Source of the DNA: Lachnospiraceae bacterium | Lineage (GTDB): Bacteria > Bacillota > Clostridia > Lachnospirales > Lachnospiraceae | DNA: 39,370 nt | Assembly (NCBI GenBank): GCA_017961065.1 | Contig: JAGCXZ010000166.1 | Span: 1 to 39,370, forward strand | Direction of reading: 5' to 3' | Part shown: one piece after another, positions 1 through 39,370 of the stretch | How positions within the stretch are numbered: the first letter of the stretch is position 1 | Layout of the letters: each line of letters opens with the position of its first letter | Notes under the pieces: model-generated | The model's input: the letters and a program-made list of their open reading frames with translations, nothing else | Database searches by the model: none | What the model was told of the DNA's origin: nothing | Translations under genes and position numbers: made by a program

Positions 1-1682
1 CCGGACTGCGGTTTGGACGGATCCGTCAAATTTGTATAAACGGAGATCGTATAGCTGACACCCCGGCTTTGCAGCGCGATCCCTGCAGCGCGCAATTCCT
101 CATAAGCAGAGCCGGCATGATATCTGACGGCCACGTGATTTGCTGCATAAGCTTTTTGCCCCACAGTGCCGTCATACTGATAAATATGATCATAATTATC
201 GGCATTATCAAACTCAAAGACCTTAATTGTCTGGATATAGTCAGGATCCAGAAACGCCCCGTTCTCATAGGAGATCCACAGATAGCCCTGATCGCCCCAA
301 TCAGAACCATAACTGTTTTTTACCAGCCATGCACCGTCATATTTAGGCAAAGCCAGCGTGTCGATCAGATCCGTGTATTCTTCGATCTGCTGTATGTCAA
401 ATCCGGGGTGTTCCTGTGCATATGCATATATAAGCGCCATGTTATGTTTCGTATTGCAGAAGAACAACCTCTTAAAGTTATCATCCCAGCCGACAACGGA
501 TACCGCATGGTTACGTTTCACCACATGTTCGTTGTCATACAAGCAGAACTCTTCTTTACCGTCTTTCTTATATTTATAATTGTCGTACTTCCTGTCTTTC
601 GTGGTATAGTAGTTGCTGTCCGAGTAGATATCGATCCCGCAGGAACCGTGATCCATGATCGCTTTTTTGACCGCATCGCGTTCGGAAAGTGGGATCATAT
701 AGCCGTTTGTCAGATGAACCTGATCCTGAAAAGCAAACTCATTCGGGATCGCTCCCATCTCGTCCGAAACACGCGTCCTTGCGACGTCATAAGTCATGGT
801 TTCGTCCAGGCTCTCCGCACCGAGTCCGGTCCATCGACTCATGGCCAGCATAGCCGTCAGACCGTTTCCGCCGATATTTACTTTACTCGAATTATGCACG
901 GTCGTGATGTCATCATCCGTATTCCCGCGTTCCGAATGGATGTTTTGTATGTCTGTGGCCGCGCCGCCATTTCTGGGTCCGTTATAGGCAAATTCCACAA
1001 GCTGCAGTTCCGACAGATCCGGTTCCGCGCCACCGCTCATGATCACGGACGATTCCGCAGCAGACACTGCCTGAAAGGCCCAGCACGCACCCCACCCGGC
1101 CTGATCCTTAACAGCAGAGACCGCATGATCATCTCTGGCATCGTATTTTGCAGGCATCGGTGCAGAACGCAGCAGTTTTACCGAAGCCGCATACGACAGC
1201 CCGGGCAGTTTATAAGAGTTCAGCCACGTTCCGTCGTCTTCGATATCAGGGATCAGCGTATCCGATTCATAGTATTCTTCATCCGGGTCCGCGTCGAGAT
1301 CCGGATCCAGCTCATCTTCTCCATACGCGTTCAATTCTTCACTTTCAATTGTATTCTCCGCATCATCCGCATCTGCATCAGACGGCATCTCATCCGGTAT
1401 TTCCGGCTCACCGGCTATTTCAGGTTCTTCTTCCGTTCCTTCTTCTACAGGTTCCGACTCAGTTTCAGGTATCTCACCATCGGTCTCCTGATCTTCTTCA
1501 GAATCAATTTCCGCAGGATCGCTTTCCTGCAACAGGTCCGTAAGTGCCGCGTTGCTTTCCGCCTCGCTCACAATGTCCTGCTCCACAGGATCCGCAGCAG
1601 AAACAGTCACCCCGTTCATTCCCATGAACAGCGTGACGATCATCAGAAGTGCCGTGATCCTGCGTAGTTTTCTCTGTATCAT
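1..1682 (-). CDS. Secreted papain-like (C1 family) cysteine peptidase; C-terminus runs off the left window edge
   Basis: Hand translation of the minus strand from ATG at 1682 gives signal peptide MIQRKLRRITALLMIVTLFMGMNGVTVSA and a long acidic linker. Catalytic motifs follow: KDQAGWGACWAF (Cys), NHAVSVVGWDD (His), WLVKNSYGSDWGDQGYLWISY (Asn/Trp). The frame stays open to position 1. The listed + ORF 69..1667 is its antisense shadow. Confidence 0.85.
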   Translation of the reverse strand, partial: MIQRKLRRITALLMIVTLFMGMNGVTVSAADPVEQDIVSEAESNAALTDLLQESDPAEIDSEEDQETDGEIPETESEPVEEGTEEEPEIAGEPEIPDEMPSDADADDAENTIESEELNAYGEDELDPDLDADPDEEYYESDTLIPDIEDDGTWLNSYKLPGLSYAASVKLLRSAPMPAKYDARDDHAVSAVKDQAGWGACWAFQAVSAAESSVIMSGGAEPDLSELQLVEFAYNGPRNGGAATDIQNIHSERGNTDDDITTVHNSSKVNIGGNGLTAMLAMSRWTGLGAESLDETMTYDVARTRVSDEMGAIPNEFAFQDQVHLTNGYMIPLSERDAVKKAIMDHGSCGIDIYSDSNYYTTKDRKYDNYKYKKDGKEEFCLYDNEHVVKRNHAVSVVGWDDNFKRLFFCNTKHNMALIYAYAQEHPGFDIQQIEEYTDLIDTLALPKYDGAWLVKNSYGSDWGDQGYLWISYENGAFLDPDYIQTIKVFEFDNADNYDHIYQYDGTVGQKAYAANHVAVRYHAGSAYEELRAAGIALQSRGVSYTISVYTNLTDPSKPQS

Positions 1683-1687
1683 TTTTC

Positions 1688-4600
1688 TCATAGATGCTCT
1701 TTGATCCATGCAAGGAGCTTGGATCCTATCGTGTAACTTATCTCTTTATATCCGCCGTAGTTGCCGTCTTCCGTTGCGCGCAGGATGACTTTAACGGTAC
1801 CTGCGCCCCAGCCGGCCGGATAAACATATGTCGCATCATCGATCACATAATCCGTTCCGTATGTAAGGTCTGTCCTTCCGACTCTGACAAATACGATATC
1901 TTCTTCCGTCAGTTTCAGTTCGTGCCCGTTATCGTATTTCTTGCCGGTGATCCGGTATTTTGCGTTTGTAAGACTTGCTTTGACGATCCGGTATGTTGCA
2001 GAGATCTGTGTCTGCTCATACCTGCCCTTTCCGGTCACGCTCACGGAGATCACGGTACCGGCTCCGGGAATGTCATTTTGTCCCACATCATCACCGGCCG
2101 ATCGTTCTTCCGGCGTGGATCTGTAACGCTCAACCGTGGGATCCGTAAGATACGCATATGTATATTTTATATCGGTATAATCCGTTCCGGCCTTTAACAC
2201 CTTGCCGTTCGCATCCGTCAGTACCGGAACCGATTTCCAGGCGCCTTTTGCAGCCGCATAAACCTTATCGGGCGCTTTGATCGAGATCTTGGCATCAGAG
2301 AATACGCTCGTTTCGATCCGGTAGTTTCCGGTGATCCTGCCTTTGTAATTGCCGCGTCCGATGATGGTCAGCGTTGGAAGCTTTGCAGGCTGCGGATCCG
2401 TATCGGTCAGAACGGAAGTATTTGCCAGAGCGATCCTGTAGTCCGTTCCCGCCTGCAGGGCCTTTGGCGATCCTGCATCAAAAGCGTGATCCCACAGGGT
2501 GATGACCGGTGCCGCGCAGCCTTTTGCATACTGACAGACGATCTGTGAGATATCCGTAACCGGGATCTCGGCAGCCGGGTTTTCGACCGTATGATACGTC
2601 ATACGGATCCTGTCCGGATCTGCCTGAATGTCATATTGCCAGATCCTGTAAACGGCCTTCAGGGAACCGGAATATCCGTTGATCCCCGTCACGATGACGG
2701 TGGCGTTCCCGGCCTTTTCCGTATTCTTATAGGAAACCGTATAATCCCCGGTGATCCCGTCCGGACTGTATTGCAGCACCTGTCCGTTGAGTTCCACATA
2801 CGCATGATCCGGATCGCGCGTGCCGGCAAAGTCCGGTTTCACATCCGGGCCGTATGTTCTGGCGCCGAGATTCATGACCTTTGCCTTGGAGATCGCCGTT
2901 CCTGTGATCGTAAAGTTTTTGGTGCAGCTTCCGGTATAACCGCTCCCCTCAACTGCGGTTATAACAACCGTGGCTGTACCGATCTTTGTATTGTTTAAAT
3001 ACGATACCGTATATTTATCTGTCGGGATTGCAGCTTTTTTATACGTCAGGACAGGCATCGGCGTGAGCGGCCCGCCTGTATAAGTCTGGTTGGGTATTTT
3101 CCCGACCATCGCCGGTGAAAGAAGAACAAGGCTCGTGATCGTCTCATACGTCGTGATCGATCCCGTATAGCCGCCTTTACCGGTTATTGTTACCGGATAA
3201 ACACCGGGACTGACATATGCTCCCTTTCCGGTCTGCGGGTATTGCAGGGTATAATCCGTGCCGACCTTTAACTGCCTGCCGTCGCATGTAACAATGGGAC
3301 TGCCTTTGATCGCCTTTCCGGTATAGGCAGCCGTGACCGCCGATGCTTTCACATCATGGTCGGTGAGCGCTTTGGCAACGATATGGAACGTGACTTTTTC
3401 CGTACCGGAATAGTTCCCTTTGCCTCTGACGCTCACTGTCGGAACACGCGTTGCACCGGCCGCATCCACTTTTACATTGTTGGCATAGGTGACAGTATAG
3501 TCCTTTCCTTCAACCAGTTCGGTGGTCTCATTTCCCTCTGCATAATCAATGCTGTCATAAACCCTGACCGGTGGACGGATCGCGGAGCCGGTGTATGTCT
3601 GATCCCCGATCGGAACGACATAGAACCCTCTTCCCGTTTCCTCAAAATGCGGATACATGTGCAGTTCGCGCTGTGTGATTACGGTATCGGGGCCGATTCG
3701 GGAACCGGTTCCGTTGGTACCGGAGTACCATCCGAGGAAGGCTTTCCCGTTGATCTCGGGATCCTTCGGCCACTCCAGTCCCTTTTCTTCAAATTGTTCT
3801 CCTGCCGTTCTTCCGCAGGACAGACCATTGACCGTTCTGATATCCGTCAGCGTTTCACCTCCGTGGATCACGATCGATGCACCCGTGACCGTAACGGAAA
3901 TGCTGTCCGAATAGCCGGCAAGCGTTGCCTTTATTGTCGCGCTTCCTTCCGAAAGTGCGGAAACGGTTCCGTTATCAACACCCGCGATCAGCGGTTTGTT
4001 GCTTTCCCATGCGATCTTTGTATCGCTCGTGGTATCTTTTGGCCAGTATTCCAATACCAGATTCCTGCTCTGTCCCATGAGCAGTTCCGTCCCGGCAGGA
4101 TCGGTCAGCTCGACTTTATAAACCGGTGCGATGACAGTGATCTCACAGGTTGCCGTAACCGCGGCGTTTGATTTTGCCTTGGCTGTGATCACACACGTCC
4201 CGGCTCCGACAGCTTTTACCAGACCGCTTGCATCCACCGTTGCGACCTTATTGTTGCCGGATACCCAGGTTACGCTTTTCTCATCCGTCGTGTTCACCGG
4301 CTCGTAGGTGACACTCAACTGCAACTGATCGTGATTGGCTTTTTTCTGTTCCGCCGTAAGCCCTGTTCCGTTTTCCACGATCGTATCGGTCCGTCGCATG
4401 ACATCCGATGTATGGTCCAGATAGATGTTGCGGATCGGGCTTTTGACCGTGATGTTGCAGATTACTTCGTTACCGTCGTAAGCCGCCGTGATCACGGTGC
4501 TCCCGGGATTGATCGCGGTAACTGTCCCGTTTGAGACAGTGGCTACTCCCGGATCACTTGACCTCCAGCTTGCCTCGGAACCCTCCAGCGCGGTCCCGTT

Positions 4601-6313
4601 TACGGAAACAACCAGTTGCAGTGTATCTCCCACATTGATGGTTGCTTTTGCCTTGTTGATCCGCAGGCCCGGCATGTTGCTGTAGACCGGGATCTTAAAG
4701 ATAAAATTCGACTTCAGCGCACCGGCATCGGCATACACTTTTCTGGTATTAAGGGATTCCGACGCAGGCGCCTGGATGTTCTGCATATACTGATGCGTAT
4801 AGACCTGATTTTCGGCATTGGGATTCACATTGAACTTCTGCAGATACCCCGTGTCCTGTCCCTTTTTGATATAGCCGTTTCCGATCGTCTCCGCACCGCC
4901 TTTAAGAGACTTATATCGTGTGTTCCACCCTTTCTGTTTGGCGTATTTCAGACCGCTTAGAATAACCTGCGCGTCGGTCGACCCGCTGGCTCCGACATTG
5001 AAGTAGTTATAATAGCCTTTATATGCACCGTTTTCTCCGCTCCAGTTCCCGGAGATCAGCGGCGAAGTTCCTGCTCCCTGCTCCTGATAGACCCTGGTCG
5101 CAAGGTGTGTCGGACTGACACCCTGCGCCCTGCCGATCTCGTAAAATGCCTGCGCATAGGACTTGGAAGTCTGATCCGGCAGCACGCCCTTCATGAATGT
5201 ACCGTTTAAGAAACTCTGGATCGCATCGACGGTGTGGCAGGAACTGTTGAAGGTCAACTGCTCAAACTGGAAGATATAGCCCTCCGTCAGGAAGTTTCTG
5301 GGATCCATATAATACGAGACTCCCGCCTCCGTCGCGTAGGCCCACTTGCCCTGTCCGGTCGCCTTACCGACAAACCCCTTTTCGATATTGGAGTCATTGA
5401 TATAGATCCAGCTCTTGTTGCCCATTTCTTCGGCAACGGCTTCGTTAAAATCAAGCCCTGTTTTCAACGGCACGAATGTCCAGTTCGGATGGGCGTTTTT
5501 GAGCTTGTTGAGCGAAGCCTGATATCCCGCGGGAAACTGCATGACATCCGCATATCCCGTACCTGCCCCGAGTCTTTCCTCCTCATCGGGCAGATCGCCG
5601 TACAGATCCCTTAACAGGTCCGCATAGGTTTCCTCCCAGGCAGTCCAGTCTTCATCGGCATGGATCAGAAAGTCCGGTGTAACATACCCTTCCAGATAAT
5701 CCTGGCCGATAAAGAATCCGCCGTAATAGAACAGCCCGTTCTCCGTGATCCTGACCGCATCCATGTAGATCGTGGAAGCACTGTCCAGTTCCGTGACGAG
5801 TTCCGATGCACGGTCGGGCTCCGTATAGACAGGACAGGCATCCGTCAGATAAACGACCGCCATGACCGCTTTCTGCCACGCGAGTTCCGCAAAATCATAC
5901 TCCGCCTGTTCTATCTCATCCGCGCGTTCTTCGATCAGCTTTGCGATGCGGGTATTATCATCCGCTTCTTCCGCTTCTTCCGGCTCATCTTCTCCGCTAA
6001 GGAGTTCTTCCTCTTCCGGGATCGGATTTTCTTCCCCCGTCTGCTCCTCTAAAGAACCCGCCTCAGGATCCGGCTTCTCTTCCGTTTCCCGGCCGGAAGC
6101 TGTGTTCTCTTCCGTACCGGTCTTTGTGTTATCTTCGGGATTTTCGTCTTCTCCCGGCTGTTCCTGTTCTTCCGCCGGTGCGGTCATGGCGATGATGACA
6201 GGCGCATCTTCCTGCGCATGAACCTCCGCGGCAGGCAGTACGGCTGTCTGTACAAAAAGCACCATGATCAGCATCATGATCCCGATCTTTTTCCCCTTGA
6301 TCAATCCTCTCAT
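1688..6313 (-). CDS. Large secreted cell-wall protein: GH73-type N-acetylglucosaminidase domain, Big_2 Ig-like domains and many ~70-aa repeat modules
   Basis: Internal start MRGLIKGKKIGIMMLIMVLFVQTAVLPAAEVHA (signal peptide) at 6313, preceded by AAGGGGAA, 14 nt after the upstream stop. An acidic linker follows. Glucosaminidase-like block GYYNYFNVGASG...GWNTRYKSLKGGAETIGNGYIKKGQDTGYLQKFNV. Big_2-like SSDPGVATVSNGTVTAINPGSTVITA. Repeated YTG..I.P...GKDYTV.Y.NN...G.A.V...G.GNY.GS modules. Confidence 0.8.
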   Translation of the reverse strand: MRGLIKGKKIGIMMLIMVLFVQTAVLPAAEVHAQEDAPVIIAMTAPAEEQEQPGEDENPEDNTKTGTEENTASGRETEEKPDPEAGSLEEQTGEENPIPEEEELLSGEDEPEEAEEADDNTRIAKLIEERADEIEQAEYDFAELAWQKAVMAVVYLTDACPVYTEPDRASELVTELDSASTIYMDAVRITENGLFYYGGFFIGQDYLEGYVTPDFLIHADEDWTAWEETYADLLRDLYGDLPDEEERLGAGTGYADVMQFPAGYQASLNKLKNAHPNWTFVPLKTGLDFNEAVAEEMGNKSWIYINDSNIEKGFVGKATGQGKWAYATEAGVSYYMDPRNFLTEGYIFQFEQLTFNSSCHTVDAIQSFLNGTFMKGVLPDQTSKSYAQAFYEIGRAQGVSPTHLATRVYQEQGAGTSPLISGNWSGENGAYKGYYNYFNVGASGSTDAQVILSGLKYAKQKGWNTRYKSLKGGAETIGNGYIKKGQDTGYLQKFNVNPNAENQVYTHQYMQNIQAPASESLNTRKVYADAGALKSNFIFKIPVYSNMPGLRINKAKATINVGDTLQLVVSVNGTALEGSEASWRSSDPGVATVSNGTVTAINPGSTVITAAYDGNEVICNITVKSPIRNIYLDHTSDVMRRTDTIVENGTGLTAEQKKANHDQLQLSVTYEPVNTTDEKSVTWVSGNNKVATVDASGLVKAVGAGTCVITAKAKSNAAVTATCEITVIAPVYKVELTDPAGTELLMGQSRNLVLEYWPKDTTSDTKIAWESNKPLIAGVDNGTVSALSEGSATIKATLAGYSDSISVTVTGASIVIHGGETLTDIRTVNGLSCGRTAGEQFEEKGLEWPKDPEINGKAFLGWYSGTNGTGSRIGPDTVITQRELHMYPHFEETGRGFYVVPIGDQTYTGSAIRPPVRVYDSIDYAEGNETTELVEGKDYTVTYANNVKVDAAGATRVPTVSVRGKGNYSGTEKVTFHIVAKALTDHDVKASAVTAAYTGKAIKGSPIVTCDGRQLKVGTDYTLQYPQTGKGAYVSPGVYPVTITGKGGYTGSITTYETITSLVLLSPAMVGKIPNQTYTGGPLTPMPVLTYKKAAIPTDKYTVSYLNNTKIGTATVVITAVEGSGYTGSCTKNFTITGTAISKAKVMNLGARTYGPDVKPDFAGTRDPDHAYVELNGQVLQYSPDGITGDYTVSYKNTEKAGNATVIVTGINGYSGSLKAVYRIWQYDIQADPDRIRMTYHTVENPAAEIPVTDISQIVCQYAKGCAAPVITLWDHAFDAGSPKALQAGTDYRIALANTSVLTDTDPQPAKLPTLTIIGRGNYKGRITGNYRIETSVFSDAKISIKAPDKVYAAAKGAWKSVPVLTDANGKVLKAGTDYTDIKYTYAYLTDPTVERYRSTPEERSAGDDVGQNDIPGAGTVISVSVTGKGRYEQTQISATYRIVKASLTNAKYRITGKKYDNGHELKLTEEDIVFVRVGRTDLTYGTDYVIDDATYVYPAGWGAGTVKVILRATEDGNYGGYKEISYTIGSKLLAWIKEHL

Positions 6314-6326
6314 GTTCCCCTTACTC

Positions 6327-8054
6327 TTATTCCTGTTTTCTGCTTTTTTCCAGTTCTTCCTCTTCCAATTTCCGGTAAGCCACTTTCCCCACAAGTGTCT
6401 TCGGCAGGCTTTCCCGAAATTCCAGTTCTTTCGGCATTGCATATTTCGCGATATGCTTCGACGCATACGCAAGAAGCTCCGCGCGCAGTTCATCCGTAGG
6501 TTCGATCCCGAGCGCCGGAACCACGAACACCTTCACGCGCTGCATCTTCAGCGAATCCGGTACGCCGATCACACAGCTCATGGATACCTTCTCGTGCGCA
6601 TCAAAAATGTTCTCCAGCTGCGCCGGATATACATTGTATCCCGAGGTGATGATCATACGCTTGTTGCGTCCCTTGAAGTAGATAAACCCTTCCGGATCCA
6701 TCGTTCCAAGATCGCCCGTGTATACCCAGGTCAGGCCGTCGTCATGCTTCCTGAGCGTTTTGGCCGTCTCTTCCGGCTGATTGATGTATTCCCGCATGAC
6801 AGTAGGTCCGGCCAGAAGTATCTCGCCTTCTTCTCCGTAAGGCAGTTCTTCATCCGTATCCGGTTTGACGATCTTGATGAACGTGTCCGGGAACGGCAGT
6901 CCGATGCTGCCCTCCTTGAACATATGCGGCGGAGTCAGACAGCAGGCCGTTACGGTTTCCGTTGTGCCGTAACCCTCGCGCACCTGAACGACCGATCCGT
7001 GATCATACAGGAACTTGTCCAGTTTCTTCTTCAGTTCCACAGACAGTGAATCACCGCCGGAGAAAACACCTTTCAGGCTCTGCAGATTGGCCTTGTCCAT
7101 GCTGGGCAGCCTGAGCAGTGCCTCAAACAGCGTCGGCACGCCTGCGATAAAGTTACATTTATACTTCACGATCAGCTTCGAATAACTCTGCGCCGTGAAA
7201 CGCGGAACCAGAACGCAGCGTCCACCGCTTGCAAGCATCGAATGGATGCAGACACCCAGTCCGAAACCGTGGAACAGCGGCATGGCCGAAAGCATCCGGT
7301 CTCCGGGACGGAACATCGGATTGGCGGCAACGATCTGCTGGCTCAGCGCGTTGAAATTTCCGTTTGTCAGTAATATTCCCTTTGTCGTTCCGGTCGTACC
7401 GCCCGAATACAGAATGGCGGCAGGATCATCATATGCCCGCTTTACCTGACGCTGCCAGAAGCAGGCCTTATTGAGCCGCATGAACTCAGCCCAGCGGATG
7501 ACCGGCGCGCTGTCGGGAATCTTTTTCATCTTGCGGCCTTCTGTCAGCATATATCCGGCACGCATCGGTTTGGACAACGCGTCCTTGATGCTCGCGATGA
7601 TCACATTCACAAGGTGTGTGTTCTGCCTGATCGCCTCGAATTTCCCGTAAAACTGGTCCAGCGTGACCACAGTAACGGAATTCGATTCATTCAGATAAAA
7701 TTCCAGTTCCGCTTCACTGGAAAGCGGATGCACCATGTTGGCCACCGCGCCGATCAGGTTGACGGCATAGAGCATGTAGATCGCCTGCGGGCAGTTCGGC
7801 ATGGCGATCGTAACCCTGTCGTCCTCGCGAACGCCGATGGTCCGAAGAGACCTCGCGCACTTCTGTATGTTTTCGATCAGTTCCCTGTATGTGGTTGATT
7901 TTCCCATAAAGTCAAAGGCAATATACTTCGGATACTGCTCTGCGACCTTTTCAACCGCCTCATACATCGAACCCTGAAAATAATCCAGTGTAAAGGGTAC
8001 GGCACCCAGATGATCTTTCCATGGAGTCTTTACTGTTTTCTCAGCCATTTTCAT
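6327..8054 (-). CDS. AMP-dependent acyl-CoA synthetase/ligase (ANL superfamily)
   Basis: AMP-binding motif ILYSGGTTGTTKGILLTNGN; EGYGTTET; YTGDLGTMDPEGFIYFKGRNKRMIITSGYNVYPAQLE. GGGAGG ribosome-binding site before ATG at 8054. Confidence 0.9.
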   Translation of the reverse strand: MKMAEKTVKTPWKDHLGAVPFTLDYFQGSMYEAVEKVAEQYPKYIAFDFMGKSTTYRELIENIQKCARSLRTIGVREDDRVTIAMPNCPQAIYMLYAVNLIGAVANMVHPLSSEAELEFYLNESNSVTVVTLDQFYGKFEAIRQNTHLVNVIIASIKDALSKPMRAGYMLTEGRKMKKIPDSAPVIRWAEFMRLNKACFWQRQVKRAYDDPAAILYSGGTTGTTKGILLTNGNFNALSQQIVAANPMFRPGDRMLSAMPLFHGFGLGVCIHSMLASGGRCVLVPRFTAQSYSKLIVKYKCNFIAGVPTLFEALLRLPSMDKANLQSLKGVFSGGDSLSVELKKKLDKFLYDHGSVVQVREGYGTTETVTACCLTPPHMFKEGSIGLPFPDTFIKIVKPDTDEELPYGEEGEILLAGPTVMREYINQPEETAKTLRKHDDGLTWVYTGDLGTMDPEGFIYFKGRNKRMIITSGYNVYPAQLENIFDAHEKVSMSCVIGVPDSLKMQRVKVFVVPALGIEPTDELRAELLAYASKHIAKYAMPKELEFRESLPKTLVGKVAYRKLEEEELEKSRKQE

Positions 8055-8072
8055 GCCTCCCGTTTCGTATGA

Positions 8073-8939
8073 TCAGATCTCGATCTCGCTGTGCAGCGGC
8101 TGCTCCAGCAGTTCCGGCTGCTCCAGCAGTTTGCGGATCAGCCTCATACTTCTGCTGTAATAGTATCCGTCCGCCAGACGTTCATCTATCGTCACGCCCA
8201 GATCGACGCTCGGGCGCATTTCCATGTTGCCGTCTTCATCAAAGAAAGGTCTTTTTTTGATCTCACCGATCAGTACGATCATGGAGCACGTTCCCCAGTT
8301 CGTCAGATGATGATAGCCGCTCTTTAACTTAATGGAGCCGAGGTTCGAGATCACAACGGAAGAATAATAATGGTCCGGTTCCACCAGCGAGGGCGGAACC
8401 CCACCGTGTTTGTCGAGCCACATGACAAAGTGCAGCGCCGCTTTGGAAATAAAGCGCGGGATGCGGTTGAACATATCCATGGAATCCGTGGAACTGTCCA
8501 CTTTATCCGACCTGCATTCCATGACCTGGTCTTTGATATACCGGTGAACCGTATCCAGGTTGTCCGTATCCTTCATATGCAGAAAAGCCAGCGCCTCCGC
8601 CCCGTGATCGGAAAACTGTTTCTTGACCACAAAAGCGGCCGACACTTCATTTCTCTGGTAGAAATTTCCGTTTACGATGAAACGGTTCATTTTCGGACGA
8701 AGCGTCAGTGTCCGGACCAGCGACGTTACGATCAGCTGGAACAGATTGTATTTGTAATCGTCGTTTCCGGCATTCTTCTTCTCCAGATACGCATTGATGT
8801 TTGTCAGATCGATGCGTTCCGTGATATAAGCCTCATTGTCGCAGCGGTTCGGATAGATCACGCCGGTAACGAAATGCAGGGAATCCAGTTCCCTGAGCAG
8901 CCTTCCGTCACGACGGTCTCCCATGCGTCTTCGTGCCAT
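8073..8939 (-). CDS. Stand-alone 2-oxoacid dehydrogenase E2-type acyltransferase catalytic-domain protein, no lipoyl domain
   Basis: Start MARRRMGDRRDGR at 8939 with AGGAG upstream. The C-terminal block LGVTIDERLADGYYYSRSM aligns with the E2/CAT-type DHRxxDG motif, but with Glu in the His position (codons 8166..8186). Confidence 0.65.
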   Translation of the reverse strand: MARRRMGDRRDGRLLRELDSLHFVTGVIYPNRCDNEAYITERIDLTNINAYLEKKNAGNDDYKYNLFQLIVTSLVRTLTLRPKMNRFIVNGNFYQRNEVSAAFVVKKQFSDHGAEALAFLHMKDTDNLDTVHRYIKDQVMECRSDKVDSSTDSMDMFNRIPRFISKAALHFVMWLDKHGGVPPSLVEPDHYYSSVVISNLGSIKLKSGYHHLTNWGTCSMIVLIGEIKKRPFFDEDGNMEMRPSVDLGVTIDERLADGYYYSRSMRLIRKLLEQPELLEQPLHSEIEI

Positions 8940-9096
8940 GTCGGTCTCTCCTCTCGACTTACCTGTCTTTTGCAACGGATCACGGAGATCCGTAACGGAT
9001 TTCCGCGCACATTGCATCATTTTATTATAACATAGAAACGCAACGGGCACTATGATATGTTATAATAGGTTCATCTATGTAACAGGGGAGAAGTTT

Positions 9097-10230
9097 ATGT
9101 TTGCAAAACAGGACAAAAAACGAGACGGATTCATGCTGAACGGTTCCTTTGCCGATGAGGGTTATGACTGGTGGTGGCATTCCTTCACCGCCGTCAATGA
9201 CGCTACAGGTGAGGAGAAGCCGTTTTTTATCGAATACTTTACCTGTAACCCGGAACTTGGCGGCAAGGACCCCGTTCTGGGACAGGATGCCTACAATCTG
9301 CTGACCGGAAAAAAACCGTCCTATGTCATGGTGAAAGCGGGATGGTGGGGCAGCGATGCCGTTCAACTCCACCGCTACTTCGGATGGGAGAATGTAAAGA
9401 TTCACAAAAGAGCTCCTTACAGCCTGGAAGCAGACGACTGCTTTGCCGGAGAATATGAGCTGCGCGGATCTGTAGAGATCTCATCCAAAGATGCGGATGA
9501 GCACCCGGAATGGATGTGCGGCTCCGGTTCCATGGAATGGGATCTGAAACTGCATAAGATGATCCCGTTCAATGTCGGATACGGTGCGGGGGGATTTTTC
9601 CGGCGGCTTAAGGCCTTTGCCATGTACTGGCACGCAGAGGGAATGAAGACGCTCTACAGCGGGACCGTGAAGGCAAACGGCGTGACCTATTCCGTCTATC
9701 CGGACCGCTGCTACGGTTATGCGGACAAGAACTGGGGAGAAGACTTTACCAGTCCGTGGGTATGGCTTTCAAGCTGTGATCTTACGAGCAAACTGACCGG
9801 CAGGCGTCTGAACAATTCCGTATTTGATATCGGCGGCGGGTGTCCGGTCGTATTCAATATCCCTTTGCAGAAAAAACTCTTAAGCGCTTTCTACTACGAA
9901 GGCGAAGAGTTTGAATTCAACTTCTCGAAATTCTGGACCATGACCAGGACCAAATTCCGCTGCAAGGAAACAGACGATGCCGTGATCTGGCATGTGCGTC
10001 AGGAAAACCGTTCGGCCCTGATCGATGTCAAAGTCAAATGCCTGAAAAAAAATATGCTGCTGATCAATTACGAGGCGCCAAACGGCACGAGAAAGCACAA
10101 CCGTCTCTGGAACGGCGGCAACGGGAAAGGCGTGATATCCCTGTATGAGAAACATAATAAGGGGTTGTATCTCATCGATGAGATCAGATGCGGACACGTC
10201 GGATGTGAATACGGCGTATACAGTGAATAA
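9097..10230 (+). CDS. Tocopherol-cyclase-like family protein (function unknown)
   Basis: ATG at 9097 after AGGGGAG. The segment YGYADKNWGEDFTSPWVWLSSCDL resembles the (E/D)KNWG..FP..W.W signature of the tocopherol cyclase family. An extended -10 TGTTATAAT lies at 9058..9066. Confidence 0.5.
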   Translation: MFAKQDKKRDGFMLNGSFADEGYDWWWHSFTAVNDATGEEKPFFIEYFTCNPELGGKDPVLGQDAYNLLTGKKPSYVMVKAGWWGSDAVQLHRYFGWENVKIHKRAPYSLEADDCFAGEYELRGSVEISSKDADEHPEWMCGSGSMEWDLKLHKMIPFNVGYGAGGFFRRLKAFAMYWHAEGMKTLYSGTVKANGVTYSVYPDRCYGYADKNWGEDFTSPWVWLSSCDLTSKLTGRRLNNSVFDIGGGCPVVFNIPLQKKLLSAFYYEGEEFEFNFSKFWTMTRTKFRCKETDDAVIWHVRQENRSALIDVKVKCLKKNMLLINYEAPNGTRKHNRLWNGGNGKGVISLYEKHNKGLYLIDEIRCGHVGCEYGVYSE

Positions 10231-10264
10231 AGCAAAGGCGGCATTTGCCGCCTTTGCTTTTTTC
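10231..10264. terminator. Bidirectional intrinsic terminator between convergent genes
   Basis: AGCAAAGGCGGC-ATTT-GCCGCCTTTGCT perfect hairpin, followed by TTTTTT and preceded by A-rich sequence. Confidence 0.8.
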
Positions 10265-10267
10265 TGT

Positions 10268-11914
10268 TTATTCGAAATCAACACTTCCGGATGTGATGAA
10301 CTTTCCTGACTTTCTGTCAAACAGGAAGATGTCATTTCCTGCGATATCAAAGTTCACGGTCTCGCCGAGATTAAAGGTCGTCCCGCCGAAAACTACACCC
10401 GTCAGCAGGAAGTCCTCCACGCGGAGCTTGATCGTGGATTCCATACCGGTAGGCATGGCACCGTAGATCTCCGCGGAAAGTTTTCCTTCTCCGATCTTCA
10501 GCCTCTCCGGCCTGATCCCGAGCACGAAATCTTCATTTGTGATCACAGGCTCTTCCTGAATACTGAAGTCGTCTTCATTGACTTTGGCGATGTGGTATTT
10601 GAATACCTCATCCTTGTTCCCTTTTTCGACTGCCTTCTTATCCGTCATGGACTTTGCGTATGCAGCCTTCCTGTCTTCTTCCTCCTGATCTCTCTTTGCA
10701 AACCAGGCATCCATATCGATGTCTTCCTTGGGAACGAATTTTGCCTTTTTGCCGTTCAGCAGCGAGATGGCGATCGAGCCGTCGCTCTGCTGTTTTCCCT
10801 TTGCATCGGCAAAGTTGATCGAAGGATTCCCGACAAAGTCTGCCACAAACAGGTTGTTGGGTCTATTGTAAACCGTAAGCGGCGCGTCGTATTGCTGTAA
10901 TACGCCGTTGTTGATCAGGCAGATCTTTGTGGCAAGCGTCATGGCCTCCATCTGATCATGCGTTACATATACGAAGGTGCTGCCCGTCTCAATGTGCAGA
11001 CGCTGCAGTTCGTAACGCATCTCCAGACGGAGCTTCGCGTCCAGATTGGACAGCGGCTCATCCATGAACAGAACCTGCGGTTCCGGTGCAAGCGTTCTGG
11101 CAATGGCTACTCTCTGCTGCTGTCCGCCGGAGAGTTCTGCCGGATATCTGTCCATGAACATTCCGATCTTAACGATCCTCGATACTCTCCTGACTGCCAG
11201 ATCGACTTCTTCCTTGTTCAGTTTCCGGACGCTTGTCTGTACCTTTCCGTCTTTGACAAGTTCAAACTTGTCGTTCAGCGTATAACCCTTACTCTTTACA
11301 TCCGAACAGATTGCCTCAAATTCCTTCTCCAGCTCCTGCTTCTTGGCGCTTGCCGCGCTCTTCGGATCGGATGCTTCATGGATCTTATAGCCGAACAGTT
11401 TCTTGGCGCTGTACAGGGAGATGATGAAGGTGTCGATGAACTTCAGGTATACCTTATCCATGTCCAGCTTGTTATTCTTGTCGTAGCATTCACCGACCAG
11501 GTCCTTGATCTTGTTTCCGTCCGATAACGCATCGATCTGTCCCTTCAGGGCAAGCGCGTCCGTTCTGACGGTCGGCATTTCTTCTTTCTTGTTTCCCAGA
11601 CCGAAGGCGATATTCTGATATACCGTCATATTCGGCCACAGGGCATAGTTCTGGAACAGGAATCCCACTTTTCTTTTGTTGGCAGGAACATTGATCCCTG
11701 CATCGCTGTCAAACACTACACGGTCACCGATCGTGATCCTGCCGCTCGTAGGTGTCTCAAGTCCGGCGATCATTCGAAGTGTGGTGGTTTTACCGCATCC
11801 GGAAGGACCGAGCAGTGTGATGAACGCATTGTCTTCTATGTCGAGGTCGAGATGGTCTACGGCGTAAAACTTACCCCATCTCTTGGTCACATTTGTTAAT
11901 TTGATTTCCGGCAT
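10268..11914 (-). CDS. ABC transporter ATP-binding protein (MalK/PotA/FbpC type) with a large insertion in the helical subdomain
   Basis: Start MPEIKLTNV at 11914 after GGAGG. Walker A GPSGCGKTT, signature LSGGQQQRV, Walker B VLFMDEP, H-loop VTHD. About 155 aa lie between FGL and LSGGQ, versus ~35 aa in typical members. Confidence 0.9.
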   Translation of the reverse strand: MPEIKLTNVTKRWGKFYAVDHLDLDIEDNAFITLLGPSGCGKTTTLRMIAGLETPTSGRITIGDRVVFDSDAGINVPANKRKVGFLFQNYALWPNMTVYQNIAFGLGNKKEEMPTVRTDALALKGQIDALSDGNKIKDLVGECYDKNNKLDMDKVYLKFIDTFIISLYSAKKLFGYKIHEASDPKSAASAKKQELEKEFEAICSDVKSKGYTLNDKFELVKDGKVQTSVRKLNKEEVDLAVRRVSRIVKIGMFMDRYPAELSGGQQQRVAIARTLAPEPQVLFMDEPLSNLDAKLRLEMRYELQRLHIETGSTFVYVTHDQMEAMTLATKICLINNGVLQQYDAPLTVYNRPNNLFVADFVGNPSINFADAKGKQQSDGSIAISLLNGKKAKFVPKEDIDMDAWFAKRDQEEEDRKAAYAKSMTDKKAVEKGNKDEVFKYHIAKVNEDDFSIQEEPVITNEDFVLGIRPERLKIGEGKLSAEIYGAMPTGMESTIKLRVEDFLLTGVVFGGTTFNLGETVNFDIAGNDIFLFDRKSGKFITSGSVDFE

Positions 11915-11915
11915 C

Positions 11916-13736
11916 TCAGTTTCCTCCAATACCTTCGTCCAGGCTTGCACCCGTGAGTTTGTTTACCAGTGTGTTAAATACCAGGATCAGTACGATCAGG
12001 ATCAGGTTGATCGCGCTTGAGAACGCGTACAGTCCCATCTCGTCAAAGTAATCCAGCGTTGTTGAGAGGATGAAGCCCTGCGTACACAGCAGCAGGAACA
12101 GCGACAGTTCTCTTAAGCACGTCATGAACGGAAGCAGATATCCGCTGATGATCGATGACTTCTGAATCGGAACGATGATCCTGAACATACGCTTGAACCA
12201 TCCGATGTCCTGAATGACCGCAGCTTCTTCGATCTCACCCGACAACTGCAGCATCGAGTTCAACGCGCTTCTGGATGCGAACGGGATATACTTGACCACG
12301 CCCACGATGATGAGCAGCGCATAGGTGTTGAACAGATTGATCTTCTCATTTGAGAACAGGATGAAGAACGCGGCACCGACAGCAAGCGAAGGCATGAGGT
12401 AAGGCAGGAATGCCATGTTGTTCACGTAGTTCGCCCATTTGCTCCTGCGGTTCTTGGAAACCGCGTAACCGATCAGTGTACCGATCGTTCCTGCGATCAG
12501 CGCACAGGCAACCGCTACCAGCAGTGTACCCTTCAGCGCGTGCCAGATCGTCTCGTTAAACAGGATACCTTTCTGGCCGTACAGTGCGTTCTCGGCATTG
12601 GTATTTGTGAGCCACCATTTTGTCGTTAAGTTTGCCGTATTGCCCGTATACAGGAAACTGTAGTCTCCCGGATTCGGAAGGAATGTTTCAAACGCGAACG
12701 ATACAATGGGAAAGATACTGGTAAAGAACGTGATGACGATCATGACGATCGCGATCACATGCTTGCCGAGCTTCCCGAGATTGATCTTGGAGATCTGACC
12801 GGATTTGCCCGTAACCGTCGTGTAATTCTTCCGGCTCTTTAAGCTCATCTGGTTCATGCCAAGGATCAGGATACCGAACAGCATCATGATGATGGCCAGG
12901 ATACTCGCTTCACCGGTATACTTGGAGTTCAAGGATACATACTTGGTGGAAAGCGTTGTCAGTCCCAGATAATGCGGAACCGGGTAAGATCCCATTGCGC
13001 TTCCGAATACCAGCAGGATCGTTGAGAGGATCGCCGGCTTAACCATGGGAAGCGTCACGCGGAACATGATCTTCCACTTTGGCGTATCCAGTATCGTTGC
13101 CGCTTCCTCAAGGTTCGCATCCATGTTGCGGAAGATCCCGCCGATCATGATGTATGCGAACGGTGCGTAGTGAAGACCCAGTACCATCGCACAGGGGAAA
13201 AGCCCCTGGCAGAACCACTTGGGCATCATGATCCCGAACAGGGATGTCAGCAGTCCGTTTGATGTACCCGTTACCGCATTGGAGTTAAACAGGTTCTGCC
13301 AGACAACAGCCAGCGTCCACTGCGGCATGATATAAGGAAAAATAAAGATAGAGCTTAAGTACTTCTTACATTTTAAGTTGGTCCTCGTCACAAGAAAGGC
13401 AAAAAGGCCGCCAAACAGGATAGAGATCAGACAGGTCAGGATGGCCAGCAGAACAGTGTTTCCGACCGGCGTCCAGAGATTTGTCTTTGCAAGTTTGCTT
13501 GTGAAGAGGTCTATATAATTCGCTACAGAATATCCTGTTGCTCTTCCCGTCAGGTGCTGGTCGATCGTACCCGGATGGATCTTGAAAGTATCTTTCACGA
13601 TCGCCACGATCGGGGCAACGGTCGTAAAGGTCAGCACGATGCCGAACAACAGAAGAATCACATTCTGCGGCTTCAAAAAATACGTTTTCACTTTGTTGCC
13701 GAGGACGGCAATGTTATTTCTGCGATCCGCTTCCAT
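11916..13736 (-). CDS. ABC transporter permease, fused double transmembrane domain (FbpB/ThiP-like architecture)
   Basis: Start MEADRRNNIAV at 13736 after AAGGAGAAGG. 606 aa, highly hydrophobic, with two permease halves each carrying an EAA-like loop (LEEAATILD..., IEEAAVIQD...). Confidence 0.85.
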   Translation of the reverse strand: MEADRRNNIAVLGNKVKTYFLKPQNVILLLFGIVLTFTTVAPIVAIVKDTFKIHPGTIDQHLTGRATGYSVANYIDLFTSKLAKTNLWTPVGNTVLLAILTCLISILFGGLFAFLVTRTNLKCKKYLSSIFIFPYIMPQWTLAVVWQNLFNSNAVTGTSNGLLTSLFGIMMPKWFCQGLFPCAMVLGLHYAPFAYIMIGGIFRNMDANLEEAATILDTPKWKIMFRVTLPMVKPAILSTILLVFGSAMGSYPVPHYLGLTTLSTKYVSLNSKYTGEASILAIIMMLFGILILGMNQMSLKSRKNYTTVTGKSGQISKINLGKLGKHVIAIVMIVITFFTSIFPIVSFAFETFLPNPGDYSFLYTGNTANLTTKWWLTNTNAENALYGQKGILFNETIWHALKGTLLVAVACALIAGTIGTLIGYAVSKNRRSKWANYVNNMAFLPYLMPSLAVGAAFFILFSNEKINLFNTYALLIIVGVVKYIPFASRSALNSMLQLSGEIEEAAVIQDIGWFKRMFRIIVPIQKSSIISGYLLPFMTCLRELSLFLLLCTQGFILSTTLDYFDEMGLYAFSSAINLILIVLILVFNTLVNKLTGASLDEGIGGN

Positions 13737-13817
13737 GACCTTCTCCTTGCTTATGCGCAGGCTCGATGCGCGCAACGCGCGCATCGTCTGCCTGCTTACC
13801 ACATGTTTTGTTACTGA

Positions 13818-15266
13818 TTATTCTGCTGCTTCCTCGCTGTACTTTGTCAGCAGTTCGATCCAGCTTCCTACGGTAAAGGATACGGATGCGCAGTACTCGG
13901 GATCCTCAAGAACGAGTTCGCCCGTTGTTGTCCACCAGTCATAGCCGCGGTCGTTCTTGCAGTCGTATACGTTGTTTCCTTCCTCATCATAGCCACCCTT
14001 GGAGTGGTTGTAAGTAGCTTCCGTAGCTGCTGCAACTTCCGGATTGGAGGAGTATCCGCCCATATCCTTACCCCATGCGCTGAAGCCTTCTTCCGTGCAG
14101 GTCATGTATGCAATGAATGCACATGCCGTCCAGGGAAGCGGAGAGTTGTCCGTTACGAACAGGTAGTGGCAGTAACCGTAACCGCCGATACCCTTGTAGC
14201 CGTCCTGATATGCTGCAACATTGATATTGTTTACGGATACGGAATCGGACTCTTCTACGGAACGCAGTTTGGAGTAAACCAGCAGACCGGACTGATCCGT
14301 TGCGGACTTGTCAACCAGCGTGTTGCAGATCGGGCCGTCATCTGTCTGTGCGTTGTAGCTCTCTACCCACAGTTTGATCCATGCCAGGGCATATGCGCCG
14401 TCAGCGCCAAGGCCCAGGTCAGCAGCCTCGGATTCCATCTCTGTGATGGTCGGCTGGAAGTATGCCTGCTCCTCGGCAGGAAGTGCGTTGAACGCATCCT
14501 TGAGCATTGCGGCGTACTTGTCTTCTGTCAGCATGTAAAGGAAGTTCTTGCCGACGATCTCGGAATCGATATCCATGTATAAGGAATGATTGCCTTCTGC
14601 TACGAAATCCCAGCAGTTGTCAAACACCTTGTCACCTGTGTTGTTGTACATGAAAACTTTGTTCAGTGTCTGCAGCGGAAGATATCCGACATAATCTGCA
14701 GGTGTTGTGCCGTTTGCTTCTGCCCACTCCTTGGGGATGAACGTATCCAGGATACCTGTCTGAACCATCTTGGACTCGATCTGGTTACCGTCCTGGATCA
14801 GTGTCATGGCAAATGTACCTGTATCCTTCAGGGAATCTGCTGTCAGCTGCTCGAAGATCTTGTTGTTCTTGGGCTGCTGCCATTCGAATTCCATCGTATA
14901 AGAAGGATCGATCGTCTGCAGATATTCGATGAACAGCGGAAGTGCATGTTTACCGCGGCTGGAATTACCTACGCCGTAGAATGTTGCGCCATTGGATTCC
15001 TCAATCGCCTTCTTGGCCAGTTCTTCCAGGGACATTCCTTCTGCTTCTTTGATGATCTGCTGTGTAGCCGTCAGATTCTCGGGCTCTTCTGCAGGTGCTG
15101 CCTCTTCGGCGGGTGCTGCTTCTTCAGCAGGTGCTGCTTCGGCAACGGCCTCTGTGCCGCCGTCTGCTGCAGGTGCCGCTGCAGGTGCTGCCGCATTGCC
15201 GCATCCGGCAAGTGCACTGATGATCATACAACCGGCTAATAAAATCGATACAACTTTCTTTTTCAC
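13818..15266 (-). CDS. ABC transporter extracellular solute-binding lipoprotein
   Basis: GTG start at 15266 after AGGAGGG. Lipobox LLAGC and ALAGCG, then an Ala/Pro/Glu linker with three PAEEAA repeats. It lies first in an operon with the permease and ATPase. Confidence 0.8.
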   Translation of the reverse strand: MKKKVVSILLAGCMIISALAGCGNAAAPAAAPAADGGTEAVAEAAPAEEAAPAEEAAPAEEPENLTATQQIIKEAEGMSLEELAKKAIEESNGATFYGVGNSSRGKHALPLFIEYLQTIDPSYTMEFEWQQPKNNKIFEQLTADSLKDTGTFAMTLIQDGNQIESKMVQTGILDTFIPKEWAEANGTTPADYVGYLPLQTLNKVFMYNNTGDKVFDNCWDFVAEGNHSLYMDIDSEIVGKNFLYMLTEDKYAAMLKDAFNALPAEEQAYFQPTITEMESEAADLGLGADGAYALAWIKLWVESYNAQTDDGPICNTLVDKSATDQSGLLVYSKLRSVEESDSVSVNNINVAAYQDGYKGIGGYGYCHYLFVTDNSPLPWTACAFIAYMTCTEEGFSAWGKDMGGYSSNPEVAAATEATYNHSKGGYDEEGNNVYDCKNDRGYDWWTTTGELVLEDPEYCASVSFTVGSWIELLTKYSEEAAE

Positions 15267-15322
15267 TTTTTTACCCTCCTGATTTGTTGAATGATTTTAG
15301 AGTTGCTTTAACTTCTGATCCG

Positions 15323-15370
15323 ATTATAAAAAAAAACAGTTTTGCACAAAATACGACAAAACTGTTTTTC
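15323..15370 (-). terminator. Intrinsic terminator of the two-component operon, abutting a TATAAT -10 for the ABC operon
   Basis: Minus-sense AAAACAGTTTTG-12nt-CAAAACTGTTTT followed by a long T run. TATAAT (plus-strand attata at 15323..15328) follows immediately. Confidence 0.75.
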
Positions 15371-15402
15371 GTTTTAAAATTCTGCTAATTGGTCCGAAAC
15401 GT

Positions 15403-16167
15403 CTATGAACGGTCCTGGTACTCCGACGGATTGACGCCCGTGACTTTCTTGAAGATCGTTGAGAAATAGGCGATATCACGGTACCCGACCAGTTCCGCGA
15501 CCTCATAAACTTTATGCTTCCTGCTCTTGAGCAGCTTCATGGCCGTGCGCATCCTATATCTTGTGATATACGCGTTCACCGTATAGTCGGTTTCCTTCTT
15601 AAAGATATGGCTCAAGTGACTTTCACTGATATCGATCGCTTCCGCGATGCTGCGGATGCTGATGTCCGGATCCGACAGATGTTCGCCGATGTAGTCAAGC
15701 GCGAGTGACACCAGTTTGGATTTGTCGCCCTTCTGCAATGCCGCATGGGACAGGACATCTTCCTCATGTCTCTCGTCTCCCGCCTGCTGTTTTTTCATCA
15801 ACTGGTTCCTGACGTCACAGATCGCCTGCTCCAGATCGCCGTCATCGTAGGGCTTCAGCAGGTAATCCGCCGCACTGTACCTGACCGCCTGCTGCGCGTA
15901 GGAAAAGTCGTTATAAGCCGACAGAAAGATCACATGGGTCTGATCCCCCTGCTCGCGAAGCGTCTTCAGCATCCGGATCCCGTCCATTTTAGGCATCCGG
16001 ATGTCGCTGATCACGATATCCGGGTGGTATTTGGCAATGGCGGCAAGCCCCTCTTCGCCGTTGGTCGCCTCACCGACCACCTCGCAGTCAAGCGCTGCCC
16101 AGTCGGTTTCCAACACGATTCCGTTGCGCACAACGTTCTCATCATCGATCACCAGAATTTTCAGCAT
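15403..16167 (-). CDS. Response regulator with AraC-type HTH output (YesN-like)
   Basis: Receiver domain MLKILVIDDE...DIVISDIRMPKMDG. C-terminal AraC HTH (SIAEAIDISESHLSHIFKKETD..., GYRDIAYFSTIFKKVTGVNPSEY). Confidence 0.9.
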   Translation of the reverse strand: MLKILVIDDENVVRNGIVLETDWAALDCEVVGEATNGEEGLAAIAKYHPDIVISDIRMPKMDGIRMLKTLREQGDQTHVIFLSAYNDFSYAQQAVRYSAADYLLKPYDDGDLEQAICDVRNQLMKKQQAGDERHEEDVLSHAALQKGDKSKLVSLALDYIGEHLSDPDISIRSIAEAIDISESHLSHIFKKETDYTVNAYITRYRMRTAMKLLKSRKHKVYEVAELVGYRDIAYFSTIFKKVTGVNPSEYQDRS

Positions 16168-17887
16168 TTTGATCCTCCGTAATCATGTTCTCAGCGCGCC
16201 GCACAGGCAGTTCCACGGTAACACGGACGCCGCCCTCTTTCAGATTCCTGGCATGCAGCCCGTAGTTCAGTCCGTAATGCAGGCGAATGATCGTATCTAC
16301 ATTATAGAAGCCGATATGTCCTTTCAGTTTTTCCCGGTCACGCTCGTTCAGCGTCTGCAGCATATCCTCGTCCATACCGCAGCCGTTGTCCTCGACATCT
16401 ATGATCAGCCTCTTGTCCTGCTCGTATACGTTCAGGAAGATATAGCCGTCCTCCCTGTCTTTTAAGCCGTGCACGATCGCATTCTCCACAATGGGCTGCA
16501 GGATCAGTTTCGGTACGATCACGTCCTCCAGCTCCATGGGCACTTCCGCGTCAAACGAAAACTTATCCGAAAAGCGGATCCGCTGGATATCCACATAATA
16601 GTTGACCAGACTGATCTCATCCGAGAGAGGCACAAAGATATCCGCGCTGATACTCGCGCGCAGGATCTTGGCAAGGGACGAGGAAAGCGTAGCCAGTTCC
16701 GGCACATGGTTGGCCTTTGCGATCCATTTGATGGAGTCGAGCGTATTATAAAGGAAATGCGGGTTCAGCTGCGCCTGCATCATGGCAATGTTGCTGTCGC
16801 TGAGCTCCTGCTGCTGCTTCGAGCGGAGTTTTACATAGACATCCAGTGCCTTTGTCATATCGTCAAAATCACGGGCCAGCTGTCCGAACTCATCCGGTCT
16901 GCTGCTGTTCATCTGTACGCTGAGATCTCCCTCGCGCACCTTGCCCATCGCTTCCGTCAGGCTCTCCAGCGGGGACATGAGCCTGCTGCTTAAGATCCTC
17001 GCTACGATAAAACTCAAGAGCAGCGCTCCGCCCGCGAGCGCAAACAGCACCAGGACCATCGTGCGCTTCAGACTGTCGGAAAAAACATCCCGCTTACCGA
17101 TCACCAGATGCAGTCCGCGATCCGGGATCTCACGCGTATAATATGTGAAGTCTTCTTTTCTGGTTTCCTGCGTGCCGTAGAACTTCTGCCTGTGCAGAAC
17201 GGATGCCAGATCGATCTGTCCGGCCGTTTCCGTGGAATAGATCTCCTCCCAGAATTCGTCGAGCACGACCATCTCGCTCTCACCGGCATGGATCTCTTTT
17301 AATATCTCTTCCAGTTTCCGATCGGAGATATCGGCGATCACAAACCCGATACAGCTATCGTCACTGACCATGGCCTGCGCCATGTAGATCGCCGCATCCT
17401 TGCTGTTCACCTCATAGGTGGCGTTGTGTAGGATCACCTGATCCGGATGTGTCATAGCCTCTTTGAGGATACCCCAGTATACCGGAAGGGATTCCATCTG
17501 ATCCGCCTCTGCCGTACTCAGAACACATCTGCCGCTCTCATCATAGACACGGAATACGGCGGGATCGCGCGTGACCTCCGTGACCGCAAGCGAAAACAGG
17601 CGGTTATATGCTTTCTTGACTGCCCAGCTGTCTGTTTCATGCAGACTCTCCGTGATCCTTTTATCGTTTAAGATCCCTTTGATGATCTGCTCGGTCTTAC
17701 CAAAAAACCGTTCCAGGACTTCTTCCGCTTCCTGCAGCTGCTGAGCGCTCTTTTTCTCGTAATCGTATTCTGTTTTTTGCTGCACCGCACTGATCAGAAA
17801 GCTACCGGAAAGCAGAAGCGTGATCAGGGCAATGAACAGGAAACTGAAAAACAGTTCCGTTTTAAACGATCGTTTCACCCTTTTCAC
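16142..17887 (-). CDS. Sensor histidine kinase (YesM-like: extracytoplasmic domain, HAMP, LytS-type His kinase, HATPase)
   Basis: N-terminal TM helix, a second TM helix followed by HAMP, H-box QLNPHFLYNTLDSI, ATPase motifs VENAIVHG and DNGCGM. Overlaps neighbouring genes at both ends. Confidence 0.9.
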   Translation of the reverse strand: MKRVKRSFKTELFFSFLFIALITLLLSGSFLISAVQQKTEYDYEKKSAQQLQEAEEVLERFFGKTEQIIKGILNDKRITESLHETDSWAVKKAYNRLFSLAVTEVTRDPAVFRVYDESGRCVLSTAEADQMESLPVYWGILKEAMTHPDQVILHNATYEVNSKDAAIYMAQAMVSDDSCIGFVIADISDRKLEEILKEIHAGESEMVVLDEFWEEIYSTETAGQIDLASVLHRQKFYGTQETRKEDFTYYTREIPDRGLHLVIGKRDVFSDSLKRTMVLVLFALAGGALLLSFIVARILSSRLMSPLESLTEAMGKVREGDLSVQMNSSRPDEFGQLARDFDDMTKALDVYVKLRSKQQQELSDSNIAMMQAQLNPHFLYNTLDSIKWIAKANHVPELATLSSSLAKILRASISADIFVPLSDEISLVNYYVDIQRIRFSDKFSFDAEVPMELEDVIVPKLILQPIVENAIVHGLKDREDGYIFLNVYEQDKRLIIDVEDNGCGMDEDMLQTLNERDREKLKGHIGFYNVDTIIRLHYGLNYGLHARNLKEGGVRVTVELPVRRAENMITEDQNAENSGDR

Positions 17888-18930
17888 TCATCCTTCCGTT
17901 TTGTCTGTCCCATGTAAGAATCCCAGGCTTGCAGGATCTCTTCTCTGTGCGTATTGGAATATGCGATGTCATAGCGCATCTCATCCGCGATCTCGGAGGA
18001 ACTGAAATCCGTACGGACGCTTCGCCGGTACAGCTGATCCTCCAGCAGATGCTGCACATCGTCACTTACGATGAATTCCATGAATTTTTCGGCATTCTCA
18101 CGGTGCGCCGCTCCCTTTATGATCGCCCCGCCGTCCGGAACCGCACAGGTCGCCTGCCGCGGATAGATCATCTCTATATCCGCGCCCGCCGCCTTCTTTT
18201 TCAGAGCGGTTTCCTCAAGCGTGATGCCGATCATTTTTTTACCGCTTGCCACGTCTTCCACGATCGTGTTGGATCCGTCCGACAGATCGCCGGCGAGGTT
18301 TTTGGTAAAAGCGGCGACCGCTTCTTCCGTTGTTTTTTCACGGTTCAGTCTCTGGACCAGAATAGACAGTGCCGTATAGGCGCTTCCGCTTTTTTCCGGA
18401 TCGGCAAATGCGATGTTCCCTTCCCACTGATACTCCAGAAGCTGCTGCCATGTCCTGGGCGCGCCTGATGGCAGGACCAGTTTCGTATTATAAACAAACA
18501 CCGTCGGGAGTTTGGAAAAAACTGTATAGGCGTGATCGGGGGACGCATAGGCAGGATCCAGTTTTTCATCCTGTGCGGTCACGTAAGGTTCAAAGTAAGC
18601 CTCGTATGCCTGCAGACTGTCCACACCGCCGCCAAACATGATGTCCGCGCCGCTCTGTCCGTTTTCGGACGCGATCTGCTGCAGCATCTCATTTGTCCCG
18701 CCGGCCACAACGTCAACCCAGATGCCGCTTCTTTCTTCAAACTCGCGGATGATGGGTTTATAGATCTCTTCCTTGTGCGCCGTGTAGACGACCAGCCTGT
18801 TCTCCGCCGCGGGAGTTTCCTCTCCGCTCTCGTTCTGCGCGCACGCGCTCAATAAAACCAACAGGCCTGCAAAGAGCAGCCCTGTCAGTCCGATTTTGCG
18901 TCTATTCTGTTTCTGCCATCGTGTGATCAT
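17884..18930 (-). CDS. Extracellular solute-binding lipoprotein (FbpA/AfuA-like fold), probable co-sensor of the kinase
   Basis: Lipobox LLSAC; RLVVYTAHKEEIYKPIIREFEERSGIWVDVVAGGTNEML. 4-nt start/stop overlaps with XdhC upstream and the kinase downstream. Confidence 0.8.
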   Translation of the reverse strand: MITRWQKQNRRKIGLTGLLFAGLLVLLSACAQNESGEETPAAENRLVVYTAHKEEIYKPIIREFEERSGIWVDVVAGGTNEMLQQIASENGQSGADIMFGGGVDSLQAYEAYFEPYVTAQDEKLDPAYASPDHAYTVFSKLPTVFVYNTKLVLPSGAPRTWQQLLEYQWEGNIAFADPEKSGSAYTALSILVQRLNREKTTEEAVAAFTKNLAGDLSDGSNTIVEDVASGKKMIGITLEETALKKKAAGADIEMIYPRQATCAVPDGGAIIKGAAHRENAEKFMEFIVSDDVQHLLEDQLYRRSVRTDFSSSEIADEMRYDIAYSNTHREEILQAWDSYMGQTKRKDE

Positions 18931-19952
18931 CTGTTATCTTCTTTTTTCGCGCGCACCAGGATCAGCTGCGCAGCGATCGAAACAGCGATCTCTGCCGGTG
19001 TTTCCGAACGGATATCAAGCCCGATCGGTGCTGTGATACGCGCGATATCTTTCTCCGTATATCCATCCTCTGTCAGCCGCTTCTGCGTTGCAGAGATCTT
19101 GCTCCTGCTGCCGATCACGCCGATATAGCAGGCCGGTGTGCGGAGCATCTCATAAAGGGCGCGGTAATCGTTCTGATGTCCCCGCGTCATGATGCAGACA
19201 TAATCATCTTCTGTGATCCGGGGTATCAGTTCTGCGATCTTATCAACCGGCAGACATATTGTCTCTGCAAGAGATCCGAACAGGACCGGATCCGCAAAGT
19301 CTTCCCTGTCCTCAACGACAACGCAGGAACAATCACACCGGGTAAGCACCGGAACCAGCTGCTGCGCCACATGACCGCCGCCGAATATATAGACGCGGCC
19401 TCCTCGGATCAGATTTTCAATGTAGTATTTCCTGCCCTCATATTCCGTTTTGACCGGCTTGTTCCCCGCAATGTTGTACACTTCTTCCGGGAAACGGCTT
19501 CCGAATGTCTCTCCGGTATCACAACGGATCCCGATCGCGGCATCTGCAGAAGATGTCATTTCCATGATCAGCCGGCAGGGCTTTCTCTGTTCGTACAACG
19601 CATCAAGCGCTTCCGTCAGTTCCGTAACCACTCTGTCGCCCGCGCTGATGTAGCGAAAGAACACGTCTACGTTTCCGCCGCAGATCATACCGATATCCGC
19701 GACATCGTTTCGCGAGAGCATGAAATGCTGCTCCGTATTTCTCTGTCCTCGGATCGCTTCCTGCGCGATACGGATACTCTCATGCTCAACCGCACCGCCG
19801 CCGATCGTTCCGGCGATCCTGCCGCCGGCACCGACAAGCATTCTGGCGCCGCTTCCTCTGGGTGCTGATCCCGCATCGGCAACGATCGTGACAAGAGCGG
19901 TATCTTCCCCCGCTTTTATTTTTTCTCTTAACTGATCAAATAGTTCACGCAT
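18927..19952 (-). CDS. XdhC/CoxI family accessory protein
   Basis: N-terminal XdhC_CoxI-like ALVTIVADAGSAPRGSGARMLV...GTIGGG. C-terminal Rossmann-like VYIFGGGHVAQQLVPVL ... IMTRGHQNDY ... IGVIGSRSK ... APIGLDI. Confidence 0.85.
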   Translation of the reverse strand: MRELFDQLREKIKAGEDTALVTIVADAGSAPRGSGARMLVGAGGRIAGTIGGGAVEHESIRIAQEAIRGQRNTEQHFMLSRNDVADIGMICGGNVDVFFRYISAGDRVVTELTEALDALYEQRKPCRLIMEMTSSADAAIGIRCDTGETFGSRFPEEVYNIAGNKPVKTEYEGRKYYIENLIRGGRVYIFGGGHVAQQLVPVLTRCDCSCVVVEDREDFADPVLFGSLAETICLPVDKIAELIPRITEDDYVCIMTRGHQNDYRALYEMLRTPACYIGVIGSRSKISATQKRLTEDGYTEKDIARITAPIGLDIRSETPAEIAVSIAAQLILVRAKKEDNR

Positions 19953-20347
19953 TATATCATTCCTCTCAGGAAGGAATCCACATCCGACTGGGACATGCCG
20001 ACCTTGAAATTGTTGGACAGGATCTGCTCAGCCAGAGCGGATGCATCCTCTTCCGAAACCGGTTCGGCTGCAGCCGGTTCCGCAGGCTGTGATTTTCCGG
20101 GCTCATAGGAATAGACCTTGTCTTCCGCATTTCGTTCGGGATGATCCGGATCGATCCTTCGCTGCTTCATGAGGTCATATGTGCCGTTTTTGATGATGGT
20201 CTCTCTTCCAAGACGAGACAGGATCTGTAAACGTTCTTGCTCTTCTTTGCTTTTTCCCACTTTAACCATCCTTTCCTTGTTCCCCTGTTCTTTCATAATA
20301 TCACATTTTTCGCAAAAAATACCGATTTGTGCGACAAATTGTTTCAT
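19952..20347 (-). CDS. Hypothetical protein, translationally coupled to XdhC (start codon uncertain: 20347, 20296 or 20269)
   Basis: The ORF ends in TAATG, overlapping the XdhC start by 1 nt. I recognise no family. The central part is Pro/Ala/Glu-rich. Confidence 0.45.
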   Translation of the reverse strand: MKQFVAQIGIFCEKCDIMKEQGNKERMVKVGKSKEEQERLQILSRLGRETIIKNGTYDLMKQRRIDPDHPERNAEDKVYSYEPGKSQPAEPAAAEPVSEEDASALAEQILSNNFKVGMSQSDVDSFLRGMI

Positions 20348-20402
20348 TTGTATCTCTTTATGTTATAATGTTTGCACAATCTCAACCGCTACGGAGACAA
20401 AA

Positions 20403-21536
20403 ATGAACCTTCAGGCAATCTATGTTGCCAACTTCACAGGCTTTCTGCTGATCCTCTTTCTGCTGATCAGTCAGTTCATCACGCGCAAAAAAAGCCGCGC
20501 GGAAGACCGGATCTTCACGGTCATGATGTACCTCGTACTGCTTTCATGCCTGATCGAACCCCTCACTTTCTACGTGGATGGTAAAAGCGGCACGCTCAAC
20601 TACTGGATCAACCTGCTCGGCAACACTTTCCTGCACAGCGCGAACGGGATCGGTTCTTTCCTGTTCTGTGCCTATGTGGACTCGAGCCTCTACCATGACC
20701 ACGGACGCCTGAAAAAGTTCTACCGCTGGTTTGGCGCCCTCGTGAGCGTTCTCCTGCTCTCCCTGATCATCAATATCCCCTTCGGCTATTATTTTTATGT
20801 GGATGCGGATAATCTCTATCACAGGCAGCCGCTTGTAACCCTGTTCTACATATACATGTTCTTCTGCTGTGCCGTAAGCATCCTCACGCTCTATACGCAC
20901 CGCCGCAGATTCGGGAAAGTTGCATTTTTTCCGCTCTTCATGTATCTGATCCCGATCGTGACCGGCAGTTTCCTGCAGATGGTCTATTACGGCGTATCCC
21001 TGGCCTGGCTCGGAACTGCGATCGGTGTTGTGGCGCTCTATATGAGCATACAGAATCAGCGCTCCTATCTGGATCTGCTGACCGGACTGTATAACCGCCT
21101 GTTCCTGGAGCATTTCATGTATAAGATGCATCGCGATTCGTCAAACACCTATTTCGGGATCATGCTCGACATGGATGAATTCAAAGCGATCAACGATACT
21201 TACGGGCATTCTGCCGGAGACCAGGCCCTGCGCGATGCGGCCACACTGTTCCGCCGCGTGAGCAGCACAAATGCGGTCGTTTTCCGCTATGCCGGTGATG
21301 AGTTCATCATCCTGATGAAAACAGGGGATGAATCGGAAGTTGCGGCTCTGGAAGACAAACTCCGCACGGAGGCGGAATGGTTCAATAAAACATCGGAGCG
21401 TCCTTACCGGGTCGGCTTCTCCATGGGGCATGTCCCTTATGACCGTGCCAATGACACGGAAGATTCATTTCTGAAAAAGATTGATGAGGCAATGTATCGG
21501 AACAAAGCCGAGCGTCGCCTTGCTGCTCAGTCCTGA
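20403..21536 (+). CDS. Membrane-bound GGDEF-domain protein (putative diguanylate cyclase) with an AGDEF active-site variant
   Basis: ATG at 20403 after GGAG. Six or more predicted TM helices, then LTGLYNR...DMDEFKAINDTYGHSAGDQAL...RYAGDEFIILM. An extended -10 TGTTATAAT lies at 20361..20369. Confidence 0.88.
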   Translation: MNLQAIYVANFTGFLLILFLLISQFITRKKSRAEDRIFTVMMYLVLLSCLIEPLTFYVDGKSGTLNYWINLLGNTFLHSANGIGSFLFCAYVDSSLYHDHGRLKKFYRWFGALVSVLLLSLIINIPFGYYFYVDADNLYHRQPLVTLFYIYMFFCCAVSILTLYTHRRRFGKVAFFPLFMYLIPIVTGSFLQMVYYGVSLAWLGTAIGVVALYMSIQNQRSYLDLLTGLYNRLFLEHFMYKMHRDSSNTYFGIMLDMDEFKAINDTYGHSAGDQALRDAATLFRRVSSTNAVVFRYAGDEFIILMKTGDESEVAALEDKLRTEAEWFNKTSERPYRVGFSMGHVPYDRANDTEDSFLKKIDEAMYRNKAERRLAAQS

Positions 21537-21596
21537 CACGCAGAAACCGCGTGTCCTCATGACTTTTTCCCTTTCAGATTTTTATGACCTTTTCTG

Positions 21597-21643
21597 TTGA
21601 CAAATCTATTTTTGTGTATCATAATTAGGAACGGTTCTCAATT
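21597..21643 (+). promoter_or_regulatory. Sigma-A-type promoter (TTGACA-17-CATAAT) overlapping an imperfect 21-bp palindrome, a candidate Fur-family operator
   Basis: TTGACA at 21597..21602 and CATAAT at 21620..21625. AATTAGGAACGGTTCTCAATT at 21623..21643 has a perfect GAAC-G-GTTC core and AATT ends. Confidence 0.45.
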
Positions 21644-21709
21644 TGGTGATCCCACCTTGTTTTCTTTATGGAAAATAAGCGCAATTTCAGAATCAGGAAA
21701 GGACAGATC

Positions 21710-22123
21710 ATGAACGAACGATCCAAATACAAAACAAAACAGCGTGAGATCCTGATGGATTATCTGATGTCCAAACAGGGCGTACATGTCACGGCCGGAG
21801 ATATCTGTGAGCACTTTAAGGCACAGGGCTCTTCCATCGGCCAGTCAACCGTGTACCGTCAACTGGAAAGACTCGTGGATGAGGGGATCATCAACAAATA
21901 TATCATTGATGTCGGCAGTCCCGCATGTTTTGAATATGTATCATCAGACAGTCATGAGGATGCGGAGGTCTGCTTCCACTGCAAATGCGAGAAGTGCGGT
22001 AAACTGATCCACCTCCATTGCGATGAGCTTGAAGACATCCAGCTCCATCTGTTTGATGCACACCGGTTTAAAATGGATCCGATCCGGACCGTATTTTACG
22101 GCTGCTGCGATCAATGTATCTGA
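21710..22123 (+). CDS. Fur-family metalloregulator, probably Zur from its context
   Basis: Start MNERSKYKTKQREIL at 21710 after AGGAAAGGA. Winged helix (STVYRQLERLVDEGII). Two CxxC pairs (CFHCKCEKCG, CCDQC). It lies directly upstream of a ZnuABC-type operon. Confidence 0.8.
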   Translation: MNERSKYKTKQREILMDYLMSKQGVHVTAGDICEHFKAQGSSIGQSTVYRQLERLVDEGIINKYIIDVGSPACFEYVSSDSHEDAEVCFHCKCEKCGKLIHLHCDELEDIQLHLFDAHRFKMDPIRTVFYGCCDQCI

Positions 22124-22147
22124 TCTGGGAACGAAGAGTATACAACC

Positions 22148-23149
22148 ATGAAAAACATTAAAAGAAATATTGCCATTATGATCATTGCCGCTCTTTTGTC
22201 CGGCCTTCTCACAGCCTGCGGTGCAGCATCCCCCGGCGCGAAGGAAGCCGGAGCCGGGGAGGAAAGCGGGATTAAGATCGTAACAACCATTTTCCCCATA
22301 TATGACTGGGTCAGGAGTGTTCTTGGAGAGGAACAGGCTGACCTGACCATGTTACTGAACGACGGTGTCGATCTGCACAGTTATCAGCCTACGGCTGACG
22401 ACATCATGAAAATCTCCACCTGCGATCTGTTCATTTATGTGGGCGGCGAATCTGACGAATGGATGGACGATGCCCTGCAGGAAGCCACCAATAAAGATAT
22501 GGTCGTTCTCAATCTTCTGCAACTTCTCGGCGACTCCGTCAAGGAGGAGGAAGTAGTGGAAGGCATGCAGGCCGAAGAAGAGGAAGAAGGCGAAGGAGAA
22601 GAGGAAGAGACCGAATACGACGAGCATGTCTGGCTATCGGTTCGCAACGCTTCTTTACTCTCGCAACACATTTCCGAAGCGCTGCAAAAGATCGATCCGG
22701 ATAAAGCTTCCGTGTATCAGAGTAATGCGGATGCCTATATCGAAAAGCTGAAAGCGCTGGACGAAAAATATACAGCGGAAGTTAATGCCTCCGCTGTAAA
22801 GACCCTGCTTTTCGGTGACCGGTTCCCGTTCCGCTATCTGACGGATGATTACGGACTCTCATACTATGCAGCCTTTGTCGGATGTTCTGCGGAAACGGAA
22901 GCAAGCTTTGAAACCGTGACGTTCCTTGCGCAAAAGGTCGACGAGCTGTCCTTACATGCTGTCATGACCATCGAAGGATCCGATCACCGGATCGCCGAAA
23001 CGATCATCAACAATACAGCCACCAAAGACCAGAAGATCCTGACGCTTGACTCCATGCAGTCCTGTACGCAGAACGATGTGGACTCCGGCGCTACCTATCT
23101 TTCGATCATGGAAAACAATCTTGCAGTCCTGCAGGAAGCACTGAAATAG
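22148..23149 (+). CDS. Metal (Zn/Mn-type, cluster A-I) ABC substrate-binding lipoprotein
   Basis: Lipobox LLTACG; IVTTIFPIYDWV, DLHSYQPT and EYDEHVWLS metal-ligand regions. The acidic loop EEEEEGEGEEEETEYDEH takes the place of the usual His-rich loop. Confidence 0.88.
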   Translation: MKNIKRNIAIMIIAALLSGLLTACGAASPGAKEAGAGEESGIKIVTTIFPIYDWVRSVLGEEQADLTMLLNDGVDLHSYQPTADDIMKISTCDLFIYVGGESDEWMDDALQEATNKDMVVLNLLQLLGDSVKEEEVVEGMQAEEEEEGEGEEEETEYDEHVWLSVRNASLLSQHISEALQKIDPDKASVYQSNADAYIEKLKALDEKYTAEVNASAVKTLLFGDRFPFRYLTDDYGLSYYAAFVGCSAETEASFETVTFLAQKVDELSLHAVMTIEGSDHRIAETIINNTATKDQKILTLDSMQSCTQNDVDSGATYLSIMENNLAVLQEALK

Positions 23150-23158
23150 GAGAAAACC

Positions 23159-23869
23159 ATGGCTTTACTTACCGTAACGGATCTGTCAGCCGGGTACGAT
23201 TCCCACGCTGTCGTGAAAGACTTGAATTTTACCGTAAATACCGGGGACTATCTTTGCGTAGTCGGCGAAAACGGTTCCGGAAAAACCACACTGATGAAAA
23301 CACTGCTGCATCTTCAGGATCCCGTAAGCGGAAAGATCCTGATCGGTGACGGGCTGAACCAGAATGAGATCGGCTATCTGCCGCAGCAGAGTGATGTGCA
23401 GAAGGACTTCCCCGCATCCGTTTCGGAGATCGTTCTCTCCGGATGCCAGGCCCGTTGCGGACTGCGGCCTTTTTACAACAAAAAAGAGAAAAAACTGGCC
23501 AAAGAAAACATGGAACGCATGGGGATCACTTCCCTTGCAAACAAAAGCTACCGTGAATTATCGGGCGGCCAGCAGCAGCGCGTCTTGCTGGCAAGAGCTC
23601 TTTGCGCCACGAGAAAACTGTTACTGCTGGATGAGCCTGTTGCAGGTCTTGATCCGGTCGTAACGGGAGAAATGTATGACTTGATCGCATCCTTAAACCG
23701 GGACGGTGTTTCGATCATAATGATCTCGCACGATGTATCCGCCGCGGTCCGCTACGGAAGCCATATCCTGCATATCGGCGATTCCGCGTTCTACGGAACG
23801 AAGGATGCTTATCTGAACAGCAGCGAAGGAAAGGCTTTCCTTCTGCAGCAGAAAGGACAGGTTGGATAG
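23159..23869 (+). CDS. Metal ABC transporter ATP-binding protein (ZnuC-like)
   Basis: Walker A GENGSGKTT, signature LSGGQQQRV, Walker B LLLLDEP, H-loop ISHD. Confidence 0.9.
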   Translation: MALLTVTDLSAGYDSHAVVKDLNFTVNTGDYLCVVGENGSGKTTLMKTLLHLQDPVSGKILIGDGLNQNEIGYLPQQSDVQKDFPASVSEIVLSGCQARCGLRPFYNKKEKKLAKENMERMGITSLANKSYRELSGGQQQRVLLARALCATRKLLLLDEPVAGLDPVVTGEMYDLIASLNRDGVSIIMISHDVSAAVRYGSHILHIGDSAFYGTKDAYLNSSEGKAFLLQQKGQVG

Positions 23870-24712
23870 ATGTTTGAAAAAATCGCTTTTTATCTGGAAT
23901 ATCCCTTTGTCAGATATGCGTTGATCGTCGGCATACTGATCGCACTGTGCTCCTCGCTCCTGGGCGTGACACTCGTGCTGAAGCGCTTTTCCTTCATCGG
24001 AGACGGGCTGTCGCATGTTGCCTTCGGTGCGATCGCGATCGCGTCCGTTCTGAAACTGACCAACAACATGTTTCTGGTCCTGCCTGTCACGATCATCAGC
24101 GCCATTCTTCTGCTCAGGACCGGGCAGAATGCAAAGATCAAGGGGGACGCCGCCATTGCGATGATCTCGGTCGGCGCACTGGCTTTCGGTTACCTGCTCA
24201 TGAATATCTTCTCGACTTCCTCAAACCTGTCCGGAGACGTCTGCAGTACTTTATTCGGTTCCACGTCCATCCTGACACTTACCGAAAAGGAAGTCTGGCT
24301 GAGTGCCGTGCTCTCCTTTGTTGTGATCGTGATCTTTGTATTGTTCTATAACAAGATCTTTGCCGTAACGTTTGACGAGAACTTTGCCAAAGCGATCGGA
24401 ACCGCCACGAACGCCTACAACCTTTTGATCGCCGTGATCATTGCTGTGATCATCGTTCTGGCCATGAACCTTGTCGGTTCCCTGCTCATATCGGCGCTTG
24501 TGATCTTCCCGGCCTTATCCGCAATGCGGCTGTTCAACAGCTTCCGCTCCGTGACGATCTGTTCTGCGTTGCTTTCCGTCACCTGCGCCTTCCTCGGGAT
24601 CATGATATCCATCCTGGCGGGAACGCCTGTCGGATCGACCATTGTCGCCGTGGATGTAGCCGGTTTCGCATTCTGCTGTCTGGGTGGTTTTGTCAGAACA
24701 AGGCTTGGTTGA
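23870..24712 (+). CDS. Metal ABC transporter permease (ZnuB-like, ABC-3 family)
   Basis: 280 aa, 8-9 hydrophobic helices, start overlapping the ATPase stop (TAGATG). Typical ABC-3 pattern (FIGDGLSHVAFGA...). Confidence 0.9.
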   Translation: MFEKIAFYLEYPFVRYALIVGILIALCSSLLGVTLVLKRFSFIGDGLSHVAFGAIAIASVLKLTNNMFLVLPVTIISAILLLRTGQNAKIKGDAAIAMISVGALAFGYLLMNIFSTSSNLSGDVCSTLFGSTSILTLTEKEVWLSAVLSFVVIVIFVLFYNKIFAVTFDENFAKAIGTATNAYNLLIAVIIAVIIVLAMNLVGSLLISALVIFPALSAMRLFNSFRSVTICSALLSVTCAFLGIMISILAGTPVGSTIVAVDVAGFAFCCLGGFVRTRLG

Positions 24713-24749
24713 TTTTATCTGAAAATACTGATCCGGGAGTGATCCTGAC

Positions 24750-25217
24750 ATGAAGAAAAGAATCTGTCTGTTACTGTGTTGTGTTGTGCTCATAATCACA
24801 GCCGGCTGCGAAAGCAGGACAGCCGATGATCCTGCGCCTGCCGCTCCGGAAAACCCCATCGTTGATCTCACGGTACTTTCAAGCACGATGGTGTACTCCG
24901 AGGTCTATCACATGATGGTCACACCGGGTGATTTTATCGGAAAGACCGTTAAGATGCAGGGCACCTATACCACGTTCTATGACGAAGCCAAACAGAAGCG
25001 GTATGATGCCTGCGTGATACAGGATGCCACAGCATGCTGCGCGCAGGGAATCGAATTTCTCCTGACGGACGATTACGCATATCCGGACGACTATCCCAAA
25101 GACGGCGATACGATCTGCGTAACCGGTTCATTTGATACCAATCATGAAGATAACTATACCTATTGCGTTCTGAAGAACGCCAGTCTTGTCGATCAGTCTG
25201 CCGAAGAAGACGGCTGA
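24750..25217 (+). CDS. Small Cys-rich lipoprotein of unknown function, last gene of the metal-uptake operon
   Basis: Lipobox IITAGC. The mature part contains DACVIQDATACCAQGIEF and further Cys/His/Asp residues. It starts 37 nt after the permease. Confidence 0.6.
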   Translation: MKKRICLLLCCVVLIITAGCESRTADDPAPAAPENPIVDLTVLSSTMVYSEVYHMMVTPGDFIGKTVKMQGTYTTFYDEAKQKRYDACVIQDATACCAQGIEFLLTDDYAYPDDYPKDGDTICVTGSFDTNHEDNYTYCVLKNASLVDQSAEEDG

Positions 25218-25993
25218 TCTTCTCTTTCTTCGTTCAGCTCGTCAACCCTTGCTGACGGTTTGACATGCATTTCCACCCAGGCCGGTACAAAGCCGCTTTT
25301 GATCGCGTTTCCGACAGATCTGACATTTGACCAGGCCGTGCAGTAAAACGGCACCTTATCACGCGCCAGTATCTCTCTTGTCAGTCTGCAGGTCAGCGCA
25401 GACGCGATCCCCTGCTGCCTGTACTCCGCCAGAACATCCACACCGATCTGCCACATAAGTTCCGCATCCGCAGAACATGCCGCAAAGCCAACCTGCTTTG
25501 TGCCGTCATAAGCGCCGACGCCCAGCACATCCAGATGCTTACGCTCTTCACACAGCGCATTGCTCCATTCGGGCCGGTACAGATCGGCAAAATCACTCTG
25601 CTCAAGCACTCTCATCTCATACGCACACGTCCGCTCCGGCAGTCTGTTCAGATCCGGCAGATAGTATTCACACATGAAACAGATCTTCTGTCCCTTTTGC
25701 CCCAGCCGTTCATTCAGCCACTGCATGTTAGGCGGCTCAAAGCAGTGATAGAATTTGTATCTGGCAATATATTCGCTAACAAGTTCCGACAGTTCCGGGA
25801 TTGATGCCGCCACAATGTTCTTTCCGTAGGAAATGAAACTGCAGGTGGTGTCCTCTTTCATGAATTTCTTTGCGTTTTTGCCCATCCGGAACGGCACCGA
25901 CACATTTCTGTCCGATGCCAGATCCTCATAGGAACATCCGATATCTTCCGCCGACTGTTCCATCGCGATCTTAAGCATTTCTTTGTTTGTCAT
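25193..25993 (-). CDS. GNAT-family N-acetyltransferase
   Basis: Start MTNKEMLKIAMEQ at 25993. C-terminal GNAT core VGFAACSAD...IGVDVLAEYRQQGIASALTCRL...FYCTAWSNVRSVGNAIKSGF. Confidence 0.75.
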   Translation of the reverse strand: MTNKEMLKIAMEQSAEDIGCSYEDLASDRNVSVPFRMGKNAKKFMKEDTTCSFISYGKNIVAASIPELSELVSEYIARYKFYHCFEPPNMQWLNERLGQKGQKICFMCEYYLPDLNRLPERTCAYEMRVLEQSDFADLYRPEWSNALCEERKHLDVLGVGAYDGTKQVGFAACSADAELMWQIGVDVLAEYRQQGIASALTCRLTREILARDKVPFYCTAWSNVRSVGNAIKSGFVPAWVEMHVKPSARVDELNEEREDQPSSSAD

Positions 25994-26115
25994 TTTCAGC
26001 CCTTTCTGATCTCCCGTATCCCCTTCGGGTTTTAATCGGTTCTCTGGCCATAATTCTAACTTACTCAGGGTCACTGTTCAAGCCATGATCTATCCGCCTT
26101 GTATCGCGATCGCTA

Positions 26116-26144
26116 TTGAACTCCAACCGCATTTTTACTAAAAT
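26116..26144 (+). promoter_or_regulatory. Sigma-A-type promoter TTGAAC-17-TAAAAT
   Basis: TTGAAC at 26116..26121 and TAAAAT at 26139..26144, ~60 nt upstream of the 26207 start (RBS GGAGGG). Confidence 0.5.
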
Positions 26145-26206
26145 GTAAATAACAAGAATTTCCTGTGAGAACAAGCGGATTATCCTAAAAAGTCGGAGGG
26201 CACAAT

Positions 26207-26935
26207 ATGATTGCAAAACTGAAAGATTTTAGGATCCTGTCAATTGCATTGCTTTACATTATCGGATTTCTCCCGTTTCTTACCGTTAAAGTTCCTATAG
26301 TAGGAGGCGCAATCAAAAAATCGGCATCCATGGTCGATCTGGCTGGTAATACCTTTGTAGCAACGGGGAAGATCTTCTATGTGGTTCCGATCGTTGTCAT
26401 TCTGCTGATCCTTTTCCTGGACCATAAGATCTCACCCAAACTGATCTATCTGGTTGCCGGCATCTTCGGCATCGGACTGACCCTCTTTACGGTCATCTTT
26501 ACGGGTAAACGGGTCGCTACCGGATACAAGCATGGTCCAAACATCGGTTTCTTCCTGGTTCTGGCTGTCTGGGTGTTTGTTTTGGTGTGGACATGCGTGA
26601 AGGATTTTGCGATCAGCAAAGATTCCATACAGCAGAACGGGATCAAAGCCGCGTTAACAGATGTTGCCAATCAGACATTGAAGGAAGCCGATATCGCACT
26701 GAACAATATGAAAAACATGAATTCCGGAAATTCCGCATCCGGAATGCCGGGTCCCGTTCCGAATGTCTTTTGCCCGTCATGCGGCAAGCCTGCCGGCGAA
26801 CCCGGCACGAAATTCTGCCCTTACTGCGGTGCCGTACTGGAAAGCACCCCTGTGCAAATGACATGCACAAATTGCGGCGCGGATTTGCAGCCCGGCACGA
26901 AATTCTGCAGAAAATGCGGAGCCAAGGTCCTTTGA
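26207..26935 (+). CDS. Membrane protein with a C-terminal double zinc-ribbon
   Basis: Four or more TM helices, then CPSCGKPAGEPGTKFCPYCGAVL and CTNCGADLQPGTKFCRKCGAKV. Confidence 0.7.
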   Translation: MIAKLKDFRILSIALLYIIGFLPFLTVKVPIVGGAIKKSASMVDLAGNTFVATGKIFYVVPIVVILLILFLDHKISPKLIYLVAGIFGIGLTLFTVIFTGKRVATGYKHGPNIGFFLVLAVWVFVLVWTCVKDFAISKDSIQQNGIKAALTDVANQTLKEADIALNNMKNMNSGNSASGMPGPVPNVFCPSCGKPAGEPGTKFCPYCGAVLESTPVQMTCTNCGADLQPGTKFCRKCGAKVL

Positions 26936-26988
26936 GCCATACTTCATCACTTAACATATTCTCTTGTTAGCAAAGGACGGATATATTT

Positions 26989-28788
26989 TTGAAACGTTTT
27001 GGAAAGAAAACCATCATCATACTGTGTGCGATCATAGCCGCCATTGCAATAGGCGGCTCTGTTGCTTTGGTTTTTATGCTTGAACGTAAGTCAGACAAGC
27101 CAGGCGATCATCAGGCCACCGAAGAAGCAGAGGAGCAAGCAGAGAACACCGCATCTGAGGAAGTTTCTGCTCCCGATCCTAAAAGCAATACGAATCATTT
27201 GGAAGCAAATCCGGAAGAGTCCGCATCTGAGGCAGATACAGTTGTCGAATATGTGGAAAGAAAAGTCATGATCAGGGACGCTTCCGCATCCTCCTATCTG
27301 AAAACCGTTTCACAGGACGGACAAACTTATGAGCCGTTTCATGTAATCGACGGCAATTACACAACTGCCTGGATCGAAGGAAAAGACGACCTGGGCATCG
27401 GAGAATCCCTTTCTTTTGATCTTGGAAACACGGAGCGGATCACAAGAATGCTGATCTATAACGGGTTTTTGAATACAAAGTACCGTTATGCCATCAATGG
27501 AAAGGTGACCCGTCTTCTTGTGGAATTTGATGACGGAACAAGCCAAACGGTGGACGTTAATACAATGTCGGCTCCCGATACCAAAGTTCCTTTTACAGAA
27601 TCAGAGCTGGGACCGACCGAAGTCATATTTGATGAACCCGTGAATGCTTCCGGCGTTAAACTGACTATTCTGGATGCTGTACAAGGCACAAAATACAAAG
27701 ATGTTTGCATTAGTGAAGTAGAGATTTATCACGAAGAGGAATCCTCGTCTGTTGATCAGGGTGAAGAAGTCGTAAACAATGATGTGATGCAGGCATATGA
27801 AGAATACTTCCAGAACAACTTTCCACCGACGGAGTACGGCGGCTATAAAGTGGCTTTTGCATTCATGGATCACGATGACATCCCAGAGCTGATTGTAGAA
27901 CAAGAATTCGATGAAAGCTTGTATACCATCCTCCAATACGACAACGGAACGATCTATACTCTGGGCGAATCGGGCATGATAAGCTATATCGAAAAAGGAA
28001 ATTTGATCCAACTTTCTTGGTGTGATGGGCAGGATAGCGAAGATGTTCTATATCGCATTTCCGGTCATACACTCGAACAGATCGAAGGAAAAGGCGCTTC
28101 GTACATCGATGACGGGATCATCAGGTATTACAGAATCGATGCAAACGGCAAAGAATCCGATATCTCAGAAGGGGAATACAACAATGCTTTCAATAACTAT
28201 CCGGGGAAATTCAGATCACCCAGTCCGTTCTGGAACTTCGTTCTGGAAGCCGGAATGTATATAAACAGCAAGCCCGCTCAGGTATTCCGGGCTTTCCTGG
28301 ATGATGCGATCAAAATGAACGGCAGAACTTATTCCGAGATGGCTAAAGAGTATTATAACGACCGCGGCCAGTCGCCCGACACTTATCTCTATGATGTGGA
28401 CGGAGATTATGAATATGAACTTCTGATCGACAATTACTACGGATTTGACATTTATGACTGTCGAAACGGAGAGCTTTGCCTGTTGGATTGCGGCGACGGT
28501 ACCGCTGCGATCTGCAACCTTTATCGAAAAGACGGCAAGGTATATGTAGGCCATGCCGACTTCCAGCACGCCGGCAGACAGACACTGGATCTCACGCGAT
28601 ATGACAGTGATGGGAAGGCTGTTGAAGAATTGAATCTCAATGCCGAGTACTGGGAGAACGAGAATGACCAATACGACAAAAACAGTGATTTTTCTTTCTG
28701 CGGTCAAAAGATCACCATGCAGGAATATGAACAGTATCTGAAAGATTTTGCGTATATAAATCCCTATGATATGCCGCGCATTAACTAG
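26989..28788 (+). CDS. Single-pass membrane protein with a discoidin/F5-F8-type-C-like domain
   Basis: TTG start. TM helix IIILCAIIAAIAIGGSVALVFML and an acidic linker. HVIDGNYTTAWIEGKDDLGIGESLSFDL...ISEVEIY resembles a discoidin/NedA-like carbohydrate-binding module. The rest is unknown. Confidence 0.65.
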   Translation: MKRFGKKTIIILCAIIAAIAIGGSVALVFMLERKSDKPGDHQATEEAEEQAENTASEEVSAPDPKSNTNHLEANPEESASEADTVVEYVERKVMIRDASASSYLKTVSQDGQTYEPFHVIDGNYTTAWIEGKDDLGIGESLSFDLGNTERITRMLIYNGFLNTKYRYAINGKVTRLLVEFDDGTSQTVDVNTMSAPDTKVPFTESELGPTEVIFDEPVNASGVKLTILDAVQGTKYKDVCISEVEIYHEEESSSVDQGEEVVNNDVMQAYEEYFQNNFPPTEYGGYKVAFAFMDHDDIPELIVEQEFDESLYTILQYDNGTIYTLGESGMISYIEKGNLIQLSWCDGQDSEDVLYRISGHTLEQIEGKGASYIDDGIIRYYRIDANGKESDISEGEYNNAFNNYPGKFRSPSPFWNFVLEAGMYINSKPAQVFRAFLDDAIKMNGRTYSEMAKEYYNDRGQSPDTYLYDVDGDYEYELLIDNYYGFDIYDCRNGELCLLDCGDGTAAICNLYRKDGKVYVGHADFQHAGRQTLDLTRYDSDGKAVEELNLNAEYWENENDQYDKNSDFSFCGQKITMQEYEQYLKDFAYINPYDMPRIN

Positions 28789-28818
28789 GATCGAAAAAAT
28801 GTCTATGGAGGCAATGCA

Positions 28819-29844
28819 ATGAGCGAGCAAAAGAACTGGTATTATTTATCCGACACAAATGAACAGGTAGGGCCCTTTTCAGAATCCCAAATCCCGCAGT
28901 TAGTTGCCTCCGGTGCGATAAACGGCCTGACCAGGGTTTGGACGCTCGGAATGAATGGCTGGATCATGCTGAAACACTCACCGTTAAATCAGCTCATGAG
29001 CGTTGAGCCTACAGTTCCCACGCCCGTCATGCAAAATCAGAAAAAAGCACCTACTGGTTTATGGATCGCTCTGGGTGTTTCATTGACCATCATCCTTGCA
29101 ATGGCGGCACTGATCGCCTTCCTGTTCCTGCGCACCTCCAAAGCGCAAATAGAGGGACCCGGGTTTGATTCTCCCAAGGCCGCCGCAGAAGCTTTTTCCA
29201 AAGCATACAGCGAGAAAGATATCGACGGCATGTATGCGGCATGTGCCCTGGAAAGCTACGTGAAACACTTTGATCTGGAGAAGTACATTGAGAACATGCA
29301 GGCATATACCCCGGCGAAATACTACATGTTCGGTAACAGCGATGCAACTGCTACTATGAATGAACACCTTCGGGAATGGGAACTCACCCGGTCATTTTAC
29401 AATCTCTATGAAACTCCTCTCTGGAATCGTTCGGATTATTCGGATCAGCGCGGTATGTCTCTCAATTTGGAAAAAACCGGAATGCAAGCAATAACCGATC
29501 TGCTAAAAGGCGTTGACGCACTTAATACGATCGAAGTGAAGAGAGTGGAAACCGTTTCCGAATTCTGTGAAGAAACCGGGCAGCTTTCCCTGGAAGAAAA
29601 CTTCATGGGTGATGCAAACCAAAATCGTCTGTCCAAATGGAAAGAAATGTATGGCGGCGAAGTCGTAGACATGGCTGTTTCGATGAACATAGACGGAGAT
29701 CATTATTATCTGTTCCTGCAAGCGATCTCTTATGACAACGATAAATGGTATGTGTTTAACACACACGGCATGCTTGCATCCCTGCTCGGATTGGATGCTA
29801 ATTCCGGCGGGCTGTGTCTGACATCGGAACCGGGGGCGAACTGA
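28819..29844 (+). CDS. GYF_2 (DUF4339)-domain membrane protein
   Basis: GGAGG RBS. N-terminal WYYLSDTNEQVGPFSESQIPQLVASGAINGLTRVWTLGMNGWIML is GYF_2-like. One TM helix, then a ~230-aa external domain. Confidence 0.7.
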   Translation: MSEQKNWYYLSDTNEQVGPFSESQIPQLVASGAINGLTRVWTLGMNGWIMLKHSPLNQLMSVEPTVPTPVMQNQKKAPTGLWIALGVSLTIILAMAALIAFLFLRTSKAQIEGPGFDSPKAAAEAFSKAYSEKDIDGMYAACALESYVKHFDLEKYIENMQAYTPAKYYMFGNSDATATMNEHLREWELTRSFYNLYETPLWNRSDYSDQRGMSLNLEKTGMQAITDLLKGVDALNTIEVKRVETVSEFCEETGQLSLEENFMGDANQNRLSKWKEMYGGEVVDMAVSMNIDGDHYYLFLQAISYDNDKWYVFNTHGMLASLLGLDANSGGLCLTSEPGAN

Positions 29845-29877
29845 TGTCTTTTTTGTCTTCGGCCTCAGAGACTGGTT

Positions 29878-30285
29878 TTATTCTCTTGCCAAAAACTCTG
29901 CCGGAGCAAACGCAAGCACTTCGCTTTTTTTGAAATCTTTCACATTTCTCGTGATGATATGATCTGCATGGATTCGCCTGGCAGTAACGGCCTGTACTGC
30001 ATCCTCAAAATCATCCCACTTCAGTTCTGCAGCTGAATTGATATCGGATGCGGTCAGATCTGCAAGCGAAAAGATCAAGGATAGTTTTTTTATCACTTCC
30101 TCTGTCTTCTCAGGGCTCAGTTCTTTTCGCATGACATAAACCAAATTTGCAAATGTTAGAGCAGAAACATATCCTTCCGCCCGCTCTGTTTCACACATTT
30201 TCCAAATCTTTGCCGAATCTTCGTAATGCGGTTCTCTTTTCTGGAGGACATCGAGAAGAATGTTTCCGTCAATCAGTAATTTCAT
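29878..30285 (-). CDS. PIN-domain toxin (VapC-like) of a type II toxin-antitoxin pair
   Basis: MKLLIDGNILLDVL (Asp6), FEDAVQAV, IITRNVKDF. Overlaps the upstream antitoxin gene by 17 nt. Confidence 0.88.
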   Translation of the reverse strand: MKLLIDGNILLDVLQKREPHYEDSAKIWKMCETERAEGYVSALTFANLVYVMRKELSPEKTEEVIKKLSLIFSLADLTASDINSAAELKWDDFEDAVQAVTARRIHADHIITRNVKDFKKSEVLAFAPAEFLARE

Positions 30286-30517
30286 ATCTCTCCTTTAGTT
30301 CTTTCTCCTTCGCCTGGTCTATGTCCGTATCTCCTTTAAGGATTCCGGTAAGAGAATCCGTCAGATATGACACGGCTGCTGCTCGAGGTATAAACCGCCC
30401 TACTTCTTTGCCGTTTTTCGTAACGATAACTTCGCTGCCGCTCTGCACCAAAGCAAGATACCGGCCGAAGTTATTCTGCATCTCTGTTGCTGTAGCAGTT
30501 GCTGTATTTCCAATCAT
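30269..30517 (-). CDS. Phd/YefM-family antitoxin
   Basis: ATEMQNNFGRYLALVQSGSEVIVTKNGKEVGRFIP is a typical Phd/YefM N-terminal fold. GGAGGTG RBS. Confidence 0.85.
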   Translation of the reverse strand: MIGNTATATATEMQNNFGRYLALVQSGSEVIVTKNGKEVGRFIPRAAAVSYLTDSLTGILKGDTDIDQAKEKELKERYEITD

Positions 30518-30537
30518 GGTATCACCTCCGACTTTTA

Positions 30538-30577
30538 TTAGCTAATTTTATTATATCATTTTTTAGCTAATATGCAA
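30538..30577 (-). promoter_or_regulatory. Promoter (minus-sense TTGCAT-16-TATAAT) bracketed by two TTAGCTAA palindromes, the likely Phd/PIN autoregulatory operators
   Basis: TTAGCTAA at 30538..30545 and 30563..30570. -10 (plus-strand attata) at 30550..30555 and -35 (plus-strand atgcaa) at 30572..30577. Confidence 0.55.
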
Positions 30578-30612
30578 GTGTGACCGGATCTTGCTTAAAC
30601 CATGCGTTAAAC

Positions 30613-30643
30613 AAAAAAGGATCCGGAATTCCGGTTCCTTTTT
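30613..30643. terminator. Bidirectional terminator hairpin at the left end of repeat copy A
   Basis: AAAAAA-AAGGATCCGG-AATT-CCGGTTCCTT-TTT. Confidence 0.7.
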
Positions 30644-30822
30644 ACAGGGCTAGGAGGGCGCTAAACGTCCAGTGGACGTTTGTTAAGCGCCGACCGGAGC
30701 AGCGCGAAGAACGAACCTCCAAATGACGGAGTCAGAGAACCTTGCCTGTTGCCCTGAACATATTGTATTTATCATGCTTTTCAGCATTTCACGTTTTTTG
30801 ATTGACCTATGAATTGACCTAT
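30613..30822 (-). repeat. Copy A of a ~210-bp structured repeat, a candidate sRNA or 3'-UTR element ending in a rho-independent terminator
   Basis: About 95% identical by eye to 31754..31965. Nested stems CAGGGC/GCCCTG, GGAG/CTCC, GGCGCT/AGCGCC and AAACGTCC/GGACGTTT. Tandem ATTGACCTAT direct repeat at the right end. Confidence 0.85.
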
Positions 30823-30953
30823 CTTTTTTTCGAAATTTCTGTATAAATCGCTTCACTCTACTTATCGCAATCCAAACGCATCCTCAACGATTCTATCCAG
30901 ATATTCCTTCTTGGAAAAATCACTTCCGTCTGCAAAAAAAGCATTATATGCAA

Positions 30954-31127
30954 CTAATTCGCTGTCTCCTTCATCTTGTATTTCTTATCCAGATATTTCT
31001 TTGCATCTTCAAAAGTTATTTCACCATTCTTTTCCTTCTCTATATACTTTTTGAAATCCTCTGTTGGCTCTAGCCCATCGACCTTGATCATTCCGATGGC
31101 ATAGTCCCATGCCTGTGAATTTGTCAT
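30954..31127 (-). CDS. VbhA-like antitoxin-domain protein (57 aa), with no Fic partner in view
   Basis: AGGAGG plus a 7-nt spacer before ATG at 31127. AWDYAIGMIKVDGLEPTEDFKKYIEKEKNGEITFEDAKKYL matches the VbhA pattern (..EGLEPS.E......G.I....). Own promoter TTGAAG-18-TATAAT (plus-strand 31176..31205). Confidence 0.7.
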   Translation of the reverse strand: MTNSQAWDYAIGMIKVDGLEPTEDFKKYIEKEKNGEITFEDAKKYLDKKYKMKETAN

Positions 31128-31243
31128 ATGTCGACCTCCTATCATCGTTATCTGATACTCCATATTTGCGTTTATATTATACTCTCTTTTATTGCTGTGC
31201 TTCAATATCGTTTAATCATACTTTAAAAAGAAGAACAGGCTTT

Positions 31244-31678
31244 CTAAAGGTTCACAGTTTCTGAATCCAAATACACGTGCCTAAGATTATTATTCATACA
31301 GATAGCCTTGGAATCATCACAAAGATAATAACTCCATATAAGCACAAGCCGCATCATAAAATAAAAATAGCCCCAAAAATGCTTATATCCACAGTAAGCA
31401 CATCTATATGCAGCATACATATATACCAGTCCGGCGTCACTTAAACACTCATCAAATATTAAATTATTGTCCCTGATACCATGCGAAACCAGATAACTCT
31501 TGGCTTTTCTTATGGATAATTCATAGGAATACAAACTCATATATTCTGCAATCTTTTCTTCCGGCATCTGTTTCCTGACTTTTTCTATCCCTCTTGGGAT
31601 ATAGTATTCTTTCATCCTCCTTGCCATCTCCTTCTTTTTGAAATAGTCTTCATCATCTTTACTTTTTACTGTTCTCAC
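31244..31678 (-). CDS. Hypothetical protein, aromatic/Cys-rich (start uncertain: GTG 31678, ATG 31627 or ATG 31615)
   Basis: ORF downstream of an extended -10 TGGTACAAT (plus-strand 31725..31733). No family recognised. The segment DECLSDAGLVYMYAAYRCAYCGYKHFWGYFYFMMRLVLIW is faintly reminiscent of sigma-70 region 2. Confidence 0.45.
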   Translation of the reverse strand: MRTVKSKDDEDYFKKKEMARRMKEYYIPRGIEKVRKQMPEEKIAEYMSLYSYELSIRKAKSYLVSHGIRDNNLIFDECLSDAGLVYMYAAYRCAYCGYKHFWGYFYFMMRLVLIWSYYLCDDSKAICMNNNLRHVYLDSETVNL

Positions 31679-31753
31679 AATGCTAAAGTTCCTTTTTCCA
31701 ACGAATACTTTCCTGCAAATTGGAATTGTACCACATAAGATCATAAATGATAT

Positions 31754-31786
31754 AAAAAAAAGGAACCGACTCACCGGTTCCTTTTT
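31754..31786. terminator. Bidirectional terminator hairpin at the left end of repeat copy B
   Basis: A run, then AAGGAACCG-ACTCAC-CGGTTCCTT followed by TTT. Confidence 0.7.
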
Positions 31787-31965
31787 ACAGGGCTAGGAGG
31801 GCGCTGAACGTCCGGCGGACGTTCGTTAAGCGCCGACCGAAGCAGCGCGGAGACCGAACCTCCAAATGACAGAGTCAGAGAACCTTGCCTGTTGCCCTGA
31901 ACATATTGTATTTATCATGCTTTTCAGCATTTCATGTTTTTGGATTGACCTATGAATTGACCTAT
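31754..31965 (-). repeat. Copy B of the ~210-bp structured repeat, starting 11 nt after the HEPN stop codon
   Basis: Aligns with 30613..30822 with about ten substitutions. The inner stem becomes GAACGTCC/GGACGTTC, a compensatory double change relative to copy A. Confidence 0.85.
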
Positions 31966-31975
31966 TTTCAAAGTG

Positions 31976-32410
31976 TTATCTATATCCTTCCTTAACCAGA
32001 TCGGCATACCATTGATCAGCCTCTTCATAGCATCTCTTCAATGTATCTATTCTTACCACAAGATGAAGATCATAACGTCCGGTTGCTTCCCAGCGTGTTA
32101 TTATGTCTTTATTCTTATCAATATAAGATGGCATATTAATTGCAATGCCTAGAGAGTTTGCATAAACAAGCAAATCTTTAATGGAATGCTTATACATACG
32201 TGCGTTGTCGATCTTCTTTCCGGAAGCATATATCTGAATCTTGACCATCTTTTCGCACGCTTGCTGCAGATGATAAGCACCCTGACCCTTGATTGACTTT
32301 GACATTCTGGCAGAGGCCTTTTCGGCCTGCTCGATGGAGTACTTTGACAAGAGCAGATCAGCCTTTACTTGCGTCATTGAAAGAATATCATTTACATTAG
32401 TGACGGGCAT
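31976..32410 (-). CDS. HEPN-domain protein (partner of the minimal nucleotidyltransferase)
   Basis: YHLQQACEKMVKIQIY...YKHSIKDLL is a typical HEPN helix pattern. Overlaps the upstream MNT gene by 14 nt. Confidence 0.78.
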   Translation of the reverse strand: MPVTNVNDILSMTQVKADLLLSKYSIEQAEKASARMSKSIKGQGAYHLQQACEKMVKIQIYASGKKIDNARMYKHSIKDLLVYANSLGIAINMPSYIDKNKDIITRWEATGRYDLHLVVRIDTLKRCYEEADQWYADLVKEGYR

Positions 32411-32765
32411 AAATCAGTTCTCCATTTTCTATATCATCCATAATCAATCCTCTATATTGTTTACCGGAAACAAAGTATAAAAGATCATATGATTGTCCGG
32501 AATCGTCAAAAGAATATATCTGGCTGGTAAACCTGTCATATTTCTTTGATCTTAATGCCCTGTACTCTGTCTGATTGCCAAAGATCGCAAGGTCAATATC
32601 CGACTCCTCTTTACAGCTGTCTCTCACACTAGAGCCAAAAAGAACTATCCTGTCAATAAGATCACATTGACTGGCAGCATCAACAATATTTCTTATGTAT
32701 TTTTTCTTGATATCGGCAACTCTGATATTTCTGTCACCGATTTTCATTTTAACAACTTTACACAT
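32397..32765 (-). CDS. Minimal nucleotidyltransferase (MNT) domain protein
   Basis: Polymerase-beta-type NTase motif IVLFGSSVRDSCKEESDIDLAIFG. Confidence 0.85.
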   Translation of the reverse strand: MCKVVKMKIGDRNIRVADIKKKYIRNIVDAASQCDLIDRIVLFGSSVRDSCKEESDIDLAIFGNQTEYRALRSKKYDRFTSQIYSFDDSGQSYDLLYFVSGKQYRGLIMDDIENGELIYARH

Positions 32766-32807
32766 CTCATATATCCCTTAAACAGGCATCTTCTCCATAT
32801 AATCATA

Positions 32808-32827
32808 TTACTATTTGCAAATAGTAA
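32808..32827. promoter_or_regulatory. Perfect 20-bp palindrome, candidate operator of the MNT/HEPN operon
   Basis: TTACTATTTGCAAATAGTAA lies ~45 nt upstream of the MNT start, adjacent to AT-rich -10-like hexamers. Confidence 0.5.
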
Positions 32828-32918
32828 ACGCAAGCGTTATCACGCAACAGTAATGCCGGCCCCACCTTATGGCGAAGCCGGCACATCATATGAAAAGAGA
32901 GTATTGAATGATTTTTCT

Positions 32919-34232
32919 TTATACCGCTTCCTGCTCCGCAAACAGTCTCTCCATCTGCTCCTCGCTCAATTCCTCATGATATTCCTTTCTCTCCATAAAT
33001 CGCTTCTCATGAAGCTTATCCATATATTTCTTATGTTCCATCTGCCTTTTGTGCAAAGCGTCCACAGCTGCCTTTTCATCCGCTTTTCTCTTCCTTGCCC
33101 TTGCTTCCTGCCGCCGTCTTTCTTCCTGTCTCCTAGCGGCATTGCTTTGGCTTCGGTCGTCTGACGTTCTAATTTCCATAGTTGTATCATCACCGCTGAC
33201 CTTTATACCCTGACCATTTTGTTTCATGGACAGGTCTACATGCTGTATTGCACCTGCTCCTCCGCTTTCACGAAGAAAAACTCCCGTGGATCTGATCACT
33301 CCATCCCTGAAACCATCCGCTCCGCCAAGCGAAAACTCCGTCTGCTGTTCTCCAAGATATATGGCACCGATATCCGCTTCCTTCAGATCCATGAGTACAT
33401 CCTTTCCATTCTCATCCTTGCACCACACCTTAAGTTTTGAGAAGATCTCGTCGTTCTCATCGATCCATCCGTTACCGTCACTGTCATATTCGCGAAGCTC
33501 GCCAAATCCGTCACCGCTCTTTGTTCCAAACAGTTCGTTGCCGTCATCTATTTTTCCGTTCCCGTCCTTATCCAAAGCAAGAAATCCCGACCCCTTGCCA
33601 AGCATGGATATTTCATCCTCGATCCCGTCAGCATCAAGGTCAAACTTAAAAGTCTGATCCCGCACGTCCGCTGTGTTTGATCCTATGTTGACAATAAGCG
33701 GATCAAACAGCGCATCGGCCATAGTCGGAACACTCACGTTCATATATTCCATGTAGCTCCTGCTCATCAGGATATTCACGTTAAAATCGATCGTCCTTCC
33801 ATCCTCGGTACATGCTCTTCCGCAAGCATGAAATCCCATCTCTTCGACCTCTGAGTAAGTGACCATGCTCGAAGAATATCCGCCAATACCTGCTCCACCC
33901 ATCATTCCAAAAGATGCAAATCTCTTAAACATCGCGGCCAAGGTGTTGTTTTGAAAAGCCGATGCACTTGCTCCTGTTCCATACAAGCTTCCGGAAGTTA
34001 TTTTTCCAAGCCCCTTGAAATATCCGATATCATCCATATTGTACGCACCCATCCCATTGTTATTCTTACCGGATTGATACGTGTCCCTTGTAAGGGCAGT
34101 ATCTTTATTGGTTCCGTACCTATTGATCATTCCCATAAAACTGCTTTGATATCCGGCCAATCTGTTAGTTATTCCGGTCTGCGTATAGTTTCTTCCCGAT
34201 AACATGTTTACTGTGCTGTCTGCTATTCTCAT
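32919..34232 (-). CDS. 437-aa protein with EF-hand-like DxDxDG calcium-binding repeats and a highly charged coiled-coil tail; no signal peptide
   Basis: GGAGG RBS. FDLDADGIEDEIS, LDKDGNGKIDDGNELFG and YDSDGNGWIDENDEIF repeats. C-terminus RRQEERRRQEARARKRKADEKA. Gly/Ser/Asn-rich N-terminus. Confidence 0.75.
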   Translation of the reverse strand: MRIADSTVNMLSGRNYTQTGITNRLAGYQSSFMGMINRYGTNKDTALTRDTYQSGKNNNGMGAYNMDDIGYFKGLGKITSGSLYGTGASASAFQNNTLAAMFKRFASFGMMGGAGIGGYSSSMVTYSEVEEMGFHACGRACTEDGRTIDFNVNILMSRSYMEYMNVSVPTMADALFDPLIVNIGSNTADVRDQTFKFDLDADGIEDEISMLGKGSGFLALDKDGNGKIDDGNELFGTKSGDGFGELREYDSDGNGWIDENDEIFSKLKVWCKDENGKDVLMDLKEADIGAIYLGEQQTEFSLGGADGFRDGVIRSTGVFLRESGGAGAIQHVDLSMKQNGQGIKVSGDDTTMEIRTSDDRSQSNAARRQEERRRQEARARKRKADEKAAVDALHKRQMEHKKYMDKLHEKRFMERKEYHEELSEEQMERLFAEQEAV

Positions 34233-34264
34233 GTTTCTACCTCCAGTTATTTGTTGTTTTCAAT

Positions 34265-34301
34265 AAAAAACTGCGTCCAAAGTTCAATCCTTTGAACGCA
34301 G
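34265..34301 (-). terminator. Strong intrinsic terminator between the 729-aa and 437-aa genes
   Basis: Minus-sense CTGCGTTCAAAG-GATTGAA-CTTTGGACGCAG (12 bp, one G-U pair) followed by TTTTTT. Only ~32 nt (34233..34264) separate the T run from the 437-aa start codon. Confidence 0.8.
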
Positions 34302-34363
34302 CAACCTTCCTTAGCTTTTATTATGATTTTTAACAGTATTATGTCTCAGATCTCTGTGAGGTT

Positions 34364-36553
34364 CTAGATTATGCTCATCTCCATGAGTTTTTCTATAAAA
34401 CGCTCATAGAAGGCTCTCTCTTTCTCCCTCGCCGCAAGTACTTTCGAACCCCTTGTTGTATCAGGCTCGAGAGGATGGTCAAGAGCATAAATAGCGTCCT
34501 GCGCCGCCTGGATGGCCGAGTTTACCGTACTCCCCAGAACATCATCAGGATCATATCCGTTATACTGGCGGATAAATCGCTGTATCATAAACTGTGGGAT
34601 ATGATCGAGTGTTCCGGAAGCCGATAATCCCTGTCCGTCCATGCCAATTTCATCTGCAGCATCCAACCAGGCATTTTTTACGTTCTCCGAAGCATTCTTT
34701 CCAATACCCAGAAATGCCTGTTCTCTCATTGCACGGACCTTATCCCTGGAATCTGTGGATGTTTTATCTCCTGTACTGTTTATGCCCAGAGCTCTCTGGT
34801 TTGCTTCTATTTGGGCATTCCAGTTATCCCACATTTCCTGCTCCGTAAATACCCTGCCGATAAAATGAGTGTTATTGATATATTCTGCAAAAGGCTCGGT
34901 CAAGAGATCTCCCAGATTCTTGCCCTCCTGTAACCCCTTCTCAACATTTATCTTTCCGTTATCGGTGGAATCGAAATATGCACGGAATCCGTCAATATCA
35001 AAATCATCCTTCATGAAATCCTTCCAGAACTTCTCCTGTGGAGCGAACGTTAGATTCTGATCCTTGGAAAAACTATTTAGAAACTTCTGAACCTTTTCAT
35101 AACTGTCCGGGGAATCATAAGTTAGACTCCATAAATCCCTCTGCGATATCTTTCCCCCTTCATCTTTTATTTCCTTACAGGAAATCCCCTTATCAGTATA
35201 GGCTGTGATATATCTGGTATTCACCGGAACAATCTCACCGGTATCAGGATTCGTGTACTGATTGTGTTTTGAAACAATTGTTTCGGATATCGGATCGGTT
35301 GTGTTGTCAGAATCGACATATCCGTTTTTCAAAGCGCTGATCTTTTCCCTGGTCTCAACATCATTGAGATCCGCAAACAAGAGCGAGAATGCTTCTTCAG
35401 AGAATCCGCTTCCCCTCATTGCCCTGTCGAAAAAAGAGTTTATGGCGTCAAATATCTTATTCGCAAGACTTGCAAGAGAAGGCGCCGAATCACTGTACTC
35501 TTCAGCATACTGGCCTAACAAGCTGACACGATCTCCTCTGTCAAATATCCCGTCGAAATAGCTTGTATCCGTAAAATAGCTACTTGCTATCAGATCAGCA
35601 GTTTCATCCGTCTGCCTGATATACATGCACATTGCCACAAACTCAGGGTAATCCATATCCTTCGGATCCAGCTCATACGGATCAAATACTCTTTCGAACG
35701 CCTCGCCGTTTTCATCAATGCCTGTTATCGTATATGTTTTATCCTTGCCGTCAGAATTGATGATTATATTGAATGACTGCTCCGTTTCCCTGTAAGAATA
35801 GATCACTTCTCCATTGGAATTCTGCTGTACATAAGACTCCTTGGTCTTGATATTGGCTGTAATGAACCTGGTGTATGCAGCCGGATCTCCATATCCTTTG
35901 CTGGCAATCGGAATACATGTGGCATCCATGTCACTTGACACCTCACTTTTCCTAGATACTTCTGTGATCATGTTCGTGCCATTATCAAGCCTTGTTTCTG
36001 CCCAACGTTCAAGTCCGGCAACAATGTTCTCACAGTTAAGTCCTTGATCATATGCCTGCGGAATGCCTAAAAATGTCTCTTTTGCATTTTGCAGTATCGC
36101 GGTCCAGTCTCTGTTCTTTGTCCATGCCATATCAGGATCGGAAAGATTACTGCAAAATCCATTATATTCCGCCTGTGCCCCATACGCTGTCATTTTTCCG
36201 AACGATTTAATGCCGGTATTATCGATAAGCCCCTTATCATCCATATAACTCATCAGTGCGAACATCTCCACTTTTGTAGCATTATGCGGATCAACATCAT
36301 TTACTCTAACCTCATAATCTCCGACTTTGATGATAGGATCTTCTTCTGTTGATGAGTCCGCATATTGGGCAATATACCCTATGTTACCAATCGTCATAAC
36401 TCCGATATTTTTACCTTGGTCAGATGAAGCGGTCCGTGAAGTAGCACTCCCCATAAATTCTTGCCCGATAGAGTCCTCTCCACGATTTGATTTCGAGCCA
36501 AAGCTTCCATACTGGTACGTTTGATTAAAACTTGTTTGTACTGCAAATGACAT
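34364..36553 (-). CDS. 729-aa protein of unknown function; no signal peptide, TM helix or recognisable catalytic motif
   Basis: AGGAGG plus an 8-nt spacer before ATG at 36553 (MSFAVQTSFNQ...). The upstream in-frame extension of the 772-aa ORF has no RBS and crosses the leader hairpin. Confidence 0.75.
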   Translation of the reverse strand: MSFAVQTSFNQTYQYGSFGSKSNRGEDSIGQEFMGSATSRTASSDQGKNIGVMTIGNIGYIAQYADSSTEEDPIIKVGDYEVRVNDVDPHNATKVEMFALMSYMDDKGLIDNTGIKSFGKMTAYGAQAEYNGFCSNLSDPDMAWTKNRDWTAILQNAKETFLGIPQAYDQGLNCENIVAGLERWAETRLDNGTNMITEVSRKSEVSSDMDATCIPIASKGYGDPAAYTRFITANIKTKESYVQQNSNGEVIYSYRETEQSFNIIINSDGKDKTYTITGIDENGEAFERVFDPYELDPKDMDYPEFVAMCMYIRQTDETADLIASSYFTDTSYFDGIFDRGDRVSLLGQYAEEYSDSAPSLASLANKIFDAINSFFDRAMRGSGFSEEAFSLLFADLNDVETREKISALKNGYVDSDNTTDPISETIVSKHNQYTNPDTGEIVPVNTRYITAYTDKGISCKEIKDEGGKISQRDLWSLTYDSPDSYEKVQKFLNSFSKDQNLTFAPQEKFWKDFMKDDFDIDGFRAYFDSTDNGKINVEKGLQEGKNLGDLLTEPFAEYINNTHFIGRVFTEQEMWDNWNAQIEANQRALGINSTGDKTSTDSRDKVRAMREQAFLGIGKNASENVKNAWLDAADEIGMDGQGLSASGTLDHIPQFMIQRFIRQYNGYDPDDVLGSTVNSAIQAAQDAIYALDHPLEPDTTRGSKVLAAREKERAFYERFIEKLMEMSII

Positions 36554-36573
36554 GTTTGAGCCCTCCTTTTGAG

Positions 36574-36631
36574 TAATAAAACAGCGCCTGATTTCAGTTT
36601 CACTCCATTGAAATCCGACGCTGTCCATAGC
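36574..36631 (-). promoter_or_regulatory. Conserved leader hairpin plus U-tract (attenuator-like), copy 1
   Basis: Minus-sense GCTATGGA-CAGCGTCGGATTTCA-ATGGAGTGAAAC-TGAAATCAGGCGCTG-TTTTATT. 15-bp stem with one mismatch and one G-U. About 75% identical to 38738..38794. Confidence 0.55.
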
Positions 36632-36680
36632 ATTTATTTTTCGGTTGTATGATTTGGTTATCGGTTCATTCCTAAGATTC

Positions 36681-36733
36681 ATTATACGTTCAGCATAAAC
36701 AGACCATAAAATATCATAAAACGACTATAAGAT
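36681..36733 (-). promoter_or_regulatory. LytTR-type paired direct repeats plus TATAAT: promoter of the 729-aa gene
   Basis: Minus-sense ATCTTATAGTCG-TTTTATGAT-ATTTTATGGTCT, then 14 nt, then TATAAT (plus-strand attata at 36681..36686). Repeat starts are 21 bp apart. The distal repeat overlaps the kinase stop codon. Confidence 0.6.
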
Positions 36734-38005
36734 GGTCACGGCAGTAAACTCTTTTTCATCACAGGAGATTGCAAAACTGCCTTCATACTTATCGATCACG
36801 CCTTGAACATTTGACAACCCGATCCCTTGTCCGTCCCTTGAACCGTTCTGCACCTGGTTATCTGTAATATCCACCTTTTGAACGACCGGATTCCTTACAG
36901 TAAAGATTATCCCGGAATCCTTCTCAACAAGTTTCACCTGTATAGATGCAGATCTCCCGCACGTCTTCACTTTTTTACATTCATGTATTGCGTTTTCAAG
37001 AAGATTTCCCATAACTATGACAATATCATCATCCGAAAGACGAATATTGCACATATCACTGATGGTAAAGACCATTCCTATATCTTCACTTTTGGCAATC
37101 CGATAAAACTGATTTAGAACAGCATTTACAACAGGATGTCCGGTGTTGACTTCCGACATTTCCACAGCGATGCTTTTCGTCAATTGTTCCGTGAACTCTA
37201 TAGCCGCCTCCACGTCTCCGTTTTTTAACAATTCCTCAACAGTAGCCAGTTGTTTTTTATAATCATGAAGTTTCCGGCCCTGCCGTTCATAAAGAGACTG
37301 CATATCGTGAAAAGCCCGAAGCTGATTCTGTTTGCTCTCTATCTGTACCTCAGATAAACGCAATTTTTCATCTTTAATCAACGAATCTTGCAATAGGAAC
37401 ATGGAAAAAATGTTTACCGCAAGCAACACAGCCGAAACTATTCCTTGAAAAATCCCAACGCCAGCCGGTGACACAAAAAACATATAAAAAAACATTCCCA
37501 CAATCATTGTAACAAGCGGTACCCATATGTACGATCTCAGCATCACATGTTCTTTTTTCAAGCATTCCTTAACTCGATGCAGCTTTTTTCGAAGAACAAA
37601 CTCTATACAAAATGCAATTAGGCAGGACAAACACGCCATTAGATTTAAAAAAGTCGGATTATTGCTTCGGCTAAGCTGAAGCGGCACACATACCAGAATC
37701 TGTGTAAGGATTTGTAAAAGTACTGCCGCACCGGAAAAGAATACGCTCATGATCCAATCAGATCTGTAACAGATCCTGACAAAAAGCATATGTATTGCAA
37801 TATATGTTATCAGTTTTATCGAATAATATTCATTTGGTATCTTTTCAAACAGCGCAGAATTTCCGCCTACAGAAAGCGCAAGCAGAATAAACGAAATCAG
37901 TTTTTGAATCTTCCCCCATTTAAAAAAAATAAAGGAATCATAATAATAGATGCACAGTGCTGTTTCAAATACACAAGTGCTTATAAATACCAACCATGCA
38001 GTCAT
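36725..38005 (-). CDS. AgrC/ComD-like (HPK10) membrane histidine kinase with a GHKL ATPase domain
   Basis: About six N-terminal TM helices, a coiled linker, then GNLLENAIHE ... DGQGIGLSNV (HATPase_c_5-like). 4-nt overlap with the LytTR regulator gene. Confidence 0.85.
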   Translation of the reverse strand: MTAWLVFISTCVFETALCIYYYDSFIFFKWGKIQKLISFILLALSVGGNSALFEKIPNEYYSIKLITYIAIHMLFVRICYRSDWIMSVFFSGAAVLLQILTQILVCVPLQLSRSNNPTFLNLMACLSCLIAFCIEFVLRKKLHRVKECLKKEHVMLRSYIWVPLVTMIVGMFFYMFFVSPAGVGIFQGIVSAVLLAVNIFSMFLLQDSLIKDEKLRLSEVQIESKQNQLRAFHDMQSLYERQGRKLHDYKKQLATVEELLKNGDVEAAIEFTEQLTKSIAVEMSEVNTGHPVVNAVLNQFYRIAKSEDIGMVFTISDMCNIRLSDDDIVIVMGNLLENAIHECKKVKTCGRSASIQVKLVEKDSGIIFTVRNPVVQKVDITDNQVQNGSRDGQGIGLSNVQGVIDKYEGSFAISCDEKEFTAVTIL

Positions 38006-38712
38006 AGTTTTTTCCCCTCATACAGTGTATACTCCTGTTTAACCTGCTTATATCTGGCTTTTGGTACCGATATCTGTCTATCATTATCAAGCGTCAGGAT
38101 ATAACTGTTGATATTTCTGATATGCTCCATATTCACAAGAAAGCTTTTATGTGTCCTCAAAAAGCCCTGCGCCTTGAGCCGTTCCTCAAGTTCTTCCAGT
38201 TTTTCATAGATCTGGTATGTCCGATCCTTCAGTTGAATCAAACACTTATGCCCTTCTGTTTCAATCAAGATGATCTCTGATGTCTTCAACCGAATATTTC
38301 CTTCAACGCAGTCAAAGCAAATCGTCTTGGATCTTCTTTGCAGTTCATTGCAGATATCATCCATACATTCTGAAAATGTACGATAAAGGTCATCCTTGAT
38401 CAGAAAGCGACTCGCTCGCACCTTGTATCCGTCCAATGCAAAGCTCATAAACGATGTCACAAGAATGATCGGAACATCTTCAAGTCTCTCCCGGATTCTT
38501 TTGGCTACTGTCAGACCATCCATCGCGTCCATATTGATATCCAAAAAAATGATATCCACAGTTTTCCCTTTGCGGATGGCATCAAGCATTTCGACACCTG
38601 ATCGATATCCTGATACCGCAAATTCCATATGATTTTTCCTAGCATATTCGTCAATAAGCGTTTTCAGCCTTGCAATGTCCTCTAAATCATCGTCACAAAT
38701 AAAAACCTTCAT
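38002..38712 (-). CDS. LytTR-family response regulator (AgrA/ComE-like)
   Basis: Receiver MKVFICDDD...IIFLDINMDAMDG. C-terminal LytTR domain (IILIETEGHKCLIQL...FLRTHKSFLVNMEHI). Confidence 0.9.
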   Translation of the reverse strand: MKVFICDDDLEDIARLKTLIDEYARKNHMEFAVSGYRSGVEMLDAIRKGKTVDIIFLDINMDAMDGLTVAKRIRERLEDVPIILVTSFMSFALDGYKVRASRFLIKDDLYRTFSECMDDICNELQRRSKTICFDCVEGNIRLKTSEIILIETEGHKCLIQLKDRTYQIYEKLEELEERLKAQGFLRTHKSFLVNMEHIRNINSYILTLDNDRQISVPKARYKQVKQEYTLYEGKKL

Positions 38713-38737
38713 AATCTCCCCGCTTTCATTTTTCTGG

Positions 38738-38794
38738 AAAAATAAACAGCGCCGGTCTCAATGCTCAATCCATTGATCTGGCGCCATCCATAGC
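38738..38794 (-). promoter_or_regulatory. Conserved leader hairpin plus U-tract (attenuator-like), copy 2
   Basis: Minus-sense GCTATGGATGGCGCCAGATCAATGGATTGAGCATTGAGACCGGCGCTGTTTATTTTT. Stems GGCGC/GCGCC and TCAATG/CATTGA. It sits between the repeats and the regulator RBS. Confidence 0.5.
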
Positions 38795-38843
38795 TTCTGA
38801 ACCATATATAATCTATTTATTCTATCGTCTCAAGATTTCCTGA

Positions 38844-38898
38844 AATAAACCCCTATTGCGTGAATCGACTATAATATGACATAAAACGACCATAATAT
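38844..38898 (-). promoter_or_regulatory. LytTR-type paired direct repeats upstream of the LytTR/kinase operon (autoregulation)
   Basis: Minus-sense ATATTATGGTCG-TTTTATGTC-ATATTATAGTCG, starts 21 bp apart (plus-strand 38866..38877 and 38887..38898). A weak -10 candidate TTTATT lies 16 nt downstream. Confidence 0.55.
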
Positions 38899-38979
38899 AC
38901 GAATCGGGCCACAAAAACGTGACCCGAAAGGATGTATATTGAATGGTAGTACCATACAATACCTGTTAAGATTTCTCTT

Positions 38980-39366
38980 CTACGAAATCACGGCGTGCTG
39001 CCGTCTGTATGTGTCATTATCTTTCTGAACGAGTTCCATTTCTACCTGACGGAGTTCAACCGCTATTTCTTTCTTTTTTTGCTCATTTGCCATGTTCATT
39101 TCCTGCTCCAAACGAGCTTTCTTTTCTTTCAGTTCCCTTATCTCACGATCAACCCGGTCCGTGTTCATTGTAGTCGATTCGCTCTTCTTAGAATCCTCAG
39201 AAACCTTTTTCCCTGATTCAGAAAGTGACGCAACATATGATTTTGCTGAATTCTGCATTTCCTCAGCAAAGCCCTCAGGGATCTTCTCCGGTTCATAATA
39301 CCTGATGTCGCCTCTTCCCATCTCCAGTTTGATATCCTGAAGCCTATTTACGGCCTTGGCAACCAT
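38980..39366 (-). CDS. Charged coiled-coil protein (FlxA-like?); the true start may lie beyond the right window edge
   Basis: ORF rich in E/K/Q heptad-like sequence (REIRELKEKKARLEQEMNMANEQKKKEIAVELRQVEMEL). The first Met is only 4 nt from the window end. Confidence 0.45.
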   Translation of the reverse strand: MVAKAVNRLQDIKLEMGRGDIRYYEPEKIPEGFAEEMQNSAKSYVASLSESGKKVSEDSKKSESTTMNTDRVDREIRELKEKKARLEQEMNMANEQKKKEIAVELRQVEMELVQKDNDTYRRQHAVIS

Positions 39367-39370
39367 CTCG

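Follow-up and report, generated by a model that had tools for sequence, protein, structure and literature searches.

Two copies of a structured element in a Lachnospiraceae genome are probably attachment-site junctions of small islands at tRNA-Gln(CUG)

Results

Overview of the element

The two copies of a structured repeat that bound a small cassette in a 39,370-nt contig of a Lachnospiraceae bacterium (the whole analyzed stretch, referred to as the window) are probably attP-like junctions left by small islands that integrated into a tRNA-Gln(CUG) gene. The assignment of both copies follows from their arm repeats, their tRNA core, and their island-borne terminator. On the minus strand, each junction would start with a P arm, in which two 10-bp arm-type repeats, proposed to bind a tyrosine integrase, are followed by an A/T-rich spacer of about 60 bp. 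The second part would be a degenerate copy of tRNA-Gln, with the anticodon loop CUCUGAC as the likely crossover core and a 3' half that is still tRNA-like, and the third an island-borne intrinsic terminator, which at attL would end the reconstituted tRNA. The target tRNA-Gln(CUG) would have a 3' half matching TCCGTCATTTGGAGGTTCGAATCCTCCTAGCCCTG. Since the window contains neither an integrase (the Phage_integrase domain was sought in its large ORFs) nor a genuine tRNA-Gln nor a full P' arm, we infer the site-specific origin of its copies from related loci.

The copies are in direct orientation, one behind a pair of MNT and toxin-like genes and the other before a Phd-PIN module, and they enclose a cassette in which orf144 is accompanied by a VbhA-like antitoxin and a Fic remnant. 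We therefore read the region as a tandem array of toxin–antitoxin (TA) islands of the cis-mobilizable-element (CIME) type that have decayed and carry no integrase, probably built by repeated site-specific accretion and subsequent deletions. The preliminary description had proposed a conserved small RNA or 3'-UTR element and named a recombination or cassette-boundary site as the alternative; it is the alternative that the comparisons support. In its favor are occupied and empty tRNA-Gln sites, a fixed distance between arm repeats and core, and integrases beside related loci.

The repeat unit

The repeat finder detected one two-copy family of direct repeats in the window (D1), 218 nt long, at positions 30608-30825 and 31751-31968, with 91% identity and a spacing of 1143 bp; a pairwise alignment was also made, and a 26-mer derived from the element has two exact matches in the window against zero expected. 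Copy B (31751..31968, minus strand), with its P arm, tRNA-Gln-derived core, and island-borne terminator, is located directly behind the MNT and 144-aa toxin-like genes, its first repeat beginning 10-11 nt past the stop codon of the latter. Copy A (30608..30825, minus strand) lies ahead of Phd-PIN and begins 131 nt past the stop codon of the VbhA-like gene, about 100 of these 131 nt belonging to the Fic toxin gene remnant. Thus the duplication reported in the preliminary description is real, and the distances given there hold. Folding of the minus strand, with z-scores of -4.6 and -4.0 for the two copies, also recovers the nested helices described there, namely CAGGGC/GCCCTG, the GG/CC part only of GGAG/CTCC, GGCGCU/AGCGCC with a UAAC bulge, an 8-bp inner stem, and the terminator hairpin. 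We interpret them as vestigial acceptor and T stems, the terminator, and a later 54-nt palindromic insertion into the T-loop.

Both types of copies occur elsewhere. Locus L036 has a copy identical to copy B behind the same gene, L003, L004, and L006 have versions without the insertion, and homologs of copy A follow intact Fic genes in L026, L027, L033, and L042.

tRNA-Gln ancestry of the frame

The frame was recognized from metagenome relatives lacking the inner 54-nt hairpin as a degenerate tRNA-Gln(CUG) gene. These insert-less copies read AGGGCAA(C/T)AGGCAAGGTT-CTCTGAC-TCCGT-CATTT-GGAGG-TTCGAAT-CCTCC-TAGCCCT-G and align to the genuine tRNA-Gln(CTG) with two internal deletions. The window frame can be aligned with tRNA-Gln(CTG) over the part that runs from anticodon loop to acceptor end. 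The copy B pseudo-tRNA, aligned to the genuine tRNA-Gln of L044, occupies 31788..31899 on the minus strand and its core CTCTGAC 31874-31880; the corresponding positions in copy A are 30645..30756 and 30731-30737, also on the minus strand. Each pseudo-tRNA is 112 nt long including the 54-nt insertion. Recognizable in the frame are both strands of the acceptor stem (AGGGC.A on the 5' side), the T-arm GGAGG-TTCGAAT-CCTCC, the variable region, and an anticodon loop, CUCUGAC, that is intact. Deletions have removed about 7 nt from the D loop and about 6 nt from the anticodon stem on its 5' strand, and the window copies carry 54 extra nucleotides in the T-loop. Pairing between the pseudo-5' half and the 3' acceptor strand has been preserved; an att site has no need of it, and this sits uneasily with the att model.

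ARAGORN finds zero tRNAs in the window, L003, L026, and L027. The Rfam tRNA model reaches 17-23 bits (best 23.4, against a threshold of 29) on two L003 copies, and only on these insert-less ones. The Rfam search proposed in the preliminary description was carried out with Rfam 15: over the window nothing scored at the gathering thresholds, and a permissive local search gave only sub-threshold, terminator-driven matches. A tRNA-Lys origin had been hinted at by a 19-mer common to an odd Nitrospirales tRNA-Lys(CTT). It was dropped when a genuine tRNA-Gln(CTG) turned up that shares the 3' half, the variable region, and the terminator; the 19-mer spans generic D-arm and anticodon-stem sequence, for which we estimate about four chance matches. 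Taken together, the data show the tRNA-Gln ancestry of the frame, and crossover may be predicted to occur in its anticodon loop.

Arm repeats

The 10-bp motif ATAGGTCAAT occurs four times in the window, always within the two copies and twice in each, as the preliminary description had it. It forms the tandem ATAGGTCAAT-TC-ATAGGTCAAT with a 12-bp phase at 31944..31965 in copy B and at 30801..30822 in copy A (both minus strand), and we propose these repeats as candidate arm-type binding sites for an integrase in the P arm. The repeats lie 85-87 bp away from the core, not only in the window copies but also in L003, L026, L027, L029, L033, L036, L042, L044, and L052. This distance is maintained despite a diverged spacer, and the repeats align at fixed columns across lineages. 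By our own count, L059 and L060 have the same layout with about 85 bp. The motif itself varies by lineage (ATAGGTCAAT, ATAGGTAAC, ATAGGTAAAT, or TAGTCAAA), so that the spacing is fixed while the motif changes. It is also found downstream of the core, that is, on the P' side, in L011, L044, L052, and L062; in L062 it lies between a tyrosine integrase and tRNA-Gln. Binding sites of a LytTR regulator were considered, since a LytTR two-component system is encoded 4 kb away; this reading was set aside because the motif is present nowhere else in the window and tracks integrases and tRNA-Gln in other loci.

Terminators

The terminator scan called an intrinsic terminator in copy B, AAAAAGGAACCGG-TGAG-TCGGTTCCTTTTT followed by a T run (31750..31786, minus strand), which is island-borne and corresponds to the P' side. 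In copy A the hairpin recurs with one stem mismatch, AAAAAGGAACCGG-AATT-CCGGATCCTTTTTT (30608..30643, minus strand), identified as inverted repeat I4, by folding, and by pattern match. The terminators reported earlier are thus present in both copies, and the same hairpin stands behind the genuine tRNA-Gln at attL in L044. The toxin operons upstream may make use of these terminators.

Occupied and empty sites in related loci

A close relative provides both occupied and empty sites. Locus L044 contains a 3.7-kb integrase-less island with VbhA-Fic cargo, bordered on one side by a genuine tRNA-Gln(CTG) and on the other by a pseudo-tRNA of the window type, its antitoxin and Fic being 98% and 89% identical, respectively, to those of the window lineage. 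The order is DUF815, tRNA-Gln(CTG), a window-type terminator AAAAGGAACCGG..CCGGTTCCTTTT, AGGTAAC repeats, an HTH gene, an AMP-binding gene, VbhA, and Fic, and then two copies of ATAGGTAAC, the pseudo-tRNA, the native terminator, and an Rce1-like gene. The last 37 nt of the attR pseudo-tRNA are those of the true tRNA. In L054-L057 the site is empty: DUF815, tRNA-Gln, the native terminator, and the Rce1-like gene follow one another. The occupied/empty pair is that of L044 and L054-L057, and the window's own array gave cassette variability only and no clean empty site.

Integrase genes adjoin the element in four related loci. The order is HTH_17, Int, cargo, a copy, ToxIN, a copy, and VbhA-Fic in L052; Int, a ParE-type TA module, repeats, and the core in L059 and L060; and Int, two copies of ATAGGTCAGCA, and tRNA-Gln(CUG) in L062, whose P' arm is homologous to those of L044 and L011. 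Phage, plasmid, and viral collections, examined by BLAST and by pattern scans of viral contigs, yielded nothing related; the bare repeat pattern had ten viral matches, which we assume to be unrelated.

Cassette genes and their variability

The 0.9-kb cassette between copies B and A (30826-31750) contains only orf144, the VbhA-like antitoxin, and the Fic remnant. The 144-aa orf144 (31244..31678, minus strand), which is called as a gene on related contigs, has no match in Pfam, NCBIfam, or PADLOC. The orphan 57-aa antitoxin (30954..31127, minus strand) has a weak Pfam VbhA match and shares 98% identity with its counterpart in the L044 island. The remnant of the deleted Fic toxin gene between it and copy A (30862..30964, minus strand), found by BLASTN against L027, comprises the last ~31 codons, and its translation, ending in LVAYNAFFADGSDFSKKEYLDRIVEDAFGLR and a stop codon, matches the C-terminus of the 207-aa Fic protein of L027. 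The association with TA cassettes suggested in the preliminary description is real, but its HEPN label for the 144-aa protein ahead of copy B finds no match in Pfam, NCBIfam, or PADLOC. Excision of the cassette may still be possible: an integrase acting in trans could release it, or the two 218-bp repeats could recombine homologously.

The cassettes vary between strains: within the window lineage, the genes beside the copies include Phd-PIN, a hydrolase, the trp operon, a Lys-rich protein, and a 4.9-kb Fic/DUF4417 set. Relative to L027, the window has an extra segment (MNT, the 144-aa gene, copy B, and orf144). A clean insertion was considered for it and rejected, as no att remnant is seen at the breakpoints; the segment is not bounded by att sequences, so ordinary recombination, or a deletion, must have produced part of the array. 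In L011, the junction ahead of Phd-PIN falls in the terminator loop and not in the core. The source contig ends about 400 nt past the LytTR regulator, and on the left side of the array no true tRNA or integrase is reached.

The 54-nt T-loop hairpin

In copy B a 54-nt hairpin (31801..31854, minus strand) replaces the AAT of the T-loop, with stems GGCGCT/AGCGCC, a TAAC bulge, and the inner stem GAACGTCC/GGACGTTC; in copy A (30658..30711, minus strand) the inner stem is AAACGTCC/GGACGTTT. Alignment bears out the double stem change on which the preliminary description had based compensatory pairing, and such pairing is also seen in a third and a fourth variant, although it cannot separate RNA structure from a DNA palindrome. 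The hairpin is missing from L004 and L006, which have the flanks and SNPs of copy B. In the att model it is given no role, its three compensatory pairs included.

There is a slim chance that the hairpin is a separate unit: a miniature insertion element targeting the T-loop sequence GGTTCG-AAT-CC, or a module, RNA or protein-binding, that is under selection. On either reading, the compensatory changes would reflect selection on it. All 16 of its pairs are Watson-Crick in four distinct sequences of low diversity, with three changed on both sides and none broken, and only 4 of 500 shuffles reach this level, though with n=4 sequences the statistics are thin. L048 has a homologous insertion at the same T-loop position but in a different background of arm repeats (TTTACA) and acceptor end (TAGCGCAC), and its presence or absence is precise among strains about 97% identical. 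On the other hand, in the 475 kb of loci searched the hairpin is confined to these pseudo-tRNAs, none was seen in viral contigs, and it has neither a target duplication nor an associated enzyme. Changes that are exclusively Watson-Crick are silent on which strand matters and on whether RNA is involved. Moreover, templated (quasipalindrome) repair can yield symmetric changes in perfect palindromes without selection.

Discussion

Other readings of the whole element

We regard as improbable the view that a tRNA-like small RNA is expressed from the element, with its own gene or as a 3'-UTR module, and works together with the neighboring toxins. Such an RNA might mimic the substrate of tRNA-targeting toxins (HEPN, PIN) or serve them as a decoy, or it might be a processing or stability signal. 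The stable minus-strand fold, the location of a copy always behind a toxin gene, and the retention of a 5' acceptor strand that an att site does not require speak for this view, as do a -10-like TACAAT or TACTAT hexamer, positioned 7 nt before the acceptor stem begins, and the clean terminator that follows. However, the promoter scan found no acceptable -35 for TACAAT, and the hexamer is conserved in the close family only, not in L044, L052, and L059, which led us to reject an independent promoter. No Rfam family or ARAGORN tRNA corresponds to the proposed conserved RNA of 125-145 nt, whose frame is a vestigial tRNA-Gln cloverleaf with the D arm deleted and the anticodon stem broken. In ten sequences, the outer (acceptor) stem has zero compensatory changes and one pair broken in two sequences, and contexts that are otherwise identical have either a whole T-loop or one interrupted by 54 nt, the inner hairpin coming and going among near-identical strains. 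The upstream toxins are unrelated to each other (the 144-aa protein, Fic, ToxN, ParE, TNT, and a 132-aa ORF), which suits island cargo better than a partner RNA dedicated to them.

Still more improbable is a plain local segmental duplication without a site-specific history. It would account for direct repeats 1143 bp apart with 91% identity and for those array boundaries that are not at att sequences, but each type of copy is also found on its own in other genomes and in metagenomes, with different genes ahead of it (L026, L027, L029, L033, L036, and L042 being such differing contexts), and the unit has the full layout of P arm, core, and terminator common to the integrase-linked loci. We also consider it unlikely that the region is a working integron-like array in which an integrase encoded elsewhere shuffles single TA or defense cassettes by way of attP-like sites derived from tRNA-Gln. 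The 54-nt hairpin would then be a functional add-on, and could be a T-loop-specific miniature insertion or a module turning the pseudo-tRNA into a regulatory or decoy RNA.

Comparison with known systems

The attachment-site interpretation places the element beside the lambda-type sites of tyrosine-integrase islands that use the 3' part of a tRNA gene. The core, from the anticodon loop through the tRNA 3' end, is the same, as are the tRNA 3' repeat at the far end of the island and the short direct repeats that flank the core at constant distances; in related loci, Int and HTH_17 excisionase-like genes adjoin, and there is an occupied/empty pair. The window differs in having no integrase and no genuine tRNA, in its junctions, which are P-core-P' hybrids with the P' arm cut right behind the terminator, and in carrying a nearly whole degenerate tRNA rather than just a 3' segment; here crossover and binding are predictions.

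CIMEs, defined by the loss of integration and transfer genes and the retention of att sites, and their tandem accretion at tRNA genes have already been described. Examples of CIMEs, ICEs, and IMEs at the tRNA-Lys and fda sites of Streptococcus include tandem elements at one target, often with TA modules (PMC5704250). Likewise, the cassette at 30826-31750 is bounded by copies B and A and has no integration or transfer genes. The units considered here are very small, however (0.9 kb and 3.7 kb, with one to a few genes each), the hosts are rumen Lachnospiraceae, the target is tRNA-Gln(CUG), and mobilization is putative. Partial-tRNA repeats are also known from island arrays of Prochlorococcus tycheposons (bioRxiv 10.1101/2020.12.28.424599). 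Those are similar variable regions built by tRNA-specific integrases, with partial tRNA copies at the junctions of cargo units, but the integrase lineage and the host are different, and the islands considered here have TA and defense-type rather than nutrient genes as cargo and no replication module was seen in them.

Integron arrays and CALINs resemble the region in having small, mostly TA cassettes separated by a repeated structured recombination site, without a nearby integrase. What marks an attC site is an imperfect palindrome that has paired R''/R' boxes (RYYYAAC...GTTRRRY) at its two ends and IntI in the vicinity. The element has a single GCTTAAC box, in the hairpin bulge, a single GTTAAGC match being at chance level, and no IntI was found among the scanned ORFs of the window; attC was rejected accordingly. 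The site would be a double-stranded lambda-type att derived from tRNA and not a folded single-stranded attC.

Significance

The element is most likely a known kind of genome scar and not a new regulatory RNA. A candidate for a novel structured RNA is thereby moved to a well-understood class, the tRNA-derived att sites of decayed islands, which saves follow-up effort. For RNA-motif discovery, the case is a caution that vestigial tRNA stems and terminators yield strong z-scores and apparent covariation; what is left of wider interest is the T-loop hairpin insertion. Finally, a family of very small integrase-less TA islands at tRNA-Gln(CUG) is now documented in rumen Lachnospiraceae, and its occupied/empty pair, arm motifs, and candidate integrases could seed the annotation of islands in gut and rumen genomes.

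Repeat pair and its gene neighborhood

The single family of long direct repeats in the window, detected by repeat search and pairwise alignment, consists of copy A (30608-30825) and copy B (31751-31968), each of 218 nt, with 91% identity and a spacing of 1143 bp. A 26-mer of the repeat unit occurs twice in the window (zero expected), and the window's four ATAGGTCAAT sites all fall within copy A or copy B. Every gene around the two copies is on the minus strand, in the following order: an MNT-type nucleotidyltransferase (32765-32397), a 144-aa protein (32410-31976) overlapping the 3' end of the MNT-type gene, copy B, a 144-aa ORF (orf144) and a VbhA-like antitoxin, copy A, Phd (30517-30269), and PIN (30285-29878). 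The protein encoded at 31976-32410, labeled HEPN in the preliminary description, has no match in Pfam, NCBIfam, or PADLOC; by position alone, the overlap with the MNT-type gene suggests a type VII toxin-antitoxin (TA) toxin. The MNT-type protein matches the MntA model weakly (28.5 bits, cutoff 60). The VbhA-like gene (57 aa) is intact, whereas its Fic toxin partner has lost about 520 bp; the gene and the Fic remnant together occupy 30862-31127 on the minus strand. Since the Fic gene is reduced to its last ~31 codons (...LVAYNAFFADGSDFSKKEYLDRIVEDAFGLR*) before copy A, the antitoxin is an orphan.

Upstream of the TA array, the minus strand of 34364-38712 encodes a LytTR response regulator, a GHKL histidine kinase, DUF8329 (772 aa), and an SPM-domain protein (437 aa). 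This block is kept in the related contigs L001/L002, with SPM and part of DUF8329 kept in L003 and L027, and it has no associated ATAGGTCAAT-type site. The source contig stops ~400 nt beyond the LytTR regulator, which limits how far the array can be traced on its left side. A 20-bp palindrome, TTACTATTTGCAAATAGTAA, is located at 32808-32827, between the SPM-gene terminator and the MNT gene and immediately ahead of the latter; because its near-identical, imperfect version in L027 sits upstream of VbhA, it marks the start of the variable TA region.

A degenerate tRNA-Gln frame

The Rfam search proposed in the preliminary description yielded no family at gathering thresholds over the window, and a permissive local search gave only weak matches resting on the terminator hairpin. 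Nothing similar to the element was found in phage, plasmid, and viral collections. Among related contigs, gathered through the same neighboring encoded proteins, some are ~97% identical to the window across 3.6 kb but are missing 54 nt of the element. This insert-less form, CAGGGCAA(C/T)AGGCAAGGTT-CTCTGAC-TCCGTCATTT-GGAGG-TTCGAAT-CCTCC-TAGCCCTG, is a canonical T-arm enclosed by an acceptor-like stem; it scores 23.4 bits with the Rfam tRNA model (threshold 29), and ARAGORN calls no tRNA on the element. Judging from sequence, the frame of the element is a degenerate tRNA-Gln.

The nested minus-strand fold described earlier for each copy was recovered (z-scores -4.6 and -4.0), as was, in the alignment, the double, pair-preserving change of the inner stem between copies A and B. 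The proposal built on them, an sRNA or 3'-UTR element, fared less well, as several observations weigh against a functional, conserved RNA. A promoter scan detected no sigma-70-type promoter for the element, and close copies have TACTAT or TTCAAT in place of the TACAAT hexamer, which is not conserved in the related contigs L044, L052, and L059. One pair of the acceptor stem is broken independently in L026 and L042, with no compensatory change in this stem; the D arm and the 5' strand of the anticodon stem are deleted; and the T-loop is polymorphic for an indel.

Occupied and empty tRNA-Gln sites

More distant contexts were fetched through homologs of the Fic protein. In one of them, L044, the antitoxin has 98% identity to that of the window and Fic has 89% identity to that of L027. 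A genuine tRNA-Gln(CTG), called by ARAGORN at L044 1002-1075 and preceded by a strong promoter, has behind it the AAAAGGAACCGG-loop-CCGGTTCCTTTT terminator that is also found at the end of the window copies. Three AGGTAAC repeats lie ~130 nt beyond this terminator, and then HTH_3, AMP-binding, VbhA, and Fic genes. A repeat pair, ATAGGTAAC-TAT-ATAGGTAAC, starts within the Fic stop codon and precedes a pseudo-tRNA (CAGGGTTTTCGGAAAAGGA-CTCTGAC-TCCGT...) that is identical to the true tRNA over its final 37 nt. Beyond the pseudo-tRNA lie a terminator unlike that after the true tRNA, and an Rce1-like gene. Searching with the Rce1-like protein yielded contigs that present the empty site: DUF815, a promoter, tRNA-Gln(CTG), the native terminator that follows the L044 pseudo-tRNA, and the Rce1-like gene. 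Comparison of the occupied and empty sites thus indicates a 3.7-kb integrase-less island inserted in the tRNA-Gln of L044. Its predicted attL is the tRNA with the island-borne terminator and the P' arm (terminator side), and its predicted attR is the P arm (arm-repeat side) with the pseudo-tRNA and the native flank. The window copies, because they combine the P arm, the core (anticodon loop CTCTGAC), and the island-type terminator, are likely P-core-P' junctions, a structure that would be expected between islands accreted in tandem.

Candidate arm-type sites and integrases

The repeat pair lies 85-87 bp from the core in each lineage measured, despite the diverged spacer sequence, and seven divergent P arms align nearly gap-free with repeats and core at fixed columns. 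The motif varies by lineage (ATAGGTCAAT, ATAGGTAAC, ATAGGTAAAT, TAGTCAAA) and recurs downstream of the core, twice in L011 (22 bp apart), three times in L044, and twice in L052. L011, L044, and L062 have homologous P' arms, with a common inverted repeat and the block GGTAAAA(A)TCAGGnAGTTTTTT. Such a layout around the core is that established for arm-type sites of lambda-family integrases, and by analogy the repeats are putative arm-type sites of an integrase of this family. The inverted repeat (19-23 nt, CTTCCTGa/gtTTTTac..GTAAAAATCAGGAAG; L044 1151-1207 and L011 113-157) differs at inner positions between the two contigs with pairing preserved, and might serve as a protein-binding palindrome or as an additional terminator.

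No integrase was found among the large ORFs of the window that were scanned. The L052 locus contains, in order, HTH_17, a 418-aa Phage_integrase protein, 82-aa and 53-aa ORFs, TNT, a 142-aa ORF, copy 1, ToxI repeats with ToxN, copy 2, and VbhA-Fic. Further integrase loci were reached by a homolog search: L059 and L060 have HTH_17, Int, a ParE-type TA pair, the repeat pair, and the core, and L062 has Int, two ATAGGTCAGCA repeats, a terminator, and a tRNA-Gln(CUG) cut off by the contig end. The repeats of L062 and of the window have the same 8-nt core, ATAGGTCA. The ToxN-domain gene is directly preceded by 2.9 tandem copies of a 34-nt unit (L049 2808-2908, corresponding to L052 ~6256-6356); together they resemble a type III ToxIN module placed as one cassette with a pseudo-tRNA junction on either side.

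Distribution and origin of the copies

Exact-word scans with the invariant 18-19-mer, one of 185,579 species genomes and one of metagenomes, placed true copies in just two rumen Lachnospiraceae MAGs and in four contigs from a single metagenome assembly. Since such scans miss diverged copies, the family probably extends further. The 19-nt word AGGCAAGGTTCTCTGACTC, common to the window element and a Nitrospirales tRNA-Lys(CTT) (L025 6302-6376 and L030), was treated as chance; this unusual tRNA is called by ARAGORN, scores merely 19 bits with the Rfam tRNA model, and has ATCGGTCAAT 35 nt upstream.

The gene upstream of every copy is the last gene of a TA-type pair: the 144-aa protein after MNT (window B, L003, L036), Fic after VbhA (L026, L027, L033, L042), or a 132-aa ORF (L029). 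The downstream genes vary by genome, being Phd-PIN, a hydrolase, a Lys-rich protein with XdhC, the trp operon, or a 4.9-kb Fic/DUF4417 set. The Lys-rich protein and XdhC-like gene are ~0.5-6 kb from the copy in the related MAGs compared (L026, L027, L029, L036), and ~10 kb separate copy A from XdhC (18927-19952) in the window. This strain-variable block (~21200-30600) contains Phd-PIN, a GYF protein, a NADase_transloc protein, DZR, GNAT, a ZnuABC-type transporter, Fur, and GGDEF, and no att remnant was seen at its far end.

From the relatives, we infer a site-specific origin of copies A and B. Ordinary recombination and deletion also shaped the array, since the segment that is extra in the window relative to L027 has breakpoints without att remnants, and the junction before Phd-PIN in L011 falls in the terminator loop. 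It is established that islands accrete in tandem at tRNA genes and decay to integrase-less cis-mobilizable elements (CIMEs) retaining att sites (PMC5704250), and partial tRNA copies mark cargo units in tycheposon island arrays (bioRxiv 10.1101/2020.12.28.424599). Like CIMEs, the window array is tandem and integrase-less with att-like sites retained, and like tycheposons, it has partial tRNA copies at junctions between cargo units; its islands are set apart by unusually small TA-only units, the tRNA-Gln(CUG) target, and the rumen Lachnospiraceae host. It is quite likely that the window copies are junctions of decayed integrase-less islands at tRNA-Gln(CUG), of the already known CIME kind.

Hairpin in the T-loop

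In the window copies, 54 nt stand where the T-loop would have AAT. Window A, window B (identical in L036), and L029 have this insert, which is absent from L003 (both copies), L004, L006, L026, L027, L033, and L042; L004 and L006 otherwise carry the flanks and SNPs of copy B. A homologous insert occupies the same T-loop position in L048, though this lineage has other arm repeats (TTTACA) and another acceptor end. In the four distinct versions (window A, window B, L029, L048), all 16 pairs remain intact and three have changed at both positions, a level reached by 4 of 500 shuffles. The insert evolves more rapidly than the tRNA-like frame: copies A and B differ at 7 of its 54 positions versus 1-2 elsewhere in the pseudo-tRNA. 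It was found at no other position in the 475 kb of loci compared, nor in viral contigs. A second kind of hairpin insertion in att-site tRNA remnants is the 23-nt GACGC...GCGTC of the L052 pseudo-tRNAs (6036-6060, 7028-7052), between TCCG and GTCATTT at the variable-arm position.

The 54-nt hairpin could be a passive palindrome, its symmetry kept by templated repair, or a miniature insertion specific for the T-loop; it could also be a selected module. It is on this hairpin that the remaining interest of the element rests.

Follow-up and report, generated by a model that had tools for sequence, protein, structure and literature searches.

Closest described systems

Flagellin, FliD, FlgK/L and FlgM are late substrates of flagellar type III export and products of sigma-28 genes, and E. 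coli FlxA is likewise sigma-28-dependent. Non-flagellar cargo is also carried by flagellar export, for example the FlaC and Cia proteins of Campylobacter. Export signals of flagellar substrates tend to be disordered and little conserved. LytTR two-component systems are the classical drivers of bacteriocins.

The self-processing module (SPM; PDB 6sjw/6sjx) of FrpC, an RTX exoprotein of Neisseria of >1000 aa, folds upon Ca2+ binding and cuts an Asp-Pro bond by way of a twisted amide and an aspartic anhydride (clip-and-link). Without Ca2+ the SPM is unfolded, a state suited to export through a narrow channel; it requires Ca2+ above ∼100 µM, and the bacterial cytosol contains less than 100 nM (PMC7078468). 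The consensus of sigma-D/sigma-28 promoters is TAAA-N13-16-GCCGATAW (PMC3865298).

The locus and its two large proteins

We analysed a stretch of 39,370 nucleotides from a Lachnospiraceae contig (the window), in which the genes for two large proteins, P0001 and P0002, lie downstream of a regulator and a kinase gene. From sequence comparisons, the two appear to belong to a gene module that is confined to flagellated gut/rumen bacteria and switched on by the LytTR regulator. The genes are as follows.

38980 to 39370, minus strand: partial upstream ORF ending at the contig end, with a K/E-rich coiled-coil tail (weak matches only)
38002 to 38712, minus strand: response regulator of 236 aa, receiver and LytTR DNA-binding domains (Pfam LytTR E 1.5e-22, Response_reg E 1.6e-15)
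36725 to 38005, minus strand: AgrC-like membrane histidine kinase of 426 aa, GHKL HATPase_c_5 (Pfam E 1.3e-17)
34364 to 36553, minus strand: P0001, 729 aa, modular protein of DUF8329 (PF27009) type
32919 to 34232, minus strand: P0002, 437 aa, SPM-family protein

The kinase and regulator genes share 4 nt. Homologues of P0001 and P0002 number hundreds to thousands, so both are real genes. The AGGAGG ribosome-binding site of P0001 named in the original prediction is present at 36567-36562, 8 nt 5' of the ATG. A start at the ATG at 36682, which would give 772 aa, is improbable, because homologues (N-terminal consensus MxIxGxxT) begin at the equivalent of Met1 and because the extension would overlie the promoter and the leader hairpin. 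The highest Kyte-Doolittle means over 19 residues are 0.73 for P0001 and 1.15 for P0002, and therefore neither protein has a transmembrane helix or signal peptide; the original prediction had already described both as signal-peptide-less.

Scans of P0001 and P0002 against Pfam and NCBIfam gave no significant match, with a Pfam copy from which PF26745 was absent and in which PF27009 did not appear. The assignment of P0001 is indirect: PF27009 is precomputed on homologues of 85–92% identity, and the PF27009 protein of locus L001 shares 71% identity with P0001 over 421 aa. Judged by sequence, P0001 is a modular DUF8329 protein, with modules at residues ∼30-190, 227-420, 421-590 and 601-729. The architecture varies by locus; the module at residues 50-167 of P0001 lies on the C-terminal side (477-600) of the L001 protein, and in loci L006/L007 the next gene downstream encodes a comparable small protein of 198 aa (unaligned). 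The structure predicted for P0001 is of low quality (pLDDT 61) and resembles no known fold. To our knowledge, DUF8329 has no described function or fold.

Candidate self-processing module of P0002

The composition described in the original prediction for the 437-aa protein was all recovered: a G/S/N-rich N-terminus (54% G/S/N/T/Q/Y in residues 1-120), three DxDxDG loops at residues 198 (DLDADG), 221 (DKDGNG) and 250 (DSDGNG), and a charged tail (50% K/R/E/D in the last 92 residues). On sequence and model, P0002 is predicted to run from an N-terminal strand through a disordered G/S/N-rich linker and a beta hairpin to Asp177-Pro178, beyond which lie the SPM with its Ca2+ sites and a charged helix.

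34158 to 34232, minus strand: residues 1-25, conserved motif M[KRI]IxxSxVxMxSxRxY, predicted long beta strand (pLDDT 98 and 90)
33705 to 33872, minus strand: residues 121-176, conserved pre-cleavage beta hairpin (E128, E130, T142xDGR146, M156SRS)
33699 to 33704, minus strand: Asp177-Pro178 codons, predicted scissile bond
33222 to 33701, minus strand: residues 178-337, SPM with Ca loops 198-209, 221-233, 250-261 and 273-285
32922 to 33197, minus strand: residues 346-437, charged tail, predicted single long helix (364-436)

Residues 178-337 almost certainly form an FrpC-type SPM (PF26745). P0002 matched the FrpC SPM in phmmer (E 1e-6), and a profile of 84 sequences of its family matched 6sjw with an E of 1.9e-10. 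The AF2 model has pLDDT >90 across residues 179-337, and its sole significant Foldseek matches in the PDB were 6sjx and 6sjw (E 8.3e-10 and 1e-8; TM 0.69-0.71). Homologues of P0002 also carry the precomputed PF26745 'SPM' annotation. The lack of a catalytic signature, which the original prediction had stated for the 729-aa ORF, does not hold for the 437-aa protein, where an FrpC-type SPM with an invariant Asp-Pro scissile bond was found. Its suggestion of RTX-adjacent calcium binding pointed in the right direction. Neither protein has GGxGxD repeats (0 matches to GG.G.D in P0001 and P0002).

We rejected P0002 as a clip-and-link RTX exoprotein of the FrpC/ApxIVA class, as it has 437 aa, no GG.G.D and a Gram-positive Lachnospiraceae host. 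Unlike FrpC, the P0002 family is small (∼330–510 aa) and Gram-positive, comes without GGxGxD repeats and without a T1SS, and has a conserved N-terminal strand and pre-cleavage hairpin as well as an extra canonical DxDxDG loop at 198-203. It also differs in its putative control, through a promoter of sigma-28 type and a LytTR regulator.

Putative LytTR operators and leader hairpins

The following elements lie upstream of the regulator gene, P0001 and P0002.

38861 to 38894, minus strand: 13-bp direct-repeat pair TATGGTCGTTTTA / TATAGTCGATTCA, 21 bp apart, 5' of the regulator operon, putative LytTR operator
38742 to 38791, minus strand: leader hairpin copy 1, before the regulator gene (−24.2 kcal/mol, z −2.8)
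36696 to 36729, minus strand: second 13-bp direct-repeat pair TATAGTCGTTTTA / TATGGTCTGTTTA, 21 bp apart, 5' of the 729-aa gene
36658 to 36686, minus strand: promoter core TATAAT-N15-ACCGATAA before P0001, read as sigma-D/sigma-28 type (TAAT −35, CCGATAA −10)
36579 to 36626, minus strand: leader hairpin copy 2, GGA in the 5' flank and apical loop, then a T-run (−21.4 kcal/mol, z −3.8)
34270 to 34302, minus strand: leader element copy 3, hairpin with a 13-bp stem and T-run between P0001 and P0002 (z −3.8)

The pattern TATRGTCKNTTYA has exactly four exact matches in the window, which make up the two pairs at 36729-36696 and 38894-38861; this total was reached in 0/100 shuffles. In an alignment, the 13-bp repeats are conserved in loci L004 and L006. 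The presence of such paired repeats 5' of the 729-aa gene as well as of the regulator operon agrees with the earlier view of the two proteins as LytTR output. The linkage to LytTR regulators and kinases, on which the original prediction had staked itself, recurs in other genomes, where homologues of both proteins are syntenic with such genes (loci L001/L002, L004/L005, L006/L007 and L012-L031). Within the P0002 subclade, a LytTR, kinase, FliD_C-like or DUF8329 gene was present within 3 genes in 15/18 loci, and the host genome has only 7 LytTR genes. These sequence observations make it quite likely that P0001 and P0002 belong to the LytTR regulon.

The arrangement resembles AgrA/ComE/PlnC-type regulons in the kinase and LytTR regulator pair, in the pairs of imperfect direct repeats, spaced by about two helical turns, just 5' of the promoter core, and in a regulator that putatively controls itself and also drives a second target promoter. 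Unlike those regulons, the locus shows neither a peptide pheromone nor processing genes of AgrB/ComAB type, its target promoter core looks sigma-28-type and not sigma-A-type, and it putatively controls an SPM protein together with a DUF8329 protein in place of a bacteriocin, toxin or RNAIII. The 'quorum-type' label of the original prediction found no support in the window, where an AgrB/AgrD-like or peptide gene was not seen. The candidate sigma-28 match before P0001 is TAAT-N15-ACCGATAA, and close relatives have GTCGATAA instead of CCGATAA. Alternatively, the conserved TATAAT could serve as a sigma-A −10 element.

One and the same leader hairpin, displaying GGA motifs, recurs in three copies, ahead of the regulator gene, of P0001 and of P0002. 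The intergenic hairpin at 34270-34302 looks like a terminator, but the alignment identified it as copy 3 of the leader element. No LytTR boxes of its own and no clear promoter were found for P0002, which may be expressed by transcription passing through the hairpin or from a weak promoter.

Probable connection with the flagellar regulon

We observed the following for the SPM family. The motif CCGATA occurs within 200 nt upstream of 32/77 SPM-family genes compared to 59/1001 other ORFs (∼6%), and the full TAAA-N15-GCCGATAT is present before many of them. The host genome encodes FlhA, flagellins and CsrA. In it, a CCGATA-type motif also lies upstream of P0001, the second SPM copy, DUF6033, a c15-family gene and genes that their N-terminal sequences mark as FlgM-like and FliK-like; for flagellin, the motif reads CCGATAT. 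FlhA is present in 46/46 genera carrying the SPM family versus 107/201 Lachnospiraceae genera overall (Fisher p 7e-16, uncorrected for shared ancestry), and in 13/13 genera with P0001 (DUF8329) homologues. The family is found in only 46/107 flagellated genera and is therefore no core component of the flagellum. Neighbours in module loci match FliD_C with an E of 4.7e-6, which lies above the Pfam cut-off, and FlxA with an E of 5.8e-7, and the tail of the partial ORF at 38980-39370 resembles FlxA-like module proteins of related loci. These patterns of sequence and distribution make it very probable that the SPM family belongs to the flagellar regulon.

This flagellar connection is the element newly added to the earlier observations. 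The original prediction had stated that no export system was visible, which is true of the window, but a flagellar type III export apparatus is encoded elsewhere in the genome. We suspect this apparatus because of the promoter type, the gene neighbours and the phyletic distribution. P0001 and P0002 are like late flagellar substrates in having no Sec signal, in the TAAA-N15-CCGATA-type promoter that many SPM-family genes have and P0001 may have, in leader GGA motifs that recall CsrA control of B. subtilis hag, in the restriction of the family to FlhA genomes, and in neighbours with FliD_C and FlxA domains. They differ in the lack of flagellin- or hook-type terminal helices, in the strong conservation of the N-terminus and in the additional putative LytTR operator. 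The N-terminus of P0002 is both strongly conserved and predicted to be structured, which counts against flagellar export, and we regard export of the two proteins by this route as evenly balanced.

Our best reading, to which we give about half of our confidence, is that late flagellar export carries P0001 and P0002 out of the cell, where Ca2+ then lets them fold, cleave and possibly cross-link. They would be the visible part of an accessory flagellum-linked module of rumen/gut Lachnospiraceae, turned on by the AgrC/AgrA-like kinase and LytTR regulator pair. As the promoter core behind the operator seems to be of the flagellar sigma-D/sigma-28 type, expression would need both the signal of the regulator and an active late-flagellar sigma factor. 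Having no Sec signals, the two proteins would exit unfolded through the flagellar type III apparatus as late substrates, with the SPM disordered at cytosolic Ca2+ levels. In a Ca2+-rich medium the SPM would, by analogy with FrpC, fold and cut Asp177-Pro178, leaving an aspartic anhydride on the N-terminal fragment of 177 residues. The anhydride might then be hydrolysed (maturation) or react with a lysine of an adjacent protein to give an isopeptide bond, and the part comprising the SPM and the helix would be released.

Alternative fates of P0001 and P0002

P0001 and P0002 could instead belong to the flagellar and LytTR regulons and remain in the cell as regulators, scaffolds or Ca2+-responsive motility switches, a possibility that we consider rather doubtful. 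The absence of a secretion signal from both proteins fits it, as do the structured N-terminal strand and pre-cleavage hairpin in the model of P0002 and the position of the core paralogue among cell-wall genes; moreover, we know of no exported role for the sigma-28-dependent FlxA of E. coli. The Asp-Pro bond would then be cut upon intracellular Ca2+ transients or be kept for another reason. However, the cytosolic Ca2+ level lies far below what the SPM needs (<100 nM against >∼100 µM; PMC7078468), the invariant Asp-Pro and four Ca loops argue for a genuine Ca-triggered reaction, and the neighbours resemble the exported cap protein FliD.

Export by a T7SS, ABC exporter, holin or lysis, with the proteins serving as an effector, a large bacteriocin or a matrix/adhesion protein under LytTR control, is unlikely. 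It would suit the usual bacteriocin targets of LytTR systems, the seven WXG100 genes of the host genome, the location of the module in a low-GC stretch with toxin-antitoxin cassettes, and the ALP_N, AbiEi and other mobile/defence genes adjoining the L006 module. On the other hand, 36/46 SPM-family genera are devoid of WXG100 while all 46 have FlhA, and the module contains no double-glycine leader, C39 ABC transporter, immunity-like small membrane protein or holin. The lack of RTX repeats disfavours a T1SS, and PHROGs gave no match. No association of the SPM family with T7SS was observed (WXG100 in 10/46 carrier genera compared to 41/201 overall), and a WXG100/LXG-type N-terminal helical domain is absent from both proteins in the domain scan and AF2 model; we rejected the T7SS substrate class on this lack of the domain and on WXG100 co-occurrence at background level. 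Neither the large-bacteriocin nor the intracellular-defence option of the original prediction is favoured by any finding.

Conservation of predicted cleavage and Ca-binding residues

Returning to the reading with extracellular cleavage, P0002 shares with the Neisseria SPM its otherwise unique fold, the Asp-Pro at the N-terminal edge of the module, the EF-hand-like loops and the ELFG motif, and by prediction its chemistry. Among 151 family representatives, the predicted scissile Asp-Pro (ALFD|PLIVN) has D in 150 and P in 151, and neither residue varies in the family alignment. The key positions of the loops D221-K-D-G-N-G-K-I-D-D-G-N-E233 and D250-S-D-G-N-G-W-I-D-E-N-D261, the equivalents of the EF-hand-like loops D462-E474 and D499-D511 of FrpC, are invariant. 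The first Ca site of FrpC (D419/D421/D423 with D456) is degenerate (N182/G184/N186, with S215 for D456), and the last loop (FrpC D521-E532) is shortened to D273-E-N-G-K-D278. In FrpC, W451 and W519 form an aromatic pair, and D478 and D579 a transient Ca site; W451 corresponds to M210, and D478 to T237 (T/A/V across the family). These differences and the degenerate first EF-hand could make the kinetics of cleavage, or even activity, different in P0002.

That the SPM is a degenerate, non-cleaving domain serving only Ca-dependent folding or binding is distinctly improbable, for although W451, D478 and the first EF-hand-like site are not preserved, the Asp-Pro is invariant (150-151/151) in divergent representatives, an invariant residue probably stands in for the essential D579, and in FrpC D478A merely lowers activity and D478N has a moderate effect. 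We consider Ca-dependent cleavage of P0002 at the predicted Asp177-Pro178 bond likely by analogy. The terminal D333, a position outside the HMM alignment, is probably the equivalent of D579, and W519 of FrpC is matched by W270, which is conserved in 145/151 representatives.

The gene row and the self-processing module of P0002

The source MAG comprises 2.55 Mb in 352 contigs (∼80% complete), and the window is the entire contig C20. Four genes stand in a row, as follows.

38712..38002, minus strand: receiver-LytTR response regulator, first in the row
38005..36725, minus strand: GHKL membrane kinase, second
36553..34364, minus strand: P0001, 729 aa, DUF8329 type, third
34232..32919, minus strand: P0002, 437 aa, SPM (self-processing module) family, fourth

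The description of P0001 and P0002 in the original prediction was accurate, as the ribosome-binding site, the loops, the composition and the lack of a signal peptide were all re-found. AGGAGG lies 8 nt 5′ of the P0001 ATG, and the three DxDxDG loops of P0002 begin at residues 198, 221 and 250. Residues 1–120 of P0002 are 54% G/S/N/T/Q/Y and its tail is 50% charged; neither protein has a signal-peptide- or TM-like hydrophobic stretch (maximum 19-residue hydropathy 0.73 for P0001 and 1.15 for P0002). The longest ORF call for P0001 (772 aa, ATG at 36682; extension 36682-36554) could mislead annotation; it is probably an ORF-calling artefact, which starts within a conserved TATAAT and crosses a leader hairpin.

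Scans of Pfam, NCBIfam and PHROGs gave no significant match for either protein, the Pfam copy used being one that predates PF26745 and PF27009 (DUF8329). Close homologues of P0002 carry a precomputed Pfam match to PF26745, named ‘SPM’, the module known from Neisseria FrpC. With a profile of 84 diverse P0002 homologues, the match to the FrpC SPM improved to E 1.9e-10. The AlphaFold2 model built from this 84-sequence alignment had pLDDT >90 for residues 179–337, and in a Foldseek search of the PDB nothing but the two entries for the FrpC SPM matched it significantly (E 8.3e-10 and 1e-8; TM 0.69–0.71). According to the authors of the FrpC structure, this fold is unlike any other PDB structure (PMC7078468). 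The domain assignment itself is not new, because databases already list the SPM domain as well as the two Pfam families.

In FrpC, the module folds with Ca2+ and is then cleaved between Asp414 and Pro415, at its N-terminal edge; the anhydride formed by the released Asp can react with a lysine (‘clip and link’; PMC7078468). The counterpart in P0002 is ALFD177-P178LIVN. In an exhaustive search that covered 1.84 billion representatives, 11,988 relatives of P0002 were found, 2,125 of them at E<1e-30. Among the best 150 relatives and P0002 itself, the Asp of this pair is kept in 150/151 and the Pro in 151/151, and the residues of the Ca loops (D198, D202, G203, D221, E233-L-F-G236, D250, D252, N254, D258, D261, W270 and D333) are invariant or nearly so.

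The family has a constant architecture. The conserved motif M[KRI]IxxSxVxMxSxRxY at the N-terminus is followed by a low-complexity linker that varies and by a conserved block ∼55 residues ahead of Asp-Pro (E128, E130, T142xDGR, M156SRS); then come the Asp-Pro pair and the SPM, which mostly ends in ...QHVDLA. In the P0002 model, residues 3–25, 121–142 and 147–164 form long β strands (pLDDT 90–98), residues 26–120 are disordered, and residues 364–436 form one long helix. This charged helix is confined to the lineage of P0002.

Probable control by the LytTR pair

The original prediction took both proteins to be the output of the LytTR module, and for the lineage of P0002 this is supported by putative operator repeats, synteny and the composition of its subclade. 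Within the 39 kb of the window, TATRGTCKNTTYA is matched exactly four times, as two pairs whose members are 21 bp apart; this total was reached by 0/100 shuffles.

38894-38861, minus strand: TATRGTCKNTTYA repeat pair ahead of the regulator operon
36729-36696, minus strand: TATRGTCKNTTYA repeat pair ahead of P0001

Repeats of the same type are kept at the corresponding places in two homologue loci of other assemblies, L004 and L006. Homologues of both P0001 and P0002 adjoin LytTR genes in unrelated assemblies, contrary to the refuting case named in the original prediction, in which homologues would never be linked to LytTR/kinase pairs. The order is SPM, LytTR-only protein, DUF8329 in L001/L002; LytTR, a 201-aa gene, DUF8329, SPM in L004/L005; and regulator, kinase, DUF8329, a 198-aa gene, SPM in L006/L007. 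A LytTR regulator lies within 10 kb in 26/80 reference-genome loci; in the 2.5 Mb of the window's genome, LytTR genes number only 7. In a maximum-likelihood tree, P0002 falls in a subclade of 18 rows, 15 of which have LytTR, kinase, FliD_C-like or DUF8329 genes at most three genes away.

The window's genome has a second SPM copy, which belongs to a separate clade, also of 18 rows, with a fixed housekeeping context.

C65:19357-20394, plus strand, outside the window: second SPM-family gene, 50% identical over residues 125-335, no charged tail

The context of this clade consists of aconitase, sometimes an SseB-family gene, and then a cluster of M23-type peptidase, amidohydrolase-like, Ddl and MurF genes, these last four names being read from the sequences and not from a family scan. 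The C65 copy itself belongs to this ‘core’ clade with conserved synteny and lies directly 3′ of an aconitase-like gene. Its likely TTG start gives MIITNSSIGMDSARTY, and TTAAC-N16-TCCGATAT is found upstream. The SseB-family gene (PF07179, E 1e-17; ∼165 aa) is directly upstream of the core-clade SPM gene in ∼9 genomes (loci L035, L038, L048, L050, L063, L071, L076 and L083).

Four observations linking the SPM family to the flagellum

Four independent observations, namely promoters, phyletic pattern, neighbours and leader, point the same way, and the SPM family appears from its sequences to be restricted to flagellated genera and driven by flagellar-type promoters. CCGATA occurs within 200 nt upstream of 32/77 SPM-family genes, as against 59/1001 other ORFs of the same loci. 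Many of these sites, for example CTAAAGTAAAAAGAATATCTGCCGATAT, fully match the sigma-D consensus TAAA-N13-16-GCCGATAW (PMC3865298). Genes with the motif upstream in the window's genome are a FlgM-like gene and, next to flhA, a FliK-like gene (both named from N-terminal sequences, not by family scan), as well as a DUF6033 gene, one of the c15 family, the SPM copy on C65 and P0001; the main flagellin gene has CCGATAT. The version ahead of P0001 is TAAT-N15-ACCGATAA. The sigma-28 reading is uncertain here, as the conserved TATAAT ahead of P0001 could instead be a sigma-A -10 element and relatives carry GTCGATAA. The putative operator ends 9 nt upstream of this TATAAT, a position that would suit an activator beside the -35 better than one over the spacer.

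The DUF6033 gene (C342:4813-5763) lies just after genes for EF-G and EF-Tu, known by their N-terminal sequences, and the c15-family gene is at C82:∼4000-4570; each has a full TAAA-N15-CCGATA upstream. In other genomes, both families sit within the LytTR/SPM module.

For the phyletic pattern, we surveyed 201 Lachnospiraceae genomes, one per genus, and counted the family as full-length members. FlhA was present in 46/46 genomes with the SPM family versus 107/201 overall (Fisher p 7e-16, shared ancestry being ignored), and in 13/13 genomes with P0001 homologues.

Among the neighbours, a FliD_C-like gene stands directly ahead of the SPM gene in 10 reference loci. L006 holds a fuller module, in which FliD_C is matched by the first gene (E 4.7e-6, above the Pfam cut-off) and FlxA by a further one (E 5.8e-7). 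Seven consecutive same-strand genes lie there upstream of the regulator (L006:1344-7649; 247, 319, 322, 150, 347, 307 and 207 aa); of these, no more than two have a significant family match, the first to FliD_C and the fourth to FlxA. Several of the seven have S/T/N/G/Y-rich N-termini and K/E-rich helical tails, as do P0001 and P0002. The gene cluster of the window is cut off by the contig end at 39370, and the other genes of the L006 module (FliD_C-like, 319-, 322-, 347-, 307- and 207-aa) were not found elsewhere in this ∼80%-complete MAG. The module of L006 has an actin-like segregation gene (ALP_N; 1-524) on one side and AbiEi, an AEP-TOTE/SNF2-type helicase and PBECR4 (14070-21752) on the other; in some genomes, therefore, it moves together with mobile or defence DNA.

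The intergenic hairpin between P0001 and P0002, with its 13-bp stem and T-run, is terminator-like. Its reading as a plain terminator was revised, as alignment identified the hairpin as the third copy of a leader element, GCTAWGGA...TCAAWGGAKTGA...CGCWGTTTT, the other two preceding the regulator gene and P0001. The folds had z scores of -3.8 (P0001-P0002 copy), -2.8 (regulator copy) and -3.8 (P0001 copy). GGA in a hairpin loop is a classical CsrA site. The csrA gene of the window's genome shares its contig with the FlgM-like gene and a FlgK/L-type (flagellin_N) gene.

A proposed route and its alternatives

In the boldest reading, which we consider rather unlikely, the flagellum serves flagellated Lachnospiraceae to export a clip-and-link protein, Ca2+ outside the cell triggers cleavage at Asp177-Pro178, and the anhydride covalently staples the conserved N-terminal β module to a partner, for example the DUF8329 protein of the same regulon, the FliD-like protein, the flagellar filament or the cell wall. 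In the mechanism that we propose, about as likely as not, the kinase would sense a cue and the regulator would bind the paired repeats; a sigma-28-type core would also need an active late-flagellar sigma factor, making an AND gate, and each of the three units may come under further control, by attenuation or of CsrA type, through its leader copy. P0001 and P0002, having no Sec signals, would then leave via the flagellar export apparatus. Ca-dependent folding would leave the SPM unfolded in the cytosol, as it does RTX proteins (PMC7078468). Outside the cell, Ca2+ would fold the SPM and D177-P178 would break, by analogy with FrpC, and the reactive anhydride of the 177-residue fragment would be hydrolysed or captured by a neighbour's lysine. 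The acceptor, if any, is probably another protein, since no lysine is conserved in the N-fragment in the alignment of the best 150 relatives and P0002.

The lack of Sec signals would suit an intracellular role within the flagellar regulon; given the kept Asp-Pro and Ca loops, we consider such a role rather unlikely. That the proteins are LytTR-controlled effectors or bacteriocins which leave the cell by some other route is unlikely. Type VII secretion as a general exporter of the family was ruled out because the family has no phyletic association with the marker WXG100 (10/46 carriers versus 41/201 genomes overall), although the window's genome has such genes. The RTX/T1SS reading was ruled out, as GGxGxD repeats are missing. 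The phage or defence-effector option failed as well, because there is no PHROGs match and a conserved paralogue of the family belongs to the core genome. That the SPM of P0002 is non-cleaving is distinctly unlikely given the near-invariant Asp-Pro. In favour of it, W451 and D478 of FrpC are replaced by M210 and T237; in FrpC, the D478A change only lowers activity (PMC7078468). P0002 further differs from FrpC in its degenerate first incomplete EF-hand (N182/G184/N186), in a canonical DxDxDG at 198–203 where FrpC has a non-binding segment, and in having no RTX repeats.

The window's genome has seven WXG100 genes, grouped as two tandem arrays (C16 and C284), which suggests a type VII secretion system there; by phyletic pattern, these arrays are unconnected with the SPM family.

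To our knowledge, the clip-and-link reaction has been shown for only two RTX proteins, both of Gram-negative pathogens. SPM chemistry underlies the protein-ligation technology NeissLock. Here the same module occurs in a small Gram-positive protein, whose family has >2000 clusters at 50% identity. Our literature search found no paper connecting SPM with flagella or Gram-positive bacteria, and none mentioning DUF6033. In one lineage, the family appears to be further under a LytTR two-component switch, together with the undescribed families DUF8329, DUF6033, FliD_C-like and FlxA-like; the window adds a lineage whose SPM protein gained a charged tail, a DUF8329 partner and this switch. Were the stapling true, it would be a sortase-independent, quorum-gated covalent decoration or cross-linking of a Gram-positive surface or flagellar structure, and the >2000 sequence clusters would be a large natural reservoir of compact SPM modules. 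Confirmed export and cleavage would give a function to several DUFs, a non-flagellar cargo to the flagellar export apparatus of dominant gut and rumen commensals, a promoter joining a quorum-type signal with flagellar assembly, and compact natural SPM variants for protein engineering.

P0001 and further features of the genomes

P0001 has 443 relatives, nearly all with a precomputed PF27009 match. With the DUF8329 protein of L001 it shares 71% identity over 421 residues, and its residues 50–167 match residues 477–600 there, on the C-terminal side. In L006/L007, a small protein (198 aa) is encoded directly downstream of the DUF8329 gene; it is comparable by description, not by alignment. In genome searches, the modules of P0001 (∼residues 30–190, 420–590 and 600–729) occurred separately in other proteins, which makes it a shuffled multi-module protein. 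Its sequence had no match in the PDB, and its weak AlphaFold2 model (pLDDT 61) gave nothing below E 0.01 in Foldseek against the PDB.

SPM-like segments (E 1e-20 to 1e-27) were also seen inside open frames of 1168–2070 aa in other Lachnospiraceae genomes (G105:C237, G128:C47, G144:C43, G166:C131, G169:C2 and G193:C7), a different protein context for the module. G169, with its segment in such a giant frame, is the sole SPM-positive genome without FlhA.

Directly downstream of P0002, at 29878-32765 of the window, lie toxin-antitoxin-type cassettes (PIN/Phd, VbhA-like and MNT/HEPN, named from their sequences). GC content falls from ∼0.51 to ∼0.40 from 30 kb onward, and this drop suggests that the low-GC stretch is an acquired island.

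Follow-up and report, generated by a model that had tools for sequence, protein, structure and literature searches.

The window, by which we mean the whole stretch of 39,370 nucleotides that was analysed, comes from a rumen Lachnospiraceae bacterium and carries near its end a regulator/kinase operon followed by the genes for a 729-aa and a 437-aa protein, with repeat pairs (boxes), promoter elements and leader RNAs upstream of them. These features are given here in the order in which they would be transcribed; leader matches were scored with the covariance model R1.

38980..39370, minus strand: 'p316', the 3' part of the gene for a 316-aa coiled-coil protein, cut by the window end; last gene of the upstream p320-p316 operon, part of the same cluster
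38866..38898, minus strand: LytTR-type direct-repeat pair 1, ATATTATGGTCG-N9-ATATTATAGTCG, period 21 bp, upstream of the regulator/kinase operon; units at 38898..38887 and, after N9, 38877..38866
38822..38828, minus strand: degenerate sigma-D-type -10 (ACGATAG); the proximal repeat of pair 1 lies 37 nt upstream; no TAAA at the -35 position
38743..38797, minus strand: leader RNA copy 1; R1 43.1 bits, E 1.5e-9, outside the seed; MFE -23.9 kcal/mol, z -2.8
38002..38712, minus strand: response regulator, 236 aa; Pfam Response_reg 1.6e-15, LytTR 1.5e-22; D7-D9, D58, T86 and K106 present
36725..38005, minus strand: AgrC-like histidine kinase, 426 aa; Pfam HATPase_c_5 1.3e-17; overlaps the regulator gene by 4 nt
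36701..36733, minus strand: LytTR-type direct-repeat pair 2, ATCTTATAGTCG-N9-ATTTTATGGTCT, period 21 bp, upstream of the 729-aa gene; units at 36733..36722 and, after N9, 36712..36701
36681..36686, minus strand: TATAAT, 14 nt after the pair 2 proximal repeat and 16-17 nt upstream of CCGATA
36658..36664, minus strand: sigma-D-type -10 element (CCGATAA); the proximal repeat of pair 2 lies 36 nt upstream
36578..36634, minus strand: leader RNA copy 2; R1 44.7 bits, E 5.8e-10, outside the seed; MFE -21.4 kcal/mol, z -3.6
34364..36553, minus strand: 729-aa DUF8329 (PF27009) protein, no signal peptide; 443 homologues, with PF27009 in all that are annotated
34261..34318, minus strand: leader RNA copy 3; R1 71.8 bits, E 4.7e-17; MFE -20.9 kcal/mol, z -4.6
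32919..34232, minus strand: 437-aa protein with a FrpC-type self-processing module (SPM, PF26745), no signal peptide

Both paired 12-mers lie on the minus strand where the preliminary description had placed them, with the unit starts 21 bp apart, and all of its coordinates were confirmed. Across the 39 kb, the 12-mer ATNTTATRGTCK is matched perfectly at four places and no more, namely the four units of the two pairs, and the paired pattern, with up to three mismatches allowed, occurs at two sites only in the window, against 0.2 expected. Similarity reaches past the 12-mers to nearly the whole 21-bp unit (GTCGTTTTATG and GTCTGTTTATG), and the distal unit of pair 2 contains the kinase stop codon (TAG, 36727..36725). 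The sites of LytTR regulators are two imperfect direct repeats of ~9 bp, 12 (11-13) bp apart, which stop 4-11 bp short of the -35. In repeat length and spacing, the paired repeats of the window, read as ~9 bp, 12 bp and 9 bp, match this architecture as had been claimed (PMC6193735). The AATCTT element said to follow both pairs did not survive closer inspection, as its distance to the repeats and to CGATA differs between the copies, MAFFT leaves it unaligned and it is missing from orthologous promoters. Autoregulation is documented for LytTR regulators (PMC6193735), and we propose pair 1 as a candidate autoregulation site of the regulator/kinase operon. The pair 1 site is also present in L012, a relative 96% identical, where a third box precedes a FliD_C-like gene lying just past the window end, and equivalent boxes are found upstream of the regulator genes in L001 and L016.

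The regulator and kinase do form an AgrA/AgrC-like pair, the former combining a receiver with a LytTR domain and the latter having about six transmembrane segments in its first 205 aa (hydropathy), an HD-type H-box (RKLHDYKKQL, H247) and a GHKL domain of the HATPase_c_5 type. Nevertheless, the regulator scores 61 bits against NCBIfam AgrA, where the cutoff is 400, and is therefore not an AgrA equivalog. In line with the earlier reading, Pfam found neither agrB nor agrD, and no gene for a peptide or a peptide exporter, in the window or among the upstream genes of L012; the intergenic ORFs of at least 20 aa overlap the boxes or the leader and are not conserved. An HdrRM-type LytTR Regulatory System was considered and rejected, since the window regulator has a receiver domain and is accompanied by a kinase; in LytTR-only relatives such as L013, DUF8329 follows directly with no membrane protein between. 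What had to be given up is the notion of a self-contained orphan circuit, for the pair lies in a larger mobile cluster and represents one of its three interchangeable kinds of LytTR input. Sister lineages carry an orphan regulator with a degenerate receiver, or a 110-aa LytTR-only protein, in the regulator's place; LytTR genes in these three architectures lie inside the cluster at about 24 of 40 genome loci, and LytTR proteins co-occur with DUF8329/SPM genes, a linkage that had been put forward for checking, at most loci having enough flank.

In box-less relatives, the CGATA element is part of a perfect flagellar sigma-D promoter, TAAA-N16-GCCGATAT, in agreement with the published consensus TAAA-N15-GCCGATAT (PMC5200910); the fliC promoter of C. 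difficile likewise reads ...CCGATAAt (PMC3865298). Exact matches to TAAA-N16-GCCGATAT in the related loci number 12 on the gene strand and one on the opposite strand, against 2.7 expected for both strands together. The two boxed promoters of the window match the consensus partially, with CCGATAA and ACGATAG and no TAAA, and the same holds among relatives, where TAAA is kept in none of 18 boxed promoters versus 27 of 71 without a strong repeat (p = 0.001; the promoters are not phylogenetically independent). No sigD, csrA, fliW or flagellar genes were found in the window or in most related loci. The TATAAT upstream of the 729-aa gene had been described as following the repeats after 14 nt; its sequence, position and 14-nt gap stand, while a role as a -10 is improbable, since the hexamer is missing upstream of the regulator. 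In the alignment of related promoters its position relative to CCGATA is the TAAA slot of sigma-D-type promoters, and judged from this, TATAAT is probably a degenerate -35 (TAAT/ATAA) of a sigma-D-type promoter rather than a -10.

The best-surviving alternative, which we consider unlikely, is an ordinary sigma-A promoter whose -10 is the TATAAT, with CCGATA falling in the 5' UTR. The hexamer is perfect upstream of the 729-aa gene and recurs in the orthologous promoters at L001 9133, L010 7727 and L007 5006, and poor -35 elements are typical of LytTR-activated promoters. However, the regulator gene and the DUF8329 promoters of L006 and L008 have no TATAAT-like hexamer in the corresponding position, the sigma-70 promoter scan made no call at the site, and CCGATA keeps a fixed 16-17 nt from the hexamer and extends to a perfect sigma-D consensus in box-less paralogues. 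Moreover, repeats 14 bp from a -10 would cover the -35, whereas characterised ones end 4-11 bp upstream of it (PMC6193735). The sigma-D-type reading is the only one that would set the repeats ~10 bp ahead of a -35, a distance like that of known LytTR promoters; it is obtained only if the -35 is the TATAAT slot and the 9-mer core is GTC(G/T)(T/G)TTT.

The conserved hairpin region of the preliminary description was found where expected, with the leader start GCTATGGA following the proximal repeat at 69 and 71 nt. Judged by its covariation, this hairpin is a distinct leader RNA that also precedes the 437-aa gene, where no box occurs. All three copies in the window follow one plan, a small GGA-loop hairpin, then a terminator-like hairpin, then a U tract; in copy 1 these are the GCUAUGGAUGGC hairpin, a terminator-like hairpin with apical UCAAUGGAUUGA, and the U tract. 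Copy 3 separates the 729-aa gene from the 437-aa gene (131 nt apart), with neither LytTR box nor CGATA upstream; the terminator scan called it as intrinsic, with a stem of 13 bp and a T tail. R1 gives 58 matches in 36 sources (the window and 35 related loci), on the gene strand in every case. In the alignment fitted to the covariance model, 14 of 17 pairs show compensatory changes, and 93.6% of cells are paired versus about 42% when partners are slid. At least four T occur within eight positions after the stem in all 46 distinct leader copies. Between promoter and start codon there is a stable GC-containing stem with a U tract, the arrangement of an intrinsic terminator or attenuator.

GGA recurs in two loops, as A(A/U)GGA(U/C/A) in the first hairpin (P1) and as UCA-AWGGAN-UGA at the apex of the second (P2), although the apical GGA is missing from some Pseudobutyrivibrio leaders. 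The leader thereby shows the pattern of CsrA-bound leaders and TwoAYGGAY, at least two GGA motifs in hairpin loops 10-60 nt apart, a likeness of sequence only. Two alternative pairings can be seen that may act as a mutually exclusive antiterminator, one between the proximal UGAAA/UUGAA repeat and the distal arm, the other, in copies 1 and 2, between P1 and the P2 base. Rfam, including RF01731, gave no leader match at E <= 10 (cmscan). Of 127 distinct cases of the leader motif in metagenomes, 89 have a CGATA promoter element 9-33 nt ahead of the motif, which is confined to the DUF8329/SPM gene system; the metagenomic locus L141, where the leader stands before DUF6240-flagellin-fliS, is the sole case linking it to flagellin/fliS.

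It could be argued that the leader hairpin is the generic intrinsic terminator of whichever gene precedes it (kinase, 729-aa or upstream operon) and has no regulatory role. It has the GC-rich stem and U tract for this, and downstream of the stop codons of the kinase and 729-aa genes, the first terminator-like structures encountered are copies 2 and 3. Nevertheless, we hold this to be distinctly improbable. Copy 1 comes after both the boxes and the CGATA element, and the gene preceding it has a GC-rich hairpin of its own (38926..38905), which has no U tract and is uncalled by the terminator scan. Unlike in generic terminators, the loop and 5'-flank sequences GCUAWGGA and UCAAWGGANUGA are conserved while the stems covary, and the link to CGATA and to a single gene system in metagenomes points the same way.

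Conservation in orthologous loci, on which the proposal of a LytTR-bound module had been staked beforehand, was found for the period and position of the repeats, while their sequence diverges by lineage. Among 89 distinct related promoters, aligned by anchoring on CGATA and not phylogenetically independent, 18 have a direct repeat matching at least eight of nine positions at period 21. Other periods from 15 to 27 yielded a strong repeat in 0-2 of the 89, and shuffles in 0.75. The proximal repeat copy ends 26-41 nt from CGATA in these promoters, and the lineage-specific box sequences (TAGTCG, ACAGTCG, ACCGTCT, AAGTGCGG) share the same geometry. That period-21 repeats recur at the same position despite fully diverged sequences argues for selection on the repeat architecture. 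It also speaks, together with the absence of a -35 element from the boxed promoters and the three LytTR protein architectures within the same cluster, against the very remote alternative that the repeats are a by-product of promoter-cassette or 21-bp tandem duplication in a mobile island, non-functional or bound by another factor, for which one could cite the repetition of nearly the whole 21-bp unit beyond a 9-mer, the horizontally mobile look of the cluster, and L007, which has boxes and no LytTR gene within 8 kb.

The window genes are members of a mobile cluster of Lachnospiraceae, in which a FliD_C-like protein is encoded as well. The truncated p316 was matched by tblastn to L012 4624-5574 (100% over residues 188-316), and in L012 the p320-p316 operon is preceded by a perfect TAAA-N16-GCCGATAT promoter and by a leader with a GGA-loop hairpin.

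The two large proteins had been described as having no known function. The 729-aa protein is DUF8329; for the 437-aa protein the description does not wholly hold, given the FrpC-type self-processing module. The mechanical ORF of the 729-aa gene is 772 aa long and starts upstream, at the ATG inside TATAATG, but 729 aa is the right length because homologues begin MSFAVQ and the leader RNA fills the extra stretch. Residues 1-72 are of very low confidence in the AF2 model (pLDDT about 21-32), and the DUF8329 family is modular, with domain shuffling among relatives. The 437-aa protein matches PDB 6sjw/6sjx at E 1e-6 over residues 196-304, and PF26745 is annotated (precomputed) on all of its listed homologues. 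It contains three Asp-rich motifs for Ca binding as well as a charged helical tail, and its AF2 model, with a pLDDT of 37.9, is too poor to be used. Its single DP (D177-P178) is invariant in homologues down to 46% identity and is the predicted scissile bond. No RTX repeats were found in the protein and no T1SS genes nearby.

The interpretation that we prefer, and consider reasonably probable, is that a single composite control module is present in both regions as paralogous copies, with a mechanism that is LytTR-gated, sigma-D-type and leader-checked. The module would consist of tandem LytTR-type repeats with a 21-bp period, a 36-37 bp spacer, (C)CGATA(A/G) without a proper -35, about 27 nt, a leader RNA (GGA-loop hairpin, long GGA-apex hairpin, U tract), a Shine-Dalgarno sequence and the gene. 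It can be hypothesized that on a signal the AgrC-like membrane kinase phosphorylates the AgrA-like regulator, and that a regulator dimer then binds the repeats, centred near -55 and -76. The bound regulator would stand in for the missing -35 and recruit RNA polymerase, probably as the sigma-D holoenzyme. The outcome would be positive feedback on the regulator/kinase operon and induction of the DUF8329-SPM operon and of the FliD_C-like gene just past the window. The leader may act as a second checkpoint, through premature termination and/or a GGA-recognising CsrA-type protein, and the copy between the 729-aa and 437-aa genes may tune read-through. The 437-aa protein, lacking a Sec signal, would self-cleave at D177-P178 in millimolar Ca2+, i.e. 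outside the cell, whereupon its N-terminal fragment would form a covalent link with a lysine on another protein, its partner.

The nearest counterparts are the promoters of LytTR two-component systems (AgrA P2/P3, ComE, PlnC/D, BlpR), together with the LytTR Regulatory Systems HdrRM/BrsRM (PMC6193735); with the two-component systems the window has in common a receiver plus LytTR regulator and a polytopic HPK10-like kinase. The promoters of LytTR two-component systems also share with the window imperfect direct repeats of 21-bp period upstream of a poor -35, and a repeat copy before the operon that encodes the regulator, from which positive feedback is predicted. The AgrA box is ACAGTTAAG, to which the window core A(C/T)AGT is similar. 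The window differs in lacking agrB/agrD, a peptide gene, a C39 exporter and a membrane inhibitor gene, and its core promoter looks sigma-D-type where theirs are sigma-A-type; in addition, a conserved leader RNA follows every promoter, and the regulators are swapped in sister lineages. In the case of late flagellar genes under sigma-D/FliA (sigma-28) and CsrA-FliW, such as B. subtilis hag and C. jejuni flaA, the likeness lies in the TAAA-N16-GCCGATAT promoters of cluster paralogues, GGA in leader hairpin loops together with a GGA-containing Shine-Dalgarno sequence, the FliD_C-like protein in the cluster, products without Sec signals, of which the one N-terminus modelled (729-aa protein) is of very low AF2 confidence, and the flagellin/fliS genes of L141. 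However, the window products are not flagellins, and its two promoters are partial matches that would need an activator. In contrast to CsrA-controlled leaders, the main hairpin of the window leader is a terminator, and control of terminators by CsrA is not known from Firmicutes. TwoAYGGAY (Rfam RF01731), a proposed CsrA-binding sRNA of Clostridia (PMC4333381), has in common the two hairpins, loops of A-Y/W-G-G-A-Y and an occurrence in gut Clostridia, but the window element is a cis leader with a U-tract terminator, belongs to a single gene system and has no cmscan match to this family. With the 'clip-and-link' SPM of FrpC/ApxIVA (PMC7078468), the 437-aa protein shares, besides the sequence similarity, an invariant Asp-Pro followed by PL(I/V)(V/I)N and Asp-rich Ca2+ loops; it is nonetheless a Gram-positive protein with neither RTX repeats nor a type I secretion signal.

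LytTR two-component systems are usually understood as peptide quorum-sensing switches on sigma-A promoters. Here, LytTR repeats seem to have been grafted onto a sigma-D core without a -35, and if this is confirmed, genes of the late-flagellar class could be made conditional on a membrane signal. The GGA loops of the leader, an RNA without an Rfam family, are a candidate for CsrA-type control in Clostridia. Descriptions of the self-processing module, already used for protein ligation (NeissLock), have to our knowledge been confined to the RTX toxins of Gram-negatives, and the 437-aa product is predicted to carry a calcium-triggered, self-cleaving and self-ligating module. A broader and rather doubtful reading, offered tentatively, is that of a mobile, undescribed export regulon of rumen and gut Lachnospiraceae, comprising DUF8329, SPM, short FliD_C-like, DUF6033, DUF6240 and other proteins, in which sigma-D-type promoters, interchangeable LytTR activators and a leader read by a CsrA-like protein would control Sec-less products exported by the flagellar type III apparatus, and Ca2+-dependent Asp-Pro self-cleavage outside the cell would covalently cross-link these into a surface or extracellular structure. 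If true, a self-processing 'clip-and-link' module would for the first time be seen working in a Gram-positive bacterium, and a LytTR activator would for the first time be shown to act at sigma-D promoters. Close homologues of the self-processing-module protein number thousands in rumen metagenomes. Lachnospiraceae bacterium NK4A179 is a carrier as well, and is apparently an isolate, its genome record bearing no MAG label.

Paired 12-mer repeats of the LytTR type stand upstream of both the 729-aa gene and the regulator gene, and this LytTR-box module of the window is a real finding. Both repeat pairs lie on the minus strand exactly as the preliminary description had them, and their coordinates check against the sequence.

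Repeat pairs and two-component genes of the module
36733..36722 and 36712..36701, minus strand: box pair before the 729-aa gene, ATCTTATAGTCG, N9, ATTTTATGGTCT (sequence check)
36686..36681, minus strand: TATAAT, 14 nt past the proximal repeat before the 729-aa gene
38898..38887 and 38877..38866, minus strand: box pair before the regulator gene, ATATTATGGTCG, N9, ATATTATAGTCG (sequence check)
38712..38002, minus strand: regulator, with Response_reg and LytTR domains
38005..36725, minus strand: kinase, with HATPase_c_5, about six transmembrane segments and an HD-type H-box

The four box units are themselves the only perfect matches to the degenerate 12-mer in 39 kb, and the paired-box pattern, with up to 3 mismatches allowed, occurs in the window only at these 2 sites, versus 0.2 expected. 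Pairwise alignment of the two upstream regions showed conservation of the repeats and of a downstream block, GCTATGGA...TCAATGGA.TGA...GGCGCTGTTT. An 'AATCTT' element had also been proposed as a shared part of the module; its position is conserved neither between the two copies nor in orthologous promoters, and it was ruled out and dropped. The kinase stop codon, TAG (36727..36725), lies inside the distal repeat before the 729-aa gene (36722-36733), and the promoter of that gene therefore starts within the last part of the upstream operon.

A genome scan found 40 related loci, nearly all from rumen or gut Lachnospiraceae; one of the carriers is Lachnospiraceae bacterium NK4A179, the record of which bears no MAG label. 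The boxes are conserved at orthologous loci in that the 21-bp architecture recurs, though the box sequence differs by lineage: in Pseudobutyrivibrio it reads ACAGTCG.../AAAGTCG..., 21 bp apart, in the lineage of NK4A179 ACAGTCC/ACCGTCT, and elsewhere AAGTGCAG/AAGTGCGG. One related locus, L001, has the same box before the regulator gene, a 201-aa gene and the gene for DUF8329 (the family of the 729-aa protein), and another, L012, has a third box, before the gene for the 249-aa protein p249. When 89 distinct promoters were anchored on the CGATA element and periods of 15 to 27 were compared, 18 of the 89 had, at period 21, a direct repeat agreeing in at least 8 of 9 positions, against 0-2 at the other periods and 0.75 in shuffles, and with the threshold at 7 of 9 positions 33 promoters did so, against 1-10 at other periods; these promoters share kinship, so that the period-21 counts are not independent events, and common ancestry inflates the counts for promoters and leaders alike. 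The proximal repeat ends 26-41 nt upstream of CGATA in the anchored promoters. For characterised LytTR regulators, 9 bp-12 bp-9 bp repeats ending 4-11 bp upstream of the -35 element drive autoregulation (PMC6193735), and the period-21 repeats found here fit this 9-12-9 plan. In three loci (L048, L073 and L112), where a LytTR-only gene of 128 aa follows, a 21-bp tandem repeat, CATCAAAAAACGACGGTTATA, is found ~20-60 nt upstream of CCGATAT; its box core is oriented the other way round, and the repeat overlaps the -35 slot and may be a site of autorepression rather than activation.

Between the repeats and the hairpin, orthologous promoters conserve (G)CCGATA(T/A), and in box-less relatives this element widens to an exact TAAA-N16-GCCGATAT, found at 12 sites on the gene strand and at one on the opposite strand (2.7 expected, both strands together). 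The sigma-D consensus is TAAA-N15-GCCGATAT (PMC5200910), and C. difficile SigD promoters such as that of fliC resemble the TAAA-N16-GCCGATAT promoters of the cluster (PMC3865298). The two promoters of the window match the consensus only in part, and we would read the core of both as sigma-D-type with a partial match (CCGATAA before the 729-aa gene and ACGATAG before the regulator gene). The competing assignment, TATAAT as the -10 element, was made at first; the hexamer is indeed present, but it occupies the -35 slot, 16 nt upstream of CCGATAA, and the regulator promoter has none, with GGTTTA in its place. A sigma-70 promoter scan did not call the TATAAT before the 729-aa gene, and only under the sigma-D-type reading do the repeats lie ~10 bp upstream of a -35. 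TAAA occupies the -35 slot in 0 of 18 strongly boxed promoters versus 27 of 71 others (p = 0.001), and since it is missing from all 18, the LytTR repeats appear to take the place of the -35 element.

The conserved hairpin noted downstream of both promoters is real, but it is one of a class of covarying leader RNAs, with a third copy at 34261-34318 besides the two already recognised. A regular-expression survey placed the leader in front of numerous cluster genes, without exception on the gene strand. A covariance model, R1, built from 17 hand-registered copies with window copies 1 and 2 outside the seed, gave exactly 3 matches in the window (34261-34318, 36578-36634 and 38743-38797; E 5e-17 to 1.5e-9) and 58 in 36 sources (the window and 35 related loci), every one of them on the gene strand. 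The model-fitted alignment had compensatory changes in 14 of 17 leader pairs, 93.6% paired cells versus ~42% with partners slid, and a covariation score of 0.53 versus at most 0.11. Because its arms vary in length, the long hairpin escaped RNAalifold when a plain MAFFT alignment was used, a problem that the hand-registered seed and covariance model overcame. The stem has a stability of -21 to -24 kcal/mol and is followed by a T-rich tract in all 46 distinct copies; copy 3 was called as an intrinsic terminator in a terminator scan. Searched at gathering level over the whole window and in three permissive local searches, Rfam returned noise only, with no TwoAYGGAY, a motif proposed to bind CsrA in Clostridia (PMC4333381), and the leader is an RNA without an Rfam family. 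Among its unpaired features, conservation is seen in GCU-AWGGAU-AGC, which forms a 3-bp hairpin, and in UCA-AWGGAN-UGA at the apex, and by sequence likeness the two loops are of the ANGGAN type, the kind bound by CsrA.

The leader pattern had 0 matches in viral contigs, and an exact-pattern scan of metagenomes found it in 104 stretches; 89 of the 127 distinct metagenome copies have a CGATA no more than 45 nt upstream. The genes downstream encode DUF8329 and p404 relatives (28), LytTR proteins (13), a 201-aa family (10) and SPM proteins (5), along with DUF6033, DUF6240 and other unannotated families. No conserved leader peptide or pheromone ORF was found in the intergenic regions, Shine-Dalgarno (SD) sequences being judged by eye. 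Many relatives carry a second 5'-UTR element between leader and DUF8329 start (L001 9925-9995, L016 6490-6595, L029 7800-7850), in which ...ccgctcggacctttccgg... is followed by a hairpin, GCGGCUC-UGACUGACAGAU-GAGCUGC, immediately 5' of the SD; the DUF8329 leader region of the window is without it.

The best-supported reading is still the one first proposed, that the regulator would autoactivate its own operon and drive the 729-aa and 437-aa genes. We would widen it to take in a sigma-D-type core, the Rfam-less leader, a regulon that probably includes at least one FliD_C-like gene besides, a regulator/kinase pair that would be one of several interchangeable LytTR inputs, and a predicted biochemical activity of the 437-aa output. 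The LytTR proteins of the cluster fall into three types. The first is the regulator with its kinase, found in the window; the second is an orphan that resembles the regulator but has a degenerate receiver, after which comes a charged protein of 201 aa; the third comprises LytTR-only proteins of 110-128 aa.

Neither the 729-aa nor the 437-aa protein had a match in local Pfam or NCBIfam; the family names, DUF8329 (PF27009) for the former and 'SPM' (PF26745) for the latter, come from precomputed annotations alone. The mechanical ORF of the 729-aa gene is 772 aa and runs through the leader; homologues begin at MSFAVQ. A literature search on DUF8329 returned no papers, and a PDB sequence search no match for the 729-aa protein, p249, p320 or p316. 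The AlphaFold2 model of the 729-aa protein (mean pLDDT 56.8) is confident only at residues 423-560 and of very low confidence in the N-terminal 72 residues, and Foldseek against the PDB found nothing below E 0.01. DUF8329 is modular (window 34364-36553; L016 6803-8299, L017 8001-9551, L023 8001-9116), with a domain at residues ~35-185 of the 729-aa protein that is N-terminal in the window, C-terminal in Pseudobutyrivibrio and other relatives and missing from many members, a shuffling that resembles that of polymorphic secreted proteins.

The 437-aa protein (32919-34232, minus strand) matches the self-processing module of Neisseria FrpC, of which a structure is solved (PDB 6sjw, E 1e-6). It has a single Asp-Pro, D177-P178 within ALFDPLIVNIG, a dipeptide that homologues as distant as 46% identity all retain. 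It has more than 4,000 homologues, the best-scoring of which are all at least 79% identical and from metagenome assemblies; the AlphaFold2 model, from such a shallow alignment, was unusable (pLDDT 37.9), and FrpC-type SPM has been reported to be disordered without Ca2+. The module has been described as exclusive to Gram-negative RTX toxins, whereas here a protein of a Gram-positive host, without RTX repeats, carries an FrpC-type module, predicted to be a Ca2+-dependent Asp-Pro 'clip-and-link' module.

Two hypotheses, both weakened by the finding of no csrA, fliW or sigD gene in any locus, rest on the type of promoter, the loops of the leader, the FliD_C-like member, the gene order of locus L141 and the very low modelling confidence of the 72-residue N-terminus of the 729-aa protein: export of the products through the flagellar apparatus, which we regard as possible but doubtful, and CsrA control of the leader, which seems somewhat less likely still. 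L141 reads TAAA-N16-GCCGATAG, leader, DUF6240, flagellin, fliS. In tblastn of all loci with B. subtilis CsrA, SigD and Hag, flagellin was found in L141 only, CsrA nowhere, and the SigD matches were sporulation sigmas in L128; there was no flagellin among the ORF calls downstream of metagenome leaders. By eye, most leader-downstream proteins have a flagellin-like M-x-I-N/G-x start and no obvious N-terminal hydrophobic signal; one, a 2,439-aa product in L088, begins with a signal-like segment. FliD_C is present across the p249 family. Distant FliD_C-like homologues (L150-L152) have ordinary chromosomal surroundings rather than flagellar ones. Either a CsrA-consensus ACAAGGAUGU or a hairpin with a GGA loop is found in their leaders, and the gene in Roseburia has a sigma-D-type TAAA-N16-GACGATAT. 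The p320 and p322 operons (L012 3532-3640; L001 6853-6953) have perfect sigma-D-type promoters, after which come a short hairpin whose loop contains GGA and an SD that contains GGA as well. A GGA-loop hairpin with a GGA-containing SD is the layout of the CsrA-repressed flagellin (hag) leader, which these operon leaders share.

In L012, from a water-buffalo rumen MAG, positions 5184-11757 are 95.8% identical to window 32808..39370, and L012 reveals the genes past the end of the window, the order being MobA/VirD2 relaxase, p249 (with its FliD_C domain), p320, p316, regulator, kinase, DUF8329, SPM. Flanking chromosomal genes are only 67-76% identical (window 9073-20260 versus L012 14629-18001), and this difference, together with the adjoining relaxase gene, suggests recent exchange of the cluster as a mobile island. 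Next to the cluster, on its downstream side, are genes for a PIN-domain protein and for an MNT-like nucleotidyltransferase, the latter overlapping a 144-aa ORF (29878-30285, 31976-32410, 32397-32765, minus strand), which look like toxin-antitoxin modules; in L012 this stretch is missing or rearranged, with a Fic/DOC gene instead.

The remainder of the window is ordinary Lachnospiraceae chromosome. A tRNA/tmRNA search found none. A second, unrelated two-component system, with an AraC-type response regulator and a His_kinase/HAMP sensor (15403-17887 and 10268-18930, minus strand), adjoins solute-binding and ABC transport genes and looks ordinary, as does a Fur-ZnuABC zinc uptake operon (21668-24712). 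A 1601-aa protein (1688-6493, minus strand) with Big_2 Ig-like repeats and a weak hyaluronate-lyase N-terminal domain match is probably a surface protein.

What the first reader, a model, noticed from the sequence alone, without database searches (positions are those of the whole stretch)
36574..36631. Conserved terminator-like leader hairpin between promoter and RBS in both LytTR-box modules (second copy 38738..38794)
Seen in sequence. About 57 nt are shared between the two leaders, with ~75% identity by eye.
- Copy 1: GCTATGGACAGCGTCGGATTTCAATGGAGTGAAACTGAAATCAGGCGCTGTTTTATT
- Copy 2: GCTATGGATGGCGCCAGATCAATGGATTGAGCATTGAGACCGGCGCTGTTTATTTTT

Both fold into a GC-clamped hairpin followed by a U-rich tract, with a shared CAATGGA in or near the loop. 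Both sit downstream of the putative -10 and upstream of the Shine-Dalgarno sequence. A generic terminator would not need this much primary-sequence conservation.

Inference. This could be a transcription attenuator needing an unknown antiterminator or ligand. It could instead mark the 3' end of a short LytTR-induced sRNA of roughly 100 nt, or a protein-binding site. I do not recognise it as a known riboswitch or T-box.
Basis: partly seen in the sequence, partly recalled or inferred. Interest (0 to 1): 0.62.

Follow-up and report, generated by a model that had tools for sequence, protein, structure and literature searches.

The report
Leader terminator carrying two GGA loops
The hairpin is real: it occurs three times in this window and more than a hundred times in gut and rumen Lachnospiraceae, as a transcription stop signal just after the promoter that also displays two loops resembling docking sites for the RNA-binding regulator CsrA. 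It matches no family in the Rfam RNA catalogue, and its function is untested.

Summary
The two hairpins (36631..36575 and 38794..38738, minus strand) are 70% identical, while the spacer between the boxes and the hairpin is 38% identical. A third copy lies at 34315..34262, between the DUF8329 and SPM genes.

A covariance model and a metagenome scan found about 120 distinct copies. All lie on the coding strand, in front of genes of one uncharacterised Lachnospiraceae regulon.

Covariation supports two helices:
- a 3-bp mini-hairpin (GCU-ANGGAN-RGC);
- an abutting GC-rich hairpin followed by a U tract, with CA(A)NGGAN(U)UGA at its apex.

The two GGA triplets are always 18-21 nt apart. The loops fit the CsrA/RsmE consensus and dual-site spacing. 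No Rfam family matches, including TwoAYGGAY.

The promoter in front is not a TATAAT promoter. In 94 of 110 copies it reads T[T/A]AA-N16-GCCGATAW, the flagellar sigma-28 type. In the window it sits 30-31 nt after the LytTR repeats.

My best reading is a promoter-proximal attenuator read by a protein that binds GGA loops, most likely CsrA. Forming the mini-hairpin removes the terminator base in copies A and B. CsrA binding, the transcription start and actual termination are all inferred, not shown.

The parts
36694..36728 (-). Module A: two direct repeats (ATAGTCGTTTTATG at 36728..36715, ATGGTCTGTTTATG at 36707..36694) with a 21-nt period. Putative LytTR response-regulator boxes. Box 1 overlaps the stop codon of the kinase gene.
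   Evidence: LytTR regulator and GHKL kinase encoded immediately upstream
36658..36686 (-). The predicted start is near 36650.
   Evidence: family matrix T[T/A]AA-N16-tGCCGATA[T/A] in 94 of 110 copies; fixed 30-31 nt from box 2; Butyrivibrio sigma-28 consensus TAAA-N16-17-MCGATAa (PMC3720852). Start site not mapped.
36620..36631 (-). Copy A, mini-hairpin P0: GCU-AUGGAC-AGC (first GGA at 36626..36624).
   Evidence: covariation of the three pairs across the family
36575..36626 (-). Copy A, terminator hairpin (36626..36579 in the minimum-energy fold). The apex is UUUCAAUGGAGUGAAA (36613..36598, second GGA at 36606..36604). The U tract is at 36581..36575.
36551..36569 (-). Shine-Dalgarno AAAGGAGGG (36569..36561) and ATG (36553..36551) of the 729-aa DUF8329 protein.
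38859..38893 (-). Module B: direct repeats ATGGTCGTTTTATG (38893..38880) and ATAGTCGATTCACG (38872..38859) with a 21-nt period.
38822..38827 (-). Module B: weak sigma-28-like -10 (CGATAG), 31 nt after box 2. No good -35.
38738..38794 (-). Copy B of the leader element. P0 is GCU-AUGGAU-GGC (38794..38783, GGA at 38789..38787). The terminator hairpin has apex AUCAAUGGAUUGAG (38777..38764, GGA at 38771..38769). The U tract is at 38746..38738. The element precedes the LytTR regulator and kinase operon (ATG at 38712).
34262..34315 (-). P0 is GCU-AAGGAA-GGU (34315..34304, GGA at 34310..34308). The hairpin is at 34302..34270, with apex GUUCAAAGGAUUGAAC (34297..34282, GGA at 34290..34288). The U tract starts at 34270. 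It lies between the DUF8329 stop codon (34364) and the SPM gene ATG (34232).
34338..34343 (-). CATAAT upstream of copy C, a possible weak -10. LytTR-like repeats inside the end of the DUF8329 gene (34408..34371) have a 23-nt period and are doubtful.
36725..38712 (-). LytTR response regulator (38712..38002) and GHKL/HATPase_c_5 histidine kinase (38005..36725). This is the operon led by copy B.
32919..36553 (-). Genes led by copies A and C: DUF8329 protein (36553..34364) and a 437-aa protein with a FrpC-type self-processing module (34232..32919).

Best explanation
**What it is.** The finding is one copy of a modular 5' leader RNA of about 55 nt. The window holds three copies: A at 36631..36575, B at 38794..38738 and C at 34315..34262, all on the minus strand.

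**Where it starts.** Transcription starts 0 to about 20 nt upstream, from a sigma-28 (SigD)-type promoter. In modules A and B this promoter lies 30-31 nt downstream of two LytTR direct repeats.

**What the RNA contains.**
- A 3-bp mini-hairpin (P0) that presents an A-N-GGA-N hexaloop.
- Directly abutting it, a GC-rich hairpin followed by a U tract, which is an intrinsic terminator. Its apex presents a second A-N-GGA-N flanked by UCA and UGA.
- The gene's Shine-Dalgarno sequence follows, with the start codon a median of about 40 nt after the first four U's of the tract.

**How it most likely works.**
- By default the long hairpin forms and most transcripts end at the U tract. This gives a short leader RNA and keeps the gene low.
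- A dimeric protein that recognises GGA in short hairpin loops binds the two loops, which lie 18-21 nt apart, as they emerge from the polymerase. The best candidate is CsrA, which motile Lachnospiraceae encode in their flagellar locus.
- Protein-stabilised P0 holds the RGC nucleotides that otherwise form the base of the terminator next to the U tract. This favours read-through into the gene.
- The terminated leader still carries both loops, so it could also titrate the same protein.

**Shown.** The sequence family, both helices, the U tract, the loop conservation and spacing, the position relative to the promoter motifs, and the strand.

**Inferred.** The transcription start, actual termination, the identity of the binding protein, and whether binding raises or lowers expression.
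For: **Copies and chance.** There are three copies in the window against 0.00 expected.

**Model hits.**
- The covariance model R1 finds 36 sites in 14 sources, namely the window and 13 genome loci, and 109 sites in 95 metagenome loci.
- These sites are 121 distinct sequences in all, and every one lies on the coding strand.
- Reverse-strand scores are 15-17 bits against 75-80.

**Covariation.**
- Genome set: 89.8% of cells are paired against 75.7% in shuffles. There are 81 double-change cells against 23.7, and 0 of 500 shuffles reach this.
- Sliding the partner columns drops pairing to 37-59%.
- Metagenome set: 92.4% paired, with 217 double-change cells against 65.
- The third pair of P0 is U-A in 18, U-G in 7, C-G in 3 and A-U in 2, and 97.9% of P0 cells are paired.

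**Loops.**
- The P0 loop is always A-N-GGA-N.
- The apex is CA(A)NGGAN(U)UGA in 111 of 118 copies.
- The GGA-to-GGA distance is 18-21 nt, median 20.

**Fit to CsrA.**
- The CsrA SELEX consensus is RUACARGGAUGU, with GGA in a hexaloop on a stem of at most 4 bp.
- One dimer bridges two sites 10-63 nt apart, with an optimum near 18 nt (PMC7652899).
- The predicted CsrA site of C. difficile fliC is TGACAAGGATGT (PMC8523840).
- Some copies read UCAAGGAUGA or UCAUGGAUGA exactly.

**Promoter.**
- T[T/A]AA-N16-tGCCGATA[T/A] is found in 94 of 110 copies. The distance to P0 is never below 12 nt.
- This matches the Butyrivibrio sigma-28 consensus. csrA lies in the flagellar locus of the motile Eubacterium and Roseburia genomes that were examined (PMC3720852).
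- One copy leads a DUF6240-flagellin-FliS operon.

**Competition between P0 and the terminator.** Enforcing P0 costs 10.4 kcal/mol in copy A and 8.7 in copy B, and unpairs the nucleotides next to the U tract. Family-wide the median cost is 6.8 kcal/mol, and 68 of 105 copies cost at least 5.

**Read-through.** A rumen metatranscriptome contig spans leader and coding sequence (L002 5598..6456).
Against: - No binding, start-site or termination data exist. The RNA evidence is assembled contigs only, and it is noisy. Some contigs start upstream of the predicted start, and one library covers the locus uniformly.
- In copy C and about 12% of the family, P0 and the terminator do not compete (0.8 kcal/mol). 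Antitermination through P0 therefore cannot be the whole story.
- In the fold supported by covariation, the first G of the apical GGA is paired. The alternative UCA/UGA hexaloop hairpin is compatible in 93% of cells but has no covariation for or against it.
- No csrA, fliW or flagellar gene lies in the window or in the DUF8329 loci.
- Other DUF6240-flagellin operons lack the element.
- Known CsrA action in Firmicutes is translational repression at the Shine-Dalgarno sequence, not control of an intrinsic terminator.
- GGA loops could serve another protein.
Confidence: 0.45

Rival explanations
1. The short terminated leader is itself the main product. It would be a small RNA of about 45-80 nt, driven by the sigma-28/LytTR promoter, with two GGA loops and a terminator. 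It would act as a sponge for CsrA, as RsmZ or CsrB do, or as proposed for TwoAYGGAY. The downstream gene would be expressed only by leak-through.
For: The architecture (GGA hairpins plus a terminator) is that of known sponge RNAs. There are 3-5 copies per locus. TwoAYGGAY RNAs of Clostridia were proposed as CsrA sponges on the same kind of evidence (PMC4333381). C. jejuni flaA mRNA both binds and titrates CsrA (PMC4894983, abstract).
Against: Every copy is tightly coupled to a downstream gene. The start codon lies within 40 nt of the U tract in 51% of copies and within 70 nt in 79%. No free-standing copy was found. The downstream genes are well expressed in rumen metatranscriptomes, so read-through is substantial. 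Two sites per RNA make a weak sponge.
Confidence: 0.2
2. CsrA is not involved. The loops are read by another protein, perhaps an unknown one encoded in the regulon, that acts as antiterminator or terminator helper in the manner of LicT/RAT, PyrR or TRAP.
For: The loop conservation and fixed spacing call for a dimeric reader but do not name it. The regulon is full of uncharacterised families, namely the 191-aa family, DUF6033, the 307-aa family and LytTR-only proteins. Most apices carry one extra nucleotide on each side compared with the CsrA consensus.
Against: No recognisable RNA-binding domain was found in the neighbouring genes. The A-N-GGA-N hexaloop on a short stem is the specific signature of CsrA/RsmE (PMC7652899).
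Confidence: 0.15
3. It is an ordinary terminator or insulator. It ends transcription of the upstream gene in a compact tandem array. Its sequence conservation reflects recent duplication and folding requirements only.
For: Promoter elements begin at, or inside, the end of the upstream gene. Box A1 overlaps the kinase stop codon, and copy C lies 50 nt after the DUF8329 stop. The only room for a terminator is therefore downstream of the promoter. Some relatives place a plain terminator right after a CCGAAAT motif.
Against: The stems have diverged completely between copies while the loops, P0 and the GGA spacing are kept. That pattern indicates selection on the loops, not recent duplication. The hairpin would stop the promoter's own transcripts as well. 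P0 has no role in a plain terminator, yet it covaries.
Confidence: 0.1
4. It is a 5' stabiliser and translation-control element. The hairpins near the 5' end would protect the mRNA from 5'-dependent decay. CsrA bound to them, and to the GGA in the Shine-Dalgarno sequence, would repress translation as in hag. The U tract would be incidental.
For: In the shortest leaders P0 sits at the predicted +1 (minimum distance 12 nt from the CGATA motif). B. subtilis hag has one upstream CsrA site and one on the Shine-Dalgarno sequence, about 25 nt apart (PMC8523840). The apical GGA lies 30-40 nt from the Shine-Dalgarno sequence.
Against: The U tract directly after the stem is present in the copies found without requiring it. 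Many leaders have 15-20 unpaired nucleotides 5' of P0, which would not protect the end.
Confidence: 0.07
5. It is a DNA-level operator (a palindrome bound by a repressor), or a short upstream reading frame starting at the AUG in GCUAUGGA.
For: The stems are inverted repeats. AUG is present in copies A and B.
Against: G-U pairs occur on the coding strand only; they would be A-C mismatches on the other strand. Model scores are strongly strand-specific. The AUG position reads AAG, ACG or AGG in most copies. The frames differ between copies, and no Shine-Dalgarno sequence precedes the AUG.
Confidence: 0.03

Closest known systems
TwoAYGGAY RNA motif (Rfam RF01731; human gut, Clostridiales, gamma-proteobacteria)
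   Same: Both have two hairpin loops with A-Y-GGA-Y type sequences. The window copies read AUGGAC/AUGGAU and AUGGAG/AUGGAU. Both occur in gut Clostridia. CsrA binding was proposed for TwoAYGGAY from the loop motif alone (PMC4333381).
   Different: The Rfam model gives no match, even at E <= 10 in the window and E <= 1 in 16 further loci. Here the second loop caps an intrinsic terminator. The element is always a 5' leader of a gene, whereas TwoAYGGAY was classed as not cis-regulatory (PMC2864571). Family-wide the variable position is any base, and AAGGA is as common as AUGGA. The tandem G-A pairs described for TwoAYGGAY were not looked for here.
CsrA sites in flagellin mRNA leaders (B. subtilis hag, C. 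difficile fliC, C. jejuni flaA)
   Same: A sigma-28/SigD-type promoter, GGA motifs in short hairpin loops in the 5' leader, and two sites within bridging distance. One copy leads an operon that contains a flagellin gene.
   Different: Those leaders have no intrinsic terminator, and their second site covers the Shine-Dalgarno sequence. Here both sites lie upstream of a U tract. The genes are mostly not flagellar (DUF8329, SPM, LytTR regulators and others). CsrA binding is untested.
CsrB/RsmZ-type sponge RNAs
   Same: GGA-loop hairpins followed by a Rho-independent terminator. The terminated leader would have this form.
   Different: Only two sites per RNA. The element is embedded in an mRNA leader. 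It occurs in a lineage that, judging by its motile relatives, controls CsrA through FliW. The review notes it is unknown whether FliW and sRNAs ever act together (PMC7652899).
Protein-dependent leader attenuators (LicT/SacY-RAT, PyrR, TRAP)
   Same: A weak upstream hairpin shares nucleotides with the 5' base of a stronger terminator, and could win only when a protein holds it.
   Different: The overlap is only 3-7 nt and is absent in about 12% of copies. The loop motif is unlike RAT, PyrR or TRAP sites. No such regulator is encoded nearby.
agr-type LytTR promoters (P2/P3, with RNAIII as the regulatory RNA output)
   Same: A LytTR regulator and kinase operon preceded by its own boxes (autoregulation). 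A second boxed promoter drives effector genes and possibly a regulatory RNA.
   Different: No AgrB or AgrD genes. The -10 is of sigma-28 type rather than sigma-A type. The conserved RNA is a 55-nt leader, not a 500-nt RNAIII.

Membership tests
Intrinsic (Rho-independent) terminator used as a 5' leader attenuator | GC-rich stem-loop directly followed by a U tract on the transcribed strand | tested here: met
   Folds of -20 to -24 kcal/mol with U tracts. The stem is supported by covariation in two independent sets.
Intrinsic (Rho-independent) terminator used as a 5' leader attenuator | Lies between the transcription start and the start codon of the regulated gene | tested here: inconclusive
   It lies downstream of conserved promoter motifs (at least 12 nt after CGATA) and upstream of the Shine-Dalgarno sequence in all copies. 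The start site was not mapped, and the RNA contigs are ambiguous.
Intrinsic (Rho-independent) terminator used as a 5' leader attenuator | A competing structure or factor that permits read-through | tested here: inconclusive
   P0 competes with the terminator base in copies A and B (about 9-10 kcal/mol) and in 68 of 105 family members (at least 5 kcal/mol), but not in copy C. No RNA-only antiterminator was found.
Intrinsic (Rho-independent) terminator used as a 5' leader attenuator | Transcripts actually end at the U tract | not testable with these tools
   Only assembled contigs of size-selected libraries were available.
CsrA/RsmA binding site | GGA in the loop of a short hairpin, typically an A-N-GGA-N hexaloop on a stem of 4 bp or fewer | tested here: met
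   P0 is a 3-bp stem with an A-N-GGA-N loop in all copies, with covariation. At the apex the GGA sits at the tip, but its first G is paired in the fold supported by covariation. The hexaloop alternative is possible but not tested by covariation.
CsrA/RsmA binding site | Two sites 10-63 nt apart (optimum about 18) for one dimer | tested here: met
   The distance is 18-21 nt, median 20, in 111 copies, although the search pattern allowed up to 26. The criterion is from PMC7652899.
CsrA/RsmA binding site | The organism encodes CsrA (and FliW in Firmicutes) | not tested
   No csrA was found in the window or the held loci, and whole genomes could not be fetched. The literature reports csrA in the flagellar locus of the motile Eubacterium and Roseburia genomes examined (PMC3720852).
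CsrA/RsmA binding site | Direct binding and an effect of csrA on expression | not testable with these tools
   This requires experiments.
TwoAYGGAY RNA (RF01731) | Match to the Rfam covariance model | tested here: not met
   No hit at the gathering score or at E <= 10 (window) or E <= 1 (16 loci).
TwoAYGGAY RNA (RF01731) | Two terminal loops reading AYGGAY | tested here: inconclusive
   The window loops are AUGGAC, AUGGAU, AAGGAA (P0) and AUGGAG, AUGGAU, AAGGAU (apex). Family-wide the second position is any base.
LytTR (AgrA/ComE-type) regulated promoter | Two imperfect direct repeats with a 21-nt period, upstream of the core promoter, with a LytTR regulator encoded nearby | tested here: met
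   Met for modules A and B. Doubtful for copy C (23-nt period, inside coding sequence). Only 24% of family members have boxes of this sequence type.
Sigma-28 / SigD promoter | TAAA-N15-17-(G)CCGATAW | tested here: met
   Family matrix T[T/A]AA-N16-tGCCGATA[T/A] in 94 of 110 copies. Module A reads TAAT-N16-CCGATAA. Module B is weak (CGATAG). Copy C does not fit (CATAAT). Consensus from PMC3865298 and PMC3720852. Dependence on the sigma factor was not tested.
Riboswitch or T-box | Match to a known aptamer model, or a multi-helix core with conserved unpaired nucleotides | tested here: not met
   No Rfam match. The element consists of two simple hairpins.

The most novel reading that the evidence does not exclude
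These leaders would be the first RNA-level partners of CsrA beyond flagellin mRNA in a FliW-type Firmicute. They would act as leader RNAs, driven by sigma-28 and quorum-sensing (LytTR) promoters, that both sense and titrate CsrA through a terminator switch. They would tie a large, uncharacterised regulon to the assembly state of the flagellum. That regulon consists of proteins without signal peptides, including calcium-triggered 'clip-and-link' SPM proteins, possibly exported through the flagellar apparatus.
Probability: 0.15. Interest if true: 0.85.

Novelty: new variant of a known kind. Interest (0 to 1): 0.66.

Why it matters
- **An undescribed RNA family.** If the reading holds, this is a widespread cis-regulatory RNA family of abundant rumen and gut bacteria. 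I found more than 120 distinct copies in cattle, sheep, deer, equid, rodent and human gut samples.
- **A new way for a CsrA-type protein to act.** The protein would act on an intrinsic terminator at the very start of a transcript, rather than on a ribosome-binding site.
- **An open question becomes testable.** It is not known whether RNA antagonists and FliW ever act together on CsrA (PMC7652899).
- **It delimits a regulon.** The element marks a coherent, highly expressed regulon of unknown function: DUF8329, FrpC-like self-processing proteins, DUF6033, DUF6240-flagellin, and LytTR regulators. That regulon could now be studied as a unit.
The element would still be a clean case of a terminator whose loops are under stronger selection than its stems, and so a handle for finding the protein that reads them.

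Tried and rejected
- **Rfam.** Gathering and permissive E-value scans of the window and 24 loci matched nothing relevant, including TwoAYGGAY and Termite-flg.
- **Phage database.** No match for the region.
- **Short reading frame at the AUG of GCUAUGGA.** Rejected. The frames differ between copies, and the AUG reads AAG, ACG or AGG in most copies.
- **DNA palindrome or operator.** Rejected on the G-U asymmetry and the strand-specific model scores.
- **TATAAT at 36686..36681 as the -10.** Rejected. It would put the boxes at about -54 to -20, and family-wide only T[T/A]AA is conserved at that position.
- **-10-like AT-rich octamer just before P0 as the promoter.** Rejected, because a start there would delete P0, which covaries.
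- **RNA-only antiterminator.** I looked for pairing between the 5' spacer and the terminator arms. The matches were short and inconsistent, and I dropped the idea.
- **Alternative apical hairpin UCA/UGA.** It is compatible, but its sequence is invariant, so covariation cannot test it.
- **Metatranscriptome contigs for 5' and 3' ends.** They were too coarse. Suggestive ends lie at L002:2452, 3424 and 8231 and at L009:5382, but other contigs begin upstream of the promoter.
- **Flagellar genes, csrA or fliW in all held loci.** Only one locus has a flagellin gene.
- **Leaders of other DUF6240-flagellin operons.** They lack the element.
- **Pfam on about 40 neighbouring proteins.** Almost all are DUFs or have no match.
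Full report
**1. The observation**

All genes in this part of the window are on the minus strand. In order they are:
- a small DUF7226-like gene (39366..38980);
- a LytTR response regulator (38712..38002);
- a GHKL/HATPase_c_5 histidine kinase (38005..36725);
- a 729-aa DUF8329 protein (36553..34364);
- a 437-aa protein (34232..32919).

In an alignment of the two intergenic regions:
- the hairpin segment is 40/57 identical (70%);
- the direct repeats are 74% identical;
- the 68 columns between repeats and hairpin are 38% identical;
- the sequence after the hairpin is 28% identical.

Both segments fold into GC-clamped hairpins followed by U-rich tracts: -21.4 kcal/mol (z = -4.2) and -23.9 kcal/mol (z = -2.9). 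The minus-strand RNA is more stable than its complement because of G-U pairs.

**2. A third copy and a large family**

A loose pattern search across the window and 25 related genome loci turned up a third copy at 34315..34262, between the DUF8329 and SPM genes. It also found many copies in relatives. Their stems are entirely different, but they share GCYAWGGA at the 5' edge, CAAWGGA at the apex, and a T tract. In the window the combined motif occurs three times, against 0.00 expected.

A covariance model built from 14 copies finds:
- exactly three sites in the window;
- 36 sites in 14 sources (the window and 13 genome loci);
- every site on the strand of the downstream gene;
- reverse-strand scores of 15-17 bits against 75-80.

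A metagenome pattern scan returned 95 further stretches, from cattle, sheep, deer, equid, rodent and human gut samples. The model finds 109 sites in them. Together this gives 121 distinct sequences.

**3. Structure**

Counting pairs on the genome set gives:
- 89.8% standard pairs, against 75.7% in shuffles;
- 81 cells changed on both sides, against 23.7;
- 0 of 500 shuffles reaching any measure;
- only 37-59% pairing when the partner columns are slid.

The metagenome set gives 92.4% pairs and 217 double changes against 65.

Two helices are supported. The first is a 3-bp mini-hairpin, P0, reading GCU-ANGGAN-RGC. Its third pair is U-A (18), U-G (7), C-G (3) and A-U (2), with no A-C. The second is a stem of 13-16 bp that ends at the U tract.

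The variable base of the apical AWGGA covaries with the 3' arm. In the supported fold the first apical G is therefore paired, and the loop is GANUGAN. A UCA/UGA hairpin that would expose the apical A-N-GGA-N as a hexaloop is possible in 93% of cells. Its sequence is invariant, so covariation says nothing about it.

**4. What is conserved**

- The P0 loop is A-N-GGA-N in every copy. The second position takes all four bases.
- The apex is CA(A)NGGAN(U)UGA in 111 of 118 copies.
- The two GGA triplets are 18-21 nt apart, median 20, although the pattern allowed 18-26.
- The start codon follows the first four U's of the tract within 40 nt in 51% of copies and within 70 nt in 79%.

The stems have drifted freely while the loops and their spacing have not. 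This is the pattern expected of a protein-binding element mounted on a terminator.

**5. The promoter**

I aligned the upstream sequences on a recurring CGATA motif. This gives T[T/A]AA-N16-tGCCGATA[T/A] in 94 of 110 distinct copies. By chance, about 13% would contain a CGAWA.

This is the SigD/sigma-28 consensus:
- B. subtilis: TAAA-N13-16-GCCGATAW (PMC3865298);
- Butyrivibrio fibrisolvens: TAAA-N16-17-MCGATAa (PMC3720852).

The motif keeps a fixed 30-31 nt from the second direct repeat. Its distance to P0 varies from 12 to about 33 nt and is never shorter than 12. It therefore belongs to the promoter, not to the RNA element, and P0 can sit at the very 5' end of the transcript.

In the window:
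- Module A reads TAAT-N16-CCGATAA.
- Module B has a weak CGATAG.
- Copy C has only CATAAT, with no convincing repeats.

The direct repeats have the 21-nt period typical of LytTR regulators (A: 36728..36694; B: 38893..38859). They precede both the regulator operon and its neighbour. Only 24% of family members have repeats of this sequence type. The leader element is therefore linked to the sigma-28-type promoter more generally than to these boxes.

**6. Gene context**

The element precedes:
- DUF8329 proteins and SPM proteins;
- LytTR regulators and LytTR-only proteins;
- a 191-aa family and a 307-aa family;
- DUF6033 proteins, and a very large protein with a signal peptide;
- in one lineage, a DUF6240-flagellin-FliS operon.

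Other DUF6240-flagellin operons lack it. Most products have polar N-termini without signal peptides. The SPM protein aligns with the calcium-dependent self-processing module of FrpC (PDB 6SJW, E = 1e-6). No csrA, fliW or flagellar structural gene lies in the window or in the DUF8329 loci.

Rumen metatranscriptome contigs show relatives of the DUF8329 and SPM genes expressed at depths of hundreds. One contig runs from upstream of the promoter through the leader into the coding sequence. Contig ends fall at the first base of P0 (L002:2452), directly after a U tract (L002:3424), and near a predicted sigma-28 start (L009:5382). Others begin further upstream. I treat the RNA data as showing expression and read-through only.

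**7. Mechanism**

A short stem with an A-N-GGA-N hexaloop is the signature of CsrA/RsmE sites. The SELEX consensus is RUACARGGAUGU, with stems of at most 4 bp. One dimer bridges two sites 10-63 nt apart, with an optimum near 18 nt (PMC7652899). The fliC site predicted in C. difficile is TGACAAGGATGT (PMC8523840). Some copies here read UCAAGGAUGA or UCAUGGAUGA. The motile Eubacterium and Roseburia genomes that were examined carry csrA in the flagellar locus, and their flagellin genes use sigma-28 promoters (PMC3720852).

P0 alone is too weak to form against a -20 kcal/mol hairpin, yet it covaries, so something must stabilise it. Enforcing P0 costs 10.4 kcal/mol in copy A and 8.7 in copy B. It also unpairs the nucleotides next to the U tract. 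In copy C it costs only 0.8. Family-wide the median cost is 6.8 kcal/mol.

My preferred reading is a protein-dependent attenuator. By default the terminator forms. A dimer that binds GGA loops, probably CsrA, captures P0 and the apex as they emerge and favours read-through. The terminated leader could titrate the same protein. The sign of the effect, and the identity of the protein, are inferences.

**8. Comparison with known systems**

- **TwoAYGGAY (RF01731).** This is the closest described motif in appearance and in proposed partner. However, the Rfam model does not match at any threshold tried, and TwoAYGGAY was not classed as cis-regulatory (PMC2864571).
- **Flagellin leaders (hag, fliC, flaA).** They share the sigma factor type and the GGA loops. 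They have no terminator, and they place one site on the Shine-Dalgarno sequence.
- **CsrB/RsmZ.** They share the hairpins-plus-terminator layout but are free-standing and have many sites.
- **RAT-type antiterminators.** They share the logic of overlapping hairpins but not the motif.

I file the element as a new variant of a known kind: a terminator-based leader read through protein-binding loops. As an RNA family it matches nothing in Rfam.

**9. Verdict**

- I consider the structural and comparative claims close to certain (about 0.9).
- The sigma-28 promoter assignment is likely (about 0.7).
- The antitermination direction is uncertain (about 0.35).

Noticed in passing
window 32919..34232 (-): The 437-aa protein carries a FrpC-type calcium-dependent self-processing module (Pfam SPM; PDB 6SJW, E = 1e-6, residues 196-304). 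An Asp-Pro bond lies in LFDPLIV just upstream of the module. The C-terminal tail is highly charged, and there is no signal peptide.
   Followed up: partly
L002:~5925-5995; also L003, L006, L019, L020, L026, L011 (not in the window): In many DUF8329 leaders a second conserved structured segment follows the terminator: CCGCUCGGACCUUUCCGGAGAGCGG-UGCAGCUCUGACUGACAGAUGAGCUGCGGAAAGGAG. Its CCUUUCC is complementary to the Shine-Dalgarno GGAAAGG, so it may sequester the ribosome-binding site. Rfam gives no match.
   Followed up: partly
window 38901..38925 (-): Upstream of the module B repeats lies a hairpin GGGTCACG-TTTTT-GTGGCCC that runs into CCGATTC. In L006 (around 660-700) the same hairpin runs into CCGATAA and directly precedes a leader element. 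This may be a decayed sigma-28 promoter.
   Followed up: no
L122:9905-14533; L124-L127: A conserved operon DUF6240 - flagellin - FliS, with the flagellin start overlapping or abutting the DUF6240 stop, lies next to a Flp/Tad-type pilus cluster. Only the L122/L114 lineage carries the leader element. L124 and L126 have CCGAAAT-AAAA followed at once by a plain terminator hairpin.
   Followed up: partly
L002:4065 (run X29): A strain in a rumen metatranscriptome carries a 21-nt insertion, ATTTTATAGTCGTTTCATGGT. That is one extra LytTR box unit, so the number of boxes varies between strains.
   Followed up: no
L002:3424 (run X28): An RNA contig with adaptor sequence begins exactly one base after the U tract of a leader element. 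It could be a processing site, or a reverse-transcriptase stop at the hairpin.
   Followed up: no
window 29878..32765 (-): A nucleotidyltransferase (32765..32397) overlaps a 144-aa gene with no Pfam match (32410..31976), which may be a toxin-antitoxin pair. A PIN-domain gene lies at 30285..29878.
   Followed up: no
window 26989..28788 (+): A 599-aa protein has an NAD-glycohydrolase translocation domain and an F5/8 type C domain, next to a zinc-ribbon protein (26207..26935).
   Followed up: no
L050:1714-1839 (-): A sub-threshold match to Clostridiales-1 RNA (36.4 bits, gathering score 48, E = 1.6e-4) in a human-gut contig that also carries the leader element.
   Followed up: no
window 38715..38750 (-): In the full-leader fold of copy B, the U tract plus CC (UUUUUCC) pairs with the Shine-Dalgarno GGGGAGA. 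In read-through transcripts the tract could therefore mask the ribosome-binding site.
   Followed up: no
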